In this document: positions 1 to 64,000 of the stretch, piece by piece | How positions within the stretch are numbered: position 1 is the first letter of the stretch | Layout: every line of letters starts with the position of its first letter | NCBI RefSeq assembly: GCF_003018115.1 | Contig: NZ_CP027457.1 | Direction: 5' to 3' (one strand) | From: Escherichia coli | Lineage (GTDB): Bacteria; Pseudomonadota; Gammaproteobacteria; Enterobacterales; Enterobacteriaceae | Length of the DNA stretch: 64,000 nucleotides | Notes under the pieces: generated by a model | What the model saw: the letters and a program-made list of their open reading frames with translations, nothing else | Told to the model about the DNA's origin: nothing | Database searches by the model: none | Translations under genes and position numbers: made by a program

Positions 1-657
1 ACCTGGGTCGGCGGCATTGGTATGCGCTATCGTTTGTACTCCCGACTAGGGTTACCGGGCAGCACTATTACGCGGATTTTCTCGCTCAGTATTACCACCA
101 ACTGGCTGGGCTATATTTTACTGGCAGGGATTATCTTTACCGCAGGCGTGGTGGAGTTGCCGGACCACTGGTATGTCGATCAAACCACGCTGCGCATTCT
201 CGGCATTGGCTTACTGATGATTATTGCGGTTTATTTGTGGTTTTGCGCTTTCGCGAAGCACCGCCATATGACCATCAAAGGGCAAAAGCTGGTGCTGCCT
301 TCGTGGAAATTCGCCCTCGCCCAGATGCTGATTTCCAGCGTTAACTGGATGGTAATGGGAGCGATAATCTGGCTGTTACTTGGTCAAAGCGTGAACTATT
401 TCTTTGTACTGGGCGTGTTGCTGGTTAGTAGTATTGCTGGTGTCATCGTGCATATTCCGGCGGGGATTGGTGTGCTGGAAGCGGTGTTTATCGCACTACT
501 GGCTGGGGAGCATACATCCAAGGGCACAATTATCGCCGCCCTACTCGCTTACCGTGTGCTGTATTACTTTATCCCGCTGCTGCTGGCGCTGATCTGTTAC
601 CTGTTGCTGGAAAGCCAGGCGAAGAAGCTGCGGGCGAAAAATGAAGCGGCGATGTGA
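1..657 (+). CDS. ybhN: Inner membrane protein YbhN (UPF0104 family), C-terminal part; 5' end lies outside the window
   Basis: Multi-TM hydrophobic translation in the expected position next to ybhL/moa; ORF open to the window start. Confidence 0.65.
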   Translation, partial: TWVGGIGMRYRLYSRLGLPGSTITRIFSLSITTNWLGYILLAGIIFTAGVVELPDHWYVDQTTLRILGIGLLMIIAVYLWFCAFAKHRHMTIKGQKLVLPSWKFALAQMLISSVNWMVMGAIIWLLLGQSVNYFFVLGVLLVSSIAGVIVHIPAGIGVLEAVFIALLAGEHTSKGTIIAALLAYRVLYYFIPLLLALICYLLLESQAKKLRAKNEAAM

Positions 658-660
658 AGT

Positions 661-939
661 TCAGTTAAGTTCTTTTGGTTTAAGTTCGGGATGCTGTTTA
701 TAGATGGGGTTCATGATGTCGATTAGCATGCGCCCCATTATTTCACCGATGGCGGAACGATAAGTATCAAGCTCAGATTCATCGCAAGTTTGCTGAACAA
801 GTGAAACGGAATTATCTAATTTCGCACCAATCTCAAGCATTAATGCACTAATTTCTGCTGCGACAGTTTTATCTTTAAACATTCTACAAATCCTTATTAT
901 TGCTAAATTCAAAGGAAACCACGTTTTCCATTTCATCAC
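661..939 (-). CDS. Hypothetical acidic protein in AT-rich segment (possible 3' part of a frameshifted gene)
   Basis: 92-aa ORF directly abutting the ybhN stop; overlaps upstream ORF. Confidence 0.3.
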   Translation of the reverse strand: MMKWKTWFPLNLAIIRICRMFKDKTVAAEISALMLEIGAKLDNSVSLVQQTCDESELDTYRSAIGEIMGRMLIDIMNPIYKQHPELKPKELN

Positions 940-1252
940 TTAAGGGATAATCATCTCTTTTTGTATAGATCAAATCGGTTGTTTGGAGAATTAGTTCTTG
1001 TATGACAGTCTCGAGCCTTTCAGGGATCAGCGATTCAATATCTTCAAGCTCACAACCATGATAAATTATATCTAGTAATTCTTTATCACAACCTTTCCTC
1101 CGTAGAGTACGGGCAAAAAAAGGACAGAAAACAAGTAATTCAGATTCATCTATGGTTACTGCTCCCCTTTCCAGCGAGTGTAAAACCCCTAAAAGCAGAA
1201 TAGCCATAAATTTATCAACATATTTATTTTCTATTGTGCAAACTAATGACAT
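884..1252 (-). CDS. Hypothetical acidic protein in AT-rich segment (possible 5' part of a frameshifted gene)
   Basis: 122-aa ORF, low GC, overlaps next ORF by about 56 nt in another frame. Confidence 0.3.
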   Translation of the reverse strand: MSLVCTIENKYVDKFMAILLLGVLHSLERGAVTIDESELLVFCPFFARTLRRKGCDKELLDIIYHGCELEDIESLIPERLETVIQELILQTTDLIYTKRDDYPLSDEMENVVSFEFSNNKDL

Positions 1253-1303
1253 AAAAACCGCTCTTGTTTAATATCATAAATATTTTTAAATATATCTGGA
1301 ATT

Positions 1304-1648
1304 TCATTTCCTTTTTGCATCAATTTTCTTTAAAAATAACACCGACATATACGATAGCATGAATGATAAAATCATTAAAATAACTCGCAATGGATGCAAA
1401 CCGCCCCACGAAAACAATAAATATAATATTGCAATACAAGATAGTGTGTGCGTGTACTTATTTGCTATAAATGGCGTCAGGTATACCACGGGGAGGAGAA
1501 CAAAAAGCATATAAAAGCGGATAAATCCCAAACCAACTCCGTGACTTGACGGCCTGAAATATGACGTATATATCTCGTGACCGAGGTCATGTGCCATCAC
1601 CATAATCATAACACCTGTAATCGCAATAATTATCTTTATCACTTTCAT
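1304..1648 (-). CDS. Hypothetical small hydrophobic membrane protein
   Basis: 114-aa ORF with hydrophobic stretches, very AT-rich. Confidence 0.3.
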   Translation of the reverse strand: MKVIKIIIAITGVMIMVMAHDLGHEIYTSYFRPSSHGVGLGFIRFYMLFVLLPVVYLTPFIANKYTHTLSCIAILYLLFSWGGLHPLRVILMILSFMLSYMSVLFLKKIDAKRK

Positions 1649-1940
1649 AATTTTATTTCTTCAATATGCGTCCATTACCTGCACCGTGAATGCCTGGGCC
1701 AGACAAGCACAAGAGCGTTCATGGCAGGAAACCGAAACAAGCGAATAAAATCGCAATAGTGTTTTATCCCGCCAGCTACCAGCCACCCTTTGAGGGGCCG
1801 GTTTTTTCCGGGCAAGTAAGTGACAGCGAATTGACGGTTCAAATGAGTTATCTATCCCTGAATTGACGCATACGGATAGTGTGGCATTTGCAGCGACTGA
1901 GTTCTCATGAAAATGAGCGAAACAGCCTTTATATAATCCG

Positions 1941-1964
1941 AAAAAATCCCGGCACCAGGCCGGG
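1941..1964 (-). terminator. Rho-independent terminator downstream of ybhL
   Basis: Hairpin CCGGC-ACCAG-GCCGG followed by a T-tract on the minus strand, just after the ybhL stop. Confidence 0.6.
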
Positions 1965-1984
1965 ATCAGCAGGAAGAAGAGAAT

Positions 1985-2689
1985 TTAACGGCGGTTGCCG
2001 AAGATCCGCAGCAACATCAGGAACAGGTTGATGAAATCGAGATACAGCGTTAATGCGCCAAGAATGGAATATTTGCGCAGGTTCGACGTGTCGCGGGTAT
2101 CTATCTGCTCACCCATATTTTTCAGTTTCTGGGTGTCATACGCCGTCAATCCGACAAAGACAATCACGCCGATGTAGGTGACTGCCCACATCAACGCTTC
2201 GCTTTTCAGCCAGAAGTTGACCAGCGATGCCAACACAATGCCGATTAACGCCATAAACAGCATATTACCAAAGCCGCTTAGATCGCGCTTCGTGGTGTAA
2301 CCATACAGGCTCATTGCGCCGAACATCCCGGCAGTAACGACGAAAGTACTGGCGATAGAAGCAGCGGTATAGACAATGAAAATACTGGAAAGCGTAAGAC
2401 CCGTCAGCGCCGAATAAAGCATAAAGAGCATCGTCGTTACACCTGCGCTCAGCTTTTGAATCATCGCTGATAACACAATAACCAATGCTAATTGCGCGAT
2501 GATCAGACCGATTAAAAAGACACGGTTAGTGAACAACAGCTCCATCACGGCCGCGGAATTAGCCGCATACCAGGCAACAAATGCGGTCAGCAACAAGCCA
2601 ACGGTCATCCAGCCATAGACTTGCGCCATATAAGTTTGCAAGCCAGCCCGGGGTTGTACGATTGAATCAGAACGTGGGAATCTGTCCAT
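1985..2689 (-). CDS. ybhL: BAX inhibitor-1 family inner membrane protein YbhL
   Basis: Translation MDRFPRSDSIVQPRAGLQTYMAQVYGWMTVGLL..., about 234 aa, 7-TM BI-1 pattern. Confidence 0.85.
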   Translation of the reverse strand: MDRFPRSDSIVQPRAGLQTYMAQVYGWMTVGLLLTAFVAWYAANSAAVMELLFTNRVFLIGLIIAQLALVIVLSAMIQKLSAGVTTMLFMLYSALTGLTLSSIFIVYTAASIASTFVVTAGMFGAMSLYGYTTKRDLSGFGNMLFMALIGIVLASLVNFWLKSEALMWAVTYIGVIVFVGLTAYDTQKLKNMGEQIDTRDTSNLRKYSILGALTLYLDFINLFLMLLRIFGNRR

Positions 2690-2825
2690 GACGATCTCCT
2701 GAAGATATAAGGAATATCTTAAGGATACTGCAAAATGATGAGGCTGTGCATCGACGCAGCGTAAACGCATGTACTGAGCGGTGAAATTGCCGGACGCAGC
2801 GGTGCCTTATCCGGCTAACAAAAAA

Positions 2826-3278
2826 CTACCAGCGTTTTGCTGCCTGCTGATCGCTCTCCCGAGCTTCAACCCAGCGGTCGCCTTCAGGCGTGGCTTCGCG
2901 CTTCCAGAACGGTGCGCGGGTTTTGAGATAATCCATAATAAACTGCCCGGCTTCAAACGCACTGCTGCGATGCGCACTGGTGACACCGACAAAAACAATT
3001 TCATCGCCCGGCCATAATTCCCCGATGCGGTGAATCACCGTGACGCGCCCCAGCGGCCAGCGGTTACGCGCTTCATCGACAATTTCTGCCAGTGCTTTTT
3101 CAGTCATCCCCGGATAGTGTTCGAGGGTTAATGCTTTGACGCTGTCGCCCAGGTTATGGTTGCGCACCTTACCAGTAAAGGTGACTACCGCACCGTCTTC
3201 GTCACGCTCCGCCAGCCACGGGTACTCTTCTCCTACGCTGAACGGCTGCGGACCAACAACAATTTTGGTTTCTGCCAT
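2826..3278 (-). CDS. moaE: Molybdopterin synthase catalytic subunit MoaE
   Basis: 150-aa translation MAETKIVVGPQPFSVGEEYPWL...; operon order moaA-E. Confidence 0.92.
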   Translation of the reverse strand: MAETKIVVGPQPFSVGEEYPWLAERDEDGAVVTFTGKVRNHNLGDSVKALTLEHYPGMTEKALAEIVDEARNRWPLGRVTVIHRIGELWPGDEIVFVGVTSAHRSSAFEAGQFIMDYLKTRAPFWKREATPEGDRWVEARESDQQAAKRW

Positions 3279-3279
3279 C

Positions 3280-3525
3280 TTAACCTCCGGTTACCGGCGG
3301 GAAGAAAGCTACTTCGTCGCCGTCAGTCAGCGGATGGTCAAAACTCACCAGCGTCTGGTTGACGGCAGCCAGTAATTTGCCATCTTCCAGCGCCAGCGCC
3401 CAGCGATCGCTCTGCGCAGCCAGGTGCTGGCGTAACGCTTCAACGGTTGGGAAATCCGCAGCCACTTCGGTTGCATCTGTTCCTACCAACTCGCGCACCT
3501 GGGCGAAAAAAAGAACTTTAATCAT
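3280..3525 (-). CDS. moaD: Molybdopterin synthase sulfur carrier subunit MoaD
   Basis: 81-aa translation [17 protein letters not shown]... ending in GG. Confidence 0.9.
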
Positions 3526-4003
3526 CCGCTTCCACCTTAAAGTCACCTGACTTGCCGCCGCTCTTCGCCAGCAAACGTACCGGACCAATCACCATATCTT
3601 TTTGCACCGCTTTGCACATGTCATAAATGGTCAGCGCCGCCACGGAGGCCGCGGTTAACGCTTCCATTTCGACACCGGTTTTCCCGGTCAGGCGGCATAA
3701 GGTTTCTATACGCACCCGATTGTGCTCCGGCTCGGCCTGTAAATTGACTTCAACTTTGCTGAGCATCAGCGGATGACACAGCGGGATCAGATCCCAGGTG
3801 CGTTTTGCCGCCTGAATACCGGCAATACGCGCAGTGGCAAATACGTCGCCTTTGTGGTGGCGACCATCAATAATCATCGCCAGCGTCTCGCTGCGCATGG
3901 TGACAAAGGCTTCCACCCGCGCTTCACGCACGGTTTCCGCTTTGGCGGAGACATCCACCATGTGCGCTTCGCCAGCGGCGTTGATATGGGTCAGTTGCGA
4001 CAT
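3518..4003 (-). CDS. moaC: Cyclic pyranopterin monophosphate synthase MoaC
   Basis: 161-aa translation [21 protein letters not shown]... Confidence 0.92.
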
Positions 4004-4005
4004 AC

Positions 4006-4518
4006 TTATTTCTTCAAATGTGGATGGAAATTACACGGACGCGTACGGGCATCCAGCTGCGGCGCGATGATATTTTCCCATGCGGTACGGCACGCTTTGG
4101 TCGAACCCGGCATGGCGAAAATCAGCGTTTTGTTAGCGACGCCCGCTACCGCACGAGATTGCAACGTGGAAGTGCCAATCTCTTCAAACGACAACATACG
4201 GAACACTTCACCAAAACCTTCAACTTCACGGTCGAACAACGGCAGCAATGCTTCGGGAGCCTGATCACCTTCCGTCAGGCCAGTCCCCCCCGTAATCAAC
4301 ACCACTTGTACATCGTCGCTGGCGATCCACGCAGATACCTGAGCGCGAATAGCGTAGCGGTTTTCTTTCACAATGGCTTTATCGACAACGTGATGGCCCG
4401 CTTCTTGCGCCGAATCGCGCAAATAGTGACCGGAGGTATCGTCTTCTTCACCGCGACGATTAGAAACCGTAAGAATAGCAATACGGGTCGGGATAAATTC
4501 AGTGCTTACCTGACTCAT
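4006..4518 (-). CDS. moaB: Molybdenum cofactor biosynthesis protein MoaB
   Basis: 170-aa translation [30 protein letters not shown]... Confidence 0.92.
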
Positions 4519-4539
4519 CTGATCTCTCCTTTTGACGTT

Positions 4540-5529
4540 TTAGCCGCCAATGTACGATAAGTTTTGCGTAATACCGGTGTTGTTTTGATGCAGGAAATGG
4601 GTCTGTTTCTTCTCCCGCAGCGCCGCTGAAATACGCGCTTCCAGCGCCTGTTGCTGGGCATCGTCTTCCAGCAGATCGCGCAGGTTAACACCGCCTTCAC
4701 CAAACAGGCAGAGATGGAGTTTACCAATGGAGGAAACGCGCAGACGGTTGCAAGTGGCGCAGAAGTCTTTTTCATACGGCATGATAAGGCCAATCTCTCC
4801 GGCGTAATCCGGATGACAAAAGACTTGCGCGGGACCGTCGCTGCGTTGACGTAATTGGTGGATCCAGCCGCGACGCAGTAGCTCGTCACGCAGAACCTGA
4901 CCAGAGATGTGATGCTTACGGAAGAGCTCGCTGCCCTCGCCCGTTTCCATCAGTTCGATGAAACGCAGCTGGATGGGACGATGCTGGATCCAGTTCAGAA
5001 AGGTGTCGAGCTGGTGATGATTAACATCACGCATCAGCACTGTATTGACTTTGACCTTCTCAAAACCGGCCTCAAATGCAGCATCAATCCCCGCCATGAC
5101 CTGGTTGAATTTATCCTGCCCGGTAATAGCGTGAAACTGGCGGGCGTCCAGACTGTCGACACTGACGTTGATGCCAGTAAGTCCAGCATCGCGCCAGTTC
5201 GCCACATCGCGTTCCAGACGGTAACCATTGGTGGTGACCGCAATCTGGCGGATAGCGTCGTTTTCTCGCACAGCGGCGATGATATCGGTAAAGTCGCGGC
5301 GTAAAGACGGCTCACCGCCTGTCAGGCGCACTTTTTCGGTGCCCAGACTGGCGAAGGCGCGCGTAACCCGGCGAATTTCATCGACGGTCAGAAAGCCTTT
5401 ATTGGTGACGCCGCTCGGTTTGTAGCCATCCGGCAGGCAGTAGGTGCAACGAAAGTTACACACATCGGTAATCGACAGGCGCAAGTAGTAAAACTTACGC
5501 GCAAATGCATCAGTCAGTTGTGAAGCCAT
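4540..5529 (-). CDS. moaA: GTP 3',8-cyclase MoaA (radical SAM)
   Basis: Translation from [31 protein letters not shown] (CxxxCxxC radical SAM motif); 329 aa. Confidence 0.92.
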
Positions 5530-5534
5530 GTACA

Positions 5535-5680
5535 CCTTTCCAGATACGGGAGGCGAAGTCATTTCTTCCTTCGCCCTGGTGGCAATCTTTACGAGCATTG
5601 TCACGGCCAAAGCACCGTATCAGTTGACCCAGGTGCAGAGGCTAGAGTGTTTAGTGGTTAAGCCGATACTAGCGTGTAAA
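5535..5680 (-). ncRNA. Probable molybdenum cofactor (Moco) riboswitch in the moaA leader
   Basis: Position only: structured 5' UTR immediately upstream of moaA, where E. coli carries the Moco RNA motif; boundaries approximate. Confidence 0.4.
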
Positions 5681-5865
5681 CGAGATTTTTACCATCCACA
5701 CTTTCGCTATGTAATCATGTATATAGCGTCATGATCGTGCTATTTCGCTACAGAATAAGGGAAAATGGCGGTTTTACTTTGATATACATCATCAGGGAGG
5801 CATAGCGTACATCGTCCTTTAGAGGTAGAAGAAAATAGTTTGTATCCTCAATATTGGCAGGTTAA

Positions 5866-6834
<969 letters not shown>

Positions 6835-6887
6835 CGGAAATCCGAAGGAAAATTCCGGCTTCCTATTGAAGACAAAGTGCGCGTTGT

Positions 6888-6990
6888 TTATGCCGGATGC
6901 GGCGTGAACGCCTTATCCGGCCTACAAACCGCGCTAATTCAATGTATTGCAGAATCATGTAGGCCTGATAAGCGTAGCACATCAGGCAAT
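6888..6990. repeat. REP (repetitive extragenic palindrome) pair
   Basis: GCCGGATGCGGCGTGAACGCCTTATCCGGCCTACA and TGTAGGCCTGATAAGCGTAGCACATCAGGCA motifs. Confidence 0.75.
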
Positions 6991-7024
6991 TTTGCTTTTG
7001 TCATCTGTCTTCTTCGTTATCCTG

Positions 7025-9046
7025 TCACGAAGCCGCGATAAATAATTCACGCAGCTGATGCAACTGGTCACGAATTTGTGCCGCTTCTTCGAACTCCAGA
7101 TTCTGCGCGTGTTGCATCATTAACCCTTCCAGCTCATGGATTTTCTGTTGCAACGCTTTAGGCGACATATCCATCGGCACATTATCCGGCTCAACAATCG
7201 GTCGCGATTTTCCTCTGCCCTTCGCTTTGGTTTTAGCAATGTTCTGCCCCAACGCCAGGATATCGACCACTTTCTTGTTCAAGCCTTGCGGCGTAATGCC
7301 GTGTTCCTCGTTGTACTTCTGCTGTTTCTCGCGGCGACGTTCGGTTTCGCCAATCGCTTTCGCCATTGATGGGGTGATCTTATCGCCGTAGAGAATCGCT
7401 TTACCGTTAACGTTACGTGCCGCACGACCAATGGTCTGGATCAACGAACGTTCGGAACGCAGGAAGCCTTCTTTGTCAGCGTCGAGGATCGCCACCAGCG
7501 ACACTTCCGGCATATCCAGACCTTCGCGCAGTAAGTTGATCCCTACCAGCACGTCGAACTCACCCAGACGCAAGTCGCGGATGATTTCCATACGTTCGAC
7601 GGTGTCGATATCTGAGTGAAGATAACGCACGCGCTCGCCGTGTTCTTCGAGATATTCCGTGAGATCTTCCGCCATCCGCTTGGTCAGAGTTGTAACCAGT
7701 ACGCGTTCGTTAATTGCCGCTCGCTGACGAATCTCCGAAAGAAGATCATCAACCTGTGTCGCCACCGGCCGCACTTCGATAATCGGGTCAAGCAATCCGG
7801 TTGGACGCACCACCTGATCCACCACATCGCCGCCGGATTTTTCCAGCTCATAATTACCTGGCGTCGCCGAAACATAGATGGTTTGCGGCGCTAATGCTTG
7901 GAACTCTTCAAATTTCAGCGGACGGTTATCTAGCGCTGATGGCAGGCGGAAGCCGTACTCCACCAGTGTCTCTTTACGCGCCCGGTCACCGCGATACATG
8001 CCGCCAATTTGTGGAATGGTGACGTGAGATTCATCGACCACCAGCAGCCCATCGGCAGGGAGGTAATCAAACAGCGTCGGCGGTGGCTCACCCGGTCCAC
8101 GACCGGAGAGGAAGCGCGAGTAGTTTTCAATCCCCGAACAGTAGCCCAGCTCGTTCATCATCTCCAGATCAAACTGGGTACGCTGGGTCAGCCGCTGCTC
8201 TTCCAGCAGTTTGTTGTTTTCCAACAGCACTTTGCGTCTGGCGGCCAGTTCTTCTTTGATCTCCTCCATCGCCTGTACGATGCGCTCACGTGGCGTAACG
8301 TAGTGCGTTTTCGGGTAGATGGTAAAACGTGGAATGGTGGAAACAATCTGTCCGGTCAGCGGGTCAAATAACGACAATCGTTCCACTTCCTCGTCAAACA
8401 GTTCCACGCGAAGTGCAATGTCATCCGATTCTGCCGGGAAGATATCAATCACCTCGCCCCGAACACGGAAAGTACCACGCTGGAATGCTTGATCATTACG
8501 AGCGTATTGCAGCTCCGCCAGTCGGCGCAGAATCGCGCGCTGATCGATAATCATACCGACCGTGAGATGGAGCATCATCTTGAGATATAAATCAGGATCG
8601 CCCAGACCATAAATCGCGGAAACAGACGCCACCACAACCACATCACGCCGCTCCAGCATCGCTTTGGTGGCGGACAAACGCATCTGCTCAATATGTTCGT
8701 TAACCGAGGCATCTTTCTCAATGAAGGTGTCGGAACTCGGTACATAGGCTTCCGGCTGATAGTAGTCGTAGTAGGAGACGAAATACTCCACCGCGTTTTC
8801 CGGGAAGAACTCTTTCATTTCGCCATACAGCTGGGCCGCCAGCGTTTTGTTGGGCGCAAGTACCATGGTTGGGCGCTGAAGGTCAGCAATGACATTGGCA
8901 ATGGTGAAGGTTTTCCCGGAGCCAGTCACGCCAAGTAACGTCTGGTGCGCCAGGCCATCTTCCAGCCCCTCTTCGAGACGTCGAATCGCCTCTGGCTGAT
9001 CGCCAGAAGGTTTAAAAGCGGAATTCAGTTTGAACGGTTTACTCAT
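7025..9046 (-). CDS. uvrB: Excinuclease ABC subunit B UvrB
   Basis: 673-aa translation [47 protein letters not shown]... Confidence 0.97.
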
Positions 9047-9120
9047 GAGTCGCTACCTGAAGGAGTTGGGCGGGCAGGTATGTAATTTTACTCGTCGTAC
9101 TTAATTATGCCAACAAATTA

Positions 9121-9140
9121 TACTGGATAAAAAAACAGTT
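9121..9140 (-). promoter_or_regulatory. LexA (SOS) box in the uvrB promoter region
   Basis: Minus-strand CTGTTTTTTTATCCAG (CTG-N10-CAG) about 80 bp upstream of uvrB. Confidence 0.7.
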
Positions 9141-9624
9141 CATCACCATAATATTTCTGTTACAGCGTAAACTCCGCTGTCAATCATGAGTAAAATTTAC
9201 TCTGTGGCGAGATAAAACTCCGGCCTTACCGGGTTATCCCCAAATCAACGGCTTTTTTAACATTTGTCAAGATGAGTGATGACAGTTTTATGGCAAGAGA
9301 TGCCTGTTCAGTGACTGCCATTGCAATTATCTAACCAGTTAAAAAATAAAAGATATTTCTTTGAGCCGTCTTTAACGCCAATTCGCGTGCAAGCCGCGTA
9401 TTCTCTCGCTTGCCTCGTGTTTTCTAACTCTAATACACATGGTTATCCACAGGAATAGTGGATAACTGTCTGCAGCCCCTATCCCCCGCCGCCTGGGCAA
9501 TTCCCACATTCGCCGCATGATGCGGAAGTAAAATTTTTTTCGTGATTATTTTAGAATTTAATTGGTTAAATTGCAGTCAATCGAAGACGCGATCTCGCTC
9601 GCAATTTAACCAAATACAGGATGG

Positions 9625-10302
9625 CTACAACAAGGCAAGGTTTATGTACTTTCCGGTTGCCGCATTTTCTGGATTTTCTGCAAGCCAGGGGATCTCTCCC
9701 AGCAGCGGCGCGGGAATCATGCGGGTGAGCGTGGTCATATATTCAGCGTGACGTTTTCCCGGAGGCGTGACATCGTTCGCCACCCAACCCGCTAGAGTCA
9801 GCCCGGCGTGTTGTATCGCCTGTGCCGTCAACATCGCGTGATTAATACAGCCAAGTTTCACGCCAACCACCAGTATTACCGGCAGTTGTTCCTGTGTTAC
9901 CCAATCCGCAAAAGTGAAAGTGTCAGAAAGCGGCGTAAACCAGCCGCCAGCGCCTTCCACTAACACCCAGTCAGCCTGTTGTTCAAGCGCGCGTAATCCG
10001 GAGCTCATTACCGATGATTCTATCGGCCTGCCCTCTTGCGCGCTGATGATGTGCGGTGAGGTGGGTTCTGCGAAGGTGTAAGGATTTACCGTTTCGTAAT
10101 CCAGCTGCAGGCTGCTGTTGCGCTGTAACGCCAGCGCGTCACTATTACGTAAACCCTCCGGGGTCTTTTCGCTGCCAGAGGCGACCGGTTTATAACCTGC
10201 CGTCCGATAGCCTGCTGCCTTTGCGGCTTGTAAAAGTGCACAACTGGCGACAGTTTTCCCCACTTCGGTATCCGTTCCGGTGACAAAATAACGTTTACTC
10301 AC
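9625..10302 (-). CDS. bioD: Dethiobiotin synthetase BioD
   Basis: Translation (V/M)[31 protein letters not shown]..., probable GTG start. Confidence 0.92.
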
Positions 10303-11050
10303 GAACAATCACTCCCAAAAAAAGATGATACGTCAGAGGATATCGCCCCTGTTGTTGCGGCCAGGCCAGTTGCAATCGCTGCAACTGTGAACGCGTTAAT
10401 ATTCGCTGGTCGCGCCCTTCATGAAGATGCGTGGCACCGATGCCTTTCAGCGAACGCATGGCACTGAGCGCATCATCAAACCATAGTGTGATGGGCTGAA
10501 TATGATGTTGATAATGCACGCCGTTCAGCGACTGTTCGATTTCATCTGGCGGTAAAAAGCGATTAGCATGCGGGCGCTCGTCCACCGCCTGCCACGCCTG
10601 ATGCAGTTCGGGTAACGATCCCTGCACCAGCGTGGTAAACGCGACCACGCCTCCGGGGCGCACCACCCGATACAGCTCGCGGAGTGCCGTTGATAAATTA
10701 CCGCACCACTGCACCGCGAGATTGCTCCATACAAGATCGAACGTCGCAGTCGCTAACGGCAGGGATTCGATATCTCCCGCCAGATAATGATCTGCGGCAT
10801 CTTTATGGCGGGCTTGCGCAAGCATTGGCGGCGAGAGATCTAACGCTGTCACCTGCGCGTGACGCTCTCGCCAGTGGCGGCTCATCCAGCCTGGCCCACA
10901 CCCCGCGTCCAGTACGTGGGTGTATTTACGCTGTGGGAGCATTGCCAGTAAGACGTCAGCACTCTGGCGCTGTAACTCTGCGTGTTGCTCATAGTGCGCG
11001 GCTGCCCGACCAAATGCCGCTGCAATGGCTTGTTTATTAACCGTTGCCAT
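10295..11050 (-). CDS. bioC: Malonyl-ACP O-methyltransferase BioC
   Basis: Translation from [28 protein letters not shown]..., 251 aa, SAM-MTase motif LDAGCGPG. Confidence 0.92.
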
Positions 11051-12191
11051 GCAGCACCTCCAGCAGACGGTCGATATCCTGCATTTCATGCGCGGAGGTT
11101 AGTGTTAAGCGCAGTCGCGCAGTACCAGCGGGTACGGTTGGCGGGCGAATCGCCGTGACCCAGCAGCCTTGCTGGCGCAGTTTTTCTGCCAGTTGTAACG
11201 CACGGCTGTTATCACCGACGATCAATGGCTGGATGGCGCTGCATGAATCAGCAAGCGTAAACGGCAAATCCTGTACTCCGGCACGAAAACGCGTAATGAG
11301 TGCCGCCAGTTTTTCGCGCCGTGCATCACCCTCATCACTGCGAATGACCGCCAGTGACGCACGTAATGCCTGCGCCTGAGCGGGCGGCATACTGGTGCTG
11401 TAGATAAGATGGCGGGCGAATTGCAGCAGATAATCCGCCACCGTACTGGAGCAAAGCACCGCAGCCCCACTGACGCCAAATCCTTTGCCAAAAGTCACTA
11501 CCAGCAATTCTGGTTTTACCTTTTGCAACCAGCAGGTGCCGCGCCCCTGCTCCCCGATAACGCCCGTGCCGTGGGCATCATCGACCATCAACCAGCCATT
11601 GTGCTGTTGCGTTACCTGCTGGATTTCCGCCAGTGGCGCACTATCGCCGTCCATGCTGAACACGCCTTCTGTCACCACCAGTTGCTGCCCCGGACAGGGG
11701 GAAGCAAGCAGTCGCGCCAGATGAGCGACATCGTTATGGATAAAACGGCGAAGCTGCGACGGGCTTAAACTGGCAGCCTCCAGCAATGAGGCATGGCTAA
11801 GCCGGTCGGCAACAATACGGTCCTCTTTCGCCATCATCGCGGCAATGACCGCCTGATTAGCGGCAAAACCAGAGATAAACAGCAGTGCCCGCGAATAGCC
11901 CAGCCACTCGGCCAGTTCTTCTTCCAGCGCCTGATGCGCCACGCTATAACCGCTGACGTGACCGGAACCGCCGCTACCGACGCCAAATTGCTCCGCCCCC
12001 TGCTTCCAGGCACGGATAATTTGCGGATGATGGCTTAAACCTAAATAATCGTTACTGGAAAAGTTCAGATACTGGCGATCATCCGCCACCAGCCAGCGTC
12101 CGGCTCCTTGCGCCACTGGATAACGGCGACGCAGGGCATCGGCAGCACGCCGCGCATCGAGCGCCGCGTTGATTTTCTCCTGCCAGCTCAT
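11037..12191 (-). CDS. bioF: 8-amino-7-oxononanoate synthase BioF
   Basis: 384-aa translation [52 protein letters not shown]... Confidence 0.93.
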
Positions 12192-13228
12192 AGTGCTGCC
12201 GCGTTGTAATATTCGTCAGTGTCCGGGGCCATCAGTGCCTGCTCCAGACGCTGCTGTTGTTCGTTATCCCCTGCCAGCACGGCAGTTTGCTGCGGATTTA
12301 GCCCCAGTTTGCGAAACAGTTGCAGGTCTTTATCTTCTTCCGGATTCGGCGTGGTTAGCAGTTTGCAACCGTAGAAAATCGAGTTTGCGCCTGCCATAAA
12401 GCACATCGCCTGAGTCTGTTCGTTCATCTGCTCGCGTCCGGCAGAAAGGCGTACGTAAGAGGTCGGCATCATGATCCGCGCTACGGCAATGGTGCGAATA
12501 AAATCAAAGGCATCGACATCATCGTTATCGGCAAGCGGCGTGCCTTTCACCTTCACCAGCATGTTGATTGGCACGCTTTCCGGCGGCGTCGGCAGGTTTG
12601 CCAGTTGCAGTAATAATCCGGCGCGATCTTTTACCGTTTCGCCTAAACCCACAATGCCACCTGAGCAGACTTTGATCCCGGCATCGCGCACTTTTTCCAG
12701 GGTATCAAGGCGTTCCTGATAAGTACGTGTGGTGATGATATTGCCGTAAAACTCCGGCGAGGTGTCGAGGTTATGGTTGTAGTAATCCAGCCCGGCGTTC
12801 GCAAGGCGCTGCGCCTGAGATTCACTCAACGTGCCCAGCGTCATACACGCCTCCAGCCCCATCGCTTTTACCCCCTGCACCATTTGTTCCAGGTACGGCA
12901 TATCGCGTTCGTGGGGATTCTTCCACGCCGCGCCCATACAGAAACGCGTCGATCCTGCCGCTTTCGCTTTGCGCGCCGACTCCAGCACCTGTTCAACTTC
13001 CATCAACCTCTCGGCTTCCAGCCCGGTTTTGTAGCGCGAGCTTTGCGGGCAGTATTTGCAATCTTCCGGACAAGCTCCGGTCTTAATCGACAGCAACGTG
13101 CTGACCTGCACCTGACGAGGATCGAAATGCTGGCGATGCACCTGCTGCGCTTCAAACAGCAGATCCAGCAACGGTTTTTCAAATAATTCTGTGACTTGCG
13201 ACAATGTCCAGCGTGGGCGGTGAGCCAT
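12188..13228 (-). CDS. bioB: Biotin synthase BioB
   Basis: 346-aa translation [35 protein letters not shown]... with CPEDCKYC radical SAM motif. Confidence 0.95.
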
Positions 13229-13273
13229 GGGGCTTCTCCAAAACGTGTTTTTTGTTGTTAATTCGGTGTAGAC

Positions 13274-13307
13274 TTGTAAACCTAAATCTTTTCAATTTGG
13301 TTTACAA
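13274..13307. promoter_or_regulatory. bioO: bio operator (BirA binding site) in the divergent bioA/bioBFCD promoter region
   Basis: Palindrome TTGTAAACC-N-GGTTTACAA between divergent bioB and bioA. Confidence 0.8.
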
Positions 13308-13314
13308 GTCGATT

Positions 13315-14604
13315 ATGACAACGGACGATCTTGCCTTTGACCAACGCCATATCTGGCACCCATACACATCCATGACCTCCCCGTTACCGGTTTATCCGGT
13401 GGCAAGCGCCGAAGGTTGCGAGCTAATTTTGTCTGATGGCAGACGCCTGGTTGACGGTATGTCGTCCTGGTGGGCGGCGATCCACGGCTACAATCACCCG
13501 CAGCTTAATGCGGCGATGAAGACGCAAATTGATGCCATGTCGCATGTGATGTTTGGCGGTATCACTCATGCGCCAGCCATTGAGCTGTGCCGCAAACTGG
13601 TGGCGATGACGCCGCAACCGCTGGAATGCGTTTTTCTCGCGGACTCCGGCTCCGTAGCGGTGGAAGTGGCGATGAAAATGGCGTTGCAGTACTGGCAGGC
13701 CAAAGGCGAAGCGCGCCAGCGTTTTCTGACCTTCCGCAATGGTTATCATGGCGATACCTTTGGCGCGATGTCGGTGTGCGATCCGGACAACTCAATGCAC
13801 AGCCTGTGGAAAGGCTATCTGCCAGAAAACTTGTTTGCTCCCGCCCCGCAAAGCCGCATGGATGGTGAATGGGATGAGCGCGATATGGTGGGCTTTGCCC
13901 GCCTGATGGCGGCGCATCGTCATGAAATCGCGGCGGTGATCATTGAACCGATTGTCCAGGGCGCAGGCGGGATGCGCATGTACCATCCGGAATGGTTAAA
14001 ACGAATCCGCAAAATGTGCGATCGCGAAGGTATCTTGCTGATTGCCGACGAGATCGCCACCGGATTTGGTCGTACCGGCAAACTGTTTGCCTGTGAACAT
14101 GCAGAAATCGCGCCGGACATTTTGTGCCTCGGTAAAGCCTTAACCGGCGGCACAATGACCCTTTCCGCCACACTCACCACGCGCGAGGTTGCAGAAACCA
14201 TCAGTAACGGCGAAGCCGGCTGCTTTATGCACGGGCCAACTTTTATGGGCAATCCGCTGGCCTGTGCGGCTGCAAACGCCAGCCTGGCGATTCTCGAATC
14301 TGGCGACTGGCAGCAACAGGTGGCGGCTATTGAAGTACAGCTGCGCGAGCAACTTGCCCCCGCCCGTGATGCCGAAATGGTTGCCGATGTGCGCGTGCTG
14401 GGGGCAATCGGCGTAGTCGAAACAACTCGTCCGGTGAATATGGCGGCGCTGCAAAAATTCTTTGTCGAACAGGGTGTCTGGATCCGGCCTTTTGGCAAAC
14501 TGATTTACCTGATGCCGCCCTATATTATTCACCCGCAACAGTTGCAGCGTCTGACCGCAGCGGTTAATCGTGCGGTGCAGGATGAAACATTTTTTTGCCA
14601 ATAA
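13315..14604 (+). CDS. bioA: Adenosylmethionine-8-amino-7-oxononanoate aminotransferase BioA
   Basis: Translation from [62 protein letters not shown]..., 429 aa. Confidence 0.95.
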
Positions 14605-14662
14605 CGGGAAGTCAGCGTGTGGGTTTCTGGCTACACTTTCTGCAAACAAGAAAGGAGGGTTT

Positions 14663-15139
14663 ATGAAACTCATCAGTAACGATCTGCGCGATGGCGATAA
14701 GTTGCCGCATCGTCATGTCTTTAACGGCATGGGTTACGATGGCGATAATATTTCACCGCATCTGGCGTGGGATGATGTTCCTGCGGGAACGAAAAGTTTT
14801 GTTGTCACCTGCTACGACCCGGATGCGCCAACCGGCTCCGGCTGGTGGCACTGGGTAGTTGTTAATTTACCCGCTGATACCCGCGTATTACCGCAAGGGT
14901 TTGGCTCTGGTCTGGTAGCAATGCCAGACGGCGTTTTGCAGACGCGTACCGATTTTGGTAAAACCGGATACGATGGCGCAGCGCCGCCGAAAGGCGAAAC
15001 CCATCGCTACATTTTTACCGTTCACGCGCTGGATGTAGAGCGTATTGATGTCGATGAAGGAGCCAGCGGCGCGATGGTCGGGTTTAACGTTCATTTCCAC
15101 TCTCTGGCAAGCGCATCGATTACCGCGATGTTTAGTTAA
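14663..15139 (+). CDS. ybhB: PEBP/YbhB family protein
   Basis: Translation MKLISNDLRDGDKLPHRHVFNGMGYDGDNISPHLAWDDVPAGTKSF..., 158 aa, RBS AAAGGAGGG upstream. Confidence 0.88.
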   Translation: MKLISNDLRDGDKLPHRHVFNGMGYDGDNISPHLAWDDVPAGTKSFVVTCYDPDAPTGSGWWHWVVVNLPADTRVLPQGFGSGLVAMPDGVLQTRTDFGKTGYDGAAPPKGETHRYIFTVHALDVERIDVDEGASGAMVGFNVHFHSLASASITAMFS

Positions 15140-15229
15140 TCACTCTGCCAGATGGCGCAATGCTATCTGGTATCACTTAAAGGTATTAAAAACAACTTTT
15201 TGTCTTTTTACCTTCCCGTTTCGCTCAAG

Positions 15230-15244
15230 TTAGTATAAAAAAGC
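15230..15244. repeat. attR: Prophage attachment site core, attR (P-O-B' read on the minus strand)
   Basis: Exact lambda 15-bp core GCTTTTTTATACTAA (as reverse complement) with bacterial B' arm CTTGAGCGAAACG on the ybhB side and lambda-like P arm on the phage side. Confidence 0.85.
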
Positions 15245-15691
15245 TGAATGCGAAACAGCAAACCAAATAATATCAATACGTTACAATGCATTTAGTCTAA
15301 AAAATAGACTGCATAATGCTACAAAACACAACATATCCAGTCACTATGAATCAACTACTTAGATGGTATTAGTGACCTGTAACAGAGCATTAGCGCAAGG
15401 TGATTTTTTGTCTTCTTGCGCTAATTTTTTGTCAACACACTGGGTTAGCTAAATTTACAACCATGCTCAGTATCTCGATAAGCGCAGAGAAATGATGCAG
15501 TGGTGGGCAGACTGGTTTGATAGGAAGGTGTAACCTGAAAGTAGCACACAGCCTTTATTCCGTTTACCAGGCTTTGTGCTATAACTCTTGCATAACATCA
15601 TTATTAACATCAATTTCCATTCAAATTGATTTTATTTAATCTAAATTAACAAAATGTAATCCTCATTTAAACGCATATTTAAAATCATTAT

Positions 15692-16756
15692 CTATTTCAC
15701 AAGCATATTTTTATTATTTCTTTTGAAAACAACATTGGTTAACAACCTTATTACAGGTTTTTCTAAGTAGTAACTAAATATCATTGACGTTATTAAAGCG
15801 AAGATAATCATTGCAGCATAAAGGATAATTGCTCCTGTATAGTCGGTTATTTTATAACCAATGCATCTTAAAAAGGTTGAAAGCACAATGAAAGAAATTG
15901 TATGAATCAAATATATAGAATACGAAGCATCCCCAAGCTTCATAAGTGCTTTGTGAACAAATGATTTTTCATTGAAAGAAATATTTATTGCGCCAAGAAC
16001 ACATAAGAGAGATGGCACCCCTACGTATATAATACGCTCATCACCAACACCCCATACATTAGTCCCAACAATTAAAAATAGACCTACAGCAAAACATAAA
16101 ACTGATAGTTTTATGTTTTGAAGAATCTTTTTCTGATAAACATAGCCGCATATCATACCGAATATGAATTCAAGATGTATCGGGCTGAAAAATAATCTTT
16201 GGATAAAGTTCAAGCTGCCCCAGTTATAAAACAAGAATGTATAAGTACAGAATAGGACGCCAGTGGCAACTCTTCCATATTTACCAAAAATACAGCACAT
16301 TAATGCTAGCGACATATAGAAGTAAACTTCAAAATTTAGTGTCCAACTTATTGCATAAATGGTTTCTGCCTTCCATGATTCAGATGGGTAAAACAAAAAC
16401 ATAGCGCTTGTTACAAACTTCCTGAAAGCATCATCAGGAATCTTGCCAGTTACCATTAAGGCTATAGCATAAAGCAAAAGAGACATCCAGAATGCTGGAG
16501 CTACGCGAATTAATCTTTTAATTATAAAATCACCAATACCACGATCGCTCCTCATGCACTTTCCGATAGTTATGTACATAACCATTCCAGAAATGACGAA
16601 AAATATATCAACTCCGTACTTACCGAACTGTACGAACCCCTGATCAGGGAGAATAAGTCGCGTAGATGGAACGAAGTGGTTTACTGCTACCTTGGCATGG
16701 ATGAACACTACCATCAAGGCCGCAATGCCTCGTAAATACTGAAGCCCAATAATCAT
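15692..16756 (-). CDS. Acyltransferase-3 family membrane protein, probable O-antigen acetyltransferase (seroconversion)
   Basis: 354-aa multi-TM translation MIIGLQYLRGIAALMVVFIHAKV...; located between att and tailspike as in Sf6 oac; AT-rich. Confidence 0.7.
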   Translation of the reverse strand: MIIGLQYLRGIAALMVVFIHAKVAVNHFVPSTRLILPDQGFVQFGKYGVDIFFVISGMVMYITIGKCMRSDRGIGDFIIKRLIRVAPAFWMSLLLYAIALMVTGKIPDDAFRKFVTSAMFLFYPSESWKAETIYAISWTLNFEVYFYMSLALMCCIFGKYGRVATGVLFCTYTFLFYNWGSLNFIQRLFFSPIHLEFIFGMICGYVYQKKILQNIKLSVLCFAVGLFLIVGTNVWGVGDERIIYVGVPSLLCVLGAINISFNEKSFVHKALMKLGDASYSIYLIHTISFIVLSTFLRCIGYKITDYTGAIILYAAMIIFALITSMIFSYYLEKPVIRLLTNVVFKRNNKNMLVK

Positions 16757-16767
16757 GAGGTTCTCCT

Positions 16768-16789
16768 AAAATGACATCCATGTCATTTT
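16768..16789. promoter_or_regulatory. Perfect 22-bp palindrome between the tailspike stop and the acyltransferase start
   Basis: AAAATGACATCCATGTCATTTT; possible terminator/attenuator or operator. Confidence 0.4.
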
Positions 16790-16850
16790 AGCGACTAAAC
16801 CACGATGGTAAAGATAATCATAACAACTATTCAACAGAGTAGTTTTGTGT

Positions 16851-18875
16851 TTAGTAAGCAACAAACGTTCCTGGAGATCCAGTGGCAGTGCATCGCAACC
16901 TGAATGGTGCCGTGGTTGCATTCACCAATACAAAATCCTCCCCCTTTCGCCAATAACCACCAGTTGGTATACCCTGAATCCCATTTTGACTATAACCTAA
17001 GTTGTACGTAATTTCTCTTAGGTATGGACCAATGTTTGTTTGCCAAGTTCCTGTTTCCACCCATACATTACTGTGTCGGAGTGATCTCCCCTGAAATGAA
17101 GCATTTGGTTGAGGAGTTACACCATCAACCATTAGACCAATAAATTTCATGGATCGAAGATAGCTAGGAGCTGAAGGTGAAACAGGAAATTCAAATGGCA
17201 CAGTTATTGTCGTTGTCGATAGATAATTGTTTCTGTCCCAAAATTTTATATTGATATCACCAAGATTAAACCTGTTGACATTTCTTATGTCAGCAATTCT
17301 AGAATCCATTAAAGATGGATTGTAAACAAACAAAAGATCACAATCCCCAATTGTTAAATTGTTCAAGGCTCCTTTATCACACGATAGAAACCTTACTCCC
17401 TCTATTTCTCCTGTTATTCTTCCTATAGACACCTCTTCTGCTAGAGTATTGGCGGACCTAGCATTCATAACAGACTTTGGAGTGTTACCATCTGTACCAC
17501 GAAATATATGTAAATGCTCAATATTTATTCTTGAACAATCAGCATAACTAACCGCACCAAGCCCGGTTCCGCCAACTTCAGCATATAGTATTGTCATGTT
17601 TGCATCTGTTGCACCAGCGATAGCTTCTTCACTTCCATCATAGTGGAAATAATCTATATGTATGCGACCACCTCCGTATATGCCATTGTCTGCACAATTT
17701 TTTAGATACATTCTGTTTACTGTTACTTCGATATCCTGCGCTGAATTAAGTATAGAACAACAGTCTACGGCAGATATTGAATTAATAATGTTATTTTTCG
17801 ACCCGTCAAAAAAATGCAGCAGTTGAGGCATAGAAGCATTGCTGTTACCAGTATTTACACAATTGTATCCTCTTATGACCCCAACAACATTATTGGAACC
17901 CTTGAACTGTATTCCAATTACACCAGTACCTGAACCAGATGGCGCGTAAAGCCCAGTTATATACACTGATTTAAAGGTATTGTTACTACCAGATACCCTG
18001 ATAGGCATGCAAGCTGTTTCATTGGCATCAATATTTAGATTAAAATATCCTTTTTCTTTAGTTATATTTACAATATTTCCATAAGTTGGTGATGTTGTAA
18101 TTAACTTGCCGTCATTAATACAATTAATTGAACGGGCTACAGAGGTTGTTCCTGTAAGTTTAATTGTAATCCCGTCTATCAGCACAGGACACCCAGGATA
18201 AGACATTGCAGAGTTGAATAGTTCTGTTTGGTCAACATCGCAACTATCTACAAGGCCTAAAGATTGTGCCTTAACTTCAGTTTGATATACAATAGCCTTA
18301 AGTCCATTTTCTATATCATGAATATTTGAATTATCTTGTATGCCTGAGCTAGATATTATATATACACAACTGCCACCGTCACCTTTTGAAAAAAAACCCC
18401 TCGTCTCAACAATATCGCCTTCCTTTAAATTCATATCTGATTTCATATCAGATACGGTGTCATATTTTCGACCATAATGTGATGAAAGACCTCCAATAAT
18501 AGCATATCCATTGCTACTTGATAAATCTACCCTTAGCCGGTCAGGGTCATACTTCAGCACATTAGGAAAATAGAACTGCTGTGCACCATACGCATCATAA
18601 ACAGCCATAGAATGGCCTTGCACGGTAACGAATTTGGCAATCTGTCCGTTATATACAGGGTAACCAGCAGCGTTAATGATGATTGGTTGAGAAACAGGAA
18701 CGTGAGAACCGTCTTCATTCTCTACATAAACCTGAATCTGGTTTTCAGGATTTACAGGGTCAGTGTCAATTTTACCGATATAAATTTTGCCATTGGCAAC
18801 CGCTTTAAAAGAACGCGCCATAGTGAAGAGTTGCGAAGGCATGCTTACCACAACATTTGCGGTGATATCTGACAT
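16851..18875 (-). CDS. Tailspike protein with P22 gp9-like N-terminal head-binding domain and divergent receptor-binding domain
   Basis: N-terminus [59 protein letters not shown] closely matches P22 tailspike; remainder unrelated. Confidence 0.85.
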
Positions 18876-18996
18876 TTCATTGCTCCAGACGAATGATATG
18901 ATGCAACCATGATGTGATTGCATACCGAAATGGTACTATTGAGTATTTATCCAGTAGGTTACGATGCCATTCCACCCAACTGGTGAGGCATCAAGG

Positions 18997-19263
18997 ATGT
19001 ACAGCAAATACGACGAGGCGCAGTTTCACTTGAGACTTCCGCATGAACTCCACGCGAAAATTAAGCAGCGTGCGAAGATGAATAACAGGTCGCTGAACTC
19101 AGAGATAATTGCAGCGATTGAAGAATCATTGGCTAAACAAAGCTCTGCACCAGTTTACATTGACGATGCAGAGCGTATGGCAGAACAACAATCCGATATA
19201 GTTAAGAAAATGGTTTTTGAAACGCTTAAGACCATGTATAGCAATAATAAAAAGGAAACATAG
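18997..19263 (+). CDS. mnt: Mnt-like ribbon-helix-helix repressor (immI-type)
   Basis: Translation MYSKYDEAQFHLRLPHELHAKIKQRAKMNNRSLNSEIIAAIEESLAK... resembles P22 Mnt/Arc family. Confidence 0.65.
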   Translation: MYSKYDEAQFHLRLPHELHAKIKQRAKMNNRSLNSEIIAAIEESLAKQSSAPVYIDDAERMAEQQSDIVKKMVFETLKTMYSNNKKET

Positions 19264-19333
19264 AAATCTAGTTTCCGACTAAAATGGCATTGCCTTCATG
19301 ATATCCTGTGAAAAACTAAGGAGAGTTAACCAT

Positions 19334-19819
19334 ATGAAAAAATCACTGTTAATTATCCCACTTCTGCTGGTTGGATGCGCAAAAGTAAGTGACTATCAAG
19401 CAAGTTGCGAACAACGCTATCAAAAGCTTAGCGATATGGCTAATTGCCTTGATGCCAGTGTGAAGAACGACTCACGCATGGCATCAGCACCAACACCTAA
19501 GCTGTATGTCCTTGCTGCAAAGGTGCTCGGGCAAGGTGTCGATGAAGGAAAGATAAGTGACGCACAGGCAAGACTTGAGCTTCAGAATCTTTATGTTCAA
19601 TTACAAAGCCAAGAACAAGCCCAACAAATAGCACAAAGCCAAGCATTCCAGCAGGCTTTATTGAATTATCAGGCTGTAAACACAATGCAAGCGATCGAGC
19701 AAAAAGCGCGCCAGCCTGTTATAACTCAACCTTACCCAACACGCGTTGACACATATACAAACTGCAATTCAGGATTTGGAAACACGGTAACATGCAACAG
19801 TAGCAGTAACATCAGATAA
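19334..19819 (+). CDS. Lipoprotein of unknown function (in the P22 sieA position)
   Basis: Signal peptide plus lipobox MKKSLLIIPLLLVGC; Q-rich mature region. Confidence 0.55.
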   Translation: MKKSLLIIPLLLVGCAKVSDYQASCEQRYQKLSDMANCLDASVKNDSRMASAPTPKLYVLAAKVLGQGVDEGKISDAQARLELQNLYVQLQSQEQAQQIAQSQAFQQALLNYQAVNTMQAIEQKARQPVITQPYPTRVDTYTNCNSGFGNTVTCNSSSNIR

Positions 19820-19909
19820 CAATCAGCAAAGGTATCGCCTATGCAGAGGAATACGATAAACCTCGCGTTCTACATATTTGGTTTTTGCACGTTCCTGGTG
19901 TTTGAAAGG

Positions 19910-21907
19910 CTATTCTGACAACGAATCAGACTTAGCACCCTGCGTCAGTGCATTAATCGCTTTTTGCGCTTGCTGCATGGCTTTCTCAAACGCTGTCGAT
20001 CCGCGTGGGGTGTTTGCCATTCGGAGCATTGCATTTCTGAATGGCTCGCTCTCATAGGCGCGAGTAAGAAGTCCGTAGCTTACTGCTGCGCCAGTTGTCG
20101 CCGGGTTCATTGCCGTACCATACCCAATAATGAACGGGATAGTTTGCTGCCCTGTTGGTGTTGTTACTGCCGCTTTTGCAGCCTGCTGCGTGGATTGCAG
20201 ATAGTTTTTTAATCCTTTCAGATAAGCAGCGTCCTGCCCCTTAAATGTGATGCCAGTATGGTTTTGCAGGATGTTAAGCTGCCGAAGGAACTGGTCAGGG
20301 GATCCGCCAGATTTCTCCATCGCCTTTCCAATGATGCCATTGCGCATTTGCGCCCTGCCAACACGACCAACTGAGTTATACAGCGTCTTAATTTCCGATT
20401 TGTTCTTGCTGAATAGCATGTTGTTGACAACTTCCGGCGTCAGGTCGCCTTTCATGAGAACATTCTTCAGCCTGGTATTCTTTAGTTTCGCCGCTTCGTC
20501 AGCGTAGACGGCATTGGCCTGCTGATATTTACGGAGAGTATCGTTGCCAAGATTCTGACCAATGGCACCATTGATATCGTCTGTCATTGCCTTGTAAACG
20601 CGCTGAATGGCAGCATCGGAACGGTTTGGTAACACTGGTCGTTCCCCCTTCACGTCCATTCTGAACTGGCTGCGCAGATCGCTTAATTGCTTCAAATCCA
20701 GATTTACCGGACCATCAGGACCAGCATTGCGAACAAGCTCATCACGATAGGACTGAAGTTTTGAAATAGTCTCGTTATCGGCGACCTTACCAAGCTTCTG
20801 CAGGTTAGATATTTCTGTATCAATCTGCTGAATTGCTCGAGCAGGCTGGATATTGACTCCCGCCATTGCATTCTGAACCTGCTCAAGACGGTTCCCTGCA
20901 GCACGACGAATTCCTGATGTTTTCGCTTTAAGGCTGTCAATAACAACAGCTGGATCATACTCACCGAATTTATCAGCAAATCTCTGCACCAACTGGCTTC
21001 TCGCTTCCTGTTGCGTTGCTCTCATTCCGCTTGTGCCAGCCAGAGGGATATTTTCTGCTGTAGTCTGCGCCATTTTTCCGACGCGGGAAGTTGGTTGTAA
21101 CAGGTCTGTGGTGTGCAGAGGAACTCCTTCACGCTCTGCAAATCTGATAGCCTGCTGCGCTTCTGGCGCAATAGCACCGCGAACACCACGATAAGCAGCA
21201 CCTAATCCACGTCCGGCAGCGTTAATAGCACCTCCAGCCAGCACACCAACGCCTAAATCGGTAGCGAGTGCTTCCGCATCATCTTTCGCACTATTTGCAG
21301 CAAGTGATCCAACTGCGTTTTCTGCTAGAAGGCGAGTTGCCCCCTGAGCAATTCGACCAGCAAGTGTTGGTGCCTGTACCGCCGCTCTCTCAACGCCAGC
21401 AGGAGTGAGGTAAGGCAATGCTTCAGCAAATACCCTTCCCTCTGTCGTTTGTGGAGTCAGCGCACCTTGCTGAAGGCCAAAGTCCTGCTCTAATCCCTGC
21501 GTTGTTACTCGTGGTGCTGGTTGATATGTACCATCGCCAATGCCGAGTTTACCGCCAGCCCAAGCCGCCGCGCTTGTTACAGCATCGGCAACTGATGCAG
21601 GTATGTTTGCCACGTTCACGCCAGCCTGCACCAGTCCACGACCAGTCTCTTTTACTGCTTCACCAAGATCAGACATAAATCCACTTTGCTGTGGTTGTTG
21701 CTGTGCTACTGGTTGTTGTGTCTCCACTGGCTGCACAGATGGCAATGGATAGGCAGCATAGAAAGCTTGCTTAGCCTGCTCTGCATTTTCTCCGGCTTGC
21801 GGGGCCACGACTTCATTGAAGTATTGCTCCTGAGCCTGCGCTTTTTGTTCTGGTGCTAACGCCTGATACTGTGGAGAGGCGATAACATCTTTCCATGCTT
21901 TAGCCAT
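19910..21907 (-). CDS. Ejection (injection) protein, P22 gp16-like
   Basis: 665-aa protein at the end of the gp7-gp20-gp16 series; position and composition. Confidence 0.7.
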   Translation of the reverse strand: MAKAWKDVIASPQYQALAPEQKAQAQEQYFNEVVAPQAGENAEQAKQAFYAAYPLPSVQPVETQQPVAQQQPQQSGFMSDLGEAVKETGRGLVQAGVNVANIPASVADAVTSAAAWAGGKLGIGDGTYQPAPRVTTQGLEQDFGLQQGALTPQTTEGRVFAEALPYLTPAGVERAAVQAPTLAGRIAQGATRLLAENAVGSLAANSAKDDAEALATDLGVGVLAGGAINAAGRGLGAAYRGVRGAIAPEAQQAIRFAEREGVPLHTTDLLQPTSRVGKMAQTTAENIPLAGTSGMRATQQEARSQLVQRFADKFGEYDPAVVIDSLKAKTSGIRRAAGNRLEQVQNAMAGVNIQPARAIQQIDTEISNLQKLGKVADNETISKLQSYRDELVRNAGPDGPVNLDLKQLSDLRSQFRMDVKGERPVLPNRSDAAIQRVYKAMTDDINGAIGQNLGNDTLRKYQQANAVYADEAAKLKNTRLKNVLMKGDLTPEVVNNMLFSKNKSEIKTLYNSVGRVGRAQMRNGIIGKAMEKSGGSPDQFLRQLNILQNHTGITFKGQDAAYLKGLKNYLQSTQQAAKAAVTTPTGQQTIPFIIGYGTAMNPATTGAAVSYGLLTRAYESEPFRNAMLRMANTPRGSTAFEKAMQQAQKAINALTQGAKSDSLSE

Positions 21908-23295
21908 TAATCACCCCATAGTGAAGAAAAGTTACTGCTGGCTGCTGGCTGTGATACCTGTGCAGGTTGAGATTGCTTCCGCTGAGATTTACCAACATTA
22001 ACGTTATATTGTTGGTTGTAATTGTTGGTGTATTCCTGAATTTCACGAATCGACTGCTGCATAGCCTCCGGGCTTGAATAGTCAACCTGCGGCATCCCCT
22101 GAAAATACATCTTCGCTTCTGCAACGGTGTTAATACCACTGGCACCCATGTCCCTTGCTGCCGCCACACCCTGATTCTGCATTCTGCCCTGAATACGTTG
22201 TGCTGAGTTATATAACTGGCGCTGCTCTTTTCCCGTTAATCGGCTGCGAACATCAGCACCAATTGCTGGATTACCTGCACCGCCTGTCATTCCTGTCATG
22301 AAATCGAGAGCAGAAGCGTCTGCATTTGCGATCGCGTCGATATCCTTCTTCATGGCATAGTTTTGTGCTGATGCAGACGATGTTGCAGGCGCAGCGATTG
22401 AACTGGCAGGGACGCGAACCATATTCCCCTCGTTGTCGATGCCTTCGTAGAACGCATTAGCCCCAGCGCCATGAAGCTTCCCGCCTACCGTTACAGTTCT
22501 GCCATCTGATAACTGAACTGTACGCTCATCATTCCCAGCGATTCCTCTTGTTGACGCTCGCTGCATTGCCAAATCCTGACCTCGTCGCGCAGTAGAAGCA
22601 GATAAGTCCTGACCGCGCATCGTGATGTTCTGGCCTCGTGCTGTTAGCGCCTCGCCAGCCTGATTGCTGCGGATTGTCTCTGCAAGTTTCCCGCGATCAA
22701 TCTCACGACCAGCCATCTTGTCCTGAACATTGAAGTAATCAATTGGACCAAGAGCAGCCATCCCAAGGTGATCAACAAACTCACCAAATCCTGAAGGATT
22801 CTGCTGATACATCTGAGCAACGTTATTAGGGTCAACACCGACGCGCGCCAGCTCATTGGCGTTGTTTTGCAGCCATGATTGCATTGCTTCTGGAGACGAG
22901 GCCGCAAGGCGTGCGCCAGCCGCTAAGGTGCCGATAGAATTGCGCTGGTCTTCATCAATGAATCCCATGCCTTTACGAACGGATTCAATCTGGTCTGGAT
23001 ATTGAGTAGCCAACTGACGCAAAGCACCGCGATCACCAGACGCATAAGCATTAGCGTATGCCTGCTGAAATTCTTTCTGCCGCTGAGCCTGCTTTTCCTG
23101 CTGAAACACCCCCGCAATACCTGAAAGGCCTTGCAAAGCAGTCAGCCCAACATTGTTAGCGCCTGAACGCTCAATATCATTGTTCTGCCTGATAAGCTGA
23201 AGCGTATTGCCGATGTCATTTACGCTCGGAGCGTTTGAGTTGACGCCGCCGATACCAGCCAACAATCCGCCGTTTGTTCCTTGCCAAGTAGCCAT
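21907..23295 (-). CDS. Ejection protein, P22 gp20-like
   Basis: 462-aa protein; synteny with P22 gene 20. Confidence 0.7.
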
Positions 23296-23304
23296 GATTA
23301 CCCC

Positions 23305-23997
23305 TTAAAACAACGAGCCAAGCAATCCGATACCAGCACCAATGCCAGCGCCCCAAGGCGTTGATGTTCCCAAAAGACTGGCAAGACCTGCACCGGCAAT
23401 CGCACCAGACGTGCCACCGCTAATTGCAGTCTGAAGACTTGATGGTTTATTGGCATTAGCAGCGGCAAGTGCTGCACTTTGCTGTGCAATGCTGCTCATG
23501 TTGTTGGCGTATGTCTGCCCAGCGTTTGCCTGACCTTGCAGCGCACCAAGCCCAACGTTTGCCAGATTGTTGTAATTGCTCATCTGGTTTGATAACCACG
23601 ACTGACCGAGAGTCGGAGCAATCGTAGCCAGTTGATTGCTTGTGGCTGTCGAACCAAGTCCGCCAGTCGCCTCCGCAGCAGCAAGACTCTGGTAACGAGC
23701 CTGACCTGCAAGGTCTTTATACTGCTGAGAATTGTAATACTGATTAAGTGCCTGCCCCTGACCTTCTAAACTGGAAAGATTCTGAAGCTGGTTAACATAC
23801 TGCTCCGCAAGCGGCGTGAACGGAGCAAGGTTTTTCATGATCGTCTGCCACTGCTGATTTTGCAGGTCTGCGGCATACTTCTGGGCTTCTGCTGCATACT
23901 TTGCGCTTTTATCAGAGCTACCACCTTTCCCGCCTTTTTCAGGGCACCAAGGTTCCTCGCCGCGCAGTTTTCTGCCCAGCTTAAATGCATATAACAT
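23305..23997 (-). CDS. Ejection protein, P22 gp7-like
   Basis: 230-aa Q/A/N-rich protein with C-terminal hydrophobic tail; synteny. Confidence 0.7.
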   Translation of the reverse strand: MLYAFKLGRKLRGEEPWCPEKGGKGGSSDKSAKYAAEAQKYAADLQNQQWQTIMKNLAPFTPLAEQYVNQLQNLSSLEGQGQALNQYYNSQQYKDLAGQARYQSLAAAEATGGLGSTATSNQLATIAPTLGQSWLSNQMSNYNNLANVGLGALQGQANAGQTYANNMSSIAQQSAALAAANANKPSSLQTAISGGTSGAIAGAGLASLLGTSTPWGAGIGAGIGLLGSLF

Positions 23998-23999
23998 GG

Positions 24000-24455
24000 C
24001 TATCTCCCGTGATTCAGGAAGTCGATTAGTTCTTCGCGTGTGGCGCTGTAAAAAGTCACGTCATCCACGCCTTTAAAGTATTTCTTGATGGTTCCGACAC
24101 GCTTAAGGCCAATCATTGCGCAGTAAATCTGCCCGTGGCGGAATTTGCGTGCGGCGAACGATGTGACGCACTGAACGGTGGTGTTAGTCAGAATGTATCG
24201 CCAGAAAGCCAGCCCGATTTCCTTGCTGAATCCACGAATCTCTGGCAGGTACATGGCGTGGCAATCGAATGTCAGCGGCTGAATCTCCTGATAGTAAACA
24301 ATGCCGCCGAACTGACCGTGCACGTTCACCTCAAAGTAACGGCAATCAGGTTTGTAGTCGTATCCATCACCGTTGTTGCTCCCGGCAATAATGTCAGGGT
24401 GATTTCCGACTGCTTCTATCAGGTCGATGTTTCGCGTTGGTTTGAACTGAATCAT
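24000..24455 (-). CDS. P22 gp14-like virion protein
   Basis: Translation [51 protein letters not shown]... Confidence 0.8.
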   Translation of the reverse strand: MIQFKPTRNIDLIEAVGNHPDIIAGSNNGDGYDYKPDCRYFEVNVHGQFGGIVYYQEIQPLTFDCHAMYLPEIRGFSKEIGLAFWRYILTNTTVQCVTSFAARKFRHGQIYCAMIGLKRVGTIKKYFKGVDDVTFYSATREELIDFLNHGR

Positions 24456-25303
24456 TACTGCTCCGCGATTATCTTGATGGTTGTGGCAGTAAACGCCGCA
24501 CCATTCGACTGAATGGTTAACGTGCTGCCATTTGTGGCAAGAAAGCCGTCTTTATCCACGCTGAAGAACGTAGCTAACAGGATGTTATCGGTCGTTGTCG
24601 CCGAGTTGCGGCTGCTTACCAGTGTGTCAGGAACAGAGCCGGAAAAGGTTAGCTGCATTGACCTGTTGGCTGTTCCGCTGGGCCACGTCCCGACGATCGA
24701 CAGCTTGAAGAACAAGGTTTTGTTCTCGTTGAACACAACCATCTTGTTGTTAACGGTGTCGAAGAATGGTGCCAACGTGCCGGATGACGGCGTGAGCGTT
24801 TTCAGCAGGCTAACAAGGTTGGTCGGCGCTGTCGGGATGGTTACTGATACGCCAGAGTAAACAACCTCTGACTTCTTGCGAGTAGTGGCATACTCCAGAG
24901 CATCGATGCGCGTTTCATGGTCTGAAACCTGCGATTCCAGCGACTGAACTCTGGTATCAAGCGACGCAATATCGCTTTCATTCTGCGCTATTCGTGTTTC
25001 ATGTTCCTGAAGAGTTGATTCTGCCTGGCTGATTCGCTCCTCATGATTAACAAGCGTTGCTTCCGCAGCAGAAATTCGCTGCTCATGGTCAGCGAGAATC
25101 ACATCCTGCTCATCGTTCCTGACCTGTGCATCATAAGCGCCCTGTCCGGCCTCGTTGGCCTTGTTAGCCACGTTACCAACATCAGTGCCCTGTGCGATAA
25201 CGTAAAGCAGATACGACTGCGAGAAGATATTGCGTGGAAGGACTGATGTGTCGAGCCGTGTAGCCTGAATGATTACCGGCACATTGAGATTCGAATCAGC
25301 CAT
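24455..25303 (-). CDS. Tail needle protein (P22 gp26-like) with extended C-terminal knob
   Basis: N-terminal [52 protein letters not shown] plus heptad-repeat coiled coil; 282 aa versus 233 in P22. Confidence 0.8.
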
Positions 25304-26721
25304 TACTCAATCCTTATCTGGCAGCCTGACAGAGTGACAGGTGACTTCGTGATAACGCGCAATTTGAAGCCGACATTTTTCCTGATGCGCCCGACTCGCT
25401 TCCACAAAACACGTTTGTCGTAAACGAACGGTTCATTCTGTTCAATCATCTGCTCACGTCCGTAATTTATGCCGTCAGTGGTTGCAGAGAGGAACAGGCG
25501 GTCGGCGTACTGCGCAACGCCAGTTGACGATTCAACCTCAAGGTCGAACACTCTGGCGTTATCCGCTTTGAACAACGGAGTAAACAGCAGGTGTTCCTGT
25601 TGCTTGTCGTACTGGCTGCTGATGTCGAATTGCAGTTTCCCGGTAACAGATTCCAGCTTATCGCCGCACGTTATCTGATTGCCTTCGTAAATGAAGTCGA
25701 TAGCGCGGTACACATCGTCATACAGGCCTGTTTTCAACACACACCATTGCGGACCATTGGCGCTTGAAGATGCGTCGTACACGAGGACGTGACGCGGAAG
25801 GTGGATAATCAGCAACTCATGAGCATCAAATCGCAGAGACTCCATCACGCCATCAGCCAGTTCATCAGCAGTGTAGGAGCGGAGGATTTTCTCAATGCTC
25901 GCGCTGGCGATTGGTGATACCTGACCAGATCCGATGATGTATACAGACGGCGCACCCGTTGCCGGATTGCTGATGAACGCATACGAATCAGCAAACGGCG
26001 TTTTGCAGTAAGTCCCGGCGATGCCTTTTTGCACCATCAGCGATGGCTGGGCGACATACAAAGCAGCACCAACGGTGGTTGCACCAGTCAGGGAAAAATA
26101 CTCAATCGTCGATGAACCAAAGCAGACGATGAAGTCTCGCCATGTCCCGATACCGATAATGCCGTCCGGCTGCGATTCTGCGCGATATTGTGCACTGTAT
26201 CGGTCAGGGTGCGATTCGTCTCCAAGGTCAGTGATAAACCATGAATCAGTGCCGTCTTTTGACCACGCATAACGCCCACGTAAGCGTGTAATGTCGCGGA
26301 CTGAACCTAACTCATACTGCGTAAATCCGCTGTCTGTAGGCCAGTTTGAGACGGTTTTAACCGTACCATCATAGCGATACTCGACCAGTTGACCATTAAC
26401 GCCTACCGCTTGTGATGTCCGACCATGTGCCATTGATACGCGACCACTTCCGGCGACGTCACCGACTTCGCTTTCGCCCTTATACAACTTGCTACCACAC
26501 ACGCGATAAACAGCACTCTGCGCCATGTTGTACTCGACGCCGCGCGATACTCCGTTCACATCAGAACGTTTGGCAATGCCCGGGAATGAGCGAAGATATC
26601 CGCTGCTGTTCAGGATTTCTTTGGGTGTAGCCAGCATATTTACTGGCAGATAGTCGATATAGTCGGCGTTTCGAAAGTCTTTGCCGACACCTTTCATAAG
26701 CGGAAGTTGCTGAATCGGCAT
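25303..26721 (-). CDS. Tail accessory protein, P22 gp10-like
   Basis: 472 aa, same length and position as P22 gp10. Confidence 0.8.
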
Positions 26722-27221
26722 TATTCGCTCCCGTTATCGCAAGGTTCCTTTCGGTGGAAGTAATTCCAACCGTTCCACTTCGCCAACTGGTTACCGCTAC
26801 CAACAGGCATACGGTTTGGATAACCGGACTTACATTTAGCGGCTTTTGCTCTGTCCATTGCAGACAGTTTGACGAGTCGCTCTTTCCCGTATCTGGCAGT
26901 GGTTATAAGTTTTGCAGACGCTTCCAGCGCATAATCTGGAGCAATGCGGCAGGCAAGGTTGAAAATGACGGCATTAATAGCGTTATTTGATAAGCCGTGC
27001 TCATCGCCCGGATCCGGAGCAACATCTGCATCAGCAAAAATGTAGCCAACGTTGATACCAGGTGACGCATCACCGCCAAGCCATTCAGCCATCATCATTT
27101 CAAGGTCGTTAACGCCGTCTTCCATAGACTGCGGTTCGACATCGGTTAACGTGGCATTTGATGCCACACCGAGCTTACGTAATGCCGCAAGAACTAAATC
27201 ACCCTTCGTTGTCAGGTTCAT
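26721..27221 (-). CDS. Tail accessory / head-completion protein, P22 gp4-like
   Basis: Translation ...[43 protein letters not shown]... matches P22 gp4. Confidence 0.8.
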
Positions 27222-27786
27222 CTGCTGCCGCCTTAGGTTTTCGACCAGGCTTTTTACGCTGTTTTTCTTCTGGCTCTGCAATGGCCGGACGCAAACTCAG
27301 GAGTCGTCCAAGAACATCATTTGCTTCATGACCATCCCACTCTTTCCCGAACTCAAGCTCAGTACCTTCAGGAAGGAACTCGATTTCTTCAACAGGTAGG
27401 TGATAAGTGATTTCGCCTTCTGGAGTGGTGATACCAGCAATAATCCAGCCATCCCACTCTTCACCGTCACTGTGTTTGCGAGACCACCACGAAAGCTCAG
27501 CGTAAGCATGCATCAGCGATGAGAAGAGGCGCACTCGGTGAGCGTAAAGCTCGTTAAAAGTGTGATAACCGTCGGACACTTCGCCCATATCAACTGGGGA
27601 AGTTTCACCTACGCCAACACTCCCAATTTGATCACCAACAAGAGGATCATCAGGAACATCGTCAGGGTGCTTATACCAGCCATTTGCTAAGTGCACAGCT
27701 ACATCATCAGGATCAACGGTTTTCGTTTTCAGCTTGCGCCCCCATATTTTGGTATCTCCGCCAGCCTGAAAAATCATTACGCTCAT
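27199..27786 (-). CDS. Hypothetical protein inserted between coat and gp4 genes
   Basis: 195-aa [21 protein letters not shown]... with GGAG RBS 7 nt upstream; no recognised family. Confidence 0.5.
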
Positions 27787-27796
27787 TGGTATCTCC

Positions 27797-27821
27797 AATA
27801 GAAAAGGGAGCCGAAGCTCCC
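27797..27821 (-). terminator. Hairpin plus T-tract immediately after the coat gene (terminator/attenuator)
   Basis: GGGAGC-TTCG-GCTCCC followed by TTTTCTATT on the minus strand. Confidence 0.55.
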
Positions 27822-27829
27822 TCTGGTTA

Positions 27830-29125
27830 TCACGCGGTCTGGTTAGGCAGACCAACACCAATTGCCTCTGGTCGTACAGCACATGCTGAATACCACACAG
27901 CAATACGGCACTTACCAGACAGAGTGTTGATATCACCCTGCGTTGCGAAGATGCCGTTAACACCAATACCAGGAATGCTGAAGGAAGACGTTTTCATGCC
28001 AGCAAACAGTTCATGGGTTACCGGGATCGGCTGAGACAGCAGACGGATTGAGTCATCAGCCCAGAACACGTTAGCGGTGGTCGTTGCCACGTTCAGAACG
28101 TTTACCGGAGTGGTATCAGCAAGAGAGGTGTTTACGTTAGCGTAAGCCTTCTCTTCTTTTGTCAGTGAAGCGTCATCAAGCGCAATCGGCTTCGGCGTGA
28201 TTTCGATGTGAGTACCATCGATCACACGGGTGATTGAGAAAGTCGCATCATCAGTCAGCACGTTCTTCGCCATCTGAGACAAGAATTTCACACCAGTGAA
28301 GCTGATTTTGTCGCCGCGCTTAAACCCGGTGGTGGAGGATACGGTCACCGTTGCAACACGGTTGTCGACGTTCTCTTTGTTACCATCGGTATCAAGGGTG
28401 TATGCCTGCGGCTTAAACTTCTGCGCACCAGAAACAGTTACACCAGTAGCGGTTGACTTGGTAACTGCCGGAAGTTTCGGTGAGCGAAGAATTTCATCAA
28501 AGCCAGCAATCTGACGCTGAATAGTACCGTTGCGATACGCTTCTTCAGGAACGCGCCCGAAGATGTCACCATCTACCAGGTTGCGGCCTGCTTTGCGGTA
28601 ATCGTCAGGGTTCAGGAAGTAACTGATGCCCATATCGCGGTTTAGCTCACGGGAGAACATCAGGCGCTCTGCATCAGACACAAAATCCCAGCCAGACAGG
28701 CCAGTAGATGGACCAATTGCGCGGGTATCGTGAACAACAAGCGAGCCCATTTCAGTTGCCTGTTTGGCAATCGCTGACTCAATGTTATTCGCCAGTTTTT
28801 TGGCGGATGCCTGGATGCGGCGACGGTAAGAACGCTCATCACGCAGGTCATCTGCACGAAGCTCGAAGAAATCGTTATCCGGATCGCCCATGTTGCATTT
28901 CACGGACAGTTCCAGAATACCGGTAGCGTTGCCAGTTAAATCCCAGCCAGTCTGAGTTGGCGCTTCCTGCTCAACAGGCATCCACACGGTGTTGCTTGAA
29001 CGTTGCATGGATTCTGCCGGAGGGGTGTATTTTGTCACTTTTGACGCCATTGGCGTCAGGTTCTGGACGGTTTCGATGATTTCATCCAGAGCATACGTGA
29101 CCAGTTGACCTTCATTTAATGCCAT
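27830..29125 (-). CDS. Major coat protein, P22 gp5-like
   Basis: 431-aa translation [54 protein letters not shown]... Confidence 0.92.
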
Positions 29126-30036
29126 TATCGAATTCCTTTATTCAGTTGCGCCTTGAGCTTGCGGTACGTCTCTACATCCCCTTTGTTTGCTGCCGCCTCC
29201 ATCTGCTTTTCAATCGCAGATATATTTGCAGCAACAGCGTGTCCCTGAATGGGTTCATCAGGTAGCGGGGCTTCTGAAACAGGTTTGGCTCGAGGCTTGA
29301 GAGTTAAACGTTCTGACAGTCGAGTGAGTTCAATCAGCGCGGATTGCCCGTCCATCGCCAGCAACTGGCGTGTTTTCTCAGGATTAGCACCAAGGTGATA
29401 CATGAGAGCGGCGGATTTCTCCGGGAAGAGGCGCATGATGTCGGCACCGACTGCTGGCGGCACCAGTTGCATGAATGCATCCTCTTTCTCCTGATAGTCA
29501 GGGATATTGAGCTTTTCCGCTGCGTCGTAGTGCTTACGGGCTGCCTCGACGTATTGCGCTGATTGCTGGGTGAACTCCTGAGTTTTGCGACCCTGCTCGG
29601 CGACAGCCTGGCTTCGTGCGTCCATAGCCTTGATCTGCCATTCACTGTTTGCCTGCTGGAAGGCAGCCAGTGCGCGGCTCTGGTCATAGTCGTACTTAGC
29701 CAGTGCATCTTCGGAAAGATAATCGTTAGGGTCTGGTTGTTTTGGTAACTCAGGGTTCACCCGCAGGTGCTCCGGCAACTCTCCACGCTTAACCGCTTCC
29801 ATCTGCTGCTCAAGCTCACGCTGGCGTTTGCGTTCGATGCGGCGACGGGCAAATTCAGCATTAGTTGCCGGGTCTTGTTTTGGTTTCTCATCGTCTTTCA
29901 GGACAATCTCGAAGCCTTCTTCCTGACCTGCGTTGTCGTTGGCATTATCGACAACTAAGCCATCAGCAGATGCCGCTGCATGATTGCCGGGCAGGGTTAA
30001 TTCTTCAGAAGCCTGAATGTCGGTGGTTTGGTCCAT
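29125..30036 (-). CDS. Scaffolding protein, P22 gp8-like
   Basis: 303-aa translation ...[60 protein letters not shown]... Confidence 0.92.
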
Positions 30037-30049
30037 GATTAACTCTCTC

Positions 30050-32215
30050 TTATTGAGGTGTCTCGGCTACTCCGCCGGAGGGGATTTGAACTTGACGCAT
30101 AAGATTCGCGAAATCAATGCGTTGTGAATGAGTCTGGTCTGCATCTTTAAGAAGCAGCTCAGCGTTAGCACGAGCATCTTTGCTGCGCTGTTGCTGGAAT
30201 TGACCTACGAGCTTGAGGTACTCACGCAGTTCTGCCTGCTTGTCGAGGTCCATATTGTTAAAGATTTCTGCAATCTTCGCGGCGTTGAGTTGGTTTTGGG
30301 CTTCAACCTTGGCGGCTTCAACCTGAATCTGCGCCTGTTGGTTCTCTGCCTTGAGCAATTCAGCCTGACCTTGCAGAAGGATACCCTGCGCCTGAATTTG
30401 CTCTGCTGATGGCTGCTGCGGCTGTTGTTGTGCCTGCTGTACCATCTCCATCTCTTCAGGTGTTTCTGGTTTCTTCAGCCCCATCATCACCAGTTGCTTG
30501 TTAGCGTACTCTCGCATCATCTCGACGCCTTTACCGTCAAGCAGCGTGAAGTATTGCAGCATCAGCATCTGGAACTCTGGAGTACCTTGCGGAACCTTGG
30601 TGAGCAACTCCTGAATCTCTGCGCGGTTCTGTTCCTTCATACTCTGGAAGGATGGTCCAACGTCCGTATAGCACTCATATCGACCACGAATGTCGTTGAG
30701 TGTGACCACATTGCCGGACTGGTAATCGACAACTTGCGCATAGAGTTGAACGTCTTTCTCGCTTCCATCTTCAAGTGTCAGCGTTACATGACGAGGAACG
30801 TCATAAATATCGTTGACCATTGAGGCATAAATCTCGCCATCACGTCGCATTGCGGTAGCCAGGTTATCCTGAAACACGTATGTCTCAAGGTCTGCCCGCA
30901 TGTTCAGTTGATTGACGGTATCGAAAGCGACCTGACCATTTGCCGCCTGCGCATCCACGCCAAGACTAGCCACCTCTTTCACTGCGTTGGTGGCAGCCTC
31001 AAGCATGTAAGCGTTGGCTTGCGGCACTTCAGGGTTTTCCATGTAGGAGATTGGACCAATCGGCAGGTCGTTACCGTTTTCATCGGTCTTGTTCTGCAAA
31101 TAGTACGGATAGTCATCATTTCCACCGTACATGTATTCGTAGCCTTCGATTTGCTCAGGGAAGAAGGTCGGTTTCTTCTTCGGTGAACGAGCAACAATAT
31201 CGGCGTTGAATGACATGATCATGTTACGAAGGCGCTGACCGTCTTTCGTCAGCCTTACCACTCCTTCGTAGCACTCCTTGTCACCAGCGAATGACCATTC
31301 GCCATACACTGGAACGATTGGAATATGCTCTCCGGCTATCTTCTCGCGGTCTTTCAGTATCTGCGTGCAGGTGATGATCGACTTATACACACGCCGACGC
31401 TTCACCTTGCGCTCTGCTACCTTAATGAATCCACGATTAGCCAGGTCGTCGATGACGTCTTTGATATCTTGCTGGTAATAGCTGACCGGCTCACCTGTCA
31501 GCGGGTCGCGGTAGATGAAGACTTTTTCTTTCTTCTCTTCGACCTCGTAATACTCAGCGACGTAGACGACATCATTCGATACCCACGGAAACAGCCATGT
31601 GTCGTTCGGATTCTGGAAAGATGGCAAGGTATCCGGATCAATACCGTAATCCTCTGCGAACTCTTTCCAGCCATTGCGTGACAAGGCGTTAATCACCGTG
31701 CAGTGCTTAGCGTCGCTCTTATCCATCTGCTTGCTGTTGGCGTCCCATATGACGTGTGAGCAGGCTTCATGGATTGGCAGGCGTCGGATTACCTGATTGT
31801 TGCTTGTTGGATCGTTGTCTTCGTACTGCGTGACCAGACGCCATGCACCAACGCCTGACTCTATCTGCTCACGAACGCCAACGTTAACGGCAATTTTTGC
31901 CGTATTATGGCGCATATCAGTACGATACATCCCCATCAACACATCGGCTGCATCAGGATTAGCGCCGTCTTTGGGTCGGAAGAGAACGTCGATAGGGTTC
32001 CGGCGCATCTCTGCGACCAGCTTCCTGACCACCGGGCGAACAACATCGAATTGTCCGCGATATTGCAGGGTGGTGTAGTTTGATAGCCAGTCATCCCATT
32101 GCGACACTCGGCTAAAATACAGGTCATTTGTCGCCTCGGTTCTGGCTTCATCGCTCGCCATCCAGTCCGCGTCAAACTTACACAGAATGGAATTGAGTCT
32201 GTTTTCGTCGGCCAT
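30050..32215 (-). CDS. Portal protein, P22 gp1-like
   Basis: 721-aa translation [43 protein letters not shown]... Confidence 0.92.
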
Positions 32216-33715
32216 TTAAGTTCTCCGTGCGATGGGCCTGATTGGGGCTGGTATCTTTTTCTCTTTTGGTTTTTTGATGTCGCGCATCATTTTGGCGAAG
32301 CGGCGCATCATGTATGCATAGCGAACGGCTGAGAGAACGTCGTCGTTAAGCTTGACGATCTTCCCGTTTTCATCACGGTGATAGAGGCGGAATTCCTCAA
32401 AGAATGGTTCACAGGTGTTGAATACCTTGAAGCGACCATCTAGCATCATGTCGCGCAATTCAGTGATTCCAGGCTCAACAGCATTACCGCCATCAGGCCA
32501 TGTCGCATGCTCCTGCAACATCATAAATCCAGCGTCCGCATACTGCCCTTTGAGCTGCTCACCGCCGCCCTTCTCGTGCTGGTTTCCGTCATGGGGCCAT
32601 GCGGTTGGCACTTTATGCGCCCATGGTTTAACGGCTCCCCACGCCTGAACGGCTGTCTTTTCTTTCGCCTTCCACACGCGTGAAAGGTAGATTATGTCTG
32701 CGTCCTTATCCCACCAAAGCTGAACCTGCGCCTGTGGGTGATCCCATCCGAAATCCATCCCGCCAATTACGTAGAAGTGATCCGGACACTCGAACGGCTG
32801 ACACTTAATCGTCTCTTCCGGTATCTGGAAGATTCGACCGCTACCCATCGTAGGAATACCGCGAGCACGCGCCTCTCTCTCATGCTCGGGATAGGATGCG
32901 ATGATTTGCTCTTTTTGCTCGTCGGTGTAGTGCTCAGCGTCGTAGATGGTCATGTTGACCACTTTCTGCGACTTGCTGGGATTCTTCAGGAACTTGGTAA
33001 CAACGTCAGACATCCCCATCAGCGGGGTAAACGTCAGAATTGAGAATTGCCCGTATTTGTTGGTACGGGTAAGGCCTTCGCCATAAATGCTGTATGGTGG
33101 TTCTTCGTCAAACCACACGCCATGGATTGTATCACCCTGCCAGCGAGCACGGCCTTGCGAGTATGGCTTGAAGTAGCAGATTGAAATGCCATCTTCAACG
33201 CCATCAGCCGTGTGATGCTTAACCAGAAGATGATCAACAAGGTTCGGAAAGAAAGGAGACTTCTTCCAGCTAATGATGTCTTCTTTCGGTATGGAACCGT
33301 AGCCAGGCTCATCATTCTCTTCGATACGACCGCACAGGATGCGTTGAGTCGTTTTGGTTACCGTCTCGTTTGTCTCGCCGCCAATCCAGAAGACAACAGG
33401 CTCATAGAAACGCTTACCTTTCCACTCGCCGCCATATTTACCATCAGCAGGATAGCCTTTTGTGCCAGGATAACGCCCTGTAAGGTGAAACGCGACTTCA
33501 GCAGCGCCAGTAAATGACTTACCAAGCTGGTTACCAGCCATAAAACATCGCTCTGGATAGTCATGCCCGGCGTCGATGAACTCACGCTGTTTGCTGTATG
33601 GCGTAAATTCATACAGCAGGTGTGTGTTCCGGTAGTTCTCTTCTTCTTCGAGTAGATCGAGCAATTCGATTTGCTCTTCATCGCTCAGGTTATCAAGAAT
33701 CGCGTCCAGTTCCAC
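32216..33715 (-). CDS. Terminase large subunit, P22 gp2-like
   Basis: 499-aa translation [46 protein letters not shown]... Confidence 0.92.
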
Positions 33716-34181
33716 GGTTGAATAGCTCCTTGATACGAGAGCGCCGCTTATCGCGATCTCCCTTATCAGGTGTCACGTCTTCAACTTGCGACTGCTCTTT
33801 GAGGCCCAAATCACGGGCGATGATGTTAGCGTTGAGAAGGTCAGCGGCTGCGCCAGAGAATTTCTGGTCGTAGATGACCTGCTCTGCTCGCGTAACGACT
33901 TCAGATAAATCTTCTCGCAGGCGATATGTGCGCCATGTTTCAAGCGTCACATCAATGAACAGAGTGAGGCCGGTGATGGTCATCGCTCGCATCTTGGCGA
34001 TAGGCTCTTGCATCACTTCCCCCTGATACGAGAACGCCTTCATCTCCCATAGCGGGTTAGCTTCCACCCACTCGAAGTATTCACAACAAGCAGCCCACAG
34101 CGCCTCAGGCGATTCGAATTTAGGGTTTCGCCCATGACTACTGCGGGCCTCCCAAAATCGGTTGCCCTTTGGTGCTGCCAT
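33693..34181 (-). CDS. Terminase small subunit, P22 gp3-like
   Basis: 162-aa translation [50 protein letters not shown]... Confidence 0.92.
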
Positions 34182-34260
34182 ATTGATTATTTCCCTTCTG
34201 CTTGCTTATCCCATTCATCGCGGAATTTGGATGGGTTGTCGAAACCTTGAGTTGCCATGA

Positions 34261-34503
34261 TTATGCTCCGGTGGTGAACAGGTCTAACACTTCCTTCGAT
34301 TTACGTACCGCTTCGATAGTGCGGGTCGTGATATCTGAATTAGCGCCGCCTGACTGGAAGTGAATTTTGAATAGCTCAAGCTTCAGCTCGTCAGTGCCAA
34401 TGAACTGAAATGCTTCTTCTGCGGCTGCGTTCTGGTTCATGACCAGTTTGTAAATCTCTAACTGGAATTTCTGTTCTTCAGTCATGGGAATAATCTCTGC
34501 CAT
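34261..34503 (-). CDS. Hypothetical 80-aa protein upstream of terminase (P22 ORF80-like position)
   Basis: ORF in the late operon between rha and the small terminase gene. Confidence 0.5.
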   Translation of the reverse strand: MAEIIPMTEEQKFQLEIYKLVMNQNAAAEEAFQFIGTDELKLELFKIHFQSGGANSDITTRTIEAVRKSKEVLDLFTTGA

Positions 34504-34712
34504 TGTTGGCTCCGTTTATCCGTTAAAAGGGATATCAGTTAAGTTATCCCGTGCAGGGTATAAGCTATTGTCGAGACCACTCATTGAATGGTCTCTCCAT
34601 CAGTCCGCCACCACAAAGAATCTTTTTTGCCATAAGGCAGGAGGTTCATCTTTCAGTGGCTGCCAGTGTTATTTCCCCACTTACTGGCTTGGGTTGTTTC
34701 GTGGTACTGCCG

Positions 34713-35255
34713 TTAATTGGTGAGTCCGGGGATTACGGTTTGCCCGTGCTGTTCAAGGCGTTCAATTCTCGCCAGTAGCTGAGGCTTCTTAATTTTTCCC
34801 CAGCGATTAAGCAGGCGGCCTGACATGCTGGCAACATCCTTCTCTTTCATGTACTCCAGCATTACGGCATTTCTCTCTTCTTCAAATTGACGATGACCAA
34901 CCTGAAGCATGGCGTACATCCAGTTGAATGCGTTGATGTAAGCAATTTTGATACGCATTGCTTCTTTTTTGGTGTAGGACATAACCAAAAGCATCAACCC
35001 ATCCTTACGTAGCCGATAGAATTTTTGCGGCTTACCATTCTGTAACTCATTGTTTTTATAGCAAAGCTCAAAGTTGAGCTTTGTATCAAACTCAGGAGGG
35101 CAAGCTTCTATGGTTCGCTCAATGTCACGGACTACGTTCTTCGGCAGCTTTCCAAATGCTTTTGCCACCATAAAAGAATCTGTAACCGGATCGTTGTTTG
35201 CTACAAAAATTAGGTCTCTGAAATCTATATCGTTAACAACGGTTGGGTAGTTCAT
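34713..35255 (-). CDS. rha: Rha family phage regulatory protein
   Basis: N-terminal ...VTDSFMVAKAFGKLPKNVVRDIERTIE... typical of Rha domain; position after the lysis genes as in P22. Confidence 0.65.
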   Translation of the reverse strand: MNYPTVVNDIDFRDLIFVANNDPVTDSFMVAKAFGKLPKNVVRDIERTIEACPPEFDTKLNFELCYKNNELQNGKPQKFYRLRKDGLMLLVMSYTKKEAMRIKIAYINAFNWMYAMLQVGHRQFEEERNAVMLEYMKEKDVASMSGRLLNRWGKIKKPQLLARIERLEQHGQTVIPGLTN

Positions 35256-35601
35256 TGCGTCTTTACCTTTTAGAAAGATGAGCCTGTTCGCACAGAAAAG
35301 CCGTCCCCGAGATGGTCGCCACCATATACGGCAATTCTCAGGCTCAGCTTTCTGAAAGACTCGGGATTGTTACGCGCTGCGATGCGCGGTTTACTGCAGA
35401 TGTAAAAAAGCCCCGCTACTGCGAGGCTAAATCCTGGTGTTTGTGATGACTGGCCCTTATCTCAACGCAGCCCCTTACCGCGCGCCAGATGCTCAATATC
35501 AAGCATCAGCAATGAGATGTTTAATCTGGATTCACTCCAGAAGTGATCACCACCCTGTCTACAGAGCCAGATGTGAAGGATGATGAGTAGAATTATCGCT
35601 A

Positions 35602-36039
35602 TCATCGAAGGCATTGCGTCCTGATGTATTCCTGCAGGTAGTTAACCTGCGCGGTTATCCTGTCGATTCCACTTCGGAGACGGTAATAATTGAGTTCAGC
35701 ATCTGCTGTAAGTCTTGGGCTTTCTCCATCGCCCATGCTGCTGGCTCCGGTCGTTGACTTTGCACAGGTGGCGGAGACTTGCAGGCGCTTACGACCAACA
35801 GAAACATCAGCACGGAGACTTTCGATAGTCGCGTTAGCATCAGCAAGCTCCTTTGTGTATCTGGCGTCGAGTTCTGCTACATCACGTTGACGCTTCTGCA
35901 TATCAGCGATGATGGATGTGGCTTTGTCGCGCTGGTCTTTATAGGCGATGGCGTTATCACGGTAATGATTAACAGCCCATGACAGGCAGACGATGATGCA
36001 GATAACCAGAGAGGAGATAATCGCGGTTACTCTGCTCAT
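35602..36039 (-). CDS. Rz: Spanin inner-membrane subunit Rz (lambda-type)
   Basis: Translation [34 protein letters not shown]... nearly identical to lambda Rz N-terminus. Confidence 0.9.
35655..35846 (-). CDS. Rz1: Spanin outer-membrane lipoprotein subunit Rz1, embedded in Rz in another frame
   Basis: Embedded ORF with lipobox VVSAC and proline-rich segment; start approximate. Confidence 0.7.
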
Positions 36040-36512
36040 ACCTCAATCTCTCTGACCGTTCCACCTGCTTCTTTGAATTTTGCAATCAGGCTGTCTGCCT
36101 TATGCTCGAACTGACCATAACCAGCCCCCGGCAGTGAAGCCCAGATATTGCTGCAACGGTAGATAGCCTGACGAATATCGCCGCGATCAATCATCGGTAA
36201 AGCGCCACGCTCTTTAATCTGCTGCAGCGCAACAGCATCCTGGCTTTTCGGAGAGAAGTCTTTCAGGCCAAGCTGCTTACGGTAGGCATCCCACCAACGG
36301 GAAAGAAGCTGGTAACGTCCAGCGGCTGTTGATTTGAGTTTGGGGTTTAGCGTGACAAGTTTGCGAGGGTGATCGGAGTAATCAGTGAATAGCTCTCCGC
36401 CAACAATGACGTCATAACCATGATTTCTGGTTTTCTGACGTCCGTTATCAGTTCCCTCTGACCACGCCAGCATATCGAGGAACGCCTTACGTTGATTATT
36501 GATTTCCACCAT
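36036..36512 (-). CDS. R: Endolysin R (lytic transglycosylase, lambda-type)
   Basis: 158-aa translation [49 protein letters not shown]... matches lambda R. Confidence 0.95.
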
Positions 36513-36819
36513 CTTCTACTCCGGCTTTTTTAGCAGCGAAGCGTTTGATAAGCGAACCAATCGAGTCAGTACCGATGTAGCCGATGAACACGCTCGTTAT
36601 ATAAGCGAGATTGCTACTTAGTCCGGCGAAGTCGAGAAGGTCACGAATGAACCAGGCGATAATGGCGCACATCGTTGCGTCGATTACTGTTTTTGTAAAC
36701 GCACCGCCATTATATCTGCCGCGAAGGTACGCCATTGCAAACGCAAGGATTGCCCCGATGCCTTGTTCCTTTGCCGCTAGAATGGCGGCTAACAGGTCAT
36801 GTTTTTCTGGCATCTTCAT
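36496..36819 (-). CDS. S: Holin/antiholin S (lambda-type, dual start)
   Basis: 107-aa translation [41 protein letters not shown]... matches lambda S. Confidence 0.95.
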
Positions 36820-37215
36820 GTCTTACCCCCAATAAGGGGATTTGCTCTATTTAATTAGGAATAAGGTCGATTACTGATAGAACAAATCCTGGCTACTGTG
36901 TTTAGTAATCAGATTTGTTCGTGACCGATATGCACGGGCAAAACGGCAGGAGGTTGTTAGCGCAGCCTCTTGCCACCCGCTTTCACGAAGGTCATGTGTA
37001 GAAGGCCGCAGCGTAACTATCACTAATGAATTCAGGACAGCCAGTGGCTACGGCTCAGTTTGGGTTGTGCTGTTGCTGGGCGGCGATGACGCCTGTACGC
37101 ATTTGGTGATCCGGTTCTGCTTCCGGTATTCGCTTAATTCAGCACAACGGAAAGAGCACTGACTAACCAGGCTCGCCGACTCTTCACGATTATCGACTCA
37201 ATGCTCTTACCTGCT

Positions 37216-37418
37216 GTGCAGATATAAAAAATCCCGAAACCGTTATGCAGGCTCTAACTATTACCTGCGAACTGTTTCGGGATTGCATTTTGCAGACCTC
37301 TCAGCCTGCGATGGTTGGAGTTCCAGACGATACGTCGAAGTGACCAACTAGGCGGAATCGGTAGTAAGCGTCGCCTCTTTTTATCTCACTACCACAACGA
37401 GCGAATTAACCCATCGTT
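37216..37418 (-). ncRNA. Lambda-type 6S RNA (pR' leader transcript ending at tR')
   Basis: Region collinear with the lambda pR'-tR' leader; tR' hairpin and T-tract at about 37216-37245; boundaries approximate. Confidence 0.6.
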
Positions 37419-37424
37419 GGGTCA

Positions 37425-37453
37425 AATTTACCCAACTTTATTCAATAAGTCAA
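37425..37453 (-). promoter_or_regulatory. Late promoter pR' with overlapping qut site
   Basis: Minus-strand -35 TTGACT (37448-37453), 17-bp spacer, -10 TAAATT (37425-37430); matches lambda pR'. Confidence 0.8.
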
Positions 37454-37495
37454 TATTATGCCGTTAATATGTTGCCATCCGTGGCAATCATGCTG

Positions 37496-38119
37496 CTAAC
37501 GTGTGACCGCGTTAAAAATGTTGTCTGCGATTGACTCTTCCTTGTGGCATTGCACCACCAGAGCGTCATACAGCGGCTTAACAGTGCGTGACCAGGTGGG
37601 TTGGGTAAGGTTTGGGATTAGCATCGTCACAGCGCGATATGCGGCGCTTGCTGGCATCCTTGAATAACCGACGCCTTTGCATCTTCCGCACTCTTTCTCG
37701 ACAACTCTCCCCCACTGCTCTGTTTTTGCTATATCAACCGCACGGCCTGTACCGTGGCAATCTCTGCATCTTGCGCCCGGCGTCGCGGCACTACGGCAAT
37801 AATCCGCATAAGCGAATGTTGCGAGCACTTGCAGCACCTTTGCCTTAGTATTTCCTTCAAGCTTTGCCACACCACGGTATTTCCCCGATACCTTGTGTGC
37901 AAATTGCATCAGATAGTTGATAGCCTTTTGTTTGTCGTTCTGGCTGAGTTCGTGCTTACCACAGAATGCAGCCATGCCGAATCCGGCTTGTGATTGCGCC
38001 ATCCCCATAGCAGCCATCACATCAGTACCGGAAAGAGAGTCAGAAGCCGTGGCCCGTGGTGAGTCGCTCATCATCGGGCTTTTTGGCGAATGAAATTTAG
38101 CTACGCTTTCGAGTCTCAT
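37496..38119 (-). CDS. Q: Late gene antiterminator Q (lambda-type)
   Basis: 207-aa translation MRLESVAKFHSPKSPMMSDSPRATASDSLSGTDVMAAMGMAQSQAGF... matches lambda Q. Confidence 0.95.
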   Translation of the reverse strand: MRLESVAKFHSPKSPMMSDSPRATASDSLSGTDVMAAMGMAQSQAGFGMAAFCGKHELSQNDKQKAINYLMQFAHKVSGKYRGVAKLEGNTKAKVLQVLATFAYADYCRSAATPGARCRDCHGTGRAVDIAKTEQWGRVVEKECGRCKGVGYSRMPASAAYRAVTMLIPNLTQPTWSRTVKPLYDALVVQCHKEESIADNIFNAVTR

Positions 38120-38304
38120 GGTCTTCCCCTCTTGCCCTGTTTGACCATCAGGACGCCGTTAACTATTACGTGACGCTCGCCTTTGCTGTCTCGGTTGTAC
38201 TTGAGCACTGTTCCTCTTGCGCAGGAAAGCATCCTCGCCACTTCGGTCTGATTGCCTCGTGTCTGGATAAGAAGCTCTGGTATCGTTTGAATTGTGGCGT
38301 TCAT
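38116..38304 (-). CDS. ninH: NinH-like protein
   Basis: 62-aa translation with ...YGNQTEVARMLSCARGTV... resembling lambda NinH. Confidence 0.7.
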   Translation of the reverse strand: MNATIQTIPELLIQTRGNQTEVARMLSCARGTVLKYNRDSKGERHVIVNGVLMVKQGKRGRP

Positions 38305-38663
38305 ACGTTCTCCAGTTCGGTGATTTTTATTCCAAGCCTTCCGCCTGGTACTTTCACACCACGAATTACGCGAATGTCATCGAATTGCTCGTCGTCTTCC
38401 GCAAATCCGGCGTGGATAAGGGAGTCGAGTAAACCCTTCAGGATGTTATCGAGGTCGCGGCGGCGGGAGTCTGGAACGTCTGCGATGACTTTGATGCGGA
38501 GTCGTGATTTGGTGAAAATATCTAACTTGAGTTGGCGGATGATTTGCTGAACGTCTTTTCGGTATTTCTGGCCTTTATCGCTGATGTAGTATTGGCTTCC
38601 CCGTCTTCGCCAGTAGGTATTCACCGACGGCGGGTATGGAAGCACAAACCGATATTCATTCAT
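38301..38663 (-). CDS. rusA: Holliday junction resolvase RusA-like
   Basis: 120 aa; motifs LPYPPSVN...DVPDSRRRDLDN... typical of RusA. Confidence 0.8.
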   Translation of the reverse strand: MNEYRFVLPYPPSVNTYWRRRGSQYYISDKGQKYRKDVQQIIRQLKLDIFTKSRLRIKVIADVPDSRRRDLDNILKGLLDSLIHAGFAEDDEQFDDIRVIRGVKVPGGRLGIKITELENV

Positions 38664-38950
38664 GACTTAACCTTCCCCTCCTTCAGCAATACCGCCTGCG
38701 TCCTGATCACGCCTTCGAGGTGGTAAAGTCTGGCGTCTTTGTTGTCGAGGTTATGGGTGCGTCGGTCGATTTCATCGTGACACGCGCTACAAGCCCATGC
38801 GCCGATCAGGTCGTCAGGCTTCATTCCCGTTCCGCAAATTCCAGCCATCCGGTAATGTGCCAGAACTGTAGTTTCAGGATTGCCATTGCATACGCCGTAA
38901 ATACGTACCTGGCATTCTCTGCCGCGTGCTTCTTTGCGTAGGTTAGCCAT
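38660..38950 (-). CDS. Cysteine-rich nin-region protein (DUF1364-like)
   Basis: 96 aa with paired Cys/His motifs; nin-region context. Confidence 0.5.
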   Translation of the reverse strand: MANLRKEARGRECQVRIYGVCNGNPETTVLAHYRMAGICGTGMKPDDLIGAWACSACHDEIDRRTHNLDNKDARLYHLEGVIRTQAVLLKEGKVKS

Positions 38951-39219
38951 TATGGTTCACTCCAGTAATTCTCAATTGCAGCAGCCATTCTCTGCATCCA
39001 CTCAGCCAGCTTTAACGCGGCTTCTCTTTCAGAACCACATTTAGGGAAATCCTTCATTTCCATGCTGGCCTTATATGTTCTGAATGCCAGGTCTCCGGTA
39101 ATAACCAGCTCCTGATCAAGCACCGAGCGTTTATTCCGGTGTTGAACGTAATAGACAGATTCAGTCCGCATTTCTTCTCTGTCTTTTTTGAAGGAAATAA
39201 GCTCAGAGAAATCACTCAT
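38950..39219 (-). CDS. Hypothetical nin-region protein
   Basis: 89-aa ORF, translationally coupled to neighbours. Confidence 0.4.
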   Translation of the reverse strand: MSDFSELISFKKDREEMRTESVYYVQHRNKRSVLDQELVITGDLAFRTYKASMEMKDFPKCGSEREAALKLAEWMQRMAAAIENYWSEP

Positions 39220-39387
39220 CGTCTTCTTCCTCGTACATTGAGCTATTCGGATCGCTCATCAGTTCTGCGCAGCAGTGCTCACATACGTGAACTTCCAGCA
39301 CATGCAGCTTCTGACCGCAGTTAGCGCACGTTAAAGCCCGCTCGACGCTTTCTTTCTGGTATTGAAGGGATTGGGATGGGCTAAGCA

Positions 39388-39753
39388 TTATTGGATTCTC
39401 TGCATCATGAGAAAGACAATCATGGCGGCGCGGAGGGGATTTTCATGTATAACTCGCTTAGATTTACAGTAGGCCACACCGCGTGCACCCCACTCGTCTT
39501 CATCGAGATTGATAATGCTAATCCTGTATTTTTCAATAATCGGCCATGCGTCTGCTGGGTTTGCGCATGGGTTAAAGGATCCGCGCTCAACTTCTACTTC
39601 AACTGCGTCTCCGTTTACAATGTCTCCCTCAAATGAGACAAACACCATATCGCCATTCTCACCTTCTTTGTAATCCGGTGATCCGTTATGAATGGCTTCG
39701 AATACCGCCACGTTAATTTCAAAATCACTTAACTGTGAATAATCCATTGTCAT
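39388..39753 (-). CDS. Hypothetical acidic nin-region protein
   Basis: About 121-aa ORF; start approximate. Confidence 0.4.
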
Positions 39754-39926
39754 TTCCTCGCACGATGTCTTAGCCACCGGATATCCCACAGGTGAGCCGT
39801 GTAGTTGAAGGTTTTTACGTCAGATTCTTTTGGGATTGGCTTGCGTTTATTTCTGGAGCGTTTCGTTGGAAGGTATTTGCAGTTTTCGCAGATGATGTCG
39901 GTGATACTTCGTCGCTGTCGTCTCAT
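39750..39926 (-). CDS. ninE: NinE-like protein
   Basis: Translation [58 protein letters not shown] matches lambda NinE. Confidence 0.8.
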
Positions 39927-40333
39927 TCGTACCTCCTGTCGGTAAATCTGACACCCTGACCAATAGCCCACGCTGTTGTGTACTCAATCAGACTTGCCAT
40001 ACGCTTTACACTCATCTGCGCGCTGCTTTCGCGGATGTTGACGTATTCGCCTTCAAGCCCGGGCAAAACATCAGCTTCCTGCTTTGTTGCCACTGCATGA
40101 CCGCTGATCAACAAAACCTTCCATTGTTCTGGTTTTAACCATTTATCGCGCCACTGAACTTGCCTGGCGATATCTGCGACCATCGCGTGAAATTTTGCGT
40201 TCTGGTCAAGATTTCGCTTGTAGTCAGTAATGCGGATGGTGACTGGCTTGTCTTTATCGAGTGGTGTTGCGAGGATGGCATTTATTGCGGCTTGCTGTTG
40301 TTGCTTAGTTCGGAGGAAGATTGTTTGCTTCAC
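39923..40333 (-). CDS. ninB: NinB (Orf) recombination mediator-like protein
   Basis: 136 aa; ...[27 protein letters not shown]... resembles lambda NinB. Confidence 0.75.
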
Positions 40334-40344
40334 TGAATACTCCT

Positions 40345-40536
40345 TTATTTTTTATGCCTGTAACCCCATTCTTCCAGCAACCTTGCGGCGTACCACCCAA
40401 GAAACAAAGGAAAGAACATTACAATGAGATATTCCCCGCCACGGTCAATGTTCGAAATTGACCAGATTACGATGTAACCAGTGCAGGACAGGAATATTAC
40501 AAACCCCAAAAAGCTACTTCGTCGACTCATGCTCAC
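40345..40536 (-). CDS. Hypothetical small membrane protein
   Basis: 63-aa ORF with two hydrophobic helices. Confidence 0.35.
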   Translation of the reverse strand: MSMSRRSSFLGFVIFLSCTGYIVIWSISNIDRGGEYLIVMFFPLFLGWYAARLLEEWGYRHKK

Positions 40537-40853
40537 TCCTTCACTTTGATTCCAGCAGCGCGGATGTTTTCCTCATAAGCATCCATTGCATCACCGAAGC
40601 CATTGGAATAATCAACAGTAAACCCTTTGGCTAAGGCTTCTCTGCTGTCGATAAACTTTGGCGCGGTTATTTCAATAGCTGCTCGCGATGCCTGCCACGT
40701 TTGCCAGTGGCCTTGAACATCGTCCATCACGTATTGACCACCAATATTACCGCTGCCAATTTCATGGTGATTTTCAGGGTAACGGATAAGGTCTGAAGAT
40801 TCGCCCCCACGTCGTAACCAACTCTCTTCAAACTGCTTTCTTGATTCGTCCAT
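40533..40853 (-). CDS. Hypothetical protein
   Basis: 106-aa ORF in the operon between helicase and nin genes. Confidence 0.4.
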   Translation of the reverse strand: MDESRKQFEESWLRRGGESSDLIRYPENHHEIGSGNIGGQYVMDDVQGHWQTWQASRAAIEITAPKFIDSREALAKGFTVDYSNGFGDAMDAYEENIRAAGIKVKE

Positions 40854-40870
40854 CGATACTTATCCTCAGT

Positions 40871-41077
40871 TCAACTCACAAAACGCCACGCCATTTTTGC
40901 AACAGCGACAGGCGCAACACCGATAATCACCCACATGAGAGTGCTACCGAAAAGCACACCCACCATGTCTTTACCTTCACCTACCAACCGGATAAAACTG
41001 CTGGCAATCACAATGAACGTCACCACCATCCACGACGCACCGAGAAGCCTCAATGCAGAGAAAATTAACTCAGCCAC
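40871..41077 (-). CDS. Hypothetical small membrane protein
   Basis: 68-aa ORF with two hydrophobic helices. Confidence 0.35.
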   Translation of the reverse strand: MAELIFSALRLLGASWMVVTFIVIASSFIRLVGEGKDMVGVLFGSTLMWVIIGVAPVAVAKMAWRFVS

Positions 41078-41149
41078 GATTTACTCTCCCCCAAATAAAA
41101 AGGCCTGCGATTACCAGCAGGCCTGTTACAAGCTCAGTGATGTAGATGG

Positions 41150-42526
41150 TCATACGTCAGCCCCTTGTGCATATCGTCTGCCACGCGCAGCAGGTGCATT
41201 TGATGCTGTGCAAATCTGTCTGGCTTCATCCTGGTCACATGCAACAAAGTGTCCGTTACAGAACCGCTGGTAAACCGTACCAAGCGAGCCAAAACGGTTT
41301 TTCGTCACAATGATTTCAGCAAATGGTGCGGCGCTACTGTTCTCGTCATATACCGCTTCCCGATAGAGCATGATGATTGAGTCTGCGTCCTGCTCAATGC
41401 TTCCTGAATCACGCAAATCTGCGTTTGTCGGGCGTTTGTTTGGTCGCTTCTCAACATCGCGCGAAAGCTGACTCAGGGAGATAACAGGCGTTTTCAGGTC
41501 TTTCGCCATCGCCTTCAGGCTTCCGGAGATGTGAGCAATTGCAAGGTCGTTGCGGTCTGCTTTCGGCTTCTCAATCAGGCCAAGATAATCCGCCATGATG
41601 AGTGACAGGTTTGGATTTTCCTGTTTGTGCCGTTCTGCGATTGAGCGTATTTCTTCGACCGATAAACGCGAGGCATCGACTACCCATACATCCAAATCTG
41701 CGAGCTGACTCATGCCGTTAGCAACACGCGCCCAGCCTTCGTCATCCATCGATGCAGGATTTCGCAGTACGCTAACCGACATCCTCCCGGCGTTGGCAAT
41801 GCTTCGCTCTGCAATCTGCAATGCGCTCATTTCCATTGAGAAAATCAATACCCCGCGCCGGACGTCAGAACCAGGAATAACGCGGCTTGCAACGCCTTCG
41901 GCAATCTTCAGCGCCAGTTCGGTTTTCCCCATACCAGGACGAGCGGCGATAATCACCAGGTCTTCCGCGTTCATCCCTCCGGTGATAGCGTCAAGTTCTT
42001 CGATTCCGGTCTTCAGGGTATCTGACTCTTCTCCGTTCCTCAGACGCCTGTCAAGCGTGTCAGTGTAGTCGGTGATGATTTCCCCTAACCGTACCGGTTT
42101 AACCTCGTCACGGGGCTTTCTGATGGCTGAAAGACGCTTTACAAGCTCATCCATCGCCTGACTAGATGCGTCGATGGTTCCGCTCTGAATTGGTTCACGC
42201 ATTTCGTCCATGATTTCCAGCACCAGACGGCGGTGATAGTTATCCGCGACCATTCCGGCATATCCCTTCAGGTTTGCGGCACTCGGGCAGTTTTTGCTGG
42301 TCATCAGGATTGACGTGAAATGCTCCTCTCCGCACGCCTCGGCAACCATCAGCGCGTCGATTAGGTTTCTGTTTCGCGCCTGCTTGCGGATAACCTCGAA
42401 GGCTTTCCGGTAGAGCGGAATTGAAAACGCTTCCGGCTCAAGCGTTGCCAGAACGTCACTGGCGGTTGGAGTTAATCCACCAATCAGCAGGCCACCGATA
42501 ACGCTCGCTTCGATATCCTGTCTCAT
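41150..42526 (-). CDS. Replicative DNA helicase, DnaB-type (P22 gene 12-like)
   Basis: 458 aa with Walker A GMGKTE and DnaB C-terminal motifs. Confidence 0.9.
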
Positions 42527-43344
42527 GCAATCCCCCTGTCTGCAAACTTCCCTTCCCGAACTCCCGTTAACGAGTCTTCCCTCAGCAGGTAATCAAAATC
42601 AGCCGTCCAGCCCGTGTCGTTGTCTCCGAAGTAAAACGGCTTGGCCTGATGCACAAACGCCCTGACATACGCTCTGAAACCGTCCACATTTGGCGTTTTC
42701 AGTTGCGGGATGATTTTCTTCAGGCGGCGTTTGCGTTTCTCGTTGACCGCAACAGCGTGTGGCAGTCTGTCACCGACTTCGGTGTTGTAGGCGTTCAGGA
42801 AGGATTCGTAGTCGATTCGTTCTGCCTTGCGACGTTCAGGTTTAACCTGCCCATCGCCACCCCCGTTAGGGGGTAAGGGGGTATTTGTATTTATTGTCTT
42901 TTGTATATTGTCTTTTGTGTTTAGCTGACTTGGCTTATACCCATTAGCCGACTTGGCTAATGTTTTATTAGCTGTTTTAGCTAATGTTAAGCTGTCATGG
43001 CTAATCCACTGAGAAACCACCTTGTTCACTCCGATTTTCACGCCATCAGCAATGAGGAATTTACGCTCGATAAGCTGGCGCTTGGCAGCGCAAACATGAG
43101 TGTGATGAATACCTGTCATGGCTGCTATCTGCGTGTTTGTGAGTCGATCCATCGGCTTATTGAATCCGTATGTCTTGCGCATGATAGCGAGCATCACCTT
43201 CATCTGCCGGACGGTTAAATCAGCCATCAGCAGACTGTCGGTAATCTCGTTAGCAACGCGCATGAAACCATCTTCGGTATCTGCCACGCGATGCTCCACG
43301 ACCTCCAGTTGAGGCCTGTAATCAGCTAACTTAACGACGCCCAT
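42523..43344 (-). CDS. Replication initiation protein with lambda O-like N-terminal domain (P22 gene 18-like)
   Basis: ...[36 protein letters not shown]... resembles the lambda O N-terminus; iterons inside the gene. Confidence 0.85.
42875..43000. repeat. ori: Replication origin: iterons and AT-rich tract inside the O-like gene
   Basis: Direct repeats TTAGCTGACTTGGCTTA / TTAGCCGACTTGGCTAA / TTAGCTGTTTTAGCTAA / TTAAGCTGTCATGGCTAA adjacent to an AT-rich stretch. Confidence 0.7.
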
Positions 43345-43526
43345 GTTTCACTCCTGCTTTGGCTAGTCTGTAAACACCAACAAGGCGCTCTGCGAACGCC
43401 CTGTTATTTGCTGCGGCTACCACTAATCCCTCAGGTGAATCAGGGTGTCGAATCTCTTCTTTTTCCTGGTATTTCTTACGACGTTTTGTCATAATTACTC
43501 CTGTGGATTGATCCAGTCTTTCTACA

Positions 43527-43802
43527 TCAGGCCTCGAAGAATTCGCCGTTCTTCGGGGCTTTTTCTTTTGTCAGCATTCTGGCTACTTTCTTAGCCAGTT
43601 CCGCCAACTCCTCGTCTTCAACACCCCATTCAAGAACAGCCAGAAGCATTCCCATTTTTGGGATGAAGCTGTCTTTCCATCGCGAAATTTGCGATTCATT
43701 AATTCCTAACGCGTCGGCAACCTTTCGCTGGCCACGTACAGCAATTCGATTCAGGATGTTGCTTGTAATTGCATTCGCTTTCTTGCGAGTACTTGTAAGT
43801 TC
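43527..43802 (-). CDS. cII: CII-like transcriptional activator
   Basis: ...GINESQISRWKDSFIPKMGMLLAVLEWGVEDEELAELAKKVARMLT... resembles lambda CII; start approximate. Confidence 0.8.
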   Translation of the reverse strand, partial: ELTSTRKKANAITSNILNRIAVRGQRKVADALGINESQISRWKDSFIPKMGMLLAVLEWGVEDEELAELAKKVARMLTKEKAPKNGEFFEA

Positions 43803-43862
43803 CATATGTAAGTATTTCCTTAACAAATAAGAAGTTATGCGCATCAACTTATGCGCGTTGTA

Positions 43863-43908
43863 TTCCCGCATTTCGGCGGGAATGAGGACCATGACTGTTA
43901 AAGAGCGG
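43863..43908 (-). promoter_or_regulatory. nutR (boxA CGCTCTTTAACA, boxB TTCCCGCCGAAATGCGGGAA)
   Basis: boxA/boxB pair just downstream of cro on the transcribed strand; same boxB as the nutL candidate. Confidence 0.6.
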
Positions 43909-43913
43909 TGTTA

Positions 43914-44108
43914 CTATTTGTTTTTCTTGTTGCTTGGGAAAGGACGAACTTCCTCTCCAATCACACTGCCATCAGGCTTTACCGTAACCATGATGTTACG
44001 GCCTGCCAGAATGGCCTTGCTGATAGCGCACTGGATTACACCAAAGTCACTGGCTGCTTTAGCCTGTCCATGGATTTTGGCGTAATCGGCAAGTGTCATT
44101 CGAATCAT
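43914..44108 (-). CDS. cro: Cro repressor
   Basis: Translation [62 protein letters not shown] resembles lambda Cro; GGAG RBS. Confidence 0.85.
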
Positions 44109-44139
44109 ATGCACTCTCCGTTATTAACCATGAACAAAG

Positions 44140-44203
44140 AATACTACAGGTATTCAAAGCAATCAATACTCAGGGTATTTTTAGTTTAAGTACCTTAGCT
44201 ATT
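44140..44203. promoter_or_regulatory. Right operator OR1-OR3 with divergent promoters pR/pRM
   Basis: 15-bp palindromes AATACTACAGGTATT (44140-44154), AATACTCAGGGTATT (44165-44179) and weaker AGTACCTTAGCTATT (44189-44203); pR -35 TTGATT / -10 TATTCT on the minus strand. Confidence 0.65.
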
Positions 44204-44214
44204 AGAATTAAGCT

Positions 44215-44931
44215 ATGGAAAATAAAAAATCACTGACGACAGAACAGCTCGAAGACGCTAAGCGGCTTAAGGCTTTGTATGAGTCAAAAAAGAAAGAATT
44301 GGGAATAACCCAATACTCAATCGCTGATGAACTGGGTATCACCCAAGGAGCGGTAGGGCATTATCTTAATGGCAGAAACGCGCTAAACGTTGAGGTCGCA
44401 TCTGGTTTTGCACGTTTGTTGCAAGTCTCAATTGCTGATTTTAGCCAGTCAATTGCTGCCAAGGTTGCAGAACAGGCAGAAAGCCTTAAGAGCGATGCCA
44501 ACGTAAGGTATGCAGGGGAATACAGAGCAGGAAAGAGGTATCCGGTGTTAAGCAGTATCCAGGCTGGCTCGTGGTGTGAAGCATGCGAACCATACACCAT
44601 TAAAGACATAGATGTTTGGCTTGAGTCTGACGCGCATATTCAAGGTAATGCGTTCTGGCTTAAAGTGGAAGGTGATTCAATGACGGCACCGGTTGGGTTA
44701 AGCATTCCAGAGGGAACATTCGTTCTTTTCGATACCGGAAGGGAGGCGATCAACGGCAGCTTGGTCATAGCAAAACTTTCTGACTCTAACGAAGCAACAT
44801 TCAAGAAGCTGATAATCGACGGCGGAAATAAATACCTCAAGGGACTTAATCCTGCATGGCCTCTCGTGCCAATCAATGGAAACTGCAAGATTATAGGCGT
44901 TGCAATTGAGACAAAACTAAGGCTGGTTTGA
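44215..44931 (+). CDS. cI: CI repressor (HTH plus LexA-like S24 autocleavage domain)
   Basis: 238 aa; ...LTTEQLEDAKRLKALYESKKKELGITQYSIADELG... and C-terminal ...AFWLKVEGDSMTAP... resemble lambda CI. Confidence 0.9.
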   Translation: MENKKSLTTEQLEDAKRLKALYESKKKELGITQYSIADELGITQGAVGHYLNGRNALNVEVASGFARLLQVSIADFSQSIAAKVAEQAESLKSDANVRYAGEYRAGKRYPVLSSIQAGSWCEACEPYTIKDIDVWLESDAHIQGNAFWLKVEGDSMTAPVGLSIPEGTFVLFDTGREAINGSLVIAKLSDSNEATFKKLIIDGGNKYLKGLNPAWPLVPINGNCKIIGVAIETKLRLV

Positions 44932-44945
44932 TCACGCAAGGGGCG

Positions 44946-45317
44946 ATTATGGTTGGAACCGCTATAGCAAGCTTTTTTGGGATGTTGGCAATCTCGACAA
45001 TTTACGGCTTAGCGCATGCTTTTATTGCGAAATCTCTATCAGAAAAAATAAGCCAGGCTTGGGCGCATAGATCAGCTCGTTTCATGATTCTGGTGATCAT
45101 AGCAATACAAGGGATATCTGCATTTATCCTCTATGGATCAAGCTTATACCTATTGTATCAAGGCGCGACATTTACGCCTTACACCAGTGATTACGGAACT
45201 CTATACGATGGTAGTGAAGACATCACTGTGGCTTGGATCGTCTTTGGTTTATCTATGGCCGTGTCTGTTGTAGCAGACATCATTAAGGTAATTCTCGTCT
45301 TAACCTTCGCTGACTAA
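44946..45317 (+). CDS. Small multi-pass membrane protein in the cI operon (rexAB position); function unknown
   Basis: About 123-aa ORF with 3-4 predicted TM helices beginning just after the cI stop; precedes OL/pL. Confidence 0.55.
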   Translation: MMVGTAIASFFGMLAISTIYGLAHAFIAKSLSEKISQAWAHRSARFMILVIIAIQGISAFILYGSSLYLLYQGATFTPYTSDYGTLYDGSEDITVAWIVFGLSMAVSVVADIIKVILVLTFAD

Positions 45318-45403
45318 CCTATAATCCCGGCAGCAATAGCTATCGGGATCCACTTCACATATCCCGCATAAAAAGCACTGAACAAGCAGACACCGAAAAA
45401 ATA

Positions 45404-45490
45404 AATATCCTTTGTATTCATTTGCTTATCATTATTTCACCAAAAATAAATACCTTGGGTATTTACACAATAAAATACCTACAGTATTCT
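45404..45490 (+). promoter_or_regulatory. Left operator OL1-OL3 and pL promoter
   Basis: AATATCCTTTGTATT (45404-45418), AATACCTTGGGTATT (45449-45463), AATACCTACAGTATT (45474-45488); -35 TTTACA / -10 TATTCT overlapping OL1. Confidence 0.65.
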
Positions 45491-45536
45491 TTAGCCATCA
45501 GCAGGACGCTGGAAGCCAAACGGAACAGATTGGCAG

Positions 45537-45577
45537 GCTCTTTAACATTGATGGGATTGTCCCGCCGAAATGCGGGA
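45537..45577 (+). promoter_or_regulatory. nutL (boxA GCTCTTTAACA, boxB TCCCGCCGAAATGCGGGA)
   Basis: boxA closely matching the rrn-type consensus followed by a hairpin, between pL and N. Confidence 0.6.
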
Positions 45578-45684
45578 ACCAAAGAGTAGTTGGCTTTGGG
45601 GTGACGTGAAGTGCAGCTGCACGACGGCAACCGGAAGATAAGCACCCGGCGCGTCACCGCCAAAGTCAATCATCGGAGGTCAAC

Positions 45685-45990
45685 ATGACAGTAGTCATTA
45701 CATATCTGGCTGACGATAACGCCAGAAATCGCCGCAGAGCACGCAGACAGGCTCAACGTGAACAGGCAATGCAAGAGCAGCGACTGGCGCGAAAAATTGC
45801 GCTAAAGCTCTCTGGTTGCGTCAGGGCAGACAAAGCAGCATCACTCGGAAGCCTTCGCTGCCAGAAGGCAGAAGAAGTCGAGCGTAAACAGAACCGTATT
45901 TACTACCGCAAGCCACGCAGTGAAATGGGTGTGACATGCTCAGGCCGCCAGAAGCAACGCGGAAAATCAATTCCAGCTTATTACGATTGA
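45685..45990 (+). CDS. N: N antitermination protein
   Basis: Arginine-rich motif NARNRRRARRQAQRE near the N-terminus; C-terminus ...GVTCSGRQKQRGKSIP resembles lambda N. Confidence 0.8.
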   Translation: MTVVITYLADDNARNRRRARRQAQREQAMQEQRLARKIALKLSGCVRADKAASLGSLRCQKAEEVERKQNRIYYRKPRSEMGVTCSGRQKQRGKSIPAYYD

Positions 45991-45998
45991 GGTTAATG

Positions 45999-46265
45999 AT
46001 GAAATTCAAATTGAACGATGAAGTTAAATGGTCTAGCTCATCAAACGGTGTAACGAAGGTAAAAATCGGGTTTATCGTTGAGGTGATTCCTCCTGGTGTC
46101 AACGTAAAAAAATTCGAACTAGGCCGTCTGCTAGATGCACCTGGCCTTCCGAGGAAAGAAGAGAGCTATATAGTTTGTGTAGGTCCAAGACCAGGATCTC
46201 GTGCCAAGCCAAAATATTACTGGCCGCGAGTTAATAACCTGCGTCGCTTACACGATGACAAATAG
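45999..46265 (+). CDS. Hypothetical early protein
   Basis: About 88-aa ORF immediately after N. Confidence 0.4.
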   Translation: MKFKLNDEVKWSSSSNGVTKVKIGFIVEVIPPGVNVKKFELGRLLDAPGLPRKEESYIVCVGPRPGSRAKPKYYWPRVNNLRRLHDDK

Positions 46266-46320
46266 AAGTGAGTATCCTTGTTTTACTTTTTCGCAGCAAA
46301 CCACTTATTTGAGGTGAGAT

Positions 46321-46572
46321 ATGGAATTTCATGAAAGTGCGATTTGTGATTTTCGCGCTAACGCAAATTCAGTAAAACCACAGCCAATTGCAGTTCTTTT
46401 TAAAACAATGGGTGCGTGGGCTGTTTTATGCTTCGCCGCTGATGACACTGACGCAAGAATGGCAATAGGCCAAGAGATGGAGATGGACCCGACAAACGAT
46501 GAATTCATAATTTATGGCGCTCCATCTAATTACTTACTTGATACCTGCAACATTTACAACAAGGCTGCCTGA
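46321..46572 (+). CDS. Hypothetical early protein
   Basis: 83-aa ORF. Confidence 0.4.
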   Translation: MEFHESAICDFRANANSVKPQPIAVLFKTMGAWAVLCFAADDTDARMAIGQEMEMDPTNDEFIIYGAPSNYLLDTCNIYNKAA

Positions 46573-46611
46573 TGGTGGCCTTTATTTTTGGCATAAACAA
46601 CAGAGGCTAAC

Positions 46612-46908
46612 ATGGAATTTAAAGGTACTAAAGGTAAGTGGGAAATAATGATTGATGGCGATGAGATTAAAATCATCCAGGCAGACTCACTTGAAAATGG
46701 CGCAGGCTGGCGTTCGTATATTGCAATCTGTGAGGAAGTTCAATGCATTGAAGATGCCAATCTAATAGCGGCAGCGCCTGACCTTCTCGAAGCACTTCAG
46801 TTATTACTTAAGCAAACCAAAAATAGAACAACGACAACATATCCAGAATGGTATGGAGCTGTTAATAAAGGTATCGCAGCAATCAGAAAAGCTCTTGGGG
46901 ATAAGTAA
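46612..46908 (+). CDS. Hypothetical early protein
   Basis: 98-aa ORF. Confidence 0.4.
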   Translation: MEFKGTKGKWEIMIDGDEIKIIQADSLENGAGWRSYIAICEEVQCIEDANLIAAAPDLLEALQLLLKQTKNRTTTTYPEWYGAVNKGIAAIRKALGDK

Positions 46909-47096
46909 TGAAAGTAAAAATAACTGCTTCTAATACCAGTTTTGTTAGTGTTGGTGATATTACAGAAGTAATAACAAACCATGATGGAACACAAGTTATG
47001 TGGTCTGATTTTTGTAAAAGATATGAGCGAGTCACTTGGTGTAAACTCGTATGGGGAGTCGAATACGAAGAATTACCTGAAATGCATGACGAATAA
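46908..47096 (+). CDS. Hypothetical early protein
   Basis: 62-aa ORF translationally coupled to the preceding gene. Confidence 0.35.
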   Translation: MKVKITASNTSFVSVGDITEVITNHDGTQVMWSDFCKRYERVTWCKLVWGVEYEELPEMHDE

Positions 47097-47281
47097 GCAC
47101 TGTGTATTCATTCCAACGAGTGAATACACGGAGCAATGTTGCTCGTAACTAAACAGGAGCCGACTTGTTCTGATTATTGGAAATCTTCTTTGCCCTCCAG
47201 TGTGAGGGCTTTTTTATATGCATACCAATAACGCTTCACTCGAGGCGTTTTCGTTATGCAATCAAACAGAAGGAGCATCCT

Positions 47282-47452
47282 ATGCAACAGTTCGCTATTG
47301 CAGGGGCGGCATCGGTTCGCCCTTTCAACCCGATTTTATCGGTACAGCATTCACGAAAAAACATTCTAACCGGAGCAGACTTTAAACAACCAAGAATGAA
47401 AAGTTTGCTCGAAAAGCTTTGGGATATTTTGAAACAACAAGGCCGCCCATGA
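47282..47452 (+). CDS. cIII: CIII-like protein (FtsH inhibitor)
   Basis: Translation MQQFAIAGAASVRPF...KSLLEKLWDILKQQGRP resembles lambda CIII; AAGGAG RBS. Confidence 0.7.
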   Translation: MQQFAIAGAASVRPFNPILSVQHSRKNILTGADFKQPRMKSLLEKLWDILKQQGRP

Positions 47453-47533
47453 GTTTTACAGATAGCTGGTCAGACGAAGAATTCATTCGTCAGATGAACA
47501 AAATGCTCAATCAGCACAAAGAACAGGAGAAAG

Positions 47534-47845
47534 ATGATGATTCTGACTCTGAATGATAAGCGTGAAATATCGCAAATAATCGCAAGTTTTACTGATGAAG
47601 ATTACGAACGAATCAACAGTGAAGTTGATCGCCTCTGCAAACGTTGCGACCCAATAAGCGAAATGCTTCGATCATATAAACCAGATGAACACACTAAGGA
47701 CGCTATCGACTGGCTGGAAGATGATGACTGTAACTATCAGGAAAAAGCCGCTGAATGGTTCTGGGATGCAATAACCGAAAGAGTTAAGGCTGAATATGCC
47801 TTCGCAATATTCAAACGCAGACATATTTATGGAGAAGCTGCATGA
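47534..47845 (+). CDS. Hypothetical protein upstream of recT (possible Abc2/Kil-like function)
   Basis: 103-aa acidic ORF; position analogous to anti-RecBCD/kil genes in P22 and lambda; no direct motif evidence. Confidence 0.4.
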   Translation: MMILTLNDKREISQIIASFTDEDYERINSEVDRLCKRCDPISEMLRSYKPDEHTKDAIDWLEDDDCNYQEKAAEWFWDAITERVKAEYAFAIFKRRHIYGEAA

Positions 47846-48744
47846 GCAATATCGTTGAATTCGTTAAACAGCAAGAGCAGTTATTCTGCGGAGCATTGAC
47901 TGAACAGACGGTGACATGGGCTAAGGAAAGCCAGTTTGCAATTCAGTATTTCCAGAAAAACGATTACCTGGCTAAAACAGCACTGGCAAATCCAACCAGC
48001 GCACAGAACGCCATCATCAATGTTGCGGCGATCGGCATCACCTTAAACCCGGCCAGCAAACTGGCTTATCTGGTTCCTCGCGACGGCATGGTGTGCCTTG
48101 ATATCAGTTACATGGGATTACTTCATCTTGCGCAATCGACAGGATCAATTAAGTGGGGGCAATGCAAACTGGTGTACTCAAACGACACCTATGAATCAAA
48201 TGGCCTTGATTCAGCACCAACCCACAAATACAACGCATTTGGTGAGCGAGGCTCTATTGTTGGAGGTTATTGCACGGTTAAAACAGCAGATGGTGACTAC
48301 CTGACTGAAGAAATGAGTCTGGCAGAAATTAAAGCTGTGGAAGCAACGAGCAAGGCAAAGAATGGACCGTGGAAAACATTCTGGGAAGAGATGGCGCGTA
48401 AAACAATAGTTAAACGCGCCAGCAAATACTGGCCTAAAGCCCAGCGACTGGATAATGCCATTCACCTGCTTAACGAAGATGAAGGTGTGCATCAGGAACC
48501 AGTTATGCCGCACAAATCAGAGGAAGATATCCGCGAAGATGAACGGAAACGCCAGCAGGAAATAATGGATAAAGCACAACTTCTTTGCGATGAAATGTCT
48601 CAGGCAGAAAACATGGATGATTTGAAGCGATATTTTGCAGAAGCATATCGCCTGACATCTGGAATGAAATTGCAGCAGAACGTACAAGCCATTTACATAG
48701 AATGCAAAGCGAAACTGGAGGTTGCCAGTGAGCAAACTGTATGA
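47842..48744 (+). CDS. recT: RecT-family single-strand annealing protein
   Basis: 300 aa; ...NGPWKTFWEEMARKTIVKRASKYWP... matches the RecT family signature region. Confidence 0.8.
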   Translation: MSNIVEFVKQQEQLFCGALTEQTVTWAKESQFAIQYFQKNDYLAKTALANPTSAQNAIINVAAIGITLNPASKLAYLVPRDGMVCLDISYMGLLHLAQSTGSIKWGQCKLVYSNDTYESNGLDSAPTHKYNAFGERGSIVGGYCTVKTADGDYLTEEMSLAEIKAVEATSKAKNGPWKTFWEEMARKTIVKRASKYWPKAQRLDNAIHLLNEDEGVHQEPVMPHKSEEDIREDERKRQQEIMDKAQLLCDEMSQAENMDDLKRYFAEAYRLTSGMKLQQNVQAIYIECKAKLEVASEQTV

Positions 48745-49210
48745 AATAGCCAATGAATACGCAAAGCTGATGGATTCAGATTTAGAGCCAGAGATGATTG
48801 CTGACACAATAGAAGGCATGGAAGGAGAATTTACCGATAAAATAGAGCAACTTCTCGCCATTATTAAAAATGAATCTGGTTATGCTGAACGCCTCAAGGA
48901 AGAGGCAAAGTCACTAAATGAGAGAGCCGCAGTAATTCAAAATAAGATTGACAGCATTATGGCGTATATAGCGTCATCGCTTGAAATGGTTGGCAAGAAA
49001 AAGATTCGAGCAGGTATTCACCAGGTAACAATCCGCAAACCGTCAGAAACTGTAGAAATCATCGACTCAAGCGCCCTTCCTCCTGAATACGTTGAATTTG
49101 AAACGACAATTAAAGCCGACAAACTGGCAATCAAACACCAACTAAAAGCAGGAATAAATATCCCCGGCGCTCAACTCAAAGTTGGGAAACCTTCACTTCT
49201 TATCAAATAA
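48728..49210 (+). CDS. Siphovirus Gp157-like protein
   Basis: About 160 aa, (M)SKLYEIANEYAKL... coiled-coil-rich; typical partner of recT modules; probable GTG start. Confidence 0.45.
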   Translation: MSKLYEIANEYAKLMDSDLEPEMIADTIEGMEGEFTDKIEQLLAIIKNESGYAERLKEEAKSLNERAAVIQNKIDSIMAYIASSLEMVGKKKIRAGIHQVTIRKPSETVEIIDSSALPPEYVEFETTIKADKLAIKHQLKAGINIPGAQLKVGKPSLLIK

Positions 49211-49221
49211 CGGTATCGCCT

Positions 49222-49536
49222 ATGAAAAAGACTCCATGGGAGAAATGGGAAGTCGATTTCTTGCGCGAAGTGGCGGCGACAATGCCAGTTGAAGTTATCG
49301 CTGAAAAACTGGAAAGGACTGAAAAAGCAGTAATGGCGAAAGCAACAAGGATTGGAGCTGACATTGTTAGCCGACTTCGTGGAAGACGCTGGACAAGAGC
49401 CGAAGTATCACTTTTCGGTAAGTTCTCCGCAGAAGAAATAGCAATTGCAACCTGCCGCTCAATTTATTCAGTAAGAGCTATGAGATACAAGCTAAAAAAA
49501 CTCGATGAAGAAAGAGCAGGCATACGAATAAATTAA
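49222..49536 (+). CDS. Hypothetical protein
   Basis: 104-aa ORF. Confidence 0.4.
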   Translation: MKKTPWEKWEVDFLREVAATMPVEVIAEKLERTEKAVMAKATRIGADIVSRLRGRRWTRAEVSLFGKFSAEEIAIATCRSIYSVRAMRYKLKKLDEERAGIRIN

Positions 49537-49552
49537 CATGGAGTAATTAACA

Positions 49553-49834
49553 ATGAAGCTAAACATAGACCTAGGCAAATATGTTATTACAGGAACCAAA
49601 CACGACCTGATTCTTAGTGAAAGAGGAATTATCAAAGAAGGTGAGAATGCAGGGAAAGAAACACTAAGCCGTATCGGTTATTACAGCAAGTTTGAGCATC
49701 TGGTTAAAGAGTTATGTAACCGTGAAATCCTGTTATCTCAGGCGCAGACGCTACAGGATATTCAGCAGCATATCGAAACTTTAGGTATGTCACTTAGCAT
49801 GGCTATTGACCAGTTCGTGGAGAGTAAATCATGA
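49553..49834 (+). CDS. Hypothetical protein
   Basis: 93-aa ORF. Confidence 0.4.
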
Positions 49835-49991
49835 GAGGACTTGCATACAATCCCGGCATTCTTCCGGCAGAAATGATTATTCGCCAACGCGTAAAACCAA
49901 TGCCATCGAGAGAGGAATTGCTTAAGAGAAATTCTTTTCCATCAGTGAATCAAAACAAATATCTGAATGCTATGTGGCGGAGTGGGAAGAA

Positions 49992-50468
49992 ATGAAACTA
50001 ATGTCACTAATTGAGATGGATGGTTTTCTGAAAGGTAAATGCATCCCACGAGATTTAAAGGTTAACGAAACAAACGCTGAATATCTGGTGCGTAAGTTCG
50101 GTGAGCTTGAATCAAAACTGGAAACGGCGTTGCGGGAGTGTCGTTCTGCTGGAATCACGATTGATAACCTTGAGGCTAAATGCGCGAAGATGGCTGCTGA
50201 AAATACCTCGCTTAAGCAATCTGAGAAGGAATTTAATGACTTTTGTCGTGAGGAGTTTAGCGAATGGGAAGATGATGTTACTGAACCCCAAGCCACCGAT
50301 GCTTTCCTGGCTGAAGTCCGGGCTAAGGCGTTTGATGACCTTTGCGCGGCGTTCGTTAAGCACGCGTCGGTGTCCGGGCTGGACGATGGCGACTGCGTTA
50401 CGGTGAAAGAGGCGACTGACGCCCTGCTGCATTGTGCGGAACAGCTTCACGAGGGAGTGCATTCATGA
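49992..50468 (+). CDS. Hypothetical coiled-coil protein
   Basis: About 158-aa ORF from [16 protein letters not shown]... Confidence 0.4.
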
Positions 50469-50707
50469 GCAACCTACTACCATGTCCATTCTGTGGCGGC
50501 GCAGCGCACGTTGCCAGCGAAGCAGATCACCCTGAATATGGCTCTGGCGGTCGATTCTATTTCGTTCGATGCGGTACGTGTCGCGCTCAATCTGGTAGCA
50601 AATATGCAGCGCCTGGAAATGACTGCGCGATTTTTTATTCAGAGGTTAGAGCAGAGTGGAATCAGCGAGCAAAGGAGGCAACCAGTGAGCGGAAAAAGAA
50701 TGACTAA
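50465..50707 (+). CDS. lar: Lar-family restriction alleviation protein
   Basis: Translation [16 protein letters not shown]...FVRCGTCRAQ... with the CPFCGG zinc motif typical of Lar. Confidence 0.65.
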   Translation: MSNLLPCPFCGGAAHVASEADHPEYGSGGRFYFVRCGTCRAQSGSKYAAPGNDCAIFYSEVRAEWNQRAKEATSERKKND

Positions 50708-50909
50708 CAGAGAGCTTGTTGATGCCGCCATTAAGCTTGCTGGTGATTTTTATTCAATGATGGGGTACACGCATCGCCCAGGCTTCAAATATTGGGAGTC
50801 TCCGCACCCGCAAGAGCAACTGGTATTTCAAATGGCCTGCCGTGCTTTTGAGGTTATTCGCGGTTCTGATGTGATGGACGCCGTTGCCGACTTGGAGGAT
50901 GAAGAGTGA
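50700..50909 (+). CDS. Hypothetical protein
   Basis: About 69-aa ORF MTNRELVDAAIKLAGDFYSMMGY...; start approximate. Confidence 0.35.
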   Translation: MTNRELVDAAIKLAGDFYSMMGYTHRPGFKYWESPHPQEQLVFQMACRAFEVIRGSDVMDAVADLEDEE

Positions 50910-51358
50910 GCAAGATTGACTATCAGGCACTGCGTGAAAAGGCAGAGAAAGCAACGTGTGGGGTGTGGTCGCTCGAATATGGAGAGGAGAGATTTGATGC
51001 TGATGATGCGCTAATTCATCGTGAAGTTGTTGGATATCTTCCCATTTGCAGAATTGAAGGAGCGCATCCAGAAAGCGGTTTCGATGAAGATTTCCAAATG
51101 GAACAGCAGGCCAATGCTGAATTCATCGCCGCAGCCAATCCAGCTACCGTGCTGGCGCTGCTGGATGAGCTGGAAGCCAAAGACAAGCGGATTGCTGACA
51201 TGGAGGCGCGGGAGGTTGTACTGCCGCGTGCGCACGATGTTCACCCATTAGGGCCGCAGGCGGCGAAAATTTTTTGTGAGTTTCACCGGAGTATCGTGAA
51301 CAGATGCGCCGATGAGATTCGCAAGGTTGGCATCAAAGTCAGCATCAAGGGGAATTAG
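50906..51358 (+). CDS. Ead/Ea22-like protein
   Basis: 150 aa; ...QANAEFIAAANPATVLALLDELEAKDKRIADMEA... typical of Ea22-family early proteins. Confidence 0.55.
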   Translation: MSKIDYQALREKAEKATCGVWSLEYGEERFDADDALIHREVVGYLPICRIEGAHPESGFDEDFQMEQQANAEFIAAANPATVLALLDELEAKDKRIADMEAREVVLPRAHDVHPLGPQAAKIFCEFHRSIVNRCADEIRKVGIKVSIKGN

Positions 51359-51362
51359 GGAT

Positions 51363-51896
51363 ATGGCTGAACTAACCAAAGAATGGCTGAAGCAAACTAT
51401 CGCTGAATACGAAGCCAATCGTGATGAATTACCGTTTGGACTGGATACCAACAGTGCCATTGGGCTTCAGGCGTTCAAGTTGGCGCTGGCATCGCTGGAA
51501 GCAGAGCCGGTGGCGTGGGAGGTAACCTTCACGCAAATTGACCGTGAATATAACACGTTCACTGGTATGTATCCTGACAAAGCAGAAGTCGAACGGTGGG
51601 TGCGTCTGCATAAAGCATGTAATTTTCGGGCAGATATAACACCGCTTTATACCGCCAAGCCAGTGCCGGTAACTCCGGATGGTTGGATAAGCTGTAGTGA
51701 GCGAATGCCGGAAAAGAATCAGAACGTGCTTATTTCGGTGAATTTCGATAGCTCTCTGGTTGAACCGCTAATATGCTCCGCACGCTATACAGGAAGCACA
51801 TTCCGGCGAGGGGAAGCAACGATTAAGCCGGGTAATGGTATTGAGCAGGCAACTCACTGGATGCCGCTACCAGAACCGCCGCAGGAGGCGAAATGA
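51363..51896 (+). CDS. DUF551 domain protein
   Basis: C-terminal ...WISCSERMPEKNQNVLI...THWMPLPEPP resembles DUF551. Confidence 0.5.
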   Translation: MAELTKEWLKQTIAEYEANRDELPFGLDTNSAIGLQAFKLALASLEAEPVAWEVTFTQIDREYNTFTGMYPDKAEVERWVRLHKACNFRADITPLYTAKPVPVTPDGWISCSERMPEKNQNVLISVNFDSSLVEPLICSARYTGSTFRRGEATIKPGNGIEQATHWMPLPEPPQEAK

Positions 51897-52153
51897 TGGA
51901 TGTAAAAGAGAAGGTTTTGCAGGTGATGCGTTCCCGGGCTGCCCTGCAAGATAAAGCTCTCGGCGGGGAATATCAATTCAGGATGGCAACCTGGAATCTG
52001 CGGTTGGCAATGGAGAAGGAATTTCCTGATGAAGAATGGCGTTCGGCAGATTTGCGCAAAATTCTTATGGAGCTGGCTAAAGACGGAGCAGTATCCAAAG
52101 ATACCTATGCCAGCCGGATTGGTCAGGCGGTATGGAGACTGGAGGTGCGGTAA
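51893..52153 (+). CDS. Hypothetical protein
   Basis: 86-aa ORF. Confidence 0.4.
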   Translation: MMDVKEKVLQVMRSRAALQDKALGGEYQFRMATWNLRLAMEKEFPDEEWRSADLRKILMELAKDGAVSKDTYASRIGQAVWRLEVR

Positions 52154-52247
52154 TGGCTAACCTGCAACTTGCCGTCAAAGGTGAATAACAATCCTCGCAC
52201 TCGCGGGGATTTCTTTTATCTGAACTCGCTATGGCGGGTTTTGTTTT

Positions 52248-52559
52248 ATGGAGATGATTATGGCCTATTCAACATTCAACCCTTTAACGTTACAGAAATA
52301 CCAGACAGACCCTGAAGATTTATGCTCACTGTGTGGCGGAAATCATGGTAAAGCAGCCATGATCGAATGTAAGGACAAAATCCACATTTGCCTTAATTGC
52401 GTTGATGTCCTCGTTGATATCAAAAATGAAAGAGAAGATAAAAAGCGTAGCGAGGCTATTCGCGCCTTAGATTCATGGATGCGAGATGGGTATAGTGCTG
52501 CGCAAATTTATGACTTAGCCATTTCAAAAGGCGAAATACCAGGTGTGCGAATCGAATAA
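52248..52559 (+). CDS. Hypothetical cysteine-containing protein
   Basis: 103-aa ORF with CxxC...CxxC. Confidence 0.4.
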   Translation: MEMIMAYSTFNPLTLQKYQTDPEDLCSLCGGNHGKAAMIECKDKIHICLNCVDVLVDIKNEREDKKRSEAIRALDSWMRDGYSAAQIYDLAISKGEIPGVRIE

Positions 52560-52594
52560 GAAGCGCACTCAAGCATCTTTTGGAGAAATCACAA

Positions 52595-52762
52595 ATGCAC
52601 TTCCGAGTCACAGGTGAATGGAATGGAGAGCCATTCAACAGAGTTATCGAAGCAGAGAACATCAATGACTGCTATGACCACTGGATGATATGGGCGCAGA
52701 TAGCACATGCAGAAGTAACCAATATTCGAATTGAAGAACTGAAAGAACACCAAGCCGCCTGA
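52595..52762 (+). CDS. Hypothetical small protein
   Basis: 55-aa ORF MHFRVTGEWNGEPF... with GGAG RBS. Confidence 0.35.
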   Translation: MHFRVTGEWNGEPFNRVIEAENINDCYDHWMIWAQIAHAEVTNIRIEELKEHQAA

Positions 52763-52801
52763 TGGCGGTTTTTTCTTGCGTGTAATTGCGGAGACTTTGC
52801 G

Positions 52802-53020
52802 ATGTACTTGACACTTCAGGAGTGGAACGCACGCCAGCGACGCCCAAGAAGCCTTGAAACAGTTCGTCGATGGGTGCGCGAATGCAGGATATTCCCACCA
52901 CCGGTTAAGGATGGAAGAGAGTATCTGTTCCACGAATCAGCGGTAAAGGTTGACTTAAATCGACCAGTAACAGGTAGCCTTTTGAAGAGGATCAGAAATG
53001 GGAAGAAGGCGAAGTCATGA
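52802..53020 (+). CDS. xis: Excisionase Xis (lambda-type)
   Basis: 72-aa translation MYLTLQEWNARQRRPRSLETVRRWVRECRIFPPPVKDGREYLFHESAVKVDL... matches lambda Xis. Confidence 0.95.
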   Translation: MYLTLQEWNARQRRPRSLETVRRWVRECRIFPPPVKDGREYLFHESAVKVDLNRPVTGSLLKRIRNGKKAKS

Positions 53021-54068
53021 GCGCCGGGATTTACCCCCTAACCTTTATATAAGAAACAATGGATATTACTGCTACAGGGACCCAAGGACGGGTAAAGAGT
53101 TCGGATTAGGCAGAGACAGGAGGATAGCAATCACTGAAGCTATACAGGCCAACATTGAGTTATTTTCAGGACACAAACACAAGCCTCTGACAGCGAGAAT
53201 CAACAGTGATAATTCTGTTACGTTACATTCATGGCTTGATCGCTACGAAAAAATCCTCGCCAGCAGAGGAATCAAGCAGAAGACACTCATAAATTACATG
53301 AGCAAAATTAAAGCAATAAGGAGGGGGCTGCCTGATGTTCCACTTGAAGACATCACCACAAAAGAAATTGCGGCAATGCTCAATGGATACATAGACGAGG
53401 GCAAGGCGGCATCAGCCAAGTTAATCAGATCAACACTGAGCGATGCATTCCGAGAGGCTATAGCTGAAGGCCATATAACAACAAACCCGGTCGCTGCTAC
53501 TCGCGCAGCAAAATCAGAGGTAAGGAGATCAAGGCTTACGGCTGACGAATACCTGAAAATTTATCAAGCAGCAGAATCATCACCATGTTGGTTAAGACTT
53601 GCAATGGAACTGGCTGTTGTTACCGGACAGCGAGTTGGTGATTTATGCGAAATGAAGTGGTCTGATATCGTAGATGGATATCTTTATGTCGAGCAAAGCA
53701 AAACAGGCGTAAAAATTGCCATCCCAACAGCATTGCATGTTGATGCTCTCGGAATATCAATGAAGGAAACACTTGATAAATGCAAAGAGATTCTTGGCGG
53801 AGAAACCATAATTGCATCTACTCGTCGTGAACCGCTTTCATCCGGCACAGTATCAAGGTATTTTATGCGCGCACGAAAAGCATCAGGTCTTTCCTTCGAA
53901 GGGGATCCGCCTACCTTTCACGAGTTGCGCAGTTTGTCTGCAAGACTCTATGAGAAGCAGATAAGCGATAAGTTTGCTCAACATCTTCTCGGGCATAAGT
54001 CGGACACCATGGCATCACAGTATCGTGATGACAGAGGCAGGGAGTGGGACAAAATTGAAATCAAATAA
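52998..54068 (+). CDS. int: Integrase Int (tyrosine recombinase, lambda-type)
   Basis: 356-aa translation MGRRRSHERRDLPPNLYIRNNGYYCYRDPRTGKEFGLGRDRRIAITEAIQANIELF... matches lambda Int. Confidence 0.97.
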   Translation: MGRRRSHERRDLPPNLYIRNNGYYCYRDPRTGKEFGLGRDRRIAITEAIQANIELFSGHKHKPLTARINSDNSVTLHSWLDRYEKILASRGIKQKTLINYMSKIKAIRRGLPDVPLEDITTKEIAAMLNGYIDEGKAASAKLIRSTLSDAFREAIAEGHITTNPVAATRAAKSEVRRSRLTADEYLKIYQAAESSPCWLRLAMELAVVTGQRVGDLCEMKWSDIVDGYLYVEQSKTGVKIAIPTALHVDALGISMKETLDKCKEILGGETIIASTRREPLSSGTVSRYFMRARKASGLSFEGDPPTFHELRSLSARLYEKQISDKFAQHLLGHKSDTMASQYRDDRGREWDKIEIK

Positions 54069-54141
54069 TGATTTTATTTTGACTGATAGTGACCTGTTCG
54101 TTGCAACAAATTGATAAGCAATGCTTTTTTATAATGCCAAC

Positions 54142-54156
54142 TTAGTATAAAAAAGC
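54142..54156. repeat. attL: Prophage attachment site core, attL (B-O-P' read on the minus strand)
   Basis: 15-bp lambda core (as reverse complement) with lambda-like P' arm between core and int and bacterial arm on the ybhC side. Confidence 0.85.
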
Positions 54157-54202
54157 AGGCTTCAACGGATTCATTTTTCTATTTCATAGCCCGGAGCAAC
54201 CT

Positions 54203-55486
54203 GTGAACACATTTTCAGTTTCCCGTCTGGCGCTGGCATTGGCTTTTGGCGTGACGCTGACCGCCTGTAGCTCAACACCACCCGATCAACGTCCTTCTGA
54301 TCAAACTGCGCCTGGTACCTCTTCTCGCCCGATTCTGTCGGCAAAAGAAGCGCAGAATTTCGATGCTCAACACTATTATGCATCCCTGACACCAGGTGCT
54401 GCAGCGTGGAATCCGTCCCCGATAACCCTGCCTGCGCAACCTGACTTTGTTGTCGGCCCGGCGGGTACTCAAGGTGTAACGCATACCACGATTCAGGCGG
54501 CGGTAGATGCGGCAATTATCAAGCGCACCAACAAGCGCCAGTATATTGCCGTGATGCCTGGTGAGTATCAGGGAACGGTGTATGTCCCTGCTGCTCCAGG
54601 TGGAATTACTCTGTACGGTACAGGTGAAAAACCGATTGATGTGAAGATTGGGCTTTCCCTTGATGGGGGCATGAGCCCTGCCGACTGGCGTCACGACGTC
54701 AACCCGCGCGGCAAATATATGCCAGGTAAACCAGCGTGGTATATGTACGATAGCTGCCAGCGCAAACGCAGCGACAGTATCGGTGTTCTGTGTTCTGCGG
54801 TCTTCTGGTCACAAAACAATGGCCTGCAACTGCAAAATCTGACCATCGAAAACACGCTGGGCGATAGCGTAGATGCAGGTAACCATCCGGCGGTGGCACT
54901 GCGTACTGACGGTGACCAGGTACAGATTAACAACGTTAACATTCTCGGTCGTCAGAACACCTTCTTTGTCACCAACAGCGGTGTGCAGAACCGTCTGGAA
55001 ACGAATCGTCAGCCGCGTACGCTGGTGACCAACAGCTACATTGAAGGGGATGTGGATATCGTTTCTGGTCGCGGCGCAGTGGTGTTCGATAACACCGAAT
55101 TCCGCGTGGTGAACTCACGTACTCAGCAAGAAGCGTATGTGTTTGCACCGGCTACGCTGTCCAACATCTATTACGGTTTCCTCGCCGTAAACAGCCGTTT
55201 CAATGCTTCCGGTGATGGCGTGGCGCAACTGGGCCGCTCGCTGGATGTTGATGCCAATACCAACGGTCAGGTGGTGATCCGTGATAGCGCCATCAACGAA
55301 GGTTTTAACACGGTTAAACCGTGGGGCGATGCGGTGATCTCTAATCGTCCGTTTGCGGGTAATACCGGCAGCGTTGACGATAGCGACGAAATACAGCGCA
55401 ATCTGAATGACACTAACTACAACCGCATGTGGGAATACAATAACCGCGGCGTGGGTAGCAAAGTGGTTGCAGAGGCGAAGAAGTAA
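54203..55486 (+). CDS. ybhC: Pectinesterase-like outer membrane lipoprotein YbhC
   Basis: 427 aa; signal peptide plus lipobox LTAC; right-handed beta-helix-like repeats. Confidence 0.85.
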   Translation: MNTFSVSRLALALAFGVTLTACSSTPPDQRPSDQTAPGTSSRPILSAKEAQNFDAQHYYASLTPGAAAWNPSPITLPAQPDFVVGPAGTQGVTHTTIQAAVDAAIIKRTNKRQYIAVMPGEYQGTVYVPAAPGGITLYGTGEKPIDVKIGLSLDGGMSPADWRHDVNPRGKYMPGKPAWYMYDSCQRKRSDSIGVLCSAVFWSQNNGLQLQNLTIENTLGDSVDAGNHPAVALRTDGDQVQINNVNILGRQNTFFVTNSGVQNRLETNRQPRTLVTNSYIEGDVDIVSGRGAVVFDNTEFRVVNSRTQQEAYVFAPATLSNIYYGFLAVNSRFNASGDGVAQLGRSLDVDANTNGQVVIRDSAINEGFNTVKPWGDAVISNRPFAGNTGSVDDSDEIQRNLNDTNYNRMWEYNNRGVGSKVVAEAKK

Positions 55487-55499
55487 GAGCTATTAACTA

Positions 55500-55620
<121 letters not shown>

Positions 55621-55626
55621 CGCTTT

Positions 55627-57888
55627 TTACATCTGACGGTTTTTATTGAAGTTAATCAAACTACCCGCCTTGATAATCTCGCGCTCTTCAGCAGTCAGAC
55701 TTTCCATATAGAGCGTAATTTCCGTTACCGGCGCATCTTCATGGATCACATAACCTTTAAACGTCGTACCCGGATTATCCAGCGCCGCTTTAATGCCAGG
55801 GATGTAAATGTAATCCCCCACTTCAAAGGTTGGCACTTCCGCCATTTGCAGCGGTAACATCCCCCAGTTGATGACGTTAGAACGATAGCGTTTAGTCGCG
55901 TACTCCTCGGCAATATTCGCCAGACCGCCAATCACACGCTGGCAGCTCGCCGCCTGTTCACGCGCAGAACCATCGCCTGGTTTCACCGCATAGACCATGC
56001 TGCCAATTTCAGTTTGCAGCGGATCAATATGCTCCTGACCAGCAATCTGCTTAATGCGCGCAAACACCTCTGTCAGCTCGCTGACATTCCCCGCCAGACG
56101 CTGATTTTCCAGCTCAGCAGTCGCTTTACTTCTGCCAACATAACCGGGATCGCGGCGAGACAGGGTAAACTCCGCCAGACCAATCGGATTTGAACGATAA
56201 GAAGAGGTTTCACCGGAAGGGATCAGTTCGTCGGTGGTGGTCACTTCGTCGAGGATCTTCGAGCACACTTTGAGGACGATATTGTCAGTCAGCGCACCTA
56301 ATTCCGGCCAGTCTTTAATGTTCGGTCCGTAAATCAGCGGTTGCTGAGTTGCCCCTTTCACAAAGCCCTGATAAACACGGTTTTTATACGGCGTTACATC
56401 GAAGGCGTACTCCGGCACGTTGTCCCAGCAATCGAGTTCGCTGGCAGAAGTTAAATAGCCACCGTTTCCCGCAGTCGCAGCGATAGAACGAGCGTCCATC
56501 AACGCCACCGCTGACATCTGCCCATTAGCTGGCTTAGAGCCTTCGCGGTTCGGGAAGTTACGCGTGGTGTGGCGAATACTTAAACCGTTGTTGATTGGCG
56601 TATCGCCCGCGCCAAAGCATGGGCCGCAGAACGCGGTTCTGATGATTGCGCCTGCGCCAATCAAATCTGCTACCACACCTTTTTTGGCGAGATCCATAAA
56701 CACCGGCTGTGATGACGGGTAAACCGCCAGCGAGAAGGTGTCATTGCCACAGGATTGACCGCGCAGTGCATTCGCCGCCGCGATGACGTTTTCGTAGTTA
56801 CCGCCAGAACAGCCCGCGATAATCCCCTGCTGCACTTTCAGGCGACCATTTTCCACTTTATCCAGCAGCGAGAGTTTGGCTTTACCGTGCGCCACGCGCT
56901 CGGACTCAATTTCAATCTCACGTAGAATGTCGGTCAGGTTCTGGTTCAGCGTGTCGATTTCATACACGTTGCTCGGGTGGAACGGCAGCGCAATCATTGG
57001 TTTGATGGCGCTTAAATCAACGCTGATGCAGCCATCGTAGTACGCCATCGGTTGAGGGTTAAGCTGGCAGTAATCCTGGCCGCGACCGTGCAGCGCCAGC
57101 CAGTTATGCACTTCTTCATCGGTTTGCCAGACAGAACTTAAACAGGTCGTTTCAGTGGTCATAACGTCAACACTGTTACGGAAATCGGTAGAGAGCGCAG
57201 CAATACCGGGACCTACGAATTCCATCACTTTGTTTTTGACGTAGCCGTTTTTGAACACGGCACCGATGATAGCCAGCGCCACATCCTGCGGCCCCACATA
57301 CGGCGCTGGTTTTCCGGTCAGATGCACCGCAACAACTCCCGGATAGTCGATATCCCAGGTGTCATTAAGCAATTGTTTTACCAACTCGCCGCCGCCCTCA
57401 CCGACTGCCATTGTCCCTAATGCACCGTAACGGGTGTGACTGTCTGACCCGAGGATCATTTTGCCGCCACCTGCCATCATCTCACGCATATATTGATGGA
57501 TGACCGCAATATGCGGAGGCACAAAAATACCGCCATAACGCTGAGCCGCCGATAAACCAAAAACATGGTCATCACCGTTAATGGTGCCGCCGACGGCGCA
57601 AAGTGAGTTATGGCAGTTGGTCAGCACATACGGCAGCGGGAAACGTTCCATACCGGACGCTTTAGCGGTCTGTACTATACCAACAAAGGTAATATCGTGA
57701 GAGGCTAATGAATCAAACTTAATTTTAAGTTTATCCATATTTCCGGACGTATTATGAGAAGAGAGAATAGACCAGGCAATAGTGCCTTTTTTGGCTTCTT
57801 CTTTTTTAATTTCGCCGGTGAAATGTTCTTCGGCAATTATTTCGTTATTACTGGCGAGAAACACGCCTTTTTCAGATAACTTGATCAT
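55627..57888 (-). CDS. ybhJ: Aconitase-family hydratase YbhJ
   Basis: About 753 aa, aconitase-like; position between ybhI and ybhC. Confidence 0.8.
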
Positions 57889-58070
57889 TAAATGCTCCAG
57901 ATATCTGCGCACCGTGAAGTGCGCAAAAAGATAATAAATGGATATACTCTAAATAATTCGAGTTGCAGGAAGGCGACAAGCGAGTGAATCCCCAGGAGCT
58001 TACATAAGTAAGTGACTGGGGTGAGCGAACGCAGACTCAGCACATGCAACTTGAAGTATGACGAGTATAT

Positions 58071-59504
58071 TTACAGCATGTTCCAGCCGATCAGCATATT
58101 CCACCACCACACTCCGAGGGTGATATGCACCAGGAAGGTTAATATCGTCAGTACCGCACCGACCAACCACCAGGATTTAATATCGTTATAACCCACGCCA
58201 AAGATGACCGGACCTGCCGCGCCGCCATAGTGAGTAACCATGCCGCCATAGGAGTTGGAGAACAACAGTGCCAGCGCGGTTAACATTAACGGTGCGCCGG
58301 AGACGTTCGCCAGCATGGCAAATACCGGTAACATAGCAACGATATAGGCACTACCGGAAGCGAAGAAATAACGCACGATGATGCTGAGGAAAATAATAAC
58401 GAAGAAAGCAACGTTACCGTGACCATCAAATGCCAGGTTATTTTTAAAGACTTCAGCTAACCATTCGAAAAATTTAACTTTCGATAATAAGGAGCTTAAG
58501 CCGATAATACCGCCGTACCAGATTAAGGTATTCCAGCCGCCTTTATTTTTAACCACGTCTTCCCAGGTAACGATACCCAGCAGCAGCATAGTCGCCATAA
58601 CAACGATTGCCACGGTGGATTCATCAACCCCCAGAGACTTACTGAAAATCCAGCCCAGCAGCGCCAGCACAAAGACACCGAGCAGCATTTTTTCGCGGAT
58701 TTTCATCGGTCCCAGTTCGGCAAGGCCCGCTTTAGCGATGGTTTTGTTATCCACCTTCTTAATTTCTGGTGGATACATGGTGTAAATCACCAGCGGGGTG
58801 ACCAGCAGCATAATGATGCCCGGCAATCCGGCGGCCAGCGCCCATCCACCCCAGCTAATTTGCAGGTGCAGAATGTCGTTGATCATTTTCAGCGCCAGAA
58901 TGTTCCCCGCCATTGCGGTAAAGAACATATAGCTGGTGGTTTTGGTGACCATGTAAATGGACATCATCAGGTAATGTCCGACACGACGCGGACTTTTTTC
59001 CGGTTCGGACCCCAAAGCCACCGCCACGCTGTTGATGATCGGTAACACAATGCCGCCCGCACGCGCGGTGTTAGACGGTGTTGCCGGAGCCAGTACCAGA
59101 TCGAGGAATACCGTAACGTAACCCAGACCCAGCGTGGTGTTACCGATTTTACCAATCAGCAGATAGGCAATACGTTTACCTAAACCGGTGGTCACAAATG
59201 CGGCGCTTAAGGTAAACGCCGAGAACACCAGCCAGGTAGTACCTGAAGAGTAACCGCTTAATACGGCGGTGGTTTTAAACGCACCGTCGGATAAGTTACC
59301 GACCACCACCATGGAGGCAGCAACGGCAATTAACAGTACGACAGGTTCCGGGAAAGGCTTGATAACCAGCCCCACAATGGCCGCCAGGTAAATACCAAAA
59401 AGCACCCACGCCAGTTCGCTTAATCCTGCCGGAGCTGGCATAAAGCCAATAATACATGGGATCGCTAATATGAGAATTAGCTTCCATAACGATTTCTTAT
59501 TCAT
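58071..59504 (-). CDS. ybhI: DASS-family anion:sodium symporter YbhI
   Basis: 477-aa polytopic membrane protein. Confidence 0.8.
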   Translation of the reverse strand: MNKKSLWKLILILAIPCIIGFMPAPAGLSELAWVLFGIYLAAIVGLVIKPFPEPVVLLIAVAASMVVVGNLSDGAFKTTAVLSGYSSGTTWLVFSAFTLSAAFVTTGLGKRIAYLLIGKIGNTTLGLGYVTVFLDLVLAPATPSNTARAGGIVLPIINSVAVALGSEPEKSPRRVGHYLMMSIYMVTKTTSYMFFTAMAGNILALKMINDILHLQISWGGWALAAGLPGIIMLLVTPLVIYTMYPPEIKKVDNKTIAKAGLAELGPMKIREKMLLGVFVLALLGWIFSKSLGVDESTVAIVVMATMLLLGIVTWEDVVKNKGGWNTLIWYGGIIGLSSLLSKVKFFEWLAEVFKNNLAFDGHGNVAFFVIIFLSIIVRYFFASGSAYIVAMLPVFAMLANVSGAPLMLTALALLFSNSYGGMVTHYGGAAGPVIFGVGYNDIKSWWLVGAVLTILTFLVHITLGVWWWNMLIGWNML

Positions 59505-59579
59505 TTAAAATCCTGTTCTTTCTGTATGACTCATACAGAAGTCCTTTATTGATTGTCCTTATCCTGACAACGAATCTTT

Positions 59580-60632
59580 TCAGGGAAGATAAACTTCACC
59601 GGAAAATATTTTTCTGGTCGTCCGAATAACAGATGCGCGTAACGTCGTGGCATCCTGACCTTCATTAGTTAAATGAACGTCGAGCGCACCACTGGGGTGT
59701 TCAATATTGATATTGCCATATCCTACAGAAGGGATGATTTGTCGGGTGACGGTGCCTTCCAATGCACAACTACTGGAAATAGCAATAGCACCGGTTATCG
59801 CCAACGCGCGATGGCAAGAATGCGGCATAAAATAACGCACATTAATTGCCCCGCCTTTCTGCGCTGGAGAAATAAGCACAGGTTTAGGGATAACCATATT
59901 ACTGACATCACCTAAGCCCATTGCTTTACCCGCTTGTAGACGGATAGATTCAATGCGGGCTAATAATGCTTTGTCGGCATCCAGTTCCGCCGGTAATTCA
60001 TAGCCTGTTTTTCCCAGATATTCAGCCGGAATAATGACGACTGGCATCGCCATATCGATACAGGTCACCGGGACATCGTCAAAATAATCAATCTGATTAT
60101 CAGTCGGGAAAACTTTTCCGGTTTTGGTTCCAGCGGCATTCAGGAAAGTGAGCGCAACCGGTGCGGCAGTACCCGGTACGCCGTCAATTCTGGCGCTACC
60201 CTCGTACTCGACAACACCATTTGGCGTTTGCACATCAGCTTCGATGAACGTACCCGTATTGACGTTGCGGATACGTACACGGGTAACTGGCGAAGTCGCT
60301 GCAATCAAACCATTTTCAATGGCGAATGCGCCAACGCCAGACAGCATATTGCCGCAGTTAGGCGTGGTATCGACACGTTGCTCATGGACGATAACTTGAG
60401 CAAACAGATAATCAACATCAGCACGCGGATCGCTGGAACGGCTAATAATGGCGACTTTACTAGTCAGCGGATTACCGCCGCCAATACCGTCAATTTCCAG
60501 ATCGTTACCGGAACCCATAATTGCCATCAATATTTTATCGCGCTGCGTTTGATCTTCGGGTAAATGTTCCGCTAACAGGAACGCGCCCCTCGAGGTTCCA
60601 CCTCGCATCATCACGCAGGGTATTTTTTTCAT
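59580..60632 (-). CDS. ybhH: PrpF/AcnD-accessory family isomerase YbhH
   Basis: 350-aa translation MKKIPCVMMRGGTSRGAFLLAEHLPEDQTQRDKILMAIMGSGN... Confidence 0.8.
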   Translation of the reverse strand: MKKIPCVMMRGGTSRGAFLLAEHLPEDQTQRDKILMAIMGSGNDLEIDGIGGGNPLTSKVAIISRSSDPRADVDYLFAQVIVHEQRVDTTPNCGNMLSGVGAFAIENGLIAATSPVTRVRIRNVNTGTFIEADVQTPNGVVEYEGSARIDGVPGTAAPVALTFLNAAGTKTGKVFPTDNQIDYFDDVPVTCIDMAMPVVIIPAEYLGKTGYELPAELDADKALLARIESIRLQAGKAMGLGDVSNMVIPKPVLISPAQKGGAINVRYFMPHSCHRALAITGAIAISSSCALEGTVTRQIIPSVGYGNINIEHPSGALDVHLTNEGQDATTLRASVIRTTRKIFSGEVYLP

Positions 60633-60815
60633 AATAATGCCCTCAATTTAAAAACATAACTTATTGCGATATGGTTACATTAAGGACAAAGCATCTCTAA
60701 TGACTTTAGCTCAACGATTAATAACATTTTTTCATTAATTTAAGTTGGCTAAATGCAGTTAAAATTTTTAACGACCAGCCACCCAAAATCGTCGCTTCCA
60801 TTTTCCGGAGTAATA

Positions 60816-61769
60816 ATGAAGCATGAATTATCAAGTATGAAGGCATTTGTCATACTGGCAGAGTCCAGTTCATTTAACAATGCCGCTAAATTACTCAACA
60901 TTACGCAACCTGCATTAACGCGAAGAATAAAAAAGATGGAGGAAGATTTACATATTCAACTATTTGAGCGTACAACTCGCAAGGTTACGTTAACAAAAGC
61001 AGGAAAAAGGTTGCTCCCGGAGGCGCGGGAATTAATAAAGAAATTCGATGAAACGCTTTTTAATATTCGTGATATGAATGCTTATCATCGTGGTATGGTG
61101 ACGTTAGCGTGTATTCCGACCGCAGTATTTTATTTTTTACCGCTGGCAATCGGTAAATTTAATGAGCTGTATCCCAATATTAAAGTGCGGATTCTGGAAC
61201 AAGGCACGAATAATTGCATGGAATCGGTGCTATGTAACGAATCAGACTTTGGCATAAACATGAACAACGTCACAAATTCATCCATTGATTTTAGCCCACT
61301 GGTCAACGAGCCGTTCGTGCTGGCCTGTCGGCGTGACCATCCATTGGCCAAAAAGCAGCTTGTAGAATGGCAGGAGTTAGTGGGTTACAAAATGATTGGC
61401 GTACGCTCCTCCAGCGGCAACCGACTGTTGATAGAACAACAGCTAGCCGACAAGCCCTGGAAGCTGGACTGGTTTTACGAAGTGCGTCATCTTTCGACGT
61501 CATTAGGACTGGTGGAGGCAGGACTGGGGATTTCAGCGCTTCCTGGTCTGGCAATGCCCCATGCGCCCTATTCTTCGATTATTGGTATCCCACTGGTGGA
61601 ACCCGTTATACGTCGGACATTGGGGATTATTCGCCGCAAAGATGCCGTGCTTTCTCCGGCAGCTGAACGCTTTTTTGCCTTGCTGATTAATTTGTGGACT
61701 GACGATAAAGACAATTTGTGGACCAATATCGTCGAACGCCAGAGACATGCGTTACAGGAGATAGGTTAA
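60816..61769 (+). CDS. ybhD: LysR-family transcriptional regulator YbhD
   Basis: 317 aa from MKHELSSMKAFVILAESSSFNNAAKLLNITQPALTRRIKKMEEDL (HTH). Confidence 0.85.
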   Translation: MKHELSSMKAFVILAESSSFNNAAKLLNITQPALTRRIKKMEEDLHIQLFERTTRKVTLTKAGKRLLPEARELIKKFDETLFNIRDMNAYHRGMVTLACIPTAVFYFLPLAIGKFNELYPNIKVRILEQGTNNCMESVLCNESDFGINMNNVTNSSIDFSPLVNEPFVLACRRDHPLAKKQLVEWQELVGYKMIGVRSSSGNRLLIEQQLADKPWKLDWFYEVRHLSTSLGLVEAGLGISALPGLAMPHAPYSSIIGIPLVEPVIRRTLGIIRRKDAVLSPAAERFFALLINLWTDDKDNLWTNIVERQRHALQEIG

Positions 61770-61809
61770 TACACCGGCGCAGGAGAGACTGCGCCGGGTA
61801 AATCAGCGG

Positions 61810-62841
<1,032 letters not shown>

Positions 62842-62959
62842 CTAAAATTAGTCGCTTTTGGCGGTGAATGCTGAATTAAAACGCAGAATTTTGTCCGATA
62901 GTGGTATCGGTGTACCATTCGCGCAGACGAAAATTCTTAACCTTAATCTGGAATACGCC

Positions 62960-63778
62960 ATGACCACACGCGTGATTGCTCTCGACTTAGACGGCACCTT
63001 ATTGACCCCGAAAAAGACCCTGCTTCCTTCATCGATAGAAGCCCTGGCCCGTGCTCGCGAAGCAGGCTATCGATTAATCATCGTCACAGGTCGCCATCAC
63101 GTCGCTATTCATCCTTTTTATCAGGCGCTGGCGCTGGATACACCTGCTATTTGCTGTAATGGCACCTATTTGTATGATTATCATGCAAAAACCGTGCTGG
63201 AAGCGGACCCAATGCCCGTTAATAAAGCCCTGCAACTCATTGAGATGCTGAATGAACACCACATTCACGGTCTGATGTATGTGGATGATGCAATGGTCTA
63301 TGAGCACCCGACCGGGCATGTCATTCGCACGTCTAACTGGGCGCAAACCCTGCCGCCGGAACAGCGTCCGACTTTCACACAAGTCGCTTCTCTGGCTGAA
63401 ACGGCGCAACAAGTTAACGCCGTATGGAAGTTCGCCCTGACGCACGATGACCTGCCGCAATTGCAGCATTTTGGTAAGCATGTCGAACATGAACTGGGAC
63501 TGGAGTGTGAATGGTCCTGGCACGATCAGGTTGATATTGCACGCGGCGGCAACAGCAAAGGTAAACGTTTGACGAAATGGGTTGAGGCGCAAGGCTGGTC
63601 GATGGAAAACGTCGTGGCGTTCGGCGATAACTTTAATGATATCAGTATGCTGGAAGCCGCTGGTACAGGCGTGGCGATGGGCAACGCCGATGACGCGGTA
63701 AAAGCGCGCGCCAACATTGTGATTGGTGATAACACCACCGACAGCATTGCCCAGTTCATTTATAGCCACCTGATTTAA
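62960..63778 (+). CDS. ybhA: HAD-family phosphatase YbhA (Cof-type)
   Basis: 272 aa from MTTRVIALDLDGTLLTPKK (HAD motif I DLDGT). Confidence 0.88.
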   Translation: MTTRVIALDLDGTLLTPKKTLLPSSIEALARAREAGYRLIIVTGRHHVAIHPFYQALALDTPAICCNGTYLYDYHAKTVLEADPMPVNKALQLIEMLNEHHIHGLMYVDDAMVYEHPTGHVIRTSNWAQTLPPEQRPTFTQVASLAETAQQVNAVWKFALTHDDLPQLQHFGKHVEHELGLECEWSWHDQVDIARGGNSKGKRLTKWVEAQGWSMENVVAFGDNFNDISMLEAAGTGVAMGNADDAVKARANIVIGDNTTDSIAQFIYSHLI

Positions 63779-64000
63779 TCAGGCGGTTATCGACACACTT
63801 TTAATTTGCGCGTACAGCCACAGGCCAGGTTTGATCGCCAGTTCATCCCTGGCCCACGGGCTGATACGCGCCCACAGCGTTTTACCGCCGACTTCCAGTT
63901 CCACTTCCACCTGGCCGTTGTCGTCATAACTATTAACAACTTTTGCCCGCAATACGTTACGAATGCTGGTTTGCTGCGGCGGTTGTAAAACCAGAGAAAC
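63779..64000 (-). CDS. modC: Molybdate ABC transporter ATPase ModC, C-terminal fragment (gene continues beyond the window)
   Basis: Hand-translated minus-strand C-terminus ...[13 protein letters not shown] followed by a stop at 63779-63781. Confidence 0.65.

Follow-up and report, generated by a model that had tools for sequence, protein, structure and literature searches.

A lambdoid immunity region, very probably of HK620 type, in a P22-like prophage of Escherichia coli

The stretch of DNA analysed here (the window) comprises 64,000 nucleotides of Escherichia coli contig NZ_CP027457.1 and contains a phage control region, in which cro is divergently transcribed from cI, operators and promoters lie on both sides of cI, and an N gene and two nut sites are also present. 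The genes at its core are the following:

43914..44108, minus strand: cro (64 aa), lambda-Cro fold; Pfam PF09048, E 3.6e-26, 91.4 bits against a cut-off of 32.7
44215..44931, plus strand: cI (238 aa), Pfam HTH_3 and Peptidase_S24; recognition helix QGAVGHYLNG
44949..45317, plus strand: hkaS (122 aa), membrane protein in the rex position; PHROG 6534 (unknown function), E 2.4e-79; named hkaS in the HK620 record

Cro matches lambda Cro structures (E 5e-19), and CI shows a full-length match to lambda CI 3bdn (E 2.9e-52) with the Ala-Gly, Ser and Lys residues conserved (QAG, GDSMTAP and FKKL, respectively). The gene hkaS is presumably co-transcribed with cI. PADLOC returned nothing for hkaS, for a 35-aa ORF considered below or for the ORF that follows N, and hence no defence role was assigned to them.

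The record of phage HK620 (GenBank AF335538, 2001), whose features are sequence-based annotations, already marks OR1-3, OL1-3, pR, pL, nutL, nutR, cI, cro, N and hkaS. In the window, the palindrome AATACCNNNGGTATT occurs seven times in 64 kb with up to two mismatches, compared with 1.79 expected matches, and none of 100 shuffles reached seven. Six of the seven matches cluster at 44140-44203 and 45404-45488, and the corresponding operator 17-mers occupy 44139-44204 (OR) and 45403-45489 (OL). Scored with a matrix derived exclusively from phages of Serratia, Hafnia and Erwinia (16 sites) that share the CI and Cro recognition helices, these six window sites ranked 1, 2, 3, 4, 6 and 7 among 63,984 positions. 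The operators and promoters are arranged as follows:

44138..44166, minus strand: pR, with -35 TTGATT (44166-44161), 17-nt spacer and -10 TATTCT (44143-44138); read from the sequence
44139..44155, no strand: OR1, GAATACTACAGGTATTC; matrix score 18.6, rank 3 of 63,984; OR1 in the HK620 record
44164..44180, no strand: OR2, CAATACTCAGGGTATTT; centre 25 bp from OR1; score 18.2, rank 4; OR2 in the HK620 record
44188..44204, no strand: OR3, AAGTACCTTAGCTATTA; weaker; 24 bp from OR2; score 13.9, rank 6; OR3 in the HK620 record
44203..44208, plus strand: putative pRM -10, TAGAAT; runs from OR3 base 16 to 6 nt short of the cI ATG
45403..45419, no strand: probable OL3, AAATATCCTTTGTATTC, as assigned in this analysis; 45 bp from OL2; score 12.5, rank 7
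45448..45464, no strand: OL2, AAATACCTTGGGTATTT; perfect palindrome; matrix rank 1; OL2 in the HK620 record
45462..45490, plus strand: pL, TTTACA-17-TATTCT; 9/12 in the promoter scan; pL in the HK620 record
45473..45489, no strand: OL1, AAATACCTACAGTATTC; matrix rank 2; OL1 in the HK620 record

The initial annotation of this DNA had proposed three AATACC-N3-GGTATT operators on each side, pR and pL with a -10 TATTCT overlapping operator 1, and a cI gene starting almost at the pRM transcript start as in lambda. All six sites were recovered with exactly the sequences it had quoted, both -10 hexamers were read in the sequence and coincide with pR and pL of the HK620 record, and the cI ATG, 6 nt past the pRM-like -10, reproduces the lambda geometry with a presumed transcript start. 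The pR -35 has TTG in common with OR2, while its -10 lies inside OR1. The promoter scan did not call pR, which has 8 of 12 consensus matches and falls below the threshold; it was retained as a predicted promoter on its position, its lambda-like geometry and its coincidence with pR of the HK620 record. The -35 of pRM is weak (TTTAGT) and the cI ATG has no Shine-Dalgarno sequence. Set side by side with lambda, whose pRM -10 is TAGATT, the distance from -10 to ATG agrees to the base, and the order TA(G/C)AAT, then 6-7 nt, then ATG is kept in phages OS31, Pocitis76 and Eho49. This layout of OR3, pRM -10 and ATG, which is identical to lambda's and kept across four phages, would fit a leaderless cI mRNA from a pRM that CI at OR2 may activate.

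The third operator on the left is the one site placed differently in the HK620 record, where OL3 corresponds to window positions 45426-45442, 22 bp from OL2. This placement would give a lambda-like spacing and would leave 45403-45419 as the start of a small minus-strand gene, as a 35-aa hydrophobic ORF (45314-45421, minus strand) begins inside it. However, 45426-45442 has a matrix score of -22.8, which is the window mean or background, and 3 of its 17 columns vary among 34 cassettes of this immunity type (imm620), compared with the high score and 0 of 17 variable columns at 45403-45419; furthermore, in phage OS31 of Serratia the third OL site also lies 45 bp from OL2. As for the ORF, it has no family match and a poor ribosome-binding site, and all three of its differences from HK620 alter the amino acid. 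With this evidence, the position given in the record is unlikely, and OL3 was probably misplaced there, the true site being 45403-45419. The 35-aa ORF was also considered as a small toxin-like gene and is probably spurious, with no Pfam, PHROG or PADLOC match.

Compared with lambda, the region combines a shared architecture with different half-sites and recognition residues. CI and Cro are clear homologues of the lambda proteins with the same folds, both phages have three 17-bp operators per side (spaced 25/24 bp here and 24/23 bp in lambda), the overlaps of OR2 with the pR -35, OR1 with the pR -10 and OR3 with the pRM -10 are the same, and the distance from the end of OR3 to the cI ATG is 10 bp in both. 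Within the half-site, positions 2, 5, 6 and 7 (A, A, C, C) are shared, whereas positions 1, 3 and 4 differ (AAATACC here and TATCACC in lambda). The recognition residues differ as well, with changes from lambda of Y26I, S28C, N31S and H35L in Cro, and S45G, G46A, A49H, L50Y and F51L in CI. Neither TATCACCGC-type operators nor the lambda CI and Cro recognition residues were found, and by these sites and residues the immunity is different from that of lambda. In addition, hkaS takes the place of rexAB, and the distance between OR and OL is 1.28 kb, compared with 2.36 kb in lambda. OL3 is atypically spaced: it lies 45 bp from OL2, where about 20-24 bp would be usual (20 bp in lambda).

The same immunity region is present in HK620, mEpX2, HK630, HK140, HF4s, HZ41, phi296, phi367 and some Stx2c phages. 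DNA identity is 99.3% over 1838 bp with HK620, 99.7% with mEpX2 and 99.9-100% with phi296 and phi367, and values of 99.3-100% were also obtained with HK630, HK140, HF4s and others; towards HK620 and mEpX2, identity of 99.3-100% extends from nutR to the N arginine-rich motif. A three-way alignment of the window with HK620 and mEpX2 shows no difference at any operator, promoter or nut base, including those of all six operator 17-mers, and so OR1-3, OL1-2, pR, pL, nutL and nutR are the same, as is hkaS. CI and Cro are both 100% identical to the mEpX2 proteins; Cro is also 100% identical to HK620 Cro, while CI is one amino acid off HK620 CI (A66T, outside the recognition helix). There are also differences from these two phages: N diverges from HK620 N after aa 64 and from mEpX2 N after aa 30, cII differs from the HK620 and mEpX2 proteins by 1-2 aa, and the prophage that carries the region has virion and early-left genes unlike those of HK620 and mEpX2. 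The HK620 immunity region was reportedly treated by Clark, Inwood, Cloutier and Dhillon in 2001 (J Mol Biol 311:657).

These identities decide the question of novelty. The initial annotation had claimed a distinct operator specificity, implying a new and uncatalogued lambdoid immunity, and the first part of this claim stands: the operators are unlike lambda, 434 and P22/21 sites, and the relatives' matrix found no HK620-type site in the lambda, imm21, N7 or ECP1 loci. A literature search, moreover, turned up no biochemical characterisation (binding, footprinting or transcript mapping) of this immunity type, which would fit a specificity not seen before. On the other hand, the initial annotation had held its reading to be incompatible with identity to a characterised immunity type, and such identity is what CI and Cro show with mEpX2. 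That phage has been handled as its own immunity group; it forms multiple lysogens with lambda, HK022 and mEpX1, and has been maintained together with lambda and HK022 as double and triple lysogens (PMC3442831). Besides, the operators are already marked in AF335538 and the module is present at no less than 80% coverage in 145 of 5426 complete E. coli genomes. A new specificity is thus highly improbable, and by the identity to HK620 and mEpX2 it is already refuted. Because the region is 99.3% identical to that of HK620, in which the sites are annotated, and its CI and Cro are identical to those of mEpX2, the specificity is, as judged from these matches, known and not new, and is ordinary and common in E. 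coli prophages. We conclude with high confidence that the locus is an HK620-type ("imm620") lambdoid immunity region in a P22-like E. coli prophage, most likely working like the lambda switch.

Conservation of the operators across related phages bears on whether they would serve as binding sites. In Serratia, Hafnia and Erwinia phages the operators are conserved together with the recognition helices, although the intergenic DNA is otherwise diverged, and among the 34 imm620 cassettes 0 of 60 columns at operator positions 2-6 are variable, whereas the remaining intergenic DNA, about 246 nt, has 44 variable columns. According to the published Cro code, Gln H1 pairs with A+2, Ala H3 with A+5 and Lys H6 with G-6 (PMC6649833), and the Cro helix QCAISK with the half-site AAATACC provides all three pairings (Gln/A+2, Ala/A+5 and Lys/C+6, that is, G-6). 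That the six palindromes reflect chance symmetry of AT-rich intergenic DNA and not repressor-binding sites, as might be suspected from the AT-rich motif and from two weaker matrix matches at 1269-1304 in AT-rich host DNA (judged to be chance and rejected as extra CI sites), is scarcely credible in view of the shuffles, the lambda-like register of the sites with the promoters, their retention in three other genera, their invariant core positions and their agreement with the Cro code.

Outside the operators, the region is bordered by the nut sites and N, which are located as follows:

43864..43881, minus strand: nutR boxB, UCCCGC-CGAAAU-GCGGGA, stem extending to 8 bp; inside nutR of the HK620 record
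43896..43907, minus strand: nutR boxA, CGCTCTTTAACA, 7 nt past the cro stop; read from the sequence and annotated in HK620 and mEpX2
45537..45547, plus strand: nutL boxA, GCTCTTTAACA; read from the sequence; leader and boxA identical to phage 21 nutL
45560..45577, plus strand: nutL boxB, identical to nutR boxB; the corresponding phage 21 sequence is CTCAACCTAACCGTTGAG
45685..45990, plus strand: N (101 aa), PHROG 271, E 7.4e-36; first gene of the pL operon

The boxB sequence TCCCGCCGAAATGCGGGA has exactly two copies in the window, 0 being expected; its fold consists of a stem of 6-8 bp and the loop CGAAAU. The proposals that nutL and nutR carry an identical boxB and that N has a matching arginine-rich motif were both borne out, with the exact 18-mer present twice downstream of a boxA and the motif DDNARNRRRARRQAQREQ at aa 10-27 of N (45712-45765); the same motif is encoded by 66 of the 70 viral contigs that have this nutL. 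N matches Pfam N_peptide at 18.0 bits, short of the 27.9-bit cut-off. When 43000-46500 was scanned against Rfam with E values up to 1 allowed, the sole match was a meaningless one to a eukaryotic scaRNA, and no curated family covers these nut sites. Homology with heteroimmune phages breaks off at 43906/43907, in nutR boxA, and homology with these phages and phage 21 resumes at 45486-45490, the end of pL. The immunity-specific cassette is 43908-45489, with the nut/N module lying outside it; this module is common to heteroimmune phages and also brackets P22-type cassettes. The initial annotation, which had taken the immunity region and the nut sites as one unit, had the anatomy right, but the cassette and the nut/N module are two units that can be separated.

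N and its boxB show a second exchange, this time relative to phage 21. The pL transcript is identical in the two phages from its start through boxA, N is 63% identical to phage 21 N, and in an alignment with N of imm21, HK620, mEpX2, CUS-3 and N7 its aa 33-101 are of the phage 21 type and nearly identical to it. In contrast, the two N proteins have unrelated sequences over aa 1-32, a stretch that contains the arginine-rich motif, and boxB, although again a 6-bp stem with a hexaloop, has the loop C-GAAA-U where phage 21 has CUAACC, and a different stem as well. Only boxB and N aa 1-32 are replaced, the flanking DNA being homologous. By this alignment N is a mosaic in which a phage-21-type body bears an arginine-rich motif of HK620 type, boxB having been exchanged along with it. 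Neither the CUAACC hexaloop nor the N21 arginine-rich motif was found, and the N-boxB specificity probably differs from that of phage 21, whose N peptide with boxB is structure PDB 1NYB. The HK620 record describes its N as "similar to H19B and 21 N"; H-19B N was rejected as the source of the motif, its own being RSRRRER, which is different.

A broader proposal can be put forward at even chances. It holds that DDNARNRRRARRQAQREQ and boxB (6-bp stem, C-GAAA-U hexaloop) would form a recognition pair distinct from the solved lambda, P22 and phage 21 pairs, with a phage-21-like hexaloop, a true GNRA core and a coordinated swap of the motif and of boxB, the latter at two sites 1.7 kb apart, on a phage 21 backbone, and also that this switch family would use an OL3 45 bp from OL2, the OL3 annotation of HK620 being wrong.

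The close homology of CI and Cro with the lambda proteins, the lambda geometry of OR3, -10 and ATG, the agreement with the Cro code and the conservation of the operators together give good support to a lambda-style switch of CI and Cro combined with antitermination by N at the nut sites. The identity to HK620 and mEpX2, the homology to lambda and the conservation and geometry of the operators are seen directly in the sequence, whereas binding, transcript starts, cooperativity, looping and antitermination are deduced and would run along the following lines. CI dimers would bind the 17-bp operators, of consensus AAATACC-N3-GGTATTT, and CI at OR1/OR2 and OL1/OL2 would shut off pR and pL, whose -10 TATTCT lies within operator 1. 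CI at OR2 would adjoin the weak pRM and probably activate it, probably yielding a leaderless cI-hkaS mRNA, while the overlap of OR3 with the pRM -10 would allow repression by Cro and autoregulation by CI. Since CI appears to be a LexA-like, self-cleaving protein, the prophage should be inducible through RecA-mediated cleavage. The arginine-rich motif of N would then bind the boxB hairpin shared by nutL and nutR, and N together with boxA and Nus factors would render RNA polymerase resistant to terminators.

The value of the locus as a discovery is small, the operators, promoters and nut sites having been in GenBank since 2001. Nevertheless, the analysis assigns the prophage to an immunity group and predicts homoimmunity with HK620, mEpX2 and two Stx phages, phi296 and phi367; it also corrects a probable mis-annotation of OL3 in the HK620 record. 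For the evolution of CI/Cro specificity, the region offers a natural lambda-family variant in which three positions of the half-site and a few recognition residues are changed. Finally, the nut/N module is a clear case from nature in which an RNA hairpin and the peptide that binds it have been replaced together.

The region at 43863-45700 is the immunity module of coliphage HK620 (imm620, comprising cro, cI, hkaS and operators), and its novelty is therefore nil. It matched HK620 (AF335538) over its full length at 99.3% identity, mEpX2 at 99.7%, and phi296 and phi367 at 99.9%, with further matches in HK630, HK140, HF4s, HZ41, 611R6 and two Stx2c phages; at least 80% of it was covered in 16 phage records and in 145 of 5426 complete E. 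coli genomes. At homologous places, the HK620 record marks OR1-3, OL1-3, pR, pL, nutL, nutR, tIMM, cI, hkaS, cro, cII, pRE and N. The features read in the window are as follows.

43864-43881, minus strand: boxB of nutR (exact search)
43914-44108, minus strand: cro
44166-44138, minus strand: pR, TTGATT-17-TATTCT (read from the sequence)
44140-44154, 44165-44179 and 44189-44203: operator palindromes on the cro-cI side (pattern search)
44215-44931, plus strand: cI
44949-45317, plus strand: hkaS, a 122-aa membrane ORF
45404-45418, 45449-45463 and 45474-45488: operator palindromes on the pL side (pattern search)
45462-45490, plus strand: pL, TTTACA-17-TATTCT
45560-45577, plus strand: boxB of nutL (exact search)
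45685-45990, plus strand: N, containing DDNARNRRRARRQAQREQ

In a three-way alignment of the window, HK620 and mEpX2, no base differs in the operators, promoters, boxA, boxB or the arginine-rich motif of N. Cro is 100% identical to that of both phages; for CI the identity with mEpX2 is 100%, and A66T is the one difference from HK620. mEpX2 has been described as its own immunity group, and double and triple lysogens with lambda, HK022 and mEpX1 have been made (PMC3442831). Because of this identity, the operator specificity that the initial annotation regarded as distinct is, judged by annotation and by cross-immunity grouping, that of the HK620/mEpX2 type. The observation itself was confirmed, and its mechanistic reading is sound. 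The four strong operator sites match the quoted sequences exactly, both pR and pL have the proposed -10 TATTCT, the N ORF contains the arginine-rich motif, and nutL and nutR share one boxB. A literature search found no biochemical study of a CI of the window/mEpX2 type. The surrounding prophage is P22-like, with virion genes nearest to those of IME10, APC_JM3.2 and HZ41, and imm620 is found in HK97-like, lambda-like and Stx phages as well.

Allowing up to two mismatches, AATACCNNNGGTATT was matched seven times in the 64-kb window versus 1.79 expected by chance, a count reached by 0 of 100 dinucleotide-preserving shuffles, and six of the seven matches fall within two short non-coding stretches. 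Serratia phage OS31, Hafnia phage Pocitis76 and Erwinia phage Eho49, whose DNA is ~67-73% identical to the cro-cI coding DNA of the window, keep the CI helix (I/V)(T/S)QGAVGHYLNGRNALN and the Cro helix Q(C/T)AISKA and carry AATAC(C/T)-N3-GGTATT sites at OR and OL within diverged inter-operator DNA. A weight matrix trained solely on 16 sites from these three phages ranked the six window operators 1, 2, 3, 4, 6 and 7 among 63,984 positions, and gave no score of 10 or above anywhere in the lambda, imm21, N7 and ECP1 loci. Two weaker matches, at 1269-1285 (14.8) and 1288-1304 (8.6), spaced 19 bp apart in an AT-rich stretch that seems to be outside the prophage, are probably due to chance. Across 34 imm620 cassettes (the window and 33 viral contigs), none of 60 operator positions 2-6 is variable and just four operator columns vary, at position 7 or 8, where the matrix accepts C or T; the other intergenic DNA (~246 nt) has 44 variable columns.

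CI matches lambda CI (3bdn) over its full length (E 2.9e-52); it has an HTH_3 and a Peptidase_S24 domain and retains Ala-Gly as cleavage site and Ser and Lys as catalytic residues. Cro falls in the lambda Cro family by Pfam (PF09048, 91 bits) and by its matches to lambda Cro structures (E 5e-19). Side by side, the switch layouts are nearly equal to the base: operators are 17 bp in both, the OR1-OR2 and OR2-OR3 centre spacings are 25 and 24 bp (24 and 23 bp in lambda), and in each phage exactly 10 bp separate the end of OR3 from the cI ATG. The pR -35 begins with the last TTG of OR2 and the -10 lies within OR1; pR scores 8/12, under the promoter scanner threshold, and its position coincides with the HK620-annotated pR. 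Upstream of cI, the -10 TAGAAT (TAGATT in lambda) starts at OR3 base 16 and stops 6 nt short of the ATG in both phages, and the window ATG has no Shine-Dalgarno sequence. As TA(G/C)AAT followed by 6-7 nt and ATG is also found in OS31, Pocitis76 and Eho49, this conserved arrangement suggests a leaderless cI transcript. The half-site AAATACC shares positions 2, 5, 6 and 7 with lambda TATCACC but differs at 1, 3 and 4. Compared with the lambda Cro helix QSAINKAIHA, window Cro retains Gln H1, Ala H3 and Lys H6, which in the Cro code pair with A+2, A+5 and G-6 (PMC6649833), and all three pairings are satisfied by the window half-site.

The OL3 of the HK620 record corresponds to 45426-45442 (HK620 L001 3064-3080), which contains no operator-like sequence; its score of -22.8 is close to the window mean (-23.0), and 3 of its 17 columns vary. 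The site at 45403-45419 (HK620 L001 3041-3057) scores 12.5, is invariant, and sits 45 bp from OL2 and 23 bp further from pL than the annotated OL3; the third OL site is 45, 29 and 21 bp from OL2 in OS31, Pocitis76 and Eho49, respectively. Because of this score, the invariance and the OS31 offset, and the background score of the annotated 17-mer, the sequence argues for placing OL3 at 45403-45419. An unannotated 35-aa hydrophobic ORF, MNTKDIYFFGVCLFSAFYAGYVKWIPIAIAAGIIG (45314-45421, minus strand), is convergent with hkaS and has its start codon inside this proposed OL3; no family match was found for it, its ribosome-binding site is poor, each of its three differences from HK620 is nonsynonymous, and it is probably spurious.

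The 18-nt boxB TCCCGCCGAAATGCGGGA has exactly two copies in the window versus 0 expected, and folds into a stem of 6 bp (nutL) or 8 bp (nutR) with the loop CGAAAU. In the nutR transcript (43800-43915, minus strand), boxA CUCUUUAACA is predicted to pair with UUGUUAAGG ~70 nt downstream, surrounding boxB together with another hairpin, GCGCAUAAGUUGAUGCGC (-29.9 kcal/mol, z -2.9; 1 of 200 shuffles did as well). At nutL (45537-45590, plus strand), a GCUCUUU-AAAGAGU pairing is predicted, with AAAGAGU directly 3' of boxB. Such pairings could sequester boxA, and they resemble the alternative NUT structures reportedly seen in H-19B. WP_001470152.1, a 43-aa RefSeq 'hypothetical protein' (45542-45673, minus strand), runs antisense to nutL and to the leader of N and is very likely a false gene call in a region of regulatory RNA.

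N, labelled only 'hypothetical protein' in RefSeq, is a three-way mosaic: it shares aa 1-32 with HK620 and mEpX2, and the phage-21-type part spans aa 33-101. The N of HK620 departs from it after aa 64 and that of mEpX2 after aa 30. Mosaic N proteins whose N-terminus varies are already known from P22-like phages (PMC2629481). Phage 21 (lambda h434 imm21) has an identical pL leader and boxA and nearly identical N aa 33-101, but its boxB is CTCAACCTAACCGTTGAG. Since the replacement is limited to boxB and N aa 1-32, there is good comparative evidence that the arginine-rich motif and boxB form a matched pair. The phage 21 boxB has a CUAACC hexaloop, in which UAAC mimics the GNRA fold and a C-C pair closes (PDB 1NYB; PMC12550061); by analogy, C-GAAA-U in the window would have a genuine GNRA core, with a C-U mismatch closing it.

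Homology with heteroimmune CUS-3, N7 and ECP1 reaches 43906, inside the nutR boxA, and returns at 45486-45490, the pL -10. These breakpoints delimit the specificity cassette as 43907-45489, cro through OL1, and on this alignment the nut/N module is separate from it. A boxA-N(8-20)-boxB scan of viral contigs returned more than 120 stretches, and the DNA between the sites in 58 viral contigs with both nut sites fell into four classes: imm620 (33 contigs), ~1088 bp (20), 1674 bp (4) and 2924 bp (1). The N7 cassette belongs to the 1088-bp class, and its repressor carries the P22 C2 recognition helix. Of the 70 viral contigs having window-type nutL, 66 encode the motif core of the window's N (the remaining four are cut off or unresolved under the ORF rule), with at least three distinct N C-termini.

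The multi-pass membrane protein HkaS (PHROG 6534) is encoded between cI and OL, the position of lambda rexAB, in 33 of 33 imm620 viral cassettes and is absent from the Serratia relative; a PADLOC search gave zero matches, and hkaS is a candidate lysogen-expressed exclusion gene. Elsewhere in the window, the 'ant moron' position of P22-like phages, flanked by the gene for a gene-16-like ejection protein and by the tailspike gene, holds two ORFs; no antirepressor gene was seen.

18964-19263, plus strand: Arc/Mnt-like ribbon-helix-helix ORF, 99 aa
19298-19819, plus strand: 173-aa ORF with a lipoprotein-type signal (LLVGC)

The minor interest left in this module lies in the proposed re-assignment of OL3, in a natural specificity variant of the lambda family, and in the putative N-boxB pair.

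What the first reader, a model, noticed from the sequence alone, without database searches (positions are those of the whole stretch)
44946..45317. Small polytopic membrane protein co-transcribed with cI in the rexAB position - candidate exclusion/abortive-infection gene
The ORF starts about 15 nt after the cI stop on the same strand and ends before OL/pL, so it should be expressed from pRM in the lysogen, exactly where lambda carries rexA-rexB. It is about 123 aa with three to four hydrophobic helices and no recognisable family. This slot in lambdoid prophages is a known hotspot for defence cargo, making it the strongest candidate for an undescribed system in the window.
Basis: inference. Interest (0 to 1): 0.6.

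Follow-up and report, generated by a model that had tools for sequence, protein, structure and literature searches.

The report
HkaS: orphan membrane protein behind cI
The ORF is a real, conserved three-helix membrane protein gene (hkaS of phage HK620, listed as "unknown" since 2001) that always sits directly behind one family of prophage repressor genes; it is a fair but untested candidate for a protein that keeps other phages out.

Summary
A 122-aa ORF (window 44949-45317, +) starts 17 nt after the cI stop, has its own Shine-Dalgarno sequence, and ends 86 nt before the first left-operator site. It is not undescribed as a gene. It is hkaS of coliphage HK620 (99% identical, annotated "unknown") and PHROG 6534 (unknown function).

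It matches nothing in Pfam, NCBIfam, PADLOC or the PDB. It has no relative beyond its own family among 1.84 billion representative proteins. It shows no similarity to lambda RexB or P22 SieA.

AlphaFold2 (pLDDT 89) gives three transmembrane helices, a basic cytoplasmic loop and an acidic periplasmic hairpin.

The gene is under purifying selection (dN/dS 0.13-0.22), though weaker than on cI (0.03). It is intact in 80 of 80 viral contigs. In 5,426 complete E. coli genomes, hkaS and this cI each occur in 145. A 71%-identical cI in a Serratia phage has no gene in this slot, so hkaS is an accessory gene.

No functional study was found. A stand-alone inner-membrane exclusion protein is my best guess (about 0.35). 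A host-envelope or physiology factor, a CI-switch modulator or a RexB-like abortive-infection effector are not excluded. Interest is moderate: an ordinary kind of candidate that is easy to test.

The parts
43914..44108 (-). cro (HK620-type)
   Evidence: HK620 annotation mapped onto the window (window = L001 + 42599). ORF listed.
44139..44204 (.). OR1-OR3 operators with the divergent pR and pRM
   Evidence: HK620 annotation. The pattern AATAYCNNNNGTATT hits 44140-44154 and 44165-44179, against 0.02 hits expected by chance.
44215..44931 (+). cI repressor (HTH_3 + Peptidase_S24), 238 aa
   Evidence: phrog_4 transcriptional repressor, E 3e-49. 99% identical to HK620 cI.
44932..44948 (+). 17-nt cI-hkaS spacer with Shine-Dalgarno AAGGGG (44938-44943)
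   Evidence: Sequence. The spacer is 17-19 nt in 80 of 80 loci. AAGGA-type SD sequences occur in the divergent homologues. No promoter or terminator consensus here.
44949..45317 (+). hkaS: 122-aa three-pass inner-membrane protein. TM1 is residues 2-29, the cytoplasmic basic loop and short helix 30-44, TM2 41-74, the acidic periplasmic hairpin about 75-93, TM3 89-121.
   Evidence: identity. (hydropathy; AF2 pLDDT 89.3). (conservation and selection).
45324..45349 (+). Stem-loop 7 nt after the hkaS stop; probable 3' end structure (terminator or stabiliser) of the cI-hkaS transcript
   Evidence: dG -13.7 kcal/mol, z -4.3. Equivalent hairpins, with unrelated sequence in two of them, occur in L003, L006 and L008. 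No U-tract, so it is not a canonical intrinsic terminator.
45404..45489 (.). Left operators (45404-45418, 45449-45463, 45474-45488) and pL (45462-45490)
   Evidence: Pattern search, promoter scan, HK620 annotation.
45536..45577 (+). nutL
   Evidence: HK620 annotation mapped onto the window.
45685..45990 (+). N-like antiterminator, first gene of the pL operon
   Evidence: phrog_271, E 7e-36.

Best explanation
Shown by sequence and comparison: hkaS is the promoter-distal gene of the repressor operon (pRM in the lysogen, pRE during establishment) of HK620-immunity prophages. It encodes a small three-pass inner-membrane protein. The predicted topology is N-terminus in the periplasm, a basic loop in the cytoplasm, an acidic hairpin in the periplasm, and the C-terminus at the cytoplasmic face.

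Inferred: it is made continuously in the lysogen. It acts alone, without a cytoplasmic sensor, as a superinfection-exclusion factor at the inner membrane. It would interfere with DNA entry by incoming heteroimmune phages. The mechanism would be either binding the phage's trans-envelope ejection or tape-measure conduit, or masking a host inner-membrane protein that the conduit needs. P22 SieA, T4 Imm, HK97 gp15 and lactococcal Sie2009 work this way.
For: Operon position and signals.

Real and selected gene: dN/dS 0.13-0.22, intact in 80 of 80 loci, present and full length in 145 of 5,426 complete E. coli genomes.

Accessory, not core: a 71%-identical cI in Serratia phage OS31 and a 51%-identical cI in mEp213 have no gene between cI and OL. 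Phage HF4s carries a 1-nt gap in hkaS.

Architecture fits stand-alone exclusion proteins. It is 122 aa with three TM helices and no soluble domain. [quoted passage not shown] There is no partner gene of the RexA type.

The periplasm-exposed hairpin is among the fastest-evolving parts (39% mean identity, against 74-77% for the cytoplasm-facing parts). hkaS also evolves faster than cI (52-82% against 85-95% identity). Both are compatible with an arms race at the periplasmic face.

The slot is known to hold prophage defence genes (PMC8585504, PMC2629481).
Against: There is no functional data of any kind, and no homology to any known exclusion or defence protein.

Known injection blockers travel with the virion genes whose relatives they exclude: P22 sieA lies next to gene 16, and HK97 gp15 lies among the tail genes (my own knowledge). 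hkaS instead travels strictly with cI, through P22-like, lambda-like and Stx-phage virion types. That linkage would suit a function tied to the repressor or independent of virion type.

The best-conserved surfaces face the cytoplasm, not the side where an incoming conduit arrives.

Faster evolution may simply reflect weaker constraint, since all measured dN/dS values are below 1.
Confidence: 0.35

Rival explanations
1. Lysogenic-conversion factor unrelated to phage defence. A small inner-membrane protein made in the lysogen alters host envelope physiology, for example transport, stress or bile/acid tolerance, or sensitivity to colicins or toxins. It is kept because it helps the host.
For: Prophage-expressed position. 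Purifying selection and universal intactness. Found in commensal, animal, food and clinical E. coli, and in Salmonella and Hafnia. No defence-family signal. Conserved polar residues inside the membrane (Q54, D110, K113) would suit binding a host membrane protein or an ion.
Against: Nothing points to a specific host process. The family is confined to one immunity module rather than spread among prophages as a generally useful cargo would be.
Confidence: 0.2
2. Modulator of the CI/Cro switch or of prophage induction. The conserved cytoplasmic loop binds CI, or a factor acting on CI, at the membrane. This would tune the stability of lysogeny, as proposed for lambda RexB, which interacts with CI in two-hybrid assays.
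For: Strict one-to-one linkage with a single cI family, kept from near-identical modules out to Salmonella, Hafnia and metagenome modules with saturated dS. The most conserved segments are the cytoplasmic loop (77%) and the cytoplasmic half of TM3 (74%). Lambda precedent: RexA/RexB alter induction, and RexB binds CI in BACTH (bioRxiv 10.1101/2021.04.19.439022). Weak structural resemblance to membrane domains fused to XRE-type HTH regulators in Firmicutes and to DUF3955 (E 0.1-1, TM-score 0.6-0.76 on the target).
Against: A close cI relative (71% identity) works without any such gene. Linkage is expected anyway for genes 17 nt apart. The fold resemblance is a two-helix hairpin with non-significant E-values and no Pfam DUF3955 hit. 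The cytoplasmic loop is only about 15 residues.
Confidence: 0.15
3. RexB-like abortive-infection effector. HkaS oligomerises into a channel that depolarises the membrane when a superinfecting phage triggers it.
For: Same slot as rexB. It is a polytopic membrane protein with conserved charged and polar residues inside the bilayer (D110, K113, Q54).
Against: No sequence similarity to RexB (E 3.7). Three helices, not four. No RexA-like sensor gene, and almost no cytoplasmic mass to sense anything. No PADLOC hit.
Confidence: 0.12
4. Hitch-hiker. The ORF has little or no function and persists because it is wedged between cI and its operators.
For: It evolves several-fold faster than cI. One phage (HF4s) has a frameshift. 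It is an orphan family.
Against: dN/dS is well below 1 across saturated synonymous divergence. Length is conserved at 122 aa with no indels down to 52% identity. It is intact in 80 of 80 loci, each with a conserved SD. The predicted fold is confident.
Confidence: 0.1

Closest known systems
HK620 hkaS (AAK28867; Clark et al. 2001) / PHROG 6534
   Same: It is this gene: 99% identical protein, the same neighbours (cro, cI, OL/pL, nutL, N), and a full-length HMM match.
   Different: Nothing structural differs. The family has no assigned function, so membership names the gene but does not explain it.
Lambda rexA-rexB (pRM operon, abortive infection and switch modulation)
   Same: Position between cI and OL, on the same strand as cI, so expression in the lysogen is presumed. 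RexB is also a small polytopic inner-membrane protein (bioRxiv 10.1101/2021.04.19.439022).
   Different: No RexA counterpart. Three TM helices against four. No sequence similarity. No internal pLIT-like promoter detected.
P22 SieA (inner-membrane superinfection exclusion)
   Same: A small stand-alone protein with three predicted TM helices, expressed from the prophage. SieA is shown to sit in the inner membrane and block DNA injection (PMC10461980).
   Different: No sequence similarity. sieA has its own promoter and sits beside the ejection-protein genes, whereas hkaS sits in the repressor operon. In this window the sieA slot holds an unrelated lipoprotein gene.
BstA of Salmonella prophage BTP1
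   Same: Encoded directly downstream of the prophage repressor, presumably sharing its promoter. It is a defence gene of P22-like prophages (PMC8585504).
   Different: BstA, as described in PMC8585504, localises to sites of phage DNA replication, causes abortive infection and has a self-immunity DNA element (aba). HkaS is a 122-aa membrane protein and gave no hit to any PADLOC defence model.
Lactococcal/streptococcal Sie2009 and Ltp (lysogeny-module exclusion proteins)
   Same: Membrane exclusion proteins of temperate phages that block DNA injection (cited in PMC10461980). That they are small and encoded next to the repressor gene in the lysogeny module is my own knowledge.
   Different: Gram-positive hosts, unrelated sequences, and different topology (single anchor or lipoprotein).

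Membership tests
HkaS / PHROG 6534 | Full-length match to the family HMM | tested here: met
   E 2.4e-79, residues 1-122 on profile positions 1-122 of 122. 99.2% identical to HK620 HkaS.
HkaS / PHROG 6534 | Location directly after an HK620-type cI and before OL/N | tested here: met
   Seen in the window, HK620, mEpX2, HK140 and Stx2c phages, in loci L003-L009 and in 80 IMG/VR loci.
Lambda RexB | Sequence similarity to RexB | tested here: not met
   BLASTP E 3.7. No RexB family among the Pfam hits.
Lambda RexB | Four transmembrane segments with both termini in the cytoplasm | tested here: not met
   Three helices in the hydropathy profile and the AF2 model. The RexB topology is as described in bioRxiv 10.1101/2021.04.19.439022.
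Lambda RexB | Partner sensor gene rexA in the same operon | tested here: not met
   Only 17 nt separate cI and hkaS, and no other conserved ORF lies before OL.
Lambda RexB | Promoter-distal position in the cI operon, upstream of OL | tested here: met
P22 SieA | Sequence similarity to SieA | tested here: not met
   BLASTP E 26.
P22 SieA | Blocks DNA injection by related phages from the inner membrane | not testable with these tools
   Needs plating, K+ efflux and fractionation assays as in PMC10461980.
Known anti-phage defence systems (PADLOC-DB v2) | Match to any defence-protein model | tested here: not met
   0 families at E <= 1.
DUF3955 (two-TM domain, also fused to XRE HTH regulators) | Match to the Pfam DUF3955 model | tested here: not met
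   DUF3955 is not among the Pfam hits at E <= 10 for the query, nor among the families reported for the eight family members.
DUF3955 (two-TM domain, also fused to XRE HTH regulators) | Shared fold | tested here: inconclusive
   Many Foldseek hits, but all at E 0.1-1.5 over 58-70 columns (TM-score on the target 0.6-0.76). A helical hairpin is too simple a fold to be diagnostic.
Class I holins (lambda S type) | Three TM helices, N-out/C-in | tested here: met
   Predicted from AF2 and the positive-inside rule. This is a prediction only.
Class I holins (lambda S type) | Charged cytoplasmic C-terminal tail and location in the lysis cassette | tested here: not met
   The protein ends ...ILVLTFAD with no tail. 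The gene lies in the repressor operon, not among the late genes. The holin features are from my own knowledge.

The most novel reading that the evidence does not exclude
HkaS is a dedicated membrane partner of its cI repressor. Its conserved cytoplasmic loop would contact CI, or the machinery that inactivates CI, and couple the state of the cell envelope to the lysogeny/induction switch. This would be a split version of the XRE-HTH regulators with fused membrane domains seen in Firmicutes. It would explain why hkaS never separates from this cI family.
Probability: 0.08. Interest if true: 0.7.

Novelty: new member of a known kind. Interest (0 to 1): 0.35.

Why it matters
If HkaS excludes phages, it founds a new sequence family of single-gene inner-membrane exclusion proteins. 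It is carried by about 2.7% of complete E. coli genomes, including prophages of Shiga-toxin-producing E. coli (STEC) and Stx phages, and by Salmonella and Hafnia prophages.

It is small, works in K-12-infecting phages (mEpX2, HK140, HK630), and could be tested in a few weeks.

If it instead tunes the CI switch, it would add to the recent idea that genes in the rex position are regulators of induction as much as defence genes.

If it does neither, it is one more conserved prophage gene of unknown function. The practical gain would be a corrected annotation of the HK620 immunity region.

Tried and rejected
- Family and homology searches (PADLOC, NCBIfam, Pfam on the query and on all members): nothing usable. 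The only Pfam hits are compositional matches to TM regions (Cation_ATPase_C, i-E 0.006).
- Profile search of 1.84 billion representative proteins: only the family itself and a 44-aa fragment.
- PDB sequence profile search: 0 hits.
- Foldseek against AFDB50, PDB and BFVD: only the Salmonella orthologue is significant. The rest are generic helical bundles. The DUF3955/XRE-TM resemblance is kept as a lead only.
- Pairwise comparison with lambda RexB and P22 SieA: no similarity.
- The 35-aa hydrophobic ORF on the opposite strand (45314-45421) was considered as a type I toxin-like partner. I rejected it: it is broken by stops in L003, L006 and L008, and its ATG is part of an operator site.
- Positive selection: close alleles differ by too few changes (1-3 non-synonymous, 1-3 synonymous) to say anything. 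Distant pairs give dN/dS well below 1.
- Plasmid copies: none.
- Literature: 'hkaS' with HK620 finds nothing. The Clark 2001 and Degnan 2007 papers are not held in the library. The svsR sRNA reported at the 3' end of a lambdoid cI (PMC12803456) could not be tied to this cI type.
- I ran no further search on linked oligomers or a CI-HkaS fusion. The tool returns no coordinates or PAE, so an interface could not have been judged.

Full report
**What is there.** The window is an E. coli chromosome segment. It runs uvrB, the bio operon, bioA, then a prophage, then ybhC and ybhJ. The prophage is P22-like, spans about 15.6-54.1 kb, and sits at the lambda attachment region. Its immunity region reads, on the + strand:
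- cro (43914-44108, - strand)
- OR1-3
- cI (44215-44931)
- a 17-nt spacer with the Shine-Dalgarno sequence AAGGGG
- the ORF in question (ATG 44949 to TAA 45317, 122 aa)
- a stem-loop (45324-45349)
- three operator-like sites (45404-45488) with pL
- nutL
- an N-like antiterminator (45685-45990)

Otherwise the description is accurate.

**Identity.** The 1.6-kb cro-to-N segment is 99.3% identical to the immunity region of coliphage HK620. It is 98.7-99.9% identical to those of mEpX2, HK630, HK140, HZ41, HF4s, phi296, phi367, 611R6 and two Stx2c phages. In the HK620 record the ORF is hkaS, product 'unknown'. The protein is 99.2% identical. It matches PHROG 6534 ('unknown function') end to end. The gene has therefore been on record since 2001, but its function has not. 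Full-text searches for hkaS with HK620 and related terms found no functional study.

**Is it a real gene?** Yes.
- A search of 5.8 billion proteins found only 12 clusters. The named ones are from E. coli, Hafnia and Salmonella, and identity goes down to 52%.
- All full-length homologues are 122 aa and align without indels.
- In every locus examined the gene starts 17-20 nt after a cI stop, has its own SD, and precedes an N gene.
- dN/dS is 0.13-0.22 where synonymous divergence can be estimated. The value for cI is 0.03.
- In 80 IMG/VR viral contigs the ORF is intact 80 times out of 80.

**Linkage.** Megablast finds hkaS in 145 of 5,426 complete E. coli genomes (146 places). It finds this cI in 145 genomes (146 places) too, and the two are adjacent in the records listed in both tables. 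In the 80 viral loci the block of homology around hkaS never ends between cI and OL. Left ends fall at 43268-44072 and right ends at 45579-46326.

The module occurs in phages with different virion types: P22-like, lambda-like and Stx. The gene is still not needed for a working repressor module. Serratia phage OS31 has a 71%-identical cI followed directly by operators, and mEp213 (51% identical cI) likewise has no gene there. HF4s has a one-base gap in hkaS. So hkaS is an accessory gene that entered one cI lineage and has stayed with it. It is not interchangeable hotspot cargo.

**The protein.** Hydropathy and AlphaFold2 (pLDDT 89.3, pTM 0.76, 8-sequence alignment) agree on the layout:
- three long helices (residues 2-29, 41-74, 89-121)
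- a short helix in a basic loop (K28, K33, R41, R44)
- an acidic, aromatic-rich loop with a small beta-hairpin (residues 75-93)

By the positive-inside rule the N-terminus and the hairpin face the periplasm.

Among five divergent homologues, conservation differs by region:

| Region | Mean pairwise identity |
|---|---|
| Cytoplasmic loop | 77% |
| Periplasmic end of TM2 | 76% |
| Cytoplasmic half of TM3 | 74% |
| TM1 | 54% |
| Periplasmic hairpin | 39% |
| Middle of TM2 | 17.5% |

Invariant polar residues lie inside the bilayer: Q54, S106, D110 and K113.

**Relatives and folds.** None were found.
- PADLOC, NCBIfam and Pfam give nothing meaningful.
- A profile search of 1.84 billion representative proteins returns only the family itself.
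- The PDB sequence search returns nothing.
- Foldseek against AFDB50, PDB and BFVD returns only the Salmonella orthologue at a significant level.
- A run of weak AFDB hits (E 0.1-1.5) to DUF3955 two-helix domains, and to Firmicute XRE-HTH regulators with membrane tails, is noted as a lead and no more.
- There is no similarity to lambda RexB or P22 SieA.

**Expression.** This is inferred, not shown. No promoter-like or terminator-like consensus lies between cI and hkaS. The only promoter-like site in 44000-45800 is pL. A stable hairpin follows the hkaS stop in four divergent modules (dG -13.7 to -18.5 kcal/mol; z -2.3 to -5.4). Its sequence is unrelated in two of them, which marks hkaS as the last gene of the unit. 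The lambda precedent is that rexA and rexB are read from pRM and end at tIMM (bioRxiv 10.1101/2021.04.19.439022). The authors of the epsilon34 genome paper apply the same logic to unknown genes behind a P22-like repressor (PMC2629481).

**What it does.** This cannot be settled in silico. I rank the readings as follows.

1. Stand-alone inner-membrane superinfection exclusion, about 0.35.
   - For: size, three TM helices, no soluble domain and no partner gene. These match P22 SieA (three TM helices, inner membrane, blocks injection alone; PMC10461980) and, from my own knowledge, T4 Imm and HK97 gp15. The periplasmic hairpin is among the most variable parts. The slot is a known home of prophage defence genes (PMC8585504).
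   - Against: strict travel with cI rather than with virion genes, and the best conservation on the cytoplasmic face.
2. A lysogenic-conversion function on host envelope physiology, about 0.2.
3. A modulator of the CI switch through its conserved cytoplasmic loop, about 0.15. This follows the RexB-CI two-hybrid interaction (bioRxiv 10.1101/2021.04.19.439022).
4. A RexB-like abortive-infection channel, about 0.12. The absence of a sensor, the three helices and the lack of similarity all weaken it.
5. A near-functionless hitch-hiker, about 0.1. Purifying selection and universal intactness weaken it.

**Verdict.** The gene is already named. It is an ordinary kind of candidate: a small prophage membrane protein in the rex slot, from an orphan family. 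What sets it apart is how easily it could be tested in K-12 phages and how tightly it is coupled to one repressor lineage.

Noticed in passing
window 19298-19819 (+); likely start ATG 19331: A 161-aa predicted lipoprotein (MKKSLLIIPLLLVGC, lipobox LVGC), phrog_6067 'unknown function', with no PADLOC or NCBIfam hit. It lies on the opposite strand between the gp16-like ejection-protein gene (19910-21907) and the tailspike gene (16851-18923). P22 carries sieA in that slot. It is a second candidate for a prophage-expressed exclusion protein.
   Followed up: partly
window 45399-45442: The HK620 GenBank record places 'tIMM' at 45399-45429 and 'OL3' at 45426-45442. The sequence that matches the operator pattern is 45404-45418 (AATATCCTTTGTATT), inside the annotated 'tIMM', and it is conserved in divergent modules. 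The annotated OL3 (TTATCATTATTTCACCA) does not resemble an operator. The record's OL3 and tIMM are probably misplaced.
   Followed up: partly
window 45324-45349; L003 about 4381-4421; L006 about 4383-4412; L008 about 1832-1859: A stable stem-loop follows the hkaS stop in four divergent modules. Its sequence is unrelated in two of them and none has a clear U-tract. It could be a terminator or a 3' stabiliser of the cI-hkaS mRNA. It is not a canonical intrinsic terminator.
   Followed up: partly
window 45314-45421 (-): A 35-aa very hydrophobic ORF lies antisense, between hkaS and OL, and HF4s annotates it as a gene. It is interrupted by stops in L003, L006 and L008, and its ATG is part of the operator-like site. 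It is a chance ORF.
   Followed up: yes
window 1-15600 and 54100-64000: The host flanks are uvrB, bioDCFB and bioA on one side and ybhC and ybhJ on the other. A prophage with P22-like virion genes therefore occupies the bio-ybhC interval, the classical lambda attB region. Its 356-aa integrase is at 52998-54068.
   Followed up: partly
window 15692-16756 (-): An O-acetyltransferase-like gene (phrog_3333) lies next to the tailspike at the prophage end. It is a likely O-antigen-modifying lysogenic-conversion gene.
   Followed up: no
L015 (HK140) 1811-1936; L016 (Stx2c EH1904); L017 (611R6) 1773-1913: Some carriers of this immunity module have 90-340 bp of extra DNA, and HK140 and 611R6 annotate small ORFs there. 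In those two records the extra DNA lies downstream of hkaS and upstream of N, so the variable spot in this module lies past hkaS.
   Followed up: no
L018 (phage HF4s) 1150-1517: hkaS carries a one-base gap relative to the window and is annotated as a truncated ORF. This is either a sequencing error or a natural knock-out in a viable phage.
   Followed up: partly
window 45936-47845 (+): The early-left genes after N are all PHROG 'unknown function' families (11941, 2471, 1273, 10407, 3486). They have no PADLOC hits where tested (four of the five; 46908-47096 was not tested). There is no sieB-like gene where HK620 has hkaP.
   Followed up: no

What the first reader, a model, noticed from the sequence alone, without database searches (positions are those of the whole stretch)
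45999..47096. Four consecutive small ORFs between N and cIII with no assignable function
The pL operon immediately after N encodes four proteins of about 88, 83, 98 and 62 aa before cIII. In lambda the equivalent interval holds accessory genes such as ral, sieB and ea10, which deal with host restriction and exclusion. None of these ORFs resembles those by eye, so they are unassigned early cargo.
Basis: inference. Interest (0 to 1): 0.35.

Follow-up and report, generated by a model that had tools for sequence, protein, structure and literature searches.

The report
Four uncharacterised early genes in lambdoid prophage
Four small genes between the N and cIII genes of a lambda-like E. coli prophage are real, conserved and independently shuffled accessory genes whose functions are still unknown, which is the ordinary state of this variable part of lambdoid phage genomes.

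Summary
Four same-strand ORFs of 88, 83, 98 and 62 aa lie at 45999-47096, between an N-like gene and cIII. All four are genuine genes: each has a Shine-Dalgarno sequence, dN/dS is 0.03-0.25 against diverged relatives, and each falls in its own PHROG family of unknown function. None matches Pfam, NCBIfam, PADLOC, PDB sequences, or lambda Ral, SieB or Ea10.

New details:
- **ORF1:** a basic Tudor/SH3-like small beta-barrel, absent from all deposited phage genomes and often unannotated in RefSeq.
- **ORF2:** 100% identical to hypothetical protein H0090 of Stx2 phage VT2-Sakai. It sits in lambda's ral slot, sharing ral's last codons and downstream hairpin, and never co-occurs with ral.
- **ORF3:** a confidently modelled beta-plus-three-helix fold with no solved analogue. 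It is a probable remote relative of the N-terminal module of Ead/Ea22-like proteins.
- **ORF4:** start overlaps the ORF3 stop. Its domain recurs in T4-like Krischvirus early proteins.

The four genes assort independently but keep a fixed order. They are best read as separate early accessory cassettes, probably small binding proteins that act on the host or its defences. Interest is low to moderate.

The parts
45462..45490 (+). sigma-70 promoter-like site in the gap between the rex-position ORF and N; candidate pL
   Evidence: TTTACA-17-TATTCT, 9 of 12 matches. The number of such sites in the region is not above the shuffle expectation, so this is positional inference only.
45685..45990 (+). 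N-like antiterminator gene, the upstream boundary of the finding
   Evidence: PHROG 271, E=7e-36. Weak Pfam N_peptide match. 64% identity to the lambda N C-terminus over 33 aa.
45999..46265 (+). ORF1: 88 aa (89 aa from the ATG at 45996), basic (pI 10.0), Tudor/SH3-like small beta-barrel with invariant KPKYYWPR motif
46321..46572 (+). ORF2: 83 aa, acidic (pI 4.2); identical to VT2-Sakai H0090; alternative occupant of the lambda ral slot
   Evidence: phrog_2471; 100% identity.
46556..46604 (+). Junction J1: 94% identical to lambda 34103-34055, that is the last 5 codons of ral plus the downstream spacer. Contains a terminator-like hairpin at 46561-46582 followed by TTTATTTTT
   Evidence: -13.9 kcal/mol, z -2.3. 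A terminator is annotated under the ORF2 match in phage mEp234.
46612..46908 (+). ORF3: 98 aa; 5-strand beta region plus 3 helices; motifs FKGTxGxW, NAxLIAAAPDLLEALQ and AIxKALG; probable remote relative of the Ead/Ea22 N-terminal module
   Evidence: phrog_1273; pLDDT 96.
46908..47096 (+). ORF4: 62 aa, acidic; its start overlaps the ORF3 stop (TAATG); the domain also forms the C-terminus of a 144-aa Krischvirus protein
   Evidence: phrog_10407, phrog_16117; an ORF3-family gene lies directly upstream in 42 of 57 loci.
47097..47220 (+). Junction J2: 97% identical to lambda 34045-33920 (the ral-ea10 spacer). Contains the terminator-like hairpin GCCCTC..GAGGGC plus T6 at 47192-47209
47220..47305 (+). 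Junction J3: 79% identical to lambda 33522-33443 (the ea10-cIII spacer and the start of cIII). Contains a hairpin at 47230-47249. The ea10 gene is missing
   Evidence: the two hairpins fold together at -27.5 kcal/mol, z -5.3.
47282..47452 (+). cIII, the downstream boundary of the finding
   Evidence: PHROG 550, E=1e-22.

Best explanation
**Shown.** The interval holds four separate, genuine protein-coding accessory cassettes in the hypervariable N-cIII segment of the early-left (pL) operon of a lambda-like E. coli prophage. They were assembled by recombination at short conserved junction sequences. ORF2 replaces ral in the same slot. ORF3-ORF4 is inserted into the ral-ea10 spacer. ea10 is absent. 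ORF1 is wedged 8 nt after N. The genes keep a fixed order (N, ORF1, ORF2 or ral, ORF3, ORF4, ea10 if present, cIII), but any subset can be present.

**Inferred.**
- All four are made only during infection or induction, from pL.
- ORF1 and ORF2 lie before the first terminator-like hairpin, so they would be co-transcribed with N. ORF3 and ORF4 lie behind it and would need N antitermination.
- None carries conserved catalytic-type residues, so each most likely acts by binding a partner. They would be dispensable modulators of host or host-defence functions.
- Per gene: ORF1 is a basic, aromatic-rich Tudor/SH3-like barrel that probably binds nucleic acid or a transcription-related protein. ORF2 is an acidic protein at the ral position and is the best candidate for an anti-restriction or anti-defence factor. 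ORF3 is a free-standing version of the module found at the N-terminus of Ead/Ea22-like proteins. ORF4 is an optional partner translationally coupled to ORF3.
For: - **Real genes:** Shine-Dalgarno sites; dN/dS 0.03-0.25; dedicated PHROG families.
- **Position and order:** conserved across about 260 IMG/VR and RefSeq loci, with every subset seen.
- **Junction identities to lambda:**
- **ral slot:** the J1 junction is preceded only by ORF2-type or Ral-type genes in 98 occurrences. ORF2 and ral co-occur in 0 of 80 ORF2 loci and 0 of 13 ral loci.
- **Transcription signals:** hairpins after ORF2 and before cIII, and no significant structure between N and ORF2.
- **No catalytic signature:** the conserved positions in ORF3 are T, G, W, A, L, I, P and K. 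ORF1's invariant block is basic and aromatic.
- **Folds:** ORF1 is Tudor/SH3-like. ORF3 is a confident model with no solved analogue.
- **ORF3 and Ead/Ea22:** hhalign probability 86%, against 7.5% or less for all control pairs.
- **Relatives in virulent phages:** the ORF3 N-terminal half occurs in ~145-kb Klebsiella/Cronobacter/Salmonella phages and ORF4 in Krischvirus. This argues for a host-directed role rather than one specific to lysogeny.
- **Nature of the interval:** in other E. coli prophages it carries Ral, SieB, Nun-like, Nmad5, DUF2528 and TolA-like cargo.
Against: - No function was demonstrated for any of the four, and no homologue has an experimental phenotype in the searched literature.
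- Sharing a slot with ral may reflect only recombination at a conserved junction. ORF2 is acidic with no cysteine cluster, whereas Ral is slightly basic with a Cys-rich motif. A shared mechanism is therefore not implied.
- ORF2 and ORF3 are essentially absent from plasmids, unlike the widespread anti-restriction genes.
- The ORF3-Ead link is below Pfam's threshold, and the Ead profile used was shallow (Neff 1.6).
- The promoter and terminator assignments are consensus-level only.
Confidence: 0.6

Rival explanations
1. Some or all of the ORFs modulate the lysis-lysogeny decision, like cIII, Ea22, Orf63 and Ea8.5, rather than countering host defences.
For: ORF3 shows probable remote homology to the N-terminal module of Ead/Ea22-like proteins. 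Ea22 is reported to favour lysogeny, by an unknown mechanism (PMC10834534, PMC7093339). The ORFs sit immediately upstream of cIII and kil in the same operon.
Against: ORF3 and ORF4 relatives occur in virulent Klebsiella/Cronobacter myoviruses and in T4-like Krischvirus, which make no lysogeny decision. ORF3 lacks the coiled-coil and C-terminal domain of Ea22.
Confidence: 0.2
2. The ORFs are prophage-encoded superinfection-exclusion or anti-phage defence genes that protect the lysogen, as SieB and RexAB do.
For: Lambda carries sieB in the equivalent interval, and HK140 carries a SieB-like gene there. The N-cIII region is a known site for such cargo.
Against: All four ORFs lie on the pL strand downstream of N, with no promoter signal above the shuffle expectation, so they should be repressed in a lysogen. 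They have no PADLOC match and no transmembrane segments, unlike SieB. Relatives occur in virulent phages.
Confidence: 0.1
3. The four ORFs, or at least ORF3 plus ORF4, form one multi-component system such as a toxin-antitoxin pair or a complex.
For: The ORF3 stop and ORF4 start overlap (TAATG). An ORF3-family gene lies immediately upstream of ORF4 in 42 of 57 loci. In 11 more loci the upstream gene is a 46-aa ORF that shares ORF3's ...ALGDK ending.
Against: No sampled locus other than the window holds all four. Among the IMG/VR loci sampled, ORF1 and ORF2 never co-occur (0 of 46 and 0 of 80); only the window and RefSeq CP127004 carry both. Most ORF3-family genes lack ORF4. No conserved neighbour exists for distant ORF3 relatives. 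No toxin-antitoxin or other family match was found. In Krischvirus the ORF4 domain is fused to an unrelated N-terminus, not to an ORF3-like one.
Confidence: 0.08
4. The ORFs are chance open frames or decayed pseudogenes in a non-coding spacer.
For: ORF1 carries no RefSeq annotation in most E. coli genomes that hold it, and it has no match in 50,697 deposited phage genomes.
Against: The frames are intact in dozens to hundreds of loci, with dN/dS well below 1, strong Shine-Dalgarno sites, family-wide invariant motifs and confident fold predictions.
Confidence: 0.02

Closest known systems
Lambda ral (restriction alleviation) gene and its slot in the pL operon
   Same: ORF2 lies at the same position. 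It shares ral's last codons (NNKAA in ral, YNKAA in ORF2) and the same downstream hairpin and spacer, 94% identical to lambda 34103-34055. The two are mutually exclusive in all sampled loci, and either one is followed by ORF3 in many phages.
   Different: There is no sequence similarity (profile score of -0.8 bits). ORF2 is 83 aa and acidic with no Cys cluster. Ral is 66 aa with a Cys-rich motif. No anti-restriction activity is known for ORF2.
Ead/Ea22-like proteins (Pfam PF13935) of the lambdoid exo-xis region
   Same: The ORF3 family profile aligns to the N-terminal module of the window's own Ead/Ea22-like protein (50906-51358). GTxGxW aligns with ATCGVW, and NAxLIAAAP..LLEAL with NAEFIAAANP..LLDEL. 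hhalign probability is 86% and E=5e-6, with controls at 7.5% or less. Both are early pL-operon genes.
   Different: ORF3 does not reach the Pfam model, and none of 78 family members matched it at E<=0.1. ORF3 is a 98-aa stand-alone domain without the coiled-coil or the variable C-terminal domain. The mechanism of Ea22 itself is unknown (PMC10834534).
Hypothetical protein H0090 of Stx2 phage VT2-Sakai, and its copies in other Stx phages, HK633 and mEp234
   Same: 100% identical to ORF2 and in the same place, directly downstream of N.
   Different: Nothing differs, since it is the same gene. In Stx phages it is followed by ea10. Here it is preceded by ORF1 and followed by ORF3-ORF4.
Tudor / SH3-like small beta-barrel domains (Tudor, PWWP, chromo, KOW, the PcrA C-terminal Tudor domain)
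Hyperplastic early-gene arrays of T4-like Krischvirus (JSE/RB49 group)
   Same: A 144-aa JSE protein carries an ORF4-like C-terminal domain, 55-59% identical over 54 aa. It lies in a run of small same-strand hypothetical early genes.
   Different: In JSE the domain is fused to an unrelated N-terminal region, and the phage is virulent.

Membership tests
Ral (lambda restriction alleviation protein) | Sequence homology to Ral | tested here: not met
   Profiles A1-A4 searched with hmmsearch --max against lambda Ral gave 2.2 bits or less. The PHROG scan assigns the ORFs to other families.
Ral (lambda restriction alleviation protein) | Genomic position between N and ea10/cIII, followed by the conserved KAA-stop-hairpin junction | tested here: met
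   Met for ORF2 only.
Ral (lambda restriction alleviation protein) | Alleviation of type I restriction of unmodified DNA | not testable with these tools
   Requires plating assays.
SieB superinfection exclusion | Sequence homology, a membrane segment, and opposite-strand orientation next to N | tested here: not met
   No similarity. All four ORFs are on the pL strand.
Ea10 | Sequence homology to lambda Ea10 | tested here: not met
   The DNA comparison shows ea10 is absent: window 47220 joins lambda 33920 to 33522.
Ead/Ea22-like (Pfam PF13935) | Match to the Pfam model above its gathering score | tested here: not met
   No hit for ORF3 at E<=1, nor for any of 78 family members at E<=0.1. The window's own Ead protein scores 79.7 bits.
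Ead/Ea22-like (Pfam PF13935) | Remote profile-profile similarity to the N-terminal module | tested here: inconclusive
   hhalign probability 66-86%, E=5e-6, over 52-72 columns, with controls at 7.5% or less. The Ead profile was shallow.
Ead/Ea22-like (Pfam PF13935) | Architecture of N-terminal segment, long coiled coil and variable C-terminal domain | tested here: not met
   ORF3 is a compact 98-aa single domain.
Tudor/SH3-like small beta-barrel fold | Five-stranded small barrel superposable on known members | tested here: met
Known anti-phage defence systems (PADLOC-DB) | Match to any defence-protein model | tested here: not met
   No families at E<=1 for all four ORFs.
Toxin-antitoxin pair (ORF3/ORF4) | Two small overlapping genes that always co-occur, plus a match to a known toxin or antitoxin family | tested here: not met
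   The overlap is present, but co-occurrence is partial and there is no family match.
Lambdoid pL-operon accessory cargo | Same strand as pL and downstream of N; variable presence between otherwise syntenic phages; flanked by conserved junctions; dispensable | tested here: met
   Strand, synteny, variable presence and junctions are shown. Dispensability is inferred from presence/absence polymorphism and was not tested directly.

The most novel reading that the evidence does not exclude
ORF2 (identical to H0090 of Stx2 phage VT2-Sakai) is a previously unrecognised anti-restriction or anti-defence protein. It would functionally replace Ral in Stx-converting and other lambdoid phages. It would be made together with N in the immediate-early transcript, before antitermination. 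A secondary, less likely reading is that ORF1, a basic Tudor-like barrel always fused to the end of the N gene, is a cofactor that acts on the transcription machinery or on nut-site RNA.
Probability: 0.2. Interest if true: 0.55.

Novelty: new member of a known kind. Interest (0 to 1): 0.25.

Why it matters
If any of these small proteins proves to be an anti-defence or host-takeover factor, it would add to the catalogue of phage counter-defence genes. ORF2 is the best candidate. It is carried unchanged by clinically important Stx2 phages at the position where lambda keeps its anti-restriction gene. The ORF3 family is widespread (133 clusters at 50% identity, in loci of 34-69% GC) and has a confidently predicted fold with no solved analogue. 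It may also shed light on the unexplained N-terminal module of Ea22-type proteins. As things stand, however, the finding documents ordinary mosaic cargo of unknown function, not a new kind of system.

Tried and rejected
- **Family scans.** Pfam, NCBIfam and PADLOC scans of the four proteins gave nothing. Scans of 78 ORF3-family members also gave nothing.
- **PDB sequence searches.** Single-sequence searches for ORF1 and ORF3 and profile searches for all four families gave nothing below E=0.06.
- **RNA families.** The Rfam scan of 44900-47700 returned only one weak hit (SCARNA7, E=0.58, far below its gathering score), so a non-coding RNA explanation was rejected.
- **The RefSeq name.** 'XkdD/Y8K6 family phage-associated protein' is attached to one ORF3 homologue. 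It could not be traced to any NCBIfam model or any paper.
- **Literature.** Searches for the PHROG ids, L0079/H0090 and lambdoid anti-defence screens found no functional data. The supplement of the accessory-gene screen PMC12373910 holds none of these sequences.
- **ORF3-ORF4 fusion.** The idea that ORF4-containing longer proteins are ORF3-ORF4 fusions was tested and rejected.
- **Conserved neighbours.** Distant ORF3 relatives have no conserved neighbour gene.
- **Plasmid carriage.** This would have suggested a general anti-restriction role. Both ORF2 and ORF3 are essentially absent from plasmids.
- **CUS-3 'bsq5'.** The 'bsq5' boundary sequence annotated in phage CUS-3 lies between cI and N, so it is not relevant to these junctions.

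Full report
**1. What is there**

The window carries a lambda-like prophage whose early-left operon runs on the + strand.
- Gene order: cII (43527-43892, -), cro (43914-44114, -), cI (44215-44931, +), a 129-aa ORF in the rex position (44928-45317, +), then a 367-nt gap containing a promoter-like site (45462-45490).
- An N-like gene follows at 45685-45990 (PHROG 271, E=7e-36).
- Then come the four ORFs of the finding: 45999-46265 (88 aa), 46321-46572 (83 aa), 46612-46908 (98 aa) and 46908-47096 (62 aa).
- Downstream lie cIII (47282-47452; PHROG 550, E=1e-22), a kil-like peptide, a 103-aa ORF, RecT and a Gp157-family gene.

**2. Are they genes?**

- Each ORF has a Shine-Dalgarno sequence at the right distance from its start.
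- Each belongs to its own PHROG family, all of unknown function: 11941, 2471, 1273 and 10407.
- Codon-level comparison with homologues from about 350 fetched loci gives dN/dS of 0.03-0.08 (ORF1), 0.14 (ORF2), 0.14 (ORF3) and 0.22-0.24 (ORF4) at high divergence.
- The family alignments show invariant motifs.

They are real genes under purifying selection.

**3. Homology to known proteins**

- Nothing was found in Pfam, NCBIfam or PADLOC, or by sequence or profile search of the PDB.
- Profiles of the four families score 2.2 bits or less against lambda Ral, SieB, Ea10 and orf28.

**4. Anatomy relative to lambda**

Three short stretches of the interval are lambda DNA:

| Window | Lambda | Identity | What it is in lambda |
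|---|---|---|---|
| 46556-46604 | 34103-34055 | 94% | last five codons of ral plus its downstream hairpin |
| 47097-47220 | 34045-33920 | 97% | ral-ea10 spacer |
| 47220-47305 | 33522-33443 | 79% | ea10-cIII spacer and the start of cIII |

- ORF2 therefore ends in ral's tail (YNKAA against NNKAA).
- The ORF3-ORF4 block is inserted between lambda positions 34055 and 34045.
- ea10 is cleanly absent.
- Across all fetched loci, the 34-nt junction after ORF2 is preceded only by an ORF2-type or a Ral-type gene (98 occurrences).
- ORF2 and ral never co-occur: 0 of 80 ORF2 loci and 0 of 13 ral loci.
- Either one is followed by ORF3 at the same spacing. ORF2 is thus an alternative occupant of the ral slot.

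**5. Mosaic behaviour**

- In about 260 IMG/VR and RefSeq loci the order N, ORF1, ORF2 or ral, ORF3, ORF4, (ea10), cIII, kil is invariant, but any subset can be present.
- No other sampled locus has all four.
- Only one of 5,426 complete E. coli genomes covers 80% or more of the 2-kb region. It is CP127004, which has ORF1, ORF2 and ORF3.
- ORF1 and ORF2 do not co-occur in any IMG/VR locus sampled.
- ORF1 occurs in 49 of 5,426 genomes. The ORF3-ORF4 cassette occurs nearly whole in 59.
- Other prophages carry Ral, SieB-like, Nun-like, Nmad5, DUF2528 or TolA-like genes in this interval.

This is the classic picture of independently exchanged accessory cassettes.

**6. Transcription signals**

- A hairpin with a T-run overlaps the ORF2 stop: 46561-46582, -13.9 kcal/mol, z -2.3. 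It is the lambda post-ral hairpin, and a terminator is annotated under the ORF2 match in mEp234.
- Two more hairpins precede cIII at 47192-47209 and 47230-47249. Together they fold at -27.5 kcal/mol, z -5.3.
- No significant structure lies between N and ORF1 (an 8-nt gap) or between ORF1 and ORF2.

By inference, ORF1 and ORF2 would be co-transcribed with N. ORF3, ORF4 and cIII would require N-dependent read-through. From memory, and unverified here, the two downstream hairpins correspond to members of lambda's tL2 terminator cluster.

**7. The individual proteins**

*ORF1*
- Basic (pI 10.0), with an invariant C-terminal block EESYIVCVGPxPGSRAKPKYYWPR.
- The family is confined to Enterobacterales prophages and always lies next to N.
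- It has no match in 50,697 deposited phage genomes and is unannotated in most RefSeq genomes that carry it.

*ORF2*
- Acidic (pI 4.2).
- 100% identical to hypothetical protein H0090 of Stx2 phage VT2-Sakai.
- Present in 56 deposited phages, including many Stx phages, HK633 and mEp234.

*ORF3*
- Belongs to a large, diverse family: 133 clusters at 50% identity, in loci of 34-69% GC.
- Motifs are FKGTxGxW, NAxLIAAAPDLLEALQ and AIxKALG.
- The model is very confident (pLDDT 96): a five-strand beta region followed by three helices.
- It has no solved analogue, and only uncharacterised viral proteins match it in BFVD.
- Its profile aligns with the N-terminal module of the window's own Ead/Ea22-like protein (50906-51358; PF13935 at 79.7 bits). 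hhalign probability is 86% and E=5e-6, while all control pairs score 7.5% or less.
- Ea22 is reported to favour lysogeny, but its mechanism is unknown (PMC10834534).
- Distant ORF3 relatives have no conserved neighbour. The N-terminal half also occurs in ~145-kb Klebsiella, Cronobacter, Salmonella and Proteus phages.

*ORF4*
- Its start overlaps the ORF3 stop (TAATG).
- An ORF3-family gene lies directly upstream in 42 of 57 ORF4 loci. In 11 more, the upstream gene is a 46-aa ORF that shares the ...ALGDK ending.
- Its domain recurs at 55-59% identity as the C-terminus of a 144-aa protein in T4-like Krischvirus early-gene arrays. There the N-terminus is not ORF3-like.

**8. Interpretation**

*Shown:* these are four real, independent accessory cassettes in the pL operon, assembled at conserved junctions.

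*Inferred:*
- They are expressed only in lytic growth or induction.
- They lack catalytic signatures and most likely act by binding host, defence or transcription components.

ORF2's allelic relation to ral makes it the best anti-restriction or anti-defence candidate. However, slot sharing may be purely recombinational, its chemistry differs from Ral's, and it is absent from plasmids.

Rivals, with rough weights:
- Lysis-lysogeny modulators: plausible for ORF3 (about 0.2).
- Lysogen-protecting exclusion genes: about 0.1.
- A single multi-gene system: about 0.08.
- Spurious ORFs: refuted.

**9. Verdict**

This is ordinary lambdoid mosaic cargo of unknown function. Points of modest added interest are the ral-slot allelism of ORF2/H0090, the fold of the ORF3 family and its possible Ead/Ea22 link, and the under-annotated ORF1. 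Interest is 0.25. Novelty: new members of a known kind.

Noticed in passing
window 44928-45317 (+): A 129-aa hydrophobic ORF, apparently with several membrane segments, starts 4 nt before the cI stop. It is in the position of lambda rexA/rexB and has no Pfam match. It co-occurs with this cI type in many loci ('tm129'). It is a candidate exclusion or immunity-region cargo expressed in the lysogen.
   Followed up: partly
window 50432-50707 (+): A 91-aa ORF matches Pfam Lar_restr_allev (PF14354, E=1.9e-9). The prophage may therefore already carry a restriction-alleviation gene in its exo-xis region, separate from the ral slot.
   Followed up: partly
window 50906-51358 (+) and 51312-51896 (+): An Ead/Ea22-like protein (PF13935, 79.7 bits) is followed by an overlapping DUF551 protein. 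The first served as the comparison partner for ORF3.
   Followed up: yes
window 45996-46268, and 49 E. coli genomes: ORF1 carries no RefSeq (PGAP) annotation in at least 16 of the 25 genomes listed, although the frame is intact at 97-98% identity. Only a variant with a different 3' end is annotated as 'hypothetical protein'. ORF1 also has no tblastn match in any of 50,697 deposited phage genomes.
   Followed up: partly
loci L294, L299, L306, L309, L312, L319, L322, L324, L325, L328, L331 (just upstream of position ~4001): In loci where ORF4 lacks an ORF3 neighbour, a 46-aa ORF (MNMNAVEFTKWMAEQDITGADEK...AANALGDK) takes its place. It has the same stop/start overlap and a similar ...ALGDK ending. 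This is another alternative allele sharing a junction.
   Followed up: partly
window 52998-54068 (+) and 54203-55486 (+): A 356-aa tyrosine integrase resembles lambda Int by eye. Directly downstream is a probable host gene for a 427-aa lipoprotein-like protein, which from memory resembles ybhC. If so, the prophage sits at the lambda attachment site of E. coli. Neither identification was checked with a tool.
   Followed up: no
window 47282-47452; L001, L003 and L004 (WP_001183771.1): RefSeq annotates the cIII homologue here only as 'hypothetical protein' in several genomes, although it matches the cIII PHROG at E=1e-22.
   Followed up: no
L001 3805-4101 (NZ_CP127004.1, WP_317579456.1): One ORF3 homologue (93% identical) is named 'XkdD/Y8K6 family phage-associated protein' in RefSeq. 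No NCBIfam model or paper supporting that name could be found.
   Followed up: partly
window 45936-45998: The ORF1 reading frame is open from an upstream ATG at 45936 that overlaps the 3' end of N (a 109-aa version). Homologue N-termini and the Shine-Dalgarno position argue for the 45996 or 45999 start instead.
   Followed up: yes

Follow-up and report, generated by a model that had tools for sequence, protein, structure and literature searches.

A RecT-type recombination module lacking an exonuclease partner in a P22-like Escherichia coli prophage, and a candidate Gam-like protein encoded upstream of the annealase

The 64,000-nucleotide stretch of Escherichia coli DNA analyzed here (contig NZ_CP027457.1; hereafter, the window) harbors a P22-like prophage of 38.9 kb that is inserted at the lambda attachment site, with att cores at 15230 and 54142, and whose virion genes are likewise P22-like. 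Its recombination (Rec) module lies in the pL operon and comprises cIII, a 35-aa ORF resembling Gp33/Arf, a 102-aa ORF, recT, gp157 and an abc1-like gene. A preliminary description made from the sequence alone had recognized a RecT-family annealase between an acidic 103-aa ORF and a Gp157-like protein; the domain matches bear this out, and all three genes are found on the + strand at the coordinates originally given, while the Abc1-like ORF at 49222-49536 and the Gp33/Arf-like ORF at 47449-47556 had been overlooked. The relevant features of the prophage are the following:

38301-38950, - strand: YbcO, a putative nuclease (96 aa, 38660-38950; PF07102, 3.2e-44), and RusA, a Holliday-junction resolvase (38301-38663; PF05866, 1.1e-16)
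39923-40333, - strand: NinB (Orf) recombination mediator of the nin region (Pfam PF05772, E = 4.6e-53)
47282-47452, + strand: cIII, 56 aa, bounding the Rec module upstream (PHROG 550, "CIII anti-termination", E = 4e-22)
47449-47556, + strand: 35-aa ORF with an N-terminus resembling that of HK75 Gp33 and, weakly, that of P22 Arf (PHROG 2123, 6.2e-9; PHROG 17766, 1.1e-14)
47537-47845, + strand: acidic ORF of 102 aa (103 aa from the ATG at 47534), PHROG 3486, with a predicted lambda-Gam-like fold; candidate RecBCD inhibitor
47842-48744, + strand: RecT-family single-strand annealing protein, 300 aa (Pfam PF03837, PHROG 148)
48728-49210, + strand: Sipho_Gp157-family protein, 160 aa, a putative Mu-Gam-like DNA-end protector (Pfam PF05565, PHROG 253)
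49222-49536, + strand: Abc1-like, Mu gp9-like protein, 104 aa, with two HTH-like repeats (PHROG 323)

All six ORFs of the Rec module are intact, and the genes from cIII to gp157 overlap at their start and stop codons. The cIII gene has an AAGGAG ribosome-binding site 7 nt before its ATG, the ATG of the 35-aa ORF overlaps the cIII stop codon (ATGA), and the GTG start of gp157 overlaps the end of recT, an alternative start at 48722 yielding a protein of 162 aa. NinB serves as an accessory recombination protein of this prophage. Not a single Chi site occurs within the 38.9 kb of the prophage, and the absence of Chi is typical of phages with anti-RecBCD functions (PMC12315714).

The assignment of the annealase to the RecT family relies on a Pfam PF03837 score of 115.7 bits against a cut-off of 24 (E = 2.7e-33) and on its match to PHROG 148 ("RecT-like ssDNA annealing protein", 2.5e-91); the protein is also 57% identical over 228 aa to the Rec/RecT protein of phi80, an experimentally active recombinase that takes part in phage-prophage recombination (PMC3945230). 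This likeness suggests that the prophage RecT may bind and anneal ssDNA and promote recombination in vivo. The further claim that no RecE- or lambda-Exo-type exonuclease gene adjoins recT, for which HMM searches of the early ORFs had been proposed as a check, withstood scrutiny. Pfam and PHROG scans of nearly all ORFs of the pL operon (cI to int), together with those of the replication and nin regions, returned no YqaJ, lambda-Exo, RecE or DUF3799 domain, and tblastn searches of the six frames of the window with lambda Exo, phi80 Exo, the SEN22 RecE-like protein, two YqaJ proteins and one DUF3799 protein gave no match below E = 0.1. Nuclease-type domains occur in the prophage only in RusA and YbcO, both encoded in the nin region and neither of a resection exonuclease type. 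An exonuclease hidden among the unannotated ORFs (of 109, 83, 98, 62, 164, 138, 86, 103 and 60 aa) is unlikely, since all of them fall below the size of a YqaJ or RecE domain and none matches a nuclease-family HMM.

With no exonuclease gene next to its annealase, the module does not belong to the two-component type that pairs an annealing protein with an exonuclease, as lambda Red and RecET do; rather, the presence of RecT, the lack of any detected nuclease or SSB domain and a contiguous Gp157/MuGam-type gene place it in the "P22-type" class of lambdoid Rec modules, defined by an annealase and at least one contiguous anti-RecBCD-type gene, without nuclease and without SSB (PMC12315714). Such an arrangement is already catalogued and is common among lambdoid Rec modules, 84 of 246 of which have no nuclease (PMC12315714). 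The contrast originally drawn with P22 does not hold, for the P22 module (arf-erf-abc1-abc2) likewise contains no phage exonuclease and relies on host functions (PMC12315714). Both modules have a PHROG 323 protein (Abc1 in P22) and a small upstream ORF of Arf or Arf-like type, whereas the P22 annealase is Erf rather than RecT, and PHROG scans, BLASTP and tblastn found no homologue of Abc2, the RecC-binding hijacker of P22, in the prophage module.

The closest relatives are even more similar. Over 47400-49600 the nucleotide sequence is about 93% identical to that of HK140, mEpX1, Gally and Kapi1, and the 102-aa protein is 100% identical in HK140, mEpX1 and Kapi1. The same genes in the same order are found in HK140, mEpX1 and Gally with essentially no difference, the prophage module being another copy of theirs; in the published descriptions of these phages only recT, gam (gp157) and abc1 are counted, the ORFs of 102 and 35 aa upstream of recT being called hypothetical (PMC12315714, PMC9928086). 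Zheng et al. (2025, PMC12315714) classed the HK140 module as SAP-4 plus MuGam, the latter being the Gp157 counterpart, with no nuclease and no SSB. A Gally derivative deleted for recT-gam-abc1 still gives virions that lysogenize (Misson et al. 2023, PMC9928086), indicating that the Rec module is dispensable under some conditions. A relative (P0161 / L008) in which the protein of the first gene is only 35% identical keeps the arrangement as well, with cIII, ORFs of 42 and 107 aa, RecT and Gp157. No complete E. coli genome had 80% or more of the 10-kb pL region as a single piece; the highest share was 70%.

The Gp157 ORF, which the preliminary description had treated as a bystander, is already labelled in the literature and in PHROGs as a Mu-Gam-like end-protection or anti-RecBCD component, and it is the accepted candidate for this role in exactly such modules. 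It matches Pfam Sipho_Gp157 (PF05565) over its full length with 126.8 bits against a cut-off of 28.6 (E = 1e-36), a family that all 28 relatives match as well, and it matches PHROG 253 ("Mu Gam-like end protection") at 2e-53; its homologues are 160 aa long. The relationship to Mu Gam itself, a Ku-like binder of dsDNA ends that belongs to another PHROG (491) and another Pfam family, is weak in both hhalign and Pfam tests. The match to Phage_Mu_Gam (PF07352) is colinear and covers positions 29-147 of 149 but stays below the curated cut-off (16.6 bits against 28.3, E = 0.008), a similarly sub-threshold match being seen in 7 of the 28 relatives, and hhalign against Mu Gam gave E of about 0.04 (0.045) both with the single sequence and with a shallow alignment of 13 sequences, the Mu Gam homologues retrieved being too alike (72% or more) for a good profile. 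A search with the mediocre structure model of Gp157 gave no fold match, and its profile had no significant match among PDB sequences. We nonetheless consider it most likely that Gp157 binds double-strand ends in the manner of Mu Gam.

Of the two small ORFs absent from the preliminary description, the 35-aa one shares 15 of 21 N-terminal residues with HK75 gp33 (BLASTP, 1e-11) and matches P22 Arf weakly (E = 0.011); HK75 Gp33 is a reported trigger of OLD and has been hypothesized to manipulate RecBCD (bioRxiv 10.64898/2026.07.10.737580). The 104-aa ORF matches PHROG 323 at 2.8e-20, as do P22 Abc1 (1.3e-23) and Mu gp9 (5.2e-29), although it and Abc1 cover only partly overlapping regions of the profile; BLASTP relates it to Mu gp9 (5e-5) and detected nothing against P22 Abc1, and its orthologue in Gally is annotated as "Anti-RecBCD protein 1, similar to P22 Abc1". 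In Mu the PHROG 323 gene, gp9, lies upstream of the Gam gene and directly adjoins it, as the PHROG 323 gene adjoins gp157 here. A 45-aa ORF compared by BLASTP with P22 Kil gave nothing significant.

The product of the acidic ORF in front of recT (102 or 103 aa) has a pI of 4.65, with 24 D/E against 15 K/R, and its sole PHROG match is to PHROG 3486, a family of "unknown function" that is uniformly acidic (median pI 4.66) and is called "hypothetical" in every record examined. The suggestion that this ORF might encode an anti-RecBCD factor receives real support from its predicted structure and from its genomic position. A confident prediction yields an all-helical, GamS-like fold for which lambda GamS is the best PDB match, the single top of 48,164 chains, spanning 75 of its 89 residues at 2.1 Å; the predicted fold resembles that of lambda Gam rather than Abc2 (8B1T). 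Lambda Gam, the classic RecBCD inhibitor, is a dimer that mimics DNA and plugs the site at which DNA enters the enzyme. Sequence comparisons, on the other hand, reveal no significant likeness to Gam or GamL: hhalign of the 102-aa family gave colinear alignments at E = 0.003-0.015 to phi80 GamL and at E = 0.013 to lambda Gam, with low probabilities of 3-10%, and drawing on 80 viral contigs for the GamL alignment brought no better score (E = 0.015). Pfam returned no match of any kind for the family at E up to 10, and hence none to a Gam model, if one is included; PHROG and Pfam scans of all 32 members at lenient thresholds retrieved no Gam-type family; the family profile had no significant match among PDB sequences; and BLASTP of the 103-aa ORF against P22 Abc2 and P22 Arf gave nothing significant.

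The gene order points in the same direction as the predicted fold. Both gam-bet-exo of lambda and gamL-rec-exo of phi80 are located in the pL operon just past cIII and kil, and in both of them, as in the prophage, a small acidic protein is encoded directly upstream of the annealase. Upstream of Rec modules, members of PHROG 3486 occupy this gam position in eight contexts, including modules in which the family is followed by RecT and Exo, and one is present in SEN22, whose module has been classed as lacking an annealase (Zheng et al. 2025, PMC12315714); the occurrence of the family in both SEN22 and the RecT-Exo modules argues for a role directed at the host rather than one specific to RecT. 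In the few downstream genes examined from relatives with RecT+Exo or RecE+RecT, no match to Pfam Gam, Mu Gam or Gp157 was found, and PHROG 3486 would thus fill an otherwise empty gam slot. Taken together, the modeled fold and the gene position make it most likely that the 102-aa protein acts like lambda Gam to inhibit RecBCD.

The reading that we favor, and hold to be probable on balance, is that the prophage has a RecT without a nuclease of its own, for which the host provides the ssDNA, with RecBCD neutralized. RecT would bind ssDNA and anneal it to complementary DNA. Its task would be to circularize the genome, which is terminally redundant, and to support recombination-dependent replication and exchanges with other prophages. 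No 5'-3' exonuclease comes with the phage, and RecBCD would be neutralized or kept off in two ways, namely by a Gam-like action of the 102-aa protein on the enzyme and by Mu-Gam-like binding of Gp157 to double-strand ends. The ssDNA for RecT may come from host functions, e.g. RecQ/RecJ-type resection, and from replication intermediates. We also note that a full block of both RecBCD and DNA ends by the two proteins would leave the resection for RecT unexplained.

A broader proposal, which we advance only tentatively, is that PHROG 3486 constitutes a third, hitherto unrecognized sequence family of lambda-Gam-fold RecBCD inhibitors and the genuine counterpart of gam in many RecT-type modules, some of which, such as the SEN22 type, have been scored as devoid of an anti-RecBCD gene. 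The prophage module might then stack up to four functions that control RecBCD or DNA ends (the Gp33/Arf-like peptide, the Gam-fold protein, the Mu-Gam-like Gp157 and the Abc1-like protein) around an annealase fed solely with ssDNA made by the host. While a RecT without an exonuclease partner leaves the general picture unchanged, such modules being common and already tabulated, the prediction of a Gam-like RecBCD inhibitor in an unannotated small protein, conserved at the head of many enterobacterial Rec modules, is concrete, modestly new and cheap to test. If true, it would correct the "no anti-RecBCD" label of some phages, provide a new trigger or target for defenses that guard RecBCD (OLD, retron Ec48 and similar) and offer a compact alternative to Gam for recombineering with RecT-type annealases.

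Other interpretations of the same module have to be weighed. According to the current annotation, Gp157, together with the Abc1-like protein, would be the only anti-RecBCD or end-protection function, in which case the 102-aa ORF would be otherwise employed, as a regulator, in anti-defense or in a Kil-type host takeover, and its likeness to GamS would be a coincidence among small helical folds. We deem this unlikely, for GamS stands alone at the top of the structure search and its function is the one predicted from gene position; the uniform acidity of the family and the downstream genes of the RecT+Exo and RecE+RecT relatives argue in the same sense. The ssDNA source would be accounted for by a hijack such as that of P22, in which Abc2 modifies RecBCD for Erf: here the 102-aa, the 35-aa or the Abc1-like protein would turn RecBCD into a Chi-independent resection nuclease that feeds RecT. 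The P22-like virion genes, the P22 functional class of the module (PMC12315714), the Abc1 relative and the resemblance of the 35-aa ORF to Gp33, which sets off OLD in the way that manipulators of RecBCD do, are all consistent with this scenario, yet we rate it as improbable given the missing Abc2 homologue, a predicted fold that matches a full inhibitor instead of Abc2, and a Mu-Gam-like end binder that would hamper the loading of RecBCD.

The module could finally be a decayed remnant that has lost a former exonuclease gene, leaving RecT outside any working system. An Exo or YqaJ gene does lie downstream in relatives that share the upstream gene and the type of RecT, as Exo does in phi80, and some E. 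coli prophages (P0022 and P0009) show deletion fusions across the region. Against decay speak the six intact ORFs with their overlapping codons, the lack of any exonuclease remnant in the tblastn searches of the window, and the identical architecture both in the divergent relative and in HK140, mEpX1, Gally and Kapi1, which are plaque-forming or inducible, so that we consider it very improbable. In place of the Exo of lambda and phi80, gp157 lies exactly at the exo position, which indicates replacement and not loss. A comparable substitution is found in Firmicute phages, where an annealase (Erf, Sak4 or sometimes RecT) is accompanied by a Mu Gam, Sipho_Gp157, DUF1351 or DUF2483 gene and a Gp157/Gam-like gene replaces the exonuclease as it does here, although in those modules the Gp157-type gene is usually upstream of erf or sak4, whereas in this enterobacterial lambdoid phage it is downstream of recT (PMC8093625).

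All three ORFs of the preliminary description (acidic protein, annealase and Gp157-like protein) are present as described, in a run of early genes with the following members:

47449-47556, + strand: 35-aa ORF whose ATG overlaps the cIII stop codon
from 47537, + strand: 102-aa acidic protein (103 aa from the ATG at 47534), pI 4.65, no Pfam family
47842-48744, + strand: RecT-family protein (PF03837, 115.7 bits, E=2.7e-33; PHROG 148 at 2.5e-91)
from a likely GTG start at 48728, + strand: full-length Sipho_Gp157 protein (PF05565, E=1e-36), the start being favored because relatives are 160 aa long
49222-49536, + strand: Abc1-like ORF of 104 aa (PHROG 323 at 2.8e-20)

The central claim made for this locus, a RecT annealase without a partner exonuclease, is confirmed. 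Its sequence places the middle ORF unambiguously in the RecT family, and Pfam and PHROG scans covering essentially every ORF of the pL operon plus the replication and nin ORFs revealed no likeness to lambda Exo/YqaJ, RecE or DUF3799; the pL ORFs were assigned to N-like, cIII, DUF5405, DUF2737, Lar-like, Ead/Ea22, DUF551 and several unknowns, and the nin region holds NinB, NinE, NinX, NinF, YbcO, RusA, NinH and Q. Likewise, when the window was searched by tblastn in all six frames with five exonucleases (lambda Exo/YqaJ, RecE and DUF3799 types, from related modules), nothing scored below E=0.1, and therefore no degraded exonuclease remnant is present either. The RecT protein is 57% identical to phi80 Rec; its C-terminal ~80 residues (about 215-300 in the RecT alignment A5) are conserved in the divergent Gp157-paired RecT of the relative encoding P0161 (L008) and differ from those of phi80 Rec, an Exo-paired protein, a pattern compatible with partner-specific C-terminal domains.

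An exonuclease-free RecT module is a catalogued and common type, so that the headline is not novel. From end to end, the interval 47400-49600 shows ~93% identity to HK140, mEpX1, Gally, vB_EcoP-611R6 and further phages, and the counterpart genes in Gally carry the annotations 'RecT', 'Bacteriophage Mu Gam like protein' and 'Anti-RecBCD protein 1, similar to P22 Abc1'; its authors describe a recT-gam-abc1 recombination module, virions from the deletion of which were still able to lysogenise (PMC9928086). In their analysis of 325 lambdoid genomes, Zheng, Casjens, Davidson, Amundsen and Smith (Genome Res 2025; PMC12315714) name HK140 as an example of annealase type SAP-4 'with no phage-encoded nuclease' and 'with MuGam', count 84 Rec modules without nuclease among the 246 of their panel, and assign 46 to a 'P22' functional class (anti-RecBCD +, SSB -, nuclease -, annealase +). 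Annealases paired with Mu Gam, Gp157, DUF1351 or DUF2483 genes are also documented in Firmicute phages (PMC8093625). The contrast previously drawn with P22 does not hold, since P22 itself (arf-erf-abc1-abc2) likewise has no exonuclease. Our analysis adds a prediction, specific and testable, for the 102-aa ORF, a conserved gene annotated as 'hypothetical'. Two smaller leads are the ORF resembling Gp33 and the repeated occurrence of Abc1/gp9-like genes beside Gam-like ones.

The 102-aa ORF, whose proposed anti-RecBCD role was the speculative point of the preliminary description, is the most informative part of the module. Its product, which each of the 19 phage records containing it labels 'hypothetical', belongs to a narrow family of ~100-aa proteins, gathered by word-indexed and exhaustive HMMER searches, with identities down to 27% and acidic throughout (median pI 4.66, maximum 5.45). 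A confident AF2 model built from a 32-sequence alignment (pLDDT 90.9, pTM 0.77) comprises five helices, the last of 37 residues, and finds its best PDB match in lambda GamS. Profile comparison by hhalign points weakly in the same direction as the fold: the family aligns with phi80 GamL at E=0.003, colinearly across 85 columns (E=0.015 with the GamL alignment), and with lambda Gam at E=0.013, with a motif where the C-terminal helix begins (DDDCNYQEKAAEW in the window, DDDVEFQERMAEH in lambda).

Gene context provides a second line of evidence for a Gam-like role. In all relatives examined the gene directly follows cIII, usually with a ~40-aa ORF between, and lies immediately upstream of a Rec module of varying composition:

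Rec modules downstream of the 102-aa family
RecT + Gp157: the window; HK140 and relatives; the 35%-identical P0161
RecT + YqaJ/Exo: P0172, P0181, Cronobacter phage ENT47670, Erwinia phage Midgardsormr38
DUF3799 (RecE-like) + RecT: P0186
RecE-like exonuclease + 189-aa protein: Salmonella phage SEN22, with the same flanking genes as the window

The order [102-aa family]-RecT-Exo of some relatives equals that of lambda gam-bet-exo and phi80 gamL-rec-exo. Since a member of the family is also found with the SEN22 module, which Zheng et al. (PMC12315714) class as lacking an annealase, a function directed at the host is more likely than one as a cofactor specific to RecT. Fold, context and the weak hhalign similarity thus speak for an anti-RecBCD factor, whereas the family has no sequence match to Gam in Pfam, PHROG or PDB; on balance we put a Gam-like RecBCD inhibitor a little short of an even chance.

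SEN22 (3135-5147) and the window (47534-49536) share their flanks, namely the 102-aa ORF (96% identical) and the Abc1-like ORF, and differ in what lies between, RecE-like exonuclease and 189-aa protein in the former and RecT and Gp157 in the latter, a clean example of cassette exchange within a Rec module. In proteins of some E. coli prophages (P0022 and P0009), the first ~48 residues of the 102-aa protein are fused either to a DUF551 protein or to the C-terminal end of the 164-aa ORF seen in the window (49974-50468), and these look like deletions of the entire recT-gp157 block.

We propose that RecT would anneal single-stranded DNA, that the 102-aa protein would block RecBCD in the manner of Gam and that Gp157 may cap DNA ends in the manner of Mu Gam, the single strands presumably stemming from replication intermediates and from resection by host enzymes apart from RecBCD. 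A P22-like conversion, whereby RecBCD itself becomes the resection nuclease, is ranked lower because Abc2 is absent and the predicted fold of the 102-aa protein matches Gam. That the Rec module has decayed is very unlikely: the run from cIII through the 35-aa ORF, 102-aa ORF, recT and gp157 to the abc1-like gene is intact, with stops and starts overlapping from cIII through gp157, and the arrangement is conserved in working phages and a divergent relative.

For Gp157, 'Mu-Gam-like' is the best available label, which we infer from weak likenesses as distinct from demonstrated membership. Its family, PHROG 253, is labelled 'Mu Gam-like end protection' by PHROGs, Mu Gam's own being PHROG 491. The match to Pfam Phage_Mu_Gam is below threshold (16.6 bits, cut-off 28.3, E=0.008) and colinear over almost the whole model, and recurs below threshold in seven of 28 relatives; in hhalign (E ~0.04) the C-terminal domains align with a common R-x-P-S motif. 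The AF2 monomer model has a pLDDT of 70.6 and combines a helix of 68 residues with a small beta domain; it gave no informative PDB fold match.

The Abc1-like ORF shares PHROG 323 with P22 Abc1 (1.3e-23) and Mu gp9 (5.2e-29); by BLASTP it matches gp9 (5e-5) and not P22 Abc1. The gp9 gene lies directly upstream of Mu gam, and therefore PHROG 323 proteins adjoin a Gam-like or anti-RecBCD gene in the window (49222-49536), Mu (2483-3326) and P22 (6631-7255) alike, which suggests, in three otherwise unrelated phages, a conserved functional pairing with no known mechanism. The 35-aa ORF matches HK75 Gp33 at 15 of 21 N-terminal residues and, weakly, P22 Arf at its N-terminus. Gp33, encoded first in the HK75 Rec locus, is reported to suffice for triggering the RecBCD-guarding OLD system and is hypothesised to be a new RecBCD inhibitor or manipulator (bioRxiv 10.64898/2026.07.10.737580, a 2026 preprint); as only the N-terminal third is common to both, any transfer of function is tentative.

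The module belongs to the leftward early (pL) operon, which here extends on the + strand between cI (44215-44931) and int, of a 38.9-kb prophage flanked by the bio side and by ybhC (54203-55486) and bounded as follows:

15230-15244 and 54142-54156: exact copies of the 15-bp lambda att core GCTTTTTTATACTAA
52802-53020: excisionase, right end of the prophage
52998-54068: lambda-type integrase, right end of the prophage

Chi sites are absent from the prophage, as they typically are from phages that carry anti-RecBCD genes, though chance would give only ~1. The large ORFs at ~16-34 kb fit a P22-like virion gene set in size and order, and the nearest sequenced phages are classified as Lederbergvirus; a podovirus-type (P22-like) prophage occupies the lambda integration site beside ybhC. 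The interval 16001-20000 was singled out, the figure for the remaining prophage being about 0.50. Further along the operon, a Lar-like restriction-alleviation ORF (50432-50707, +; PF14354 at 1.9e-9) is overlapped in another frame by a 138-aa ORF with a provisional start (50493-50909, +; PHROG 4132 at 2.3e-68).

Follow-up and report, generated by a model that had tools for sequence, protein, structure and literature searches.

A Lar-family gene in the early-left accessory segment of a P22-like lambdoid prophage of Escherichia coli

Integrated at attB-lambda in the Escherichia coli window that we analysed (64,000 nucleotides of contig NZ_CP027457.1) is a P22-like lambdoid prophage, and the accessory segment of its pL (early-left) operon includes a gene for an 80-residue protein of the Lar family. 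The locus as a whole is probably best explained as a pL accessory block carrying a Lar-family protein, the role of which would be assigned by analogy with Lar (RalR) of the Rac prophage. The block, consisting of a Lar-like, an Ead/Ea22-like and a DUF551 gene, is a mosaic often met with in P22-like and lambdoid prophages of E. coli and Salmonella, and it is very probably ordinary and already annotated. As a discovery it has little weight, since the block is common and the Lar-like protein has an exact, named counterpart in RefSeq. A mosaic accessory segment of this kind is known as the 'ea' region in P22 and as the 'exo-xis' region in lambda.

The genes of the locus are listed in Table 1. A previous reading of the sequence alone had placed Lar-like, Ea22-like and DUF551 genes between positions 50465 and 51896, and all three are indeed present there on the plus strand. 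The latter two follow the Lar-like gene as proposed, with an intervening 69-aa gene that the sequence-only reading did not list. Their location near int is roughly right, three small ORFs and xis being situated between the DUF551 gene and int. Furthermore, the assignment to the int-proximal end of the early operon was borne out by the gene order on the plus strand, which runs from a cI-like repressor gene via N-like, RecT, Gp157 and DUF2737 genes to the Lar/Ead/DUF551 block, xis and int. The end of the prophage abuts ybhC, and int is flanked by ybhC and ybhJ.

Table 1. Genes of the early-left region of the prophage (positions in the window)
Feature	Position	Strand	Remarks
cI-like repressor gene	44215-44931	+	
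N-like gene	45685-45990	+	
RecT gene	47842-48744	+	
Gp157 gene	48722-49210	+	
DUF2737 gene	49831-49995	+	
158-aa accessory gene	49992-50468	+	phrog_614; no Pfam match
Lar-like gene, 80 aa	50465-50707	+	ATG to TAA; PF14354; core of the finding
69-aa gene	50700-50909	+	C-terminal part of phrog_4132
Ead/Ea22-like gene, 150 aa	50906-51358	+	GTG start; PF13935; phrog_1667
DUF551 gene, 177 aa	51363-51896	+	PF04448 at C-terminus
86-aa accessory gene	51893-52153	+	phrog_2814
103-aa accessory gene	52248-52559	+	phrog_3680
lambda orf55 (lambdap35) homologue	52580-52762	+	98% identical
xis, lambda Xis-type excisionase	52802-53020	+	PF07825, 139 bits
int, lambda-type tyrosine integrase	52998-54068	+	PF00589 and PF09003

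The overlap of the Lar-like ORF with its neighbours, which had also been remarked upon before, was found at both ends. Its ATG lies in an ATGA shared with the stop of the 158-aa gene (50465-50468), and its 3′ end overlaps the 69-aa gene by the 8 nt ATGACTAA (50700-50707). Similar overlaps join the DUF2737 and 158-aa genes (ATGA, with the ATG at 49992), the 69-aa and Ead/Ea22-like genes (GTGA, 50906-50909) and the DUF551 and 86-aa genes (ATGA, 51893-51896). The presence of such start/stop overlaps in most genes is consistent with translational coupling. In addition, Shine-Dalgarno sequence was found upstream of the Lar-like ATG (GAGGGAG), and GGAGGA precedes the Ead/Ea22-like GTG start. The start chosen for the 158-aa gene is equivalent to that annotated for its homologue in E. 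coli CAVp367.

That the Lar-like ORF belongs to the Lar family was confirmed by the Pfam model PF14354 (Lar_restr_allev), which matched residues 3-69 over model positions 2-58 of 58 with 38.4 bits (cutoff 28.6; E 1.5e-9), and by two CxxC pairs and a W-N-x-R motif that are common to the protein and Rac Lar/RalR. The protein was also matched by phrog_599 (E 1e-12), and it is 100% identical to RefSeq WP_072019243.1, a 'Lar family restriction alleviation protein'. These E-values and the identity to an annotated protein exclude chance. The curated NCBIfam model TIGR03655 (anti_R_Lar) gave 29.6 bits (E 6e-7), which is under its cutoff of 39.6. PGAP gives the 'Lar family' name to the identical protein despite this sub-cutoff score.

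The second cysteine pair is found in the segment RCGTCRAQ and the W-N-x-R motif in EWNQR. In an alignment of 59 sequences, including Rac RalR, C7, C10, C36, C39, W65 and R68 were invariant and N66 was conserved in 88%, while the CxxC...CxxC pattern was present in 157 of 162 relatives of the Lar-like protein. Its subfamily also conserves a further stretch, Y-A-x-x-G-N-D-C-P-x-x-Y, in which a fifth Cys, C54 of the present protein, is almost invariant. A confident AlphaFold2 model (pLDDT 87.6, pTM 0.70) displayed a zinc-ribbon-like topology of beta-hairpin and CxxC knuckles with strands at residues 14-20, 30-36 and 46-48, followed by a C-terminal helix at residues 55-66. The protein is probably a Cys4 zinc ribbon of two CxxC knuckles and a subsequent helix bearing W-N-x-R, and it may bind zinc. 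A fold search with this model gave no informative match, and a PDB sequence search with the protein gave none.

Part of the Lar-like gene is overlapped in another frame by an ORF of 138 aa (50493-50909). That this ORF, and not the Lar ORF, is the true coding sequence is hardly conceivable. The frame is open, phrog_4132 matches it over nearly its full length with 230 bits, and in the records of HK106 and ST104 it is this frame that has an annotated long ORF, with no Lar gene. However, only E. coli and Salmonella copies that are near-identical keep the frame open; it contains two stops in the Kluyvera homologue and four in the Serratia homologue, where the Lar frame is open and conserved. Across 338 representative clusters the Lar frame was retained down to ~40-50% identity with the Cys residues invariant, and PGAP annotates a Lar gene together with a separate 69-aa gene. 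The match to phrog_4132 can be attributed to mis-annotated members that were built into the profile. We therefore rejected the 138-aa ORF on account of the stops in Kluyvera and Serratia, and caution is called for with older phage records, which mask the Lar-like gene under this spurious overlapping ORF. The 69-aa gene matches WP_001350881.1 of CAVp367 in position; its product gave no match to Pfam, NCBIfam or PADLOC.

The 150-aa protein encoded next in the operon can be called Ea22-like only with respect to its N-terminal module. PF13935 matched it with 79.7 bits (cutoff 27; E 4e-22), but only over model positions 1-88 of 139, while phrog_1667 spans its full length. The alignment with lambda Ea22 was limited to residues 1-33, of which 16 (48%) are identical. 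The protein consists of the N-terminal module, a short helical region and a C-terminus of its own. It has in common with lambda Ea22 and P22 Ead the N-terminal MSxIxxQALREx AExA, the subsequent helical region and the same genomic location, between the recombination genes and xis. Like these proteins, which combine a conserved N-terminus with a variable C-terminus, it is mosaic, and the dimeric alpha/beta C-terminal domain determined by NMR for lambda Ea22 is missing from it (PMC10834534). Pro-lysogenic phenotypes have been reported for Ea22 of lambda (PMC7093339, PMC10834534) and of Phi24B (PMC7093339), and these cannot be transferred with confidence to the protein described here.

PF04448 matched the DUF551 protein with 80.4 bits (cutoff 22; E 1.8e-22) over model positions 1-68 of 68, corresponding to residues 110-177 of the scanned product. 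Translation of the 177 aa most likely starts at ATG 51363, and not at ATG 51312. Relatives of this protein were found in more than 7,500 clusters, the best being 97% identical and all of them named 'DUF551 domain-containing protein'. Its AlphaFold2 model (pLDDT 82.4) begins with a helical hairpin, continues with a small alpha/beta domain and ends in the all-beta DUF551 domain, and the matches in a fold search with the whole model were dominated by the N-terminal hairpin. PDB sequence searches with the Ead/Ea22-like and DUF551 proteins gave no matches. Another DUF551 protein is YfdS of E. coli CPS-53. In Stx-phage Ea22_V2 and HK106 gp32-type proteins an Ead N-terminus is fused to a DUF551 C-terminus (PMC10834534), whereas here the two are encoded by separate adjacent genes, each with added sequence. 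The HK106 protein has almost the same C-terminal PVTPDGWISCSERMPE...HWMPLPEPPQEAK sequence, and phrog_60 is divided between the Ead/Ea22-like and DUF551 proteins (positions 1-109 and 115-282). A frameshifted fusion gene was considered and rejected, because phrog_1667 covers the Ead/Ea22-like protein completely and PGAP annotates two genes in many genomes. In the 'anti-restriction and accessory cluster' of the earlier reading only the Lar gene bears an anti-restriction label; nothing ties Ead or DUF551 to anti-restriction. With PADLOC, none of the eight small proteins was matched to a defence system.

The link to Rac Lar that had been drawn before holds at the level of the family, but it is remote. 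Rac Lar/RalR is E. coli K-12 b1348, a protein of 64 aa (PF14354, TIGR03655), and has in common with the 80-aa Lar-like protein CPFCG, CxxC and the C-terminal W-N-x-R. Identity was 26% over 42 aa by BLASTP and 24% in the alignment. In contrast to RalR, the Lar-like protein has insertions between the knuckles and the segment YAxxGNDC(P)xxY with its fifth Cys. With regard to position, the Rac order int-xis-rcbA-ralR-recT places lar at a matching int-proximal site in the early operon. A presumed functional analogue is lambda Ral (66 aa), which is expressed early from the pL operon and brings about EcoKI alleviation and modification enhancement (PMC12707154, PMC3177214). BLASTP detected no similarity between Ral and the Lar-like protein (E 6.0), and lambda ral is located near N, not near int as is the Lar-like gene.

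The genes of the accessory segment would be transcribed from pL under N antitermination. By analogy with Rac Lar, the most likely role of the Lar-like protein, made early upon infection or induction, would be to act on a resident type IA (EcoKI-class) restriction-modification complex, tipping it toward de novo methylation and away from cleaving unmodified phage DNA. The net effect, modelled on Rac Lar, would be restriction alleviation with modification enhancement. The Ead/Ea22-module and DUF551 genes would represent independent, often reshuffled accessory modules, with no demonstrable share in an anti-restriction unit. [quoted passage not shown] The same paper describes enhanced EcoKI restriction once Lar was removed from E. 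coli, and mentions the belief that de novo methylation by EcoKI is boosted by both Lar and Ral (PMC3177214). The protection of DNA from type I restriction by Rac Lar, on which the sequence-only reading relied, has thus been reported, within the Lar family for this protein only, but it is contested by work in which RalR is a toxin with non-specific DNase activity, paired with the sRNA antitoxin RalA, and 'does not inhibit restriction modification' (PMC4041452). The function of Rac Lar/RalR is therefore disputed, and the 'Lar / restriction alleviation' label of the present protein, which leans on this one distant relative, should be read with caution.

Against this background we regard alleviation of type I restriction by the Lar-like protein as possible, at a level somewhat below an even chance. 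Several observations argue against it, namely the low identity to Rac Lar/RalR, the score under the curated TIGR03655 cutoff, the subfamily segment with a fifth Cys that is absent from RalR, the report that restriction-modification is not inhibited even by RalR, and the occurrence in 97 of 162 relatives of C-terminal extensions longer than 40 aa. The window does not cover the restriction-modification content of the host, a point also counted against it. Our search of the literature found no functional assay for any member of the subfamily. Conceivably, and to our minds with appreciable but not preponderant probability, the protein is a small zinc-ribbon module that does not target type I restriction enzymes but something else. 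As an adaptor binding DNA or protein it could be directed against another host system, or, like other exo-xis genes, it could regulate the choice between lysis and lysogeny, and its name would then be an annotation inherited from a distant relative. The same distance from Rac Lar and the missed TIGR03655 cutoff speak for this possibility, as do the subfamily-specific GNDC(P) motif with its fifth conserved Cys, the N-terminal position of the domain in longer proteins for most relatives, and the occurrence of the gene beside unrelated genes in prophages of Kluyvera (nin region) and Serratia (left operon). The frequent C-terminal extensions suggest a portable module and not a fixed small effector; Pfam recognised almost nothing else in 98 longer Lar-domain relatives apart from DUF551 in two and Ogr_Delta-type zinc-finger cross-hits in five. 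Phage Louie illustrates how far the label has travelled, as the protein of 262 aa called 'Lar-like' there lacks a cysteine pair and is actually a DUF551 protein. The label is thus demonstrably over-propagated, which counts in favour of another target and calls for caution where it has spread to proteins lacking the domain. On the other hand, CPFCG, CxxC and W-N-x-R are strictly common to Rac Lar, the operon position matches that in Rac, and evidence for an alternative target is missing, PADLOC having given no match and the fold search being uninformative. A more specific version, which we consider rather unlikely, is that the subfamily represents a separate kind of portable zinc-ribbon domain, used for targeting, which phages join by recombination to differing C-terminal effectors, like the N-terminal module of Ead/Ea22, and which is aimed at another host system and not at EcoKI alleviation.

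The reported endonuclease activity of RalR and its neutralisation by RalA (PMC4041452) raise the further idea that the Lar-like protein is a DNase toxin of the RalR type, which would be curbed, as part of a type I pair, by an antisense or trans-acting sRNA from the downstream gene. RalA is a 179-nt sRNA antisense to ydaC/rcbA that neutralises RalR via 16 nt of complementarity (PMC4041452), and the 8-nt overlap with the 69-aa ORF exactly mirrors that between ralR and ydaC. We nevertheless consider this idea very unlikely. An sRNA partner resembling RalA was not found at the Lar-like locus. The 69-aa ORF shows no relationship to RcbA/YdaC, Rfam gave no match between 44 and 55 kb, and positions 50700-50909 contain no minus-strand promoter-like site and no convincing minus-strand terminator. 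Moreover, a search for inverted repeats of at least 12 nt between the Lar-like gene and the 800 nt that follow it gave none; the best repeat in which the gene takes part has 11 nt at 91% and a distance of 964 nt. At the protein level, RalR residues C14, T37, Y39, R49, N51 and K52 are needed for toxicity and DNase activity, and substitution of K52 abolished DNA cleavage (PMC4041452). The equivalent residues in the Lar-like protein are G12, S43, S45, E64, N66 and Q67, so that only two of the six are conserved or conservative (T37/S43 and N51/N66). The K52 column is variable in the family, where T, R, Q, N and K occur.

The Lar-like gene was detected in 46 of 5,426 complete E. coli genomes. Among the matches listed, the PGAP name is Lar family protein, and in several of them ead/Ea22-like genes adjoin the Lar-like gene. 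In E. coli CAVp367 the identical order of Lar, 69-aa and Ead genes was found at 99.5% identity. Lastly, a CxxC...CxxC segment in the 103-aa protein encoded upstream of the orf55 homologue weakly resembles the N-terminal zinc finger of ClpX, with an E-value of ~2e-3 that is far under the cutoff.

A series of short genes, all on the + strand, occupies 49992-54068, as seen when ORFs were listed and the sequence was read directly. The sequence-only reading had identified Lar-like, Ea22-like and DUF551 genes within this series and interpreted them as an anti-restriction and accessory cluster; the observation was confirmed, while the interpretation was supported only in part, and the label of an anti-restriction cluster was not justified. 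Pfam matched all three genes and the PHROGs assignments were consistent with it. Specifically, the Lar-like ORF matched Lar_restr_allev with 38.4 bits against a cutoff of 28.6 (E 1.5e-9), the Ead ORF matched Ead_Ea22 with 79.7 bits (E 4e-22) over model positions 1-88 of 139 only, and the DUF551 ORF covered the entire model (80.4 bits, E 1.8e-22). Four junctions have overlapping start and stop codons (ATGA 50465-68, ATGACTAA 50700-07, GTGA 50906-09 and ATGA 51893-96), and good Shine-Dalgarno sequences are located 5′ of two genes, Lar (GAGGGAG) and Ead (GGAGGA).

Features of the accessory block and the genes preceding it
Feature	Position	Strand	Remark
S24/HTH cI-type repressor	44215-44931	+	upstream of accessory block
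Arginine-rich N-like protein	45685-45990	+	weak PF25694 match
RecT	47842-48744	+	
Gp157	48722-49210	+	
DUF2737	49831-49995	+	
158-aa gene	49992-50468	+	upstream of Lar-like gene
Lar-like ORF, 80 aa	50465-50707	+	PF14354
69-aa gene	50700-50909	+	absent from sequence-only reading
Ead/Ea22 gene, 150 aa	50906-51358	+	PF13935; GTG start
DUF551 gene, 177 aa	51363-51896	+	PF04448
86-aa ORF	51893-52153	+	
103-aa ORF	52248-52559	+	phrog_3680
60-aa ORF	52580-52762	+	lambda orf55 homologue
xis	52802-53020	+	
int	52998-54068	+	

On the - strand we found cII, replication and P22-like morphogenesis genes, and int is followed by ybhC and ybhJ, which show 100% identity to several E. coli chromosomes. Together, the repressor-to-int order on the + strand, the cII and morphogenesis genes on the - strand and the ybhC/ybhJ flank place the block within the pL operon of a P22-like lambdoid prophage that occupies the lambda attachment site, where it forms the int-proximal accessory segment. 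In P22 this segment is known as the 'ea' region, in lambda as the 'exo-xis' region, and the 60-aa ORF is 98% identical to lambda orf55. The whole prophage (~39 kb) lies within the window at ~14.7-54.1 kb, inserted beside ybhC; its int/xis are of lambda type, and the - strand carries its portal, terminase and tailspike-sized ORFs. The flank formed by ybhC-ybhJ matches O169:H41 ETEC chromosomes at 100% identity.

Overlapping the Lar gene is a 138-aa ORF in a different frame (50493-50909, +). Older records of phages HK106 and ST104 annotate this alternative frame and leave out Lar (comparison loci L004, 3094-4104, and L006, 2574-3365), and the phrog_4132 profile has taken in the out-of-frame translation. 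In the Kluyvera and Serratia homologues, however, the alternative frame is interrupted by stops while the Lar frame is intact. We therefore conclude that Lar is the real gene and that the 138-aa ORF is spurious.

An exhaustive HMMER search (E ≤1e-3) retrieved 338 representative clusters related to the Lar-like protein. In an alignment of 59 sequences that included RalR, the Lar protein of the Rac prophage, C7, C10, C36, C39, W65 and R68 were invariant, and P8, F9, G11, G29, C54 and R62 nearly so. The conserved segment Y-A-x-x-G-N-D-C-P-x-x-Y, which brings a fifth cysteine, characterizes the subfamily of the window protein and is lacking in RalR; A55 takes a position held by proline in 51 of the 59 sequences. 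A confident AlphaFold2 model (pLDDT 87.6, pTM 0.70) displayed strands at 14-20, 30-36 and 46-48 and a helix at 55-66. The two CxxC pairs are placed as in zinc ribbons, one ahead of the first hairpin and the other where strand 2 ends. A PDB sequence search found no related solved structure, and Foldseek returned weak matches only (E ≥0.24), the top ones all being Cys4 zinc modules, such as NrdR, RPA12, Mis18-Yippee and cereblon. The sequence-only reading would have been weakened by a prediction lacking a zinc-ribbon fold; in view of this topology and these matches, the model is compatible with one.

What the protein does can be suggested only weakly, because its identity to RalR, the only studied member, is low (26% over 42 residues by BLASTP, 24% in the alignment), it scores below the cutoff of the narrower NCBIfam model TIGR03655 (29.6 versus 39.6 bits), no similarity to lambda Ral was found, and the literature on RalR itself is split. 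On the one hand, EcoKI restriction was stronger in E. coli from which Lar had been removed, and both Lar and Ral are believed to promote de novo methylation through an unknown mechanism (PMC3177214). [quoted passage not shown] The latter report raises the possibility that the Lar-like gene encodes a RalR-type toxin with an antisense sRNA antitoxin. However, no 16-nt inverted repeat was detected between the Lar gene and the 800 nt downstream, the 69-aa ORF that follows contains neither a promoter nor a terminator on its antisense strand, and Rfam gave no match in 44-55 kb; the 69-aa ORF is unrelated to RcbA/YdaC, and K52 of RalR, substitution of which abolished DNA cleavage (PMC4041452), corresponds to Q67 in a column that varies between T, R, Q, N and K. 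A toxin is therefore unlikely here. Early, pL-driven alleviation of type I restriction by a Cys4 zinc-ribbon protein would be the most likely function, at somewhat less than an even chance, and it would be attributed by way of a distant and disputed relative, RalR.

The neighbours do not justify the label of an anti-restriction cluster, since DUF551 has no assigned function in the literature searched and none of the eight small proteins of the block matched a PADLOC defence model. The block is thus an accessory mosaic in which one gene bears an anti-restriction family name. Lambda Ea22, which like Ea22 of Phi24B was reported to promote lysogeny (PMC7093339), has only the first 33 residues in common with the Ead protein (48% identity); its C-terminal domain, with a known NMR structure (PMC10834534), is absent here. 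A single protein combines the Ead N-terminal module with DUF551 in Stx phages (PMC10834534) and in HK106, whereas in the window the two reside on adjacent genes, whose products match positions 1-109 and 115-282 of phrog_60, respectively. The Ead gene is not a frameshifted fragment, as phrog_1667 spans the entire 150-aa protein. The model of the DUF551 protein (pLDDT 82.4) combines a helical hairpin with a small alpha/beta domain and the all-beta DUF551 domain, and the hairpin dominated the fold-search matches. The 158-aa gene lacks a Pfam match, although in strain SRY149 PGAP named the homologous gene 'ead/Ea22-like'. The C-terminal part of the 158-aa gene matches phrog_368 positions 91-238 and the true Ead gene positions 1-88, a split that adds to the signs of module shuffling among these genes.

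The Lar-like protein has an exact counterpart (100% identity) in E. coli CAVp367, WP_072019243.1, which is named 'Lar family restriction alleviation protein'; in that genome the order from the upstream gene through Lar and the 69-aa gene to Ead is kept at 99.5% DNA identity; similarity ends within Ead, with other cargo beyond (a MazZ-like pyrophosphohydrolase and ASCH). The Lar gene was present in 46 of 5,426 complete E. coli genomes (coverage ≥80%), carrying the same PGAP name and in several cases adjoining ead/Ea22-like genes among the matches listed, and also in phages HK106, ST104, UAB_Phi20 and HF4s. The Ead-DUF551 pair occurs in many genomes at 94-98% identity, and DUF551 relatives fill more than 7,500 clusters. 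No complete E. coli genome of the collection contained the whole 1.5-kb block, which is the normal mosaicism of such regions. As a kind of element the block is nothing new: it is ordinary, already annotated and of low interest.

The Lar domain is N-terminal in 148 of 162 relatives, and 97 of the 162 extend more than 40 aa further at the C-terminus; a Pfam scan recognised a domain in almost none of these extensions. Homologues are located in the nin region of a Kluyvera sp. Nf5 prophage, after DnaB and beside an Ead_Ea22 gene (L007, 4001-5014), and in the left operon of a Serratia prophage, ahead of an HNH gene (L008, 4001-4252). The domain thus behaves as a portable phage accessory module, mobile between accessory hot-spots. 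Its name has been propagated to proteins without the domain: the 262-aa 'Lar-like restriction alleviation protein' of phage Louie (L005, 3544-4332) has no CxxC pair and is a DUF551-type protein instead, the label probably stemming from the heterogeneous phrog_599.

The 103-aa ORF, with CSLCGG...CLNC and a weak, sub-threshold match to the ClpX N-terminal zinc-finger region (E ~2e-3), may encode a small accessory protein that binds zinc, which would be the second one in the operon of the Lar-like gene. The 94-nt gap separating the 86-aa from the 103-aa ORF contains two tandem terminator-like hairpins with T-runs (52190-52241), and another hairpin, GC-rich and readable on either strand, is located immediately upstream of xis (52752-52771); seven terminator-like sites were observed in the region, more than the 3.3 expected from shuffles.
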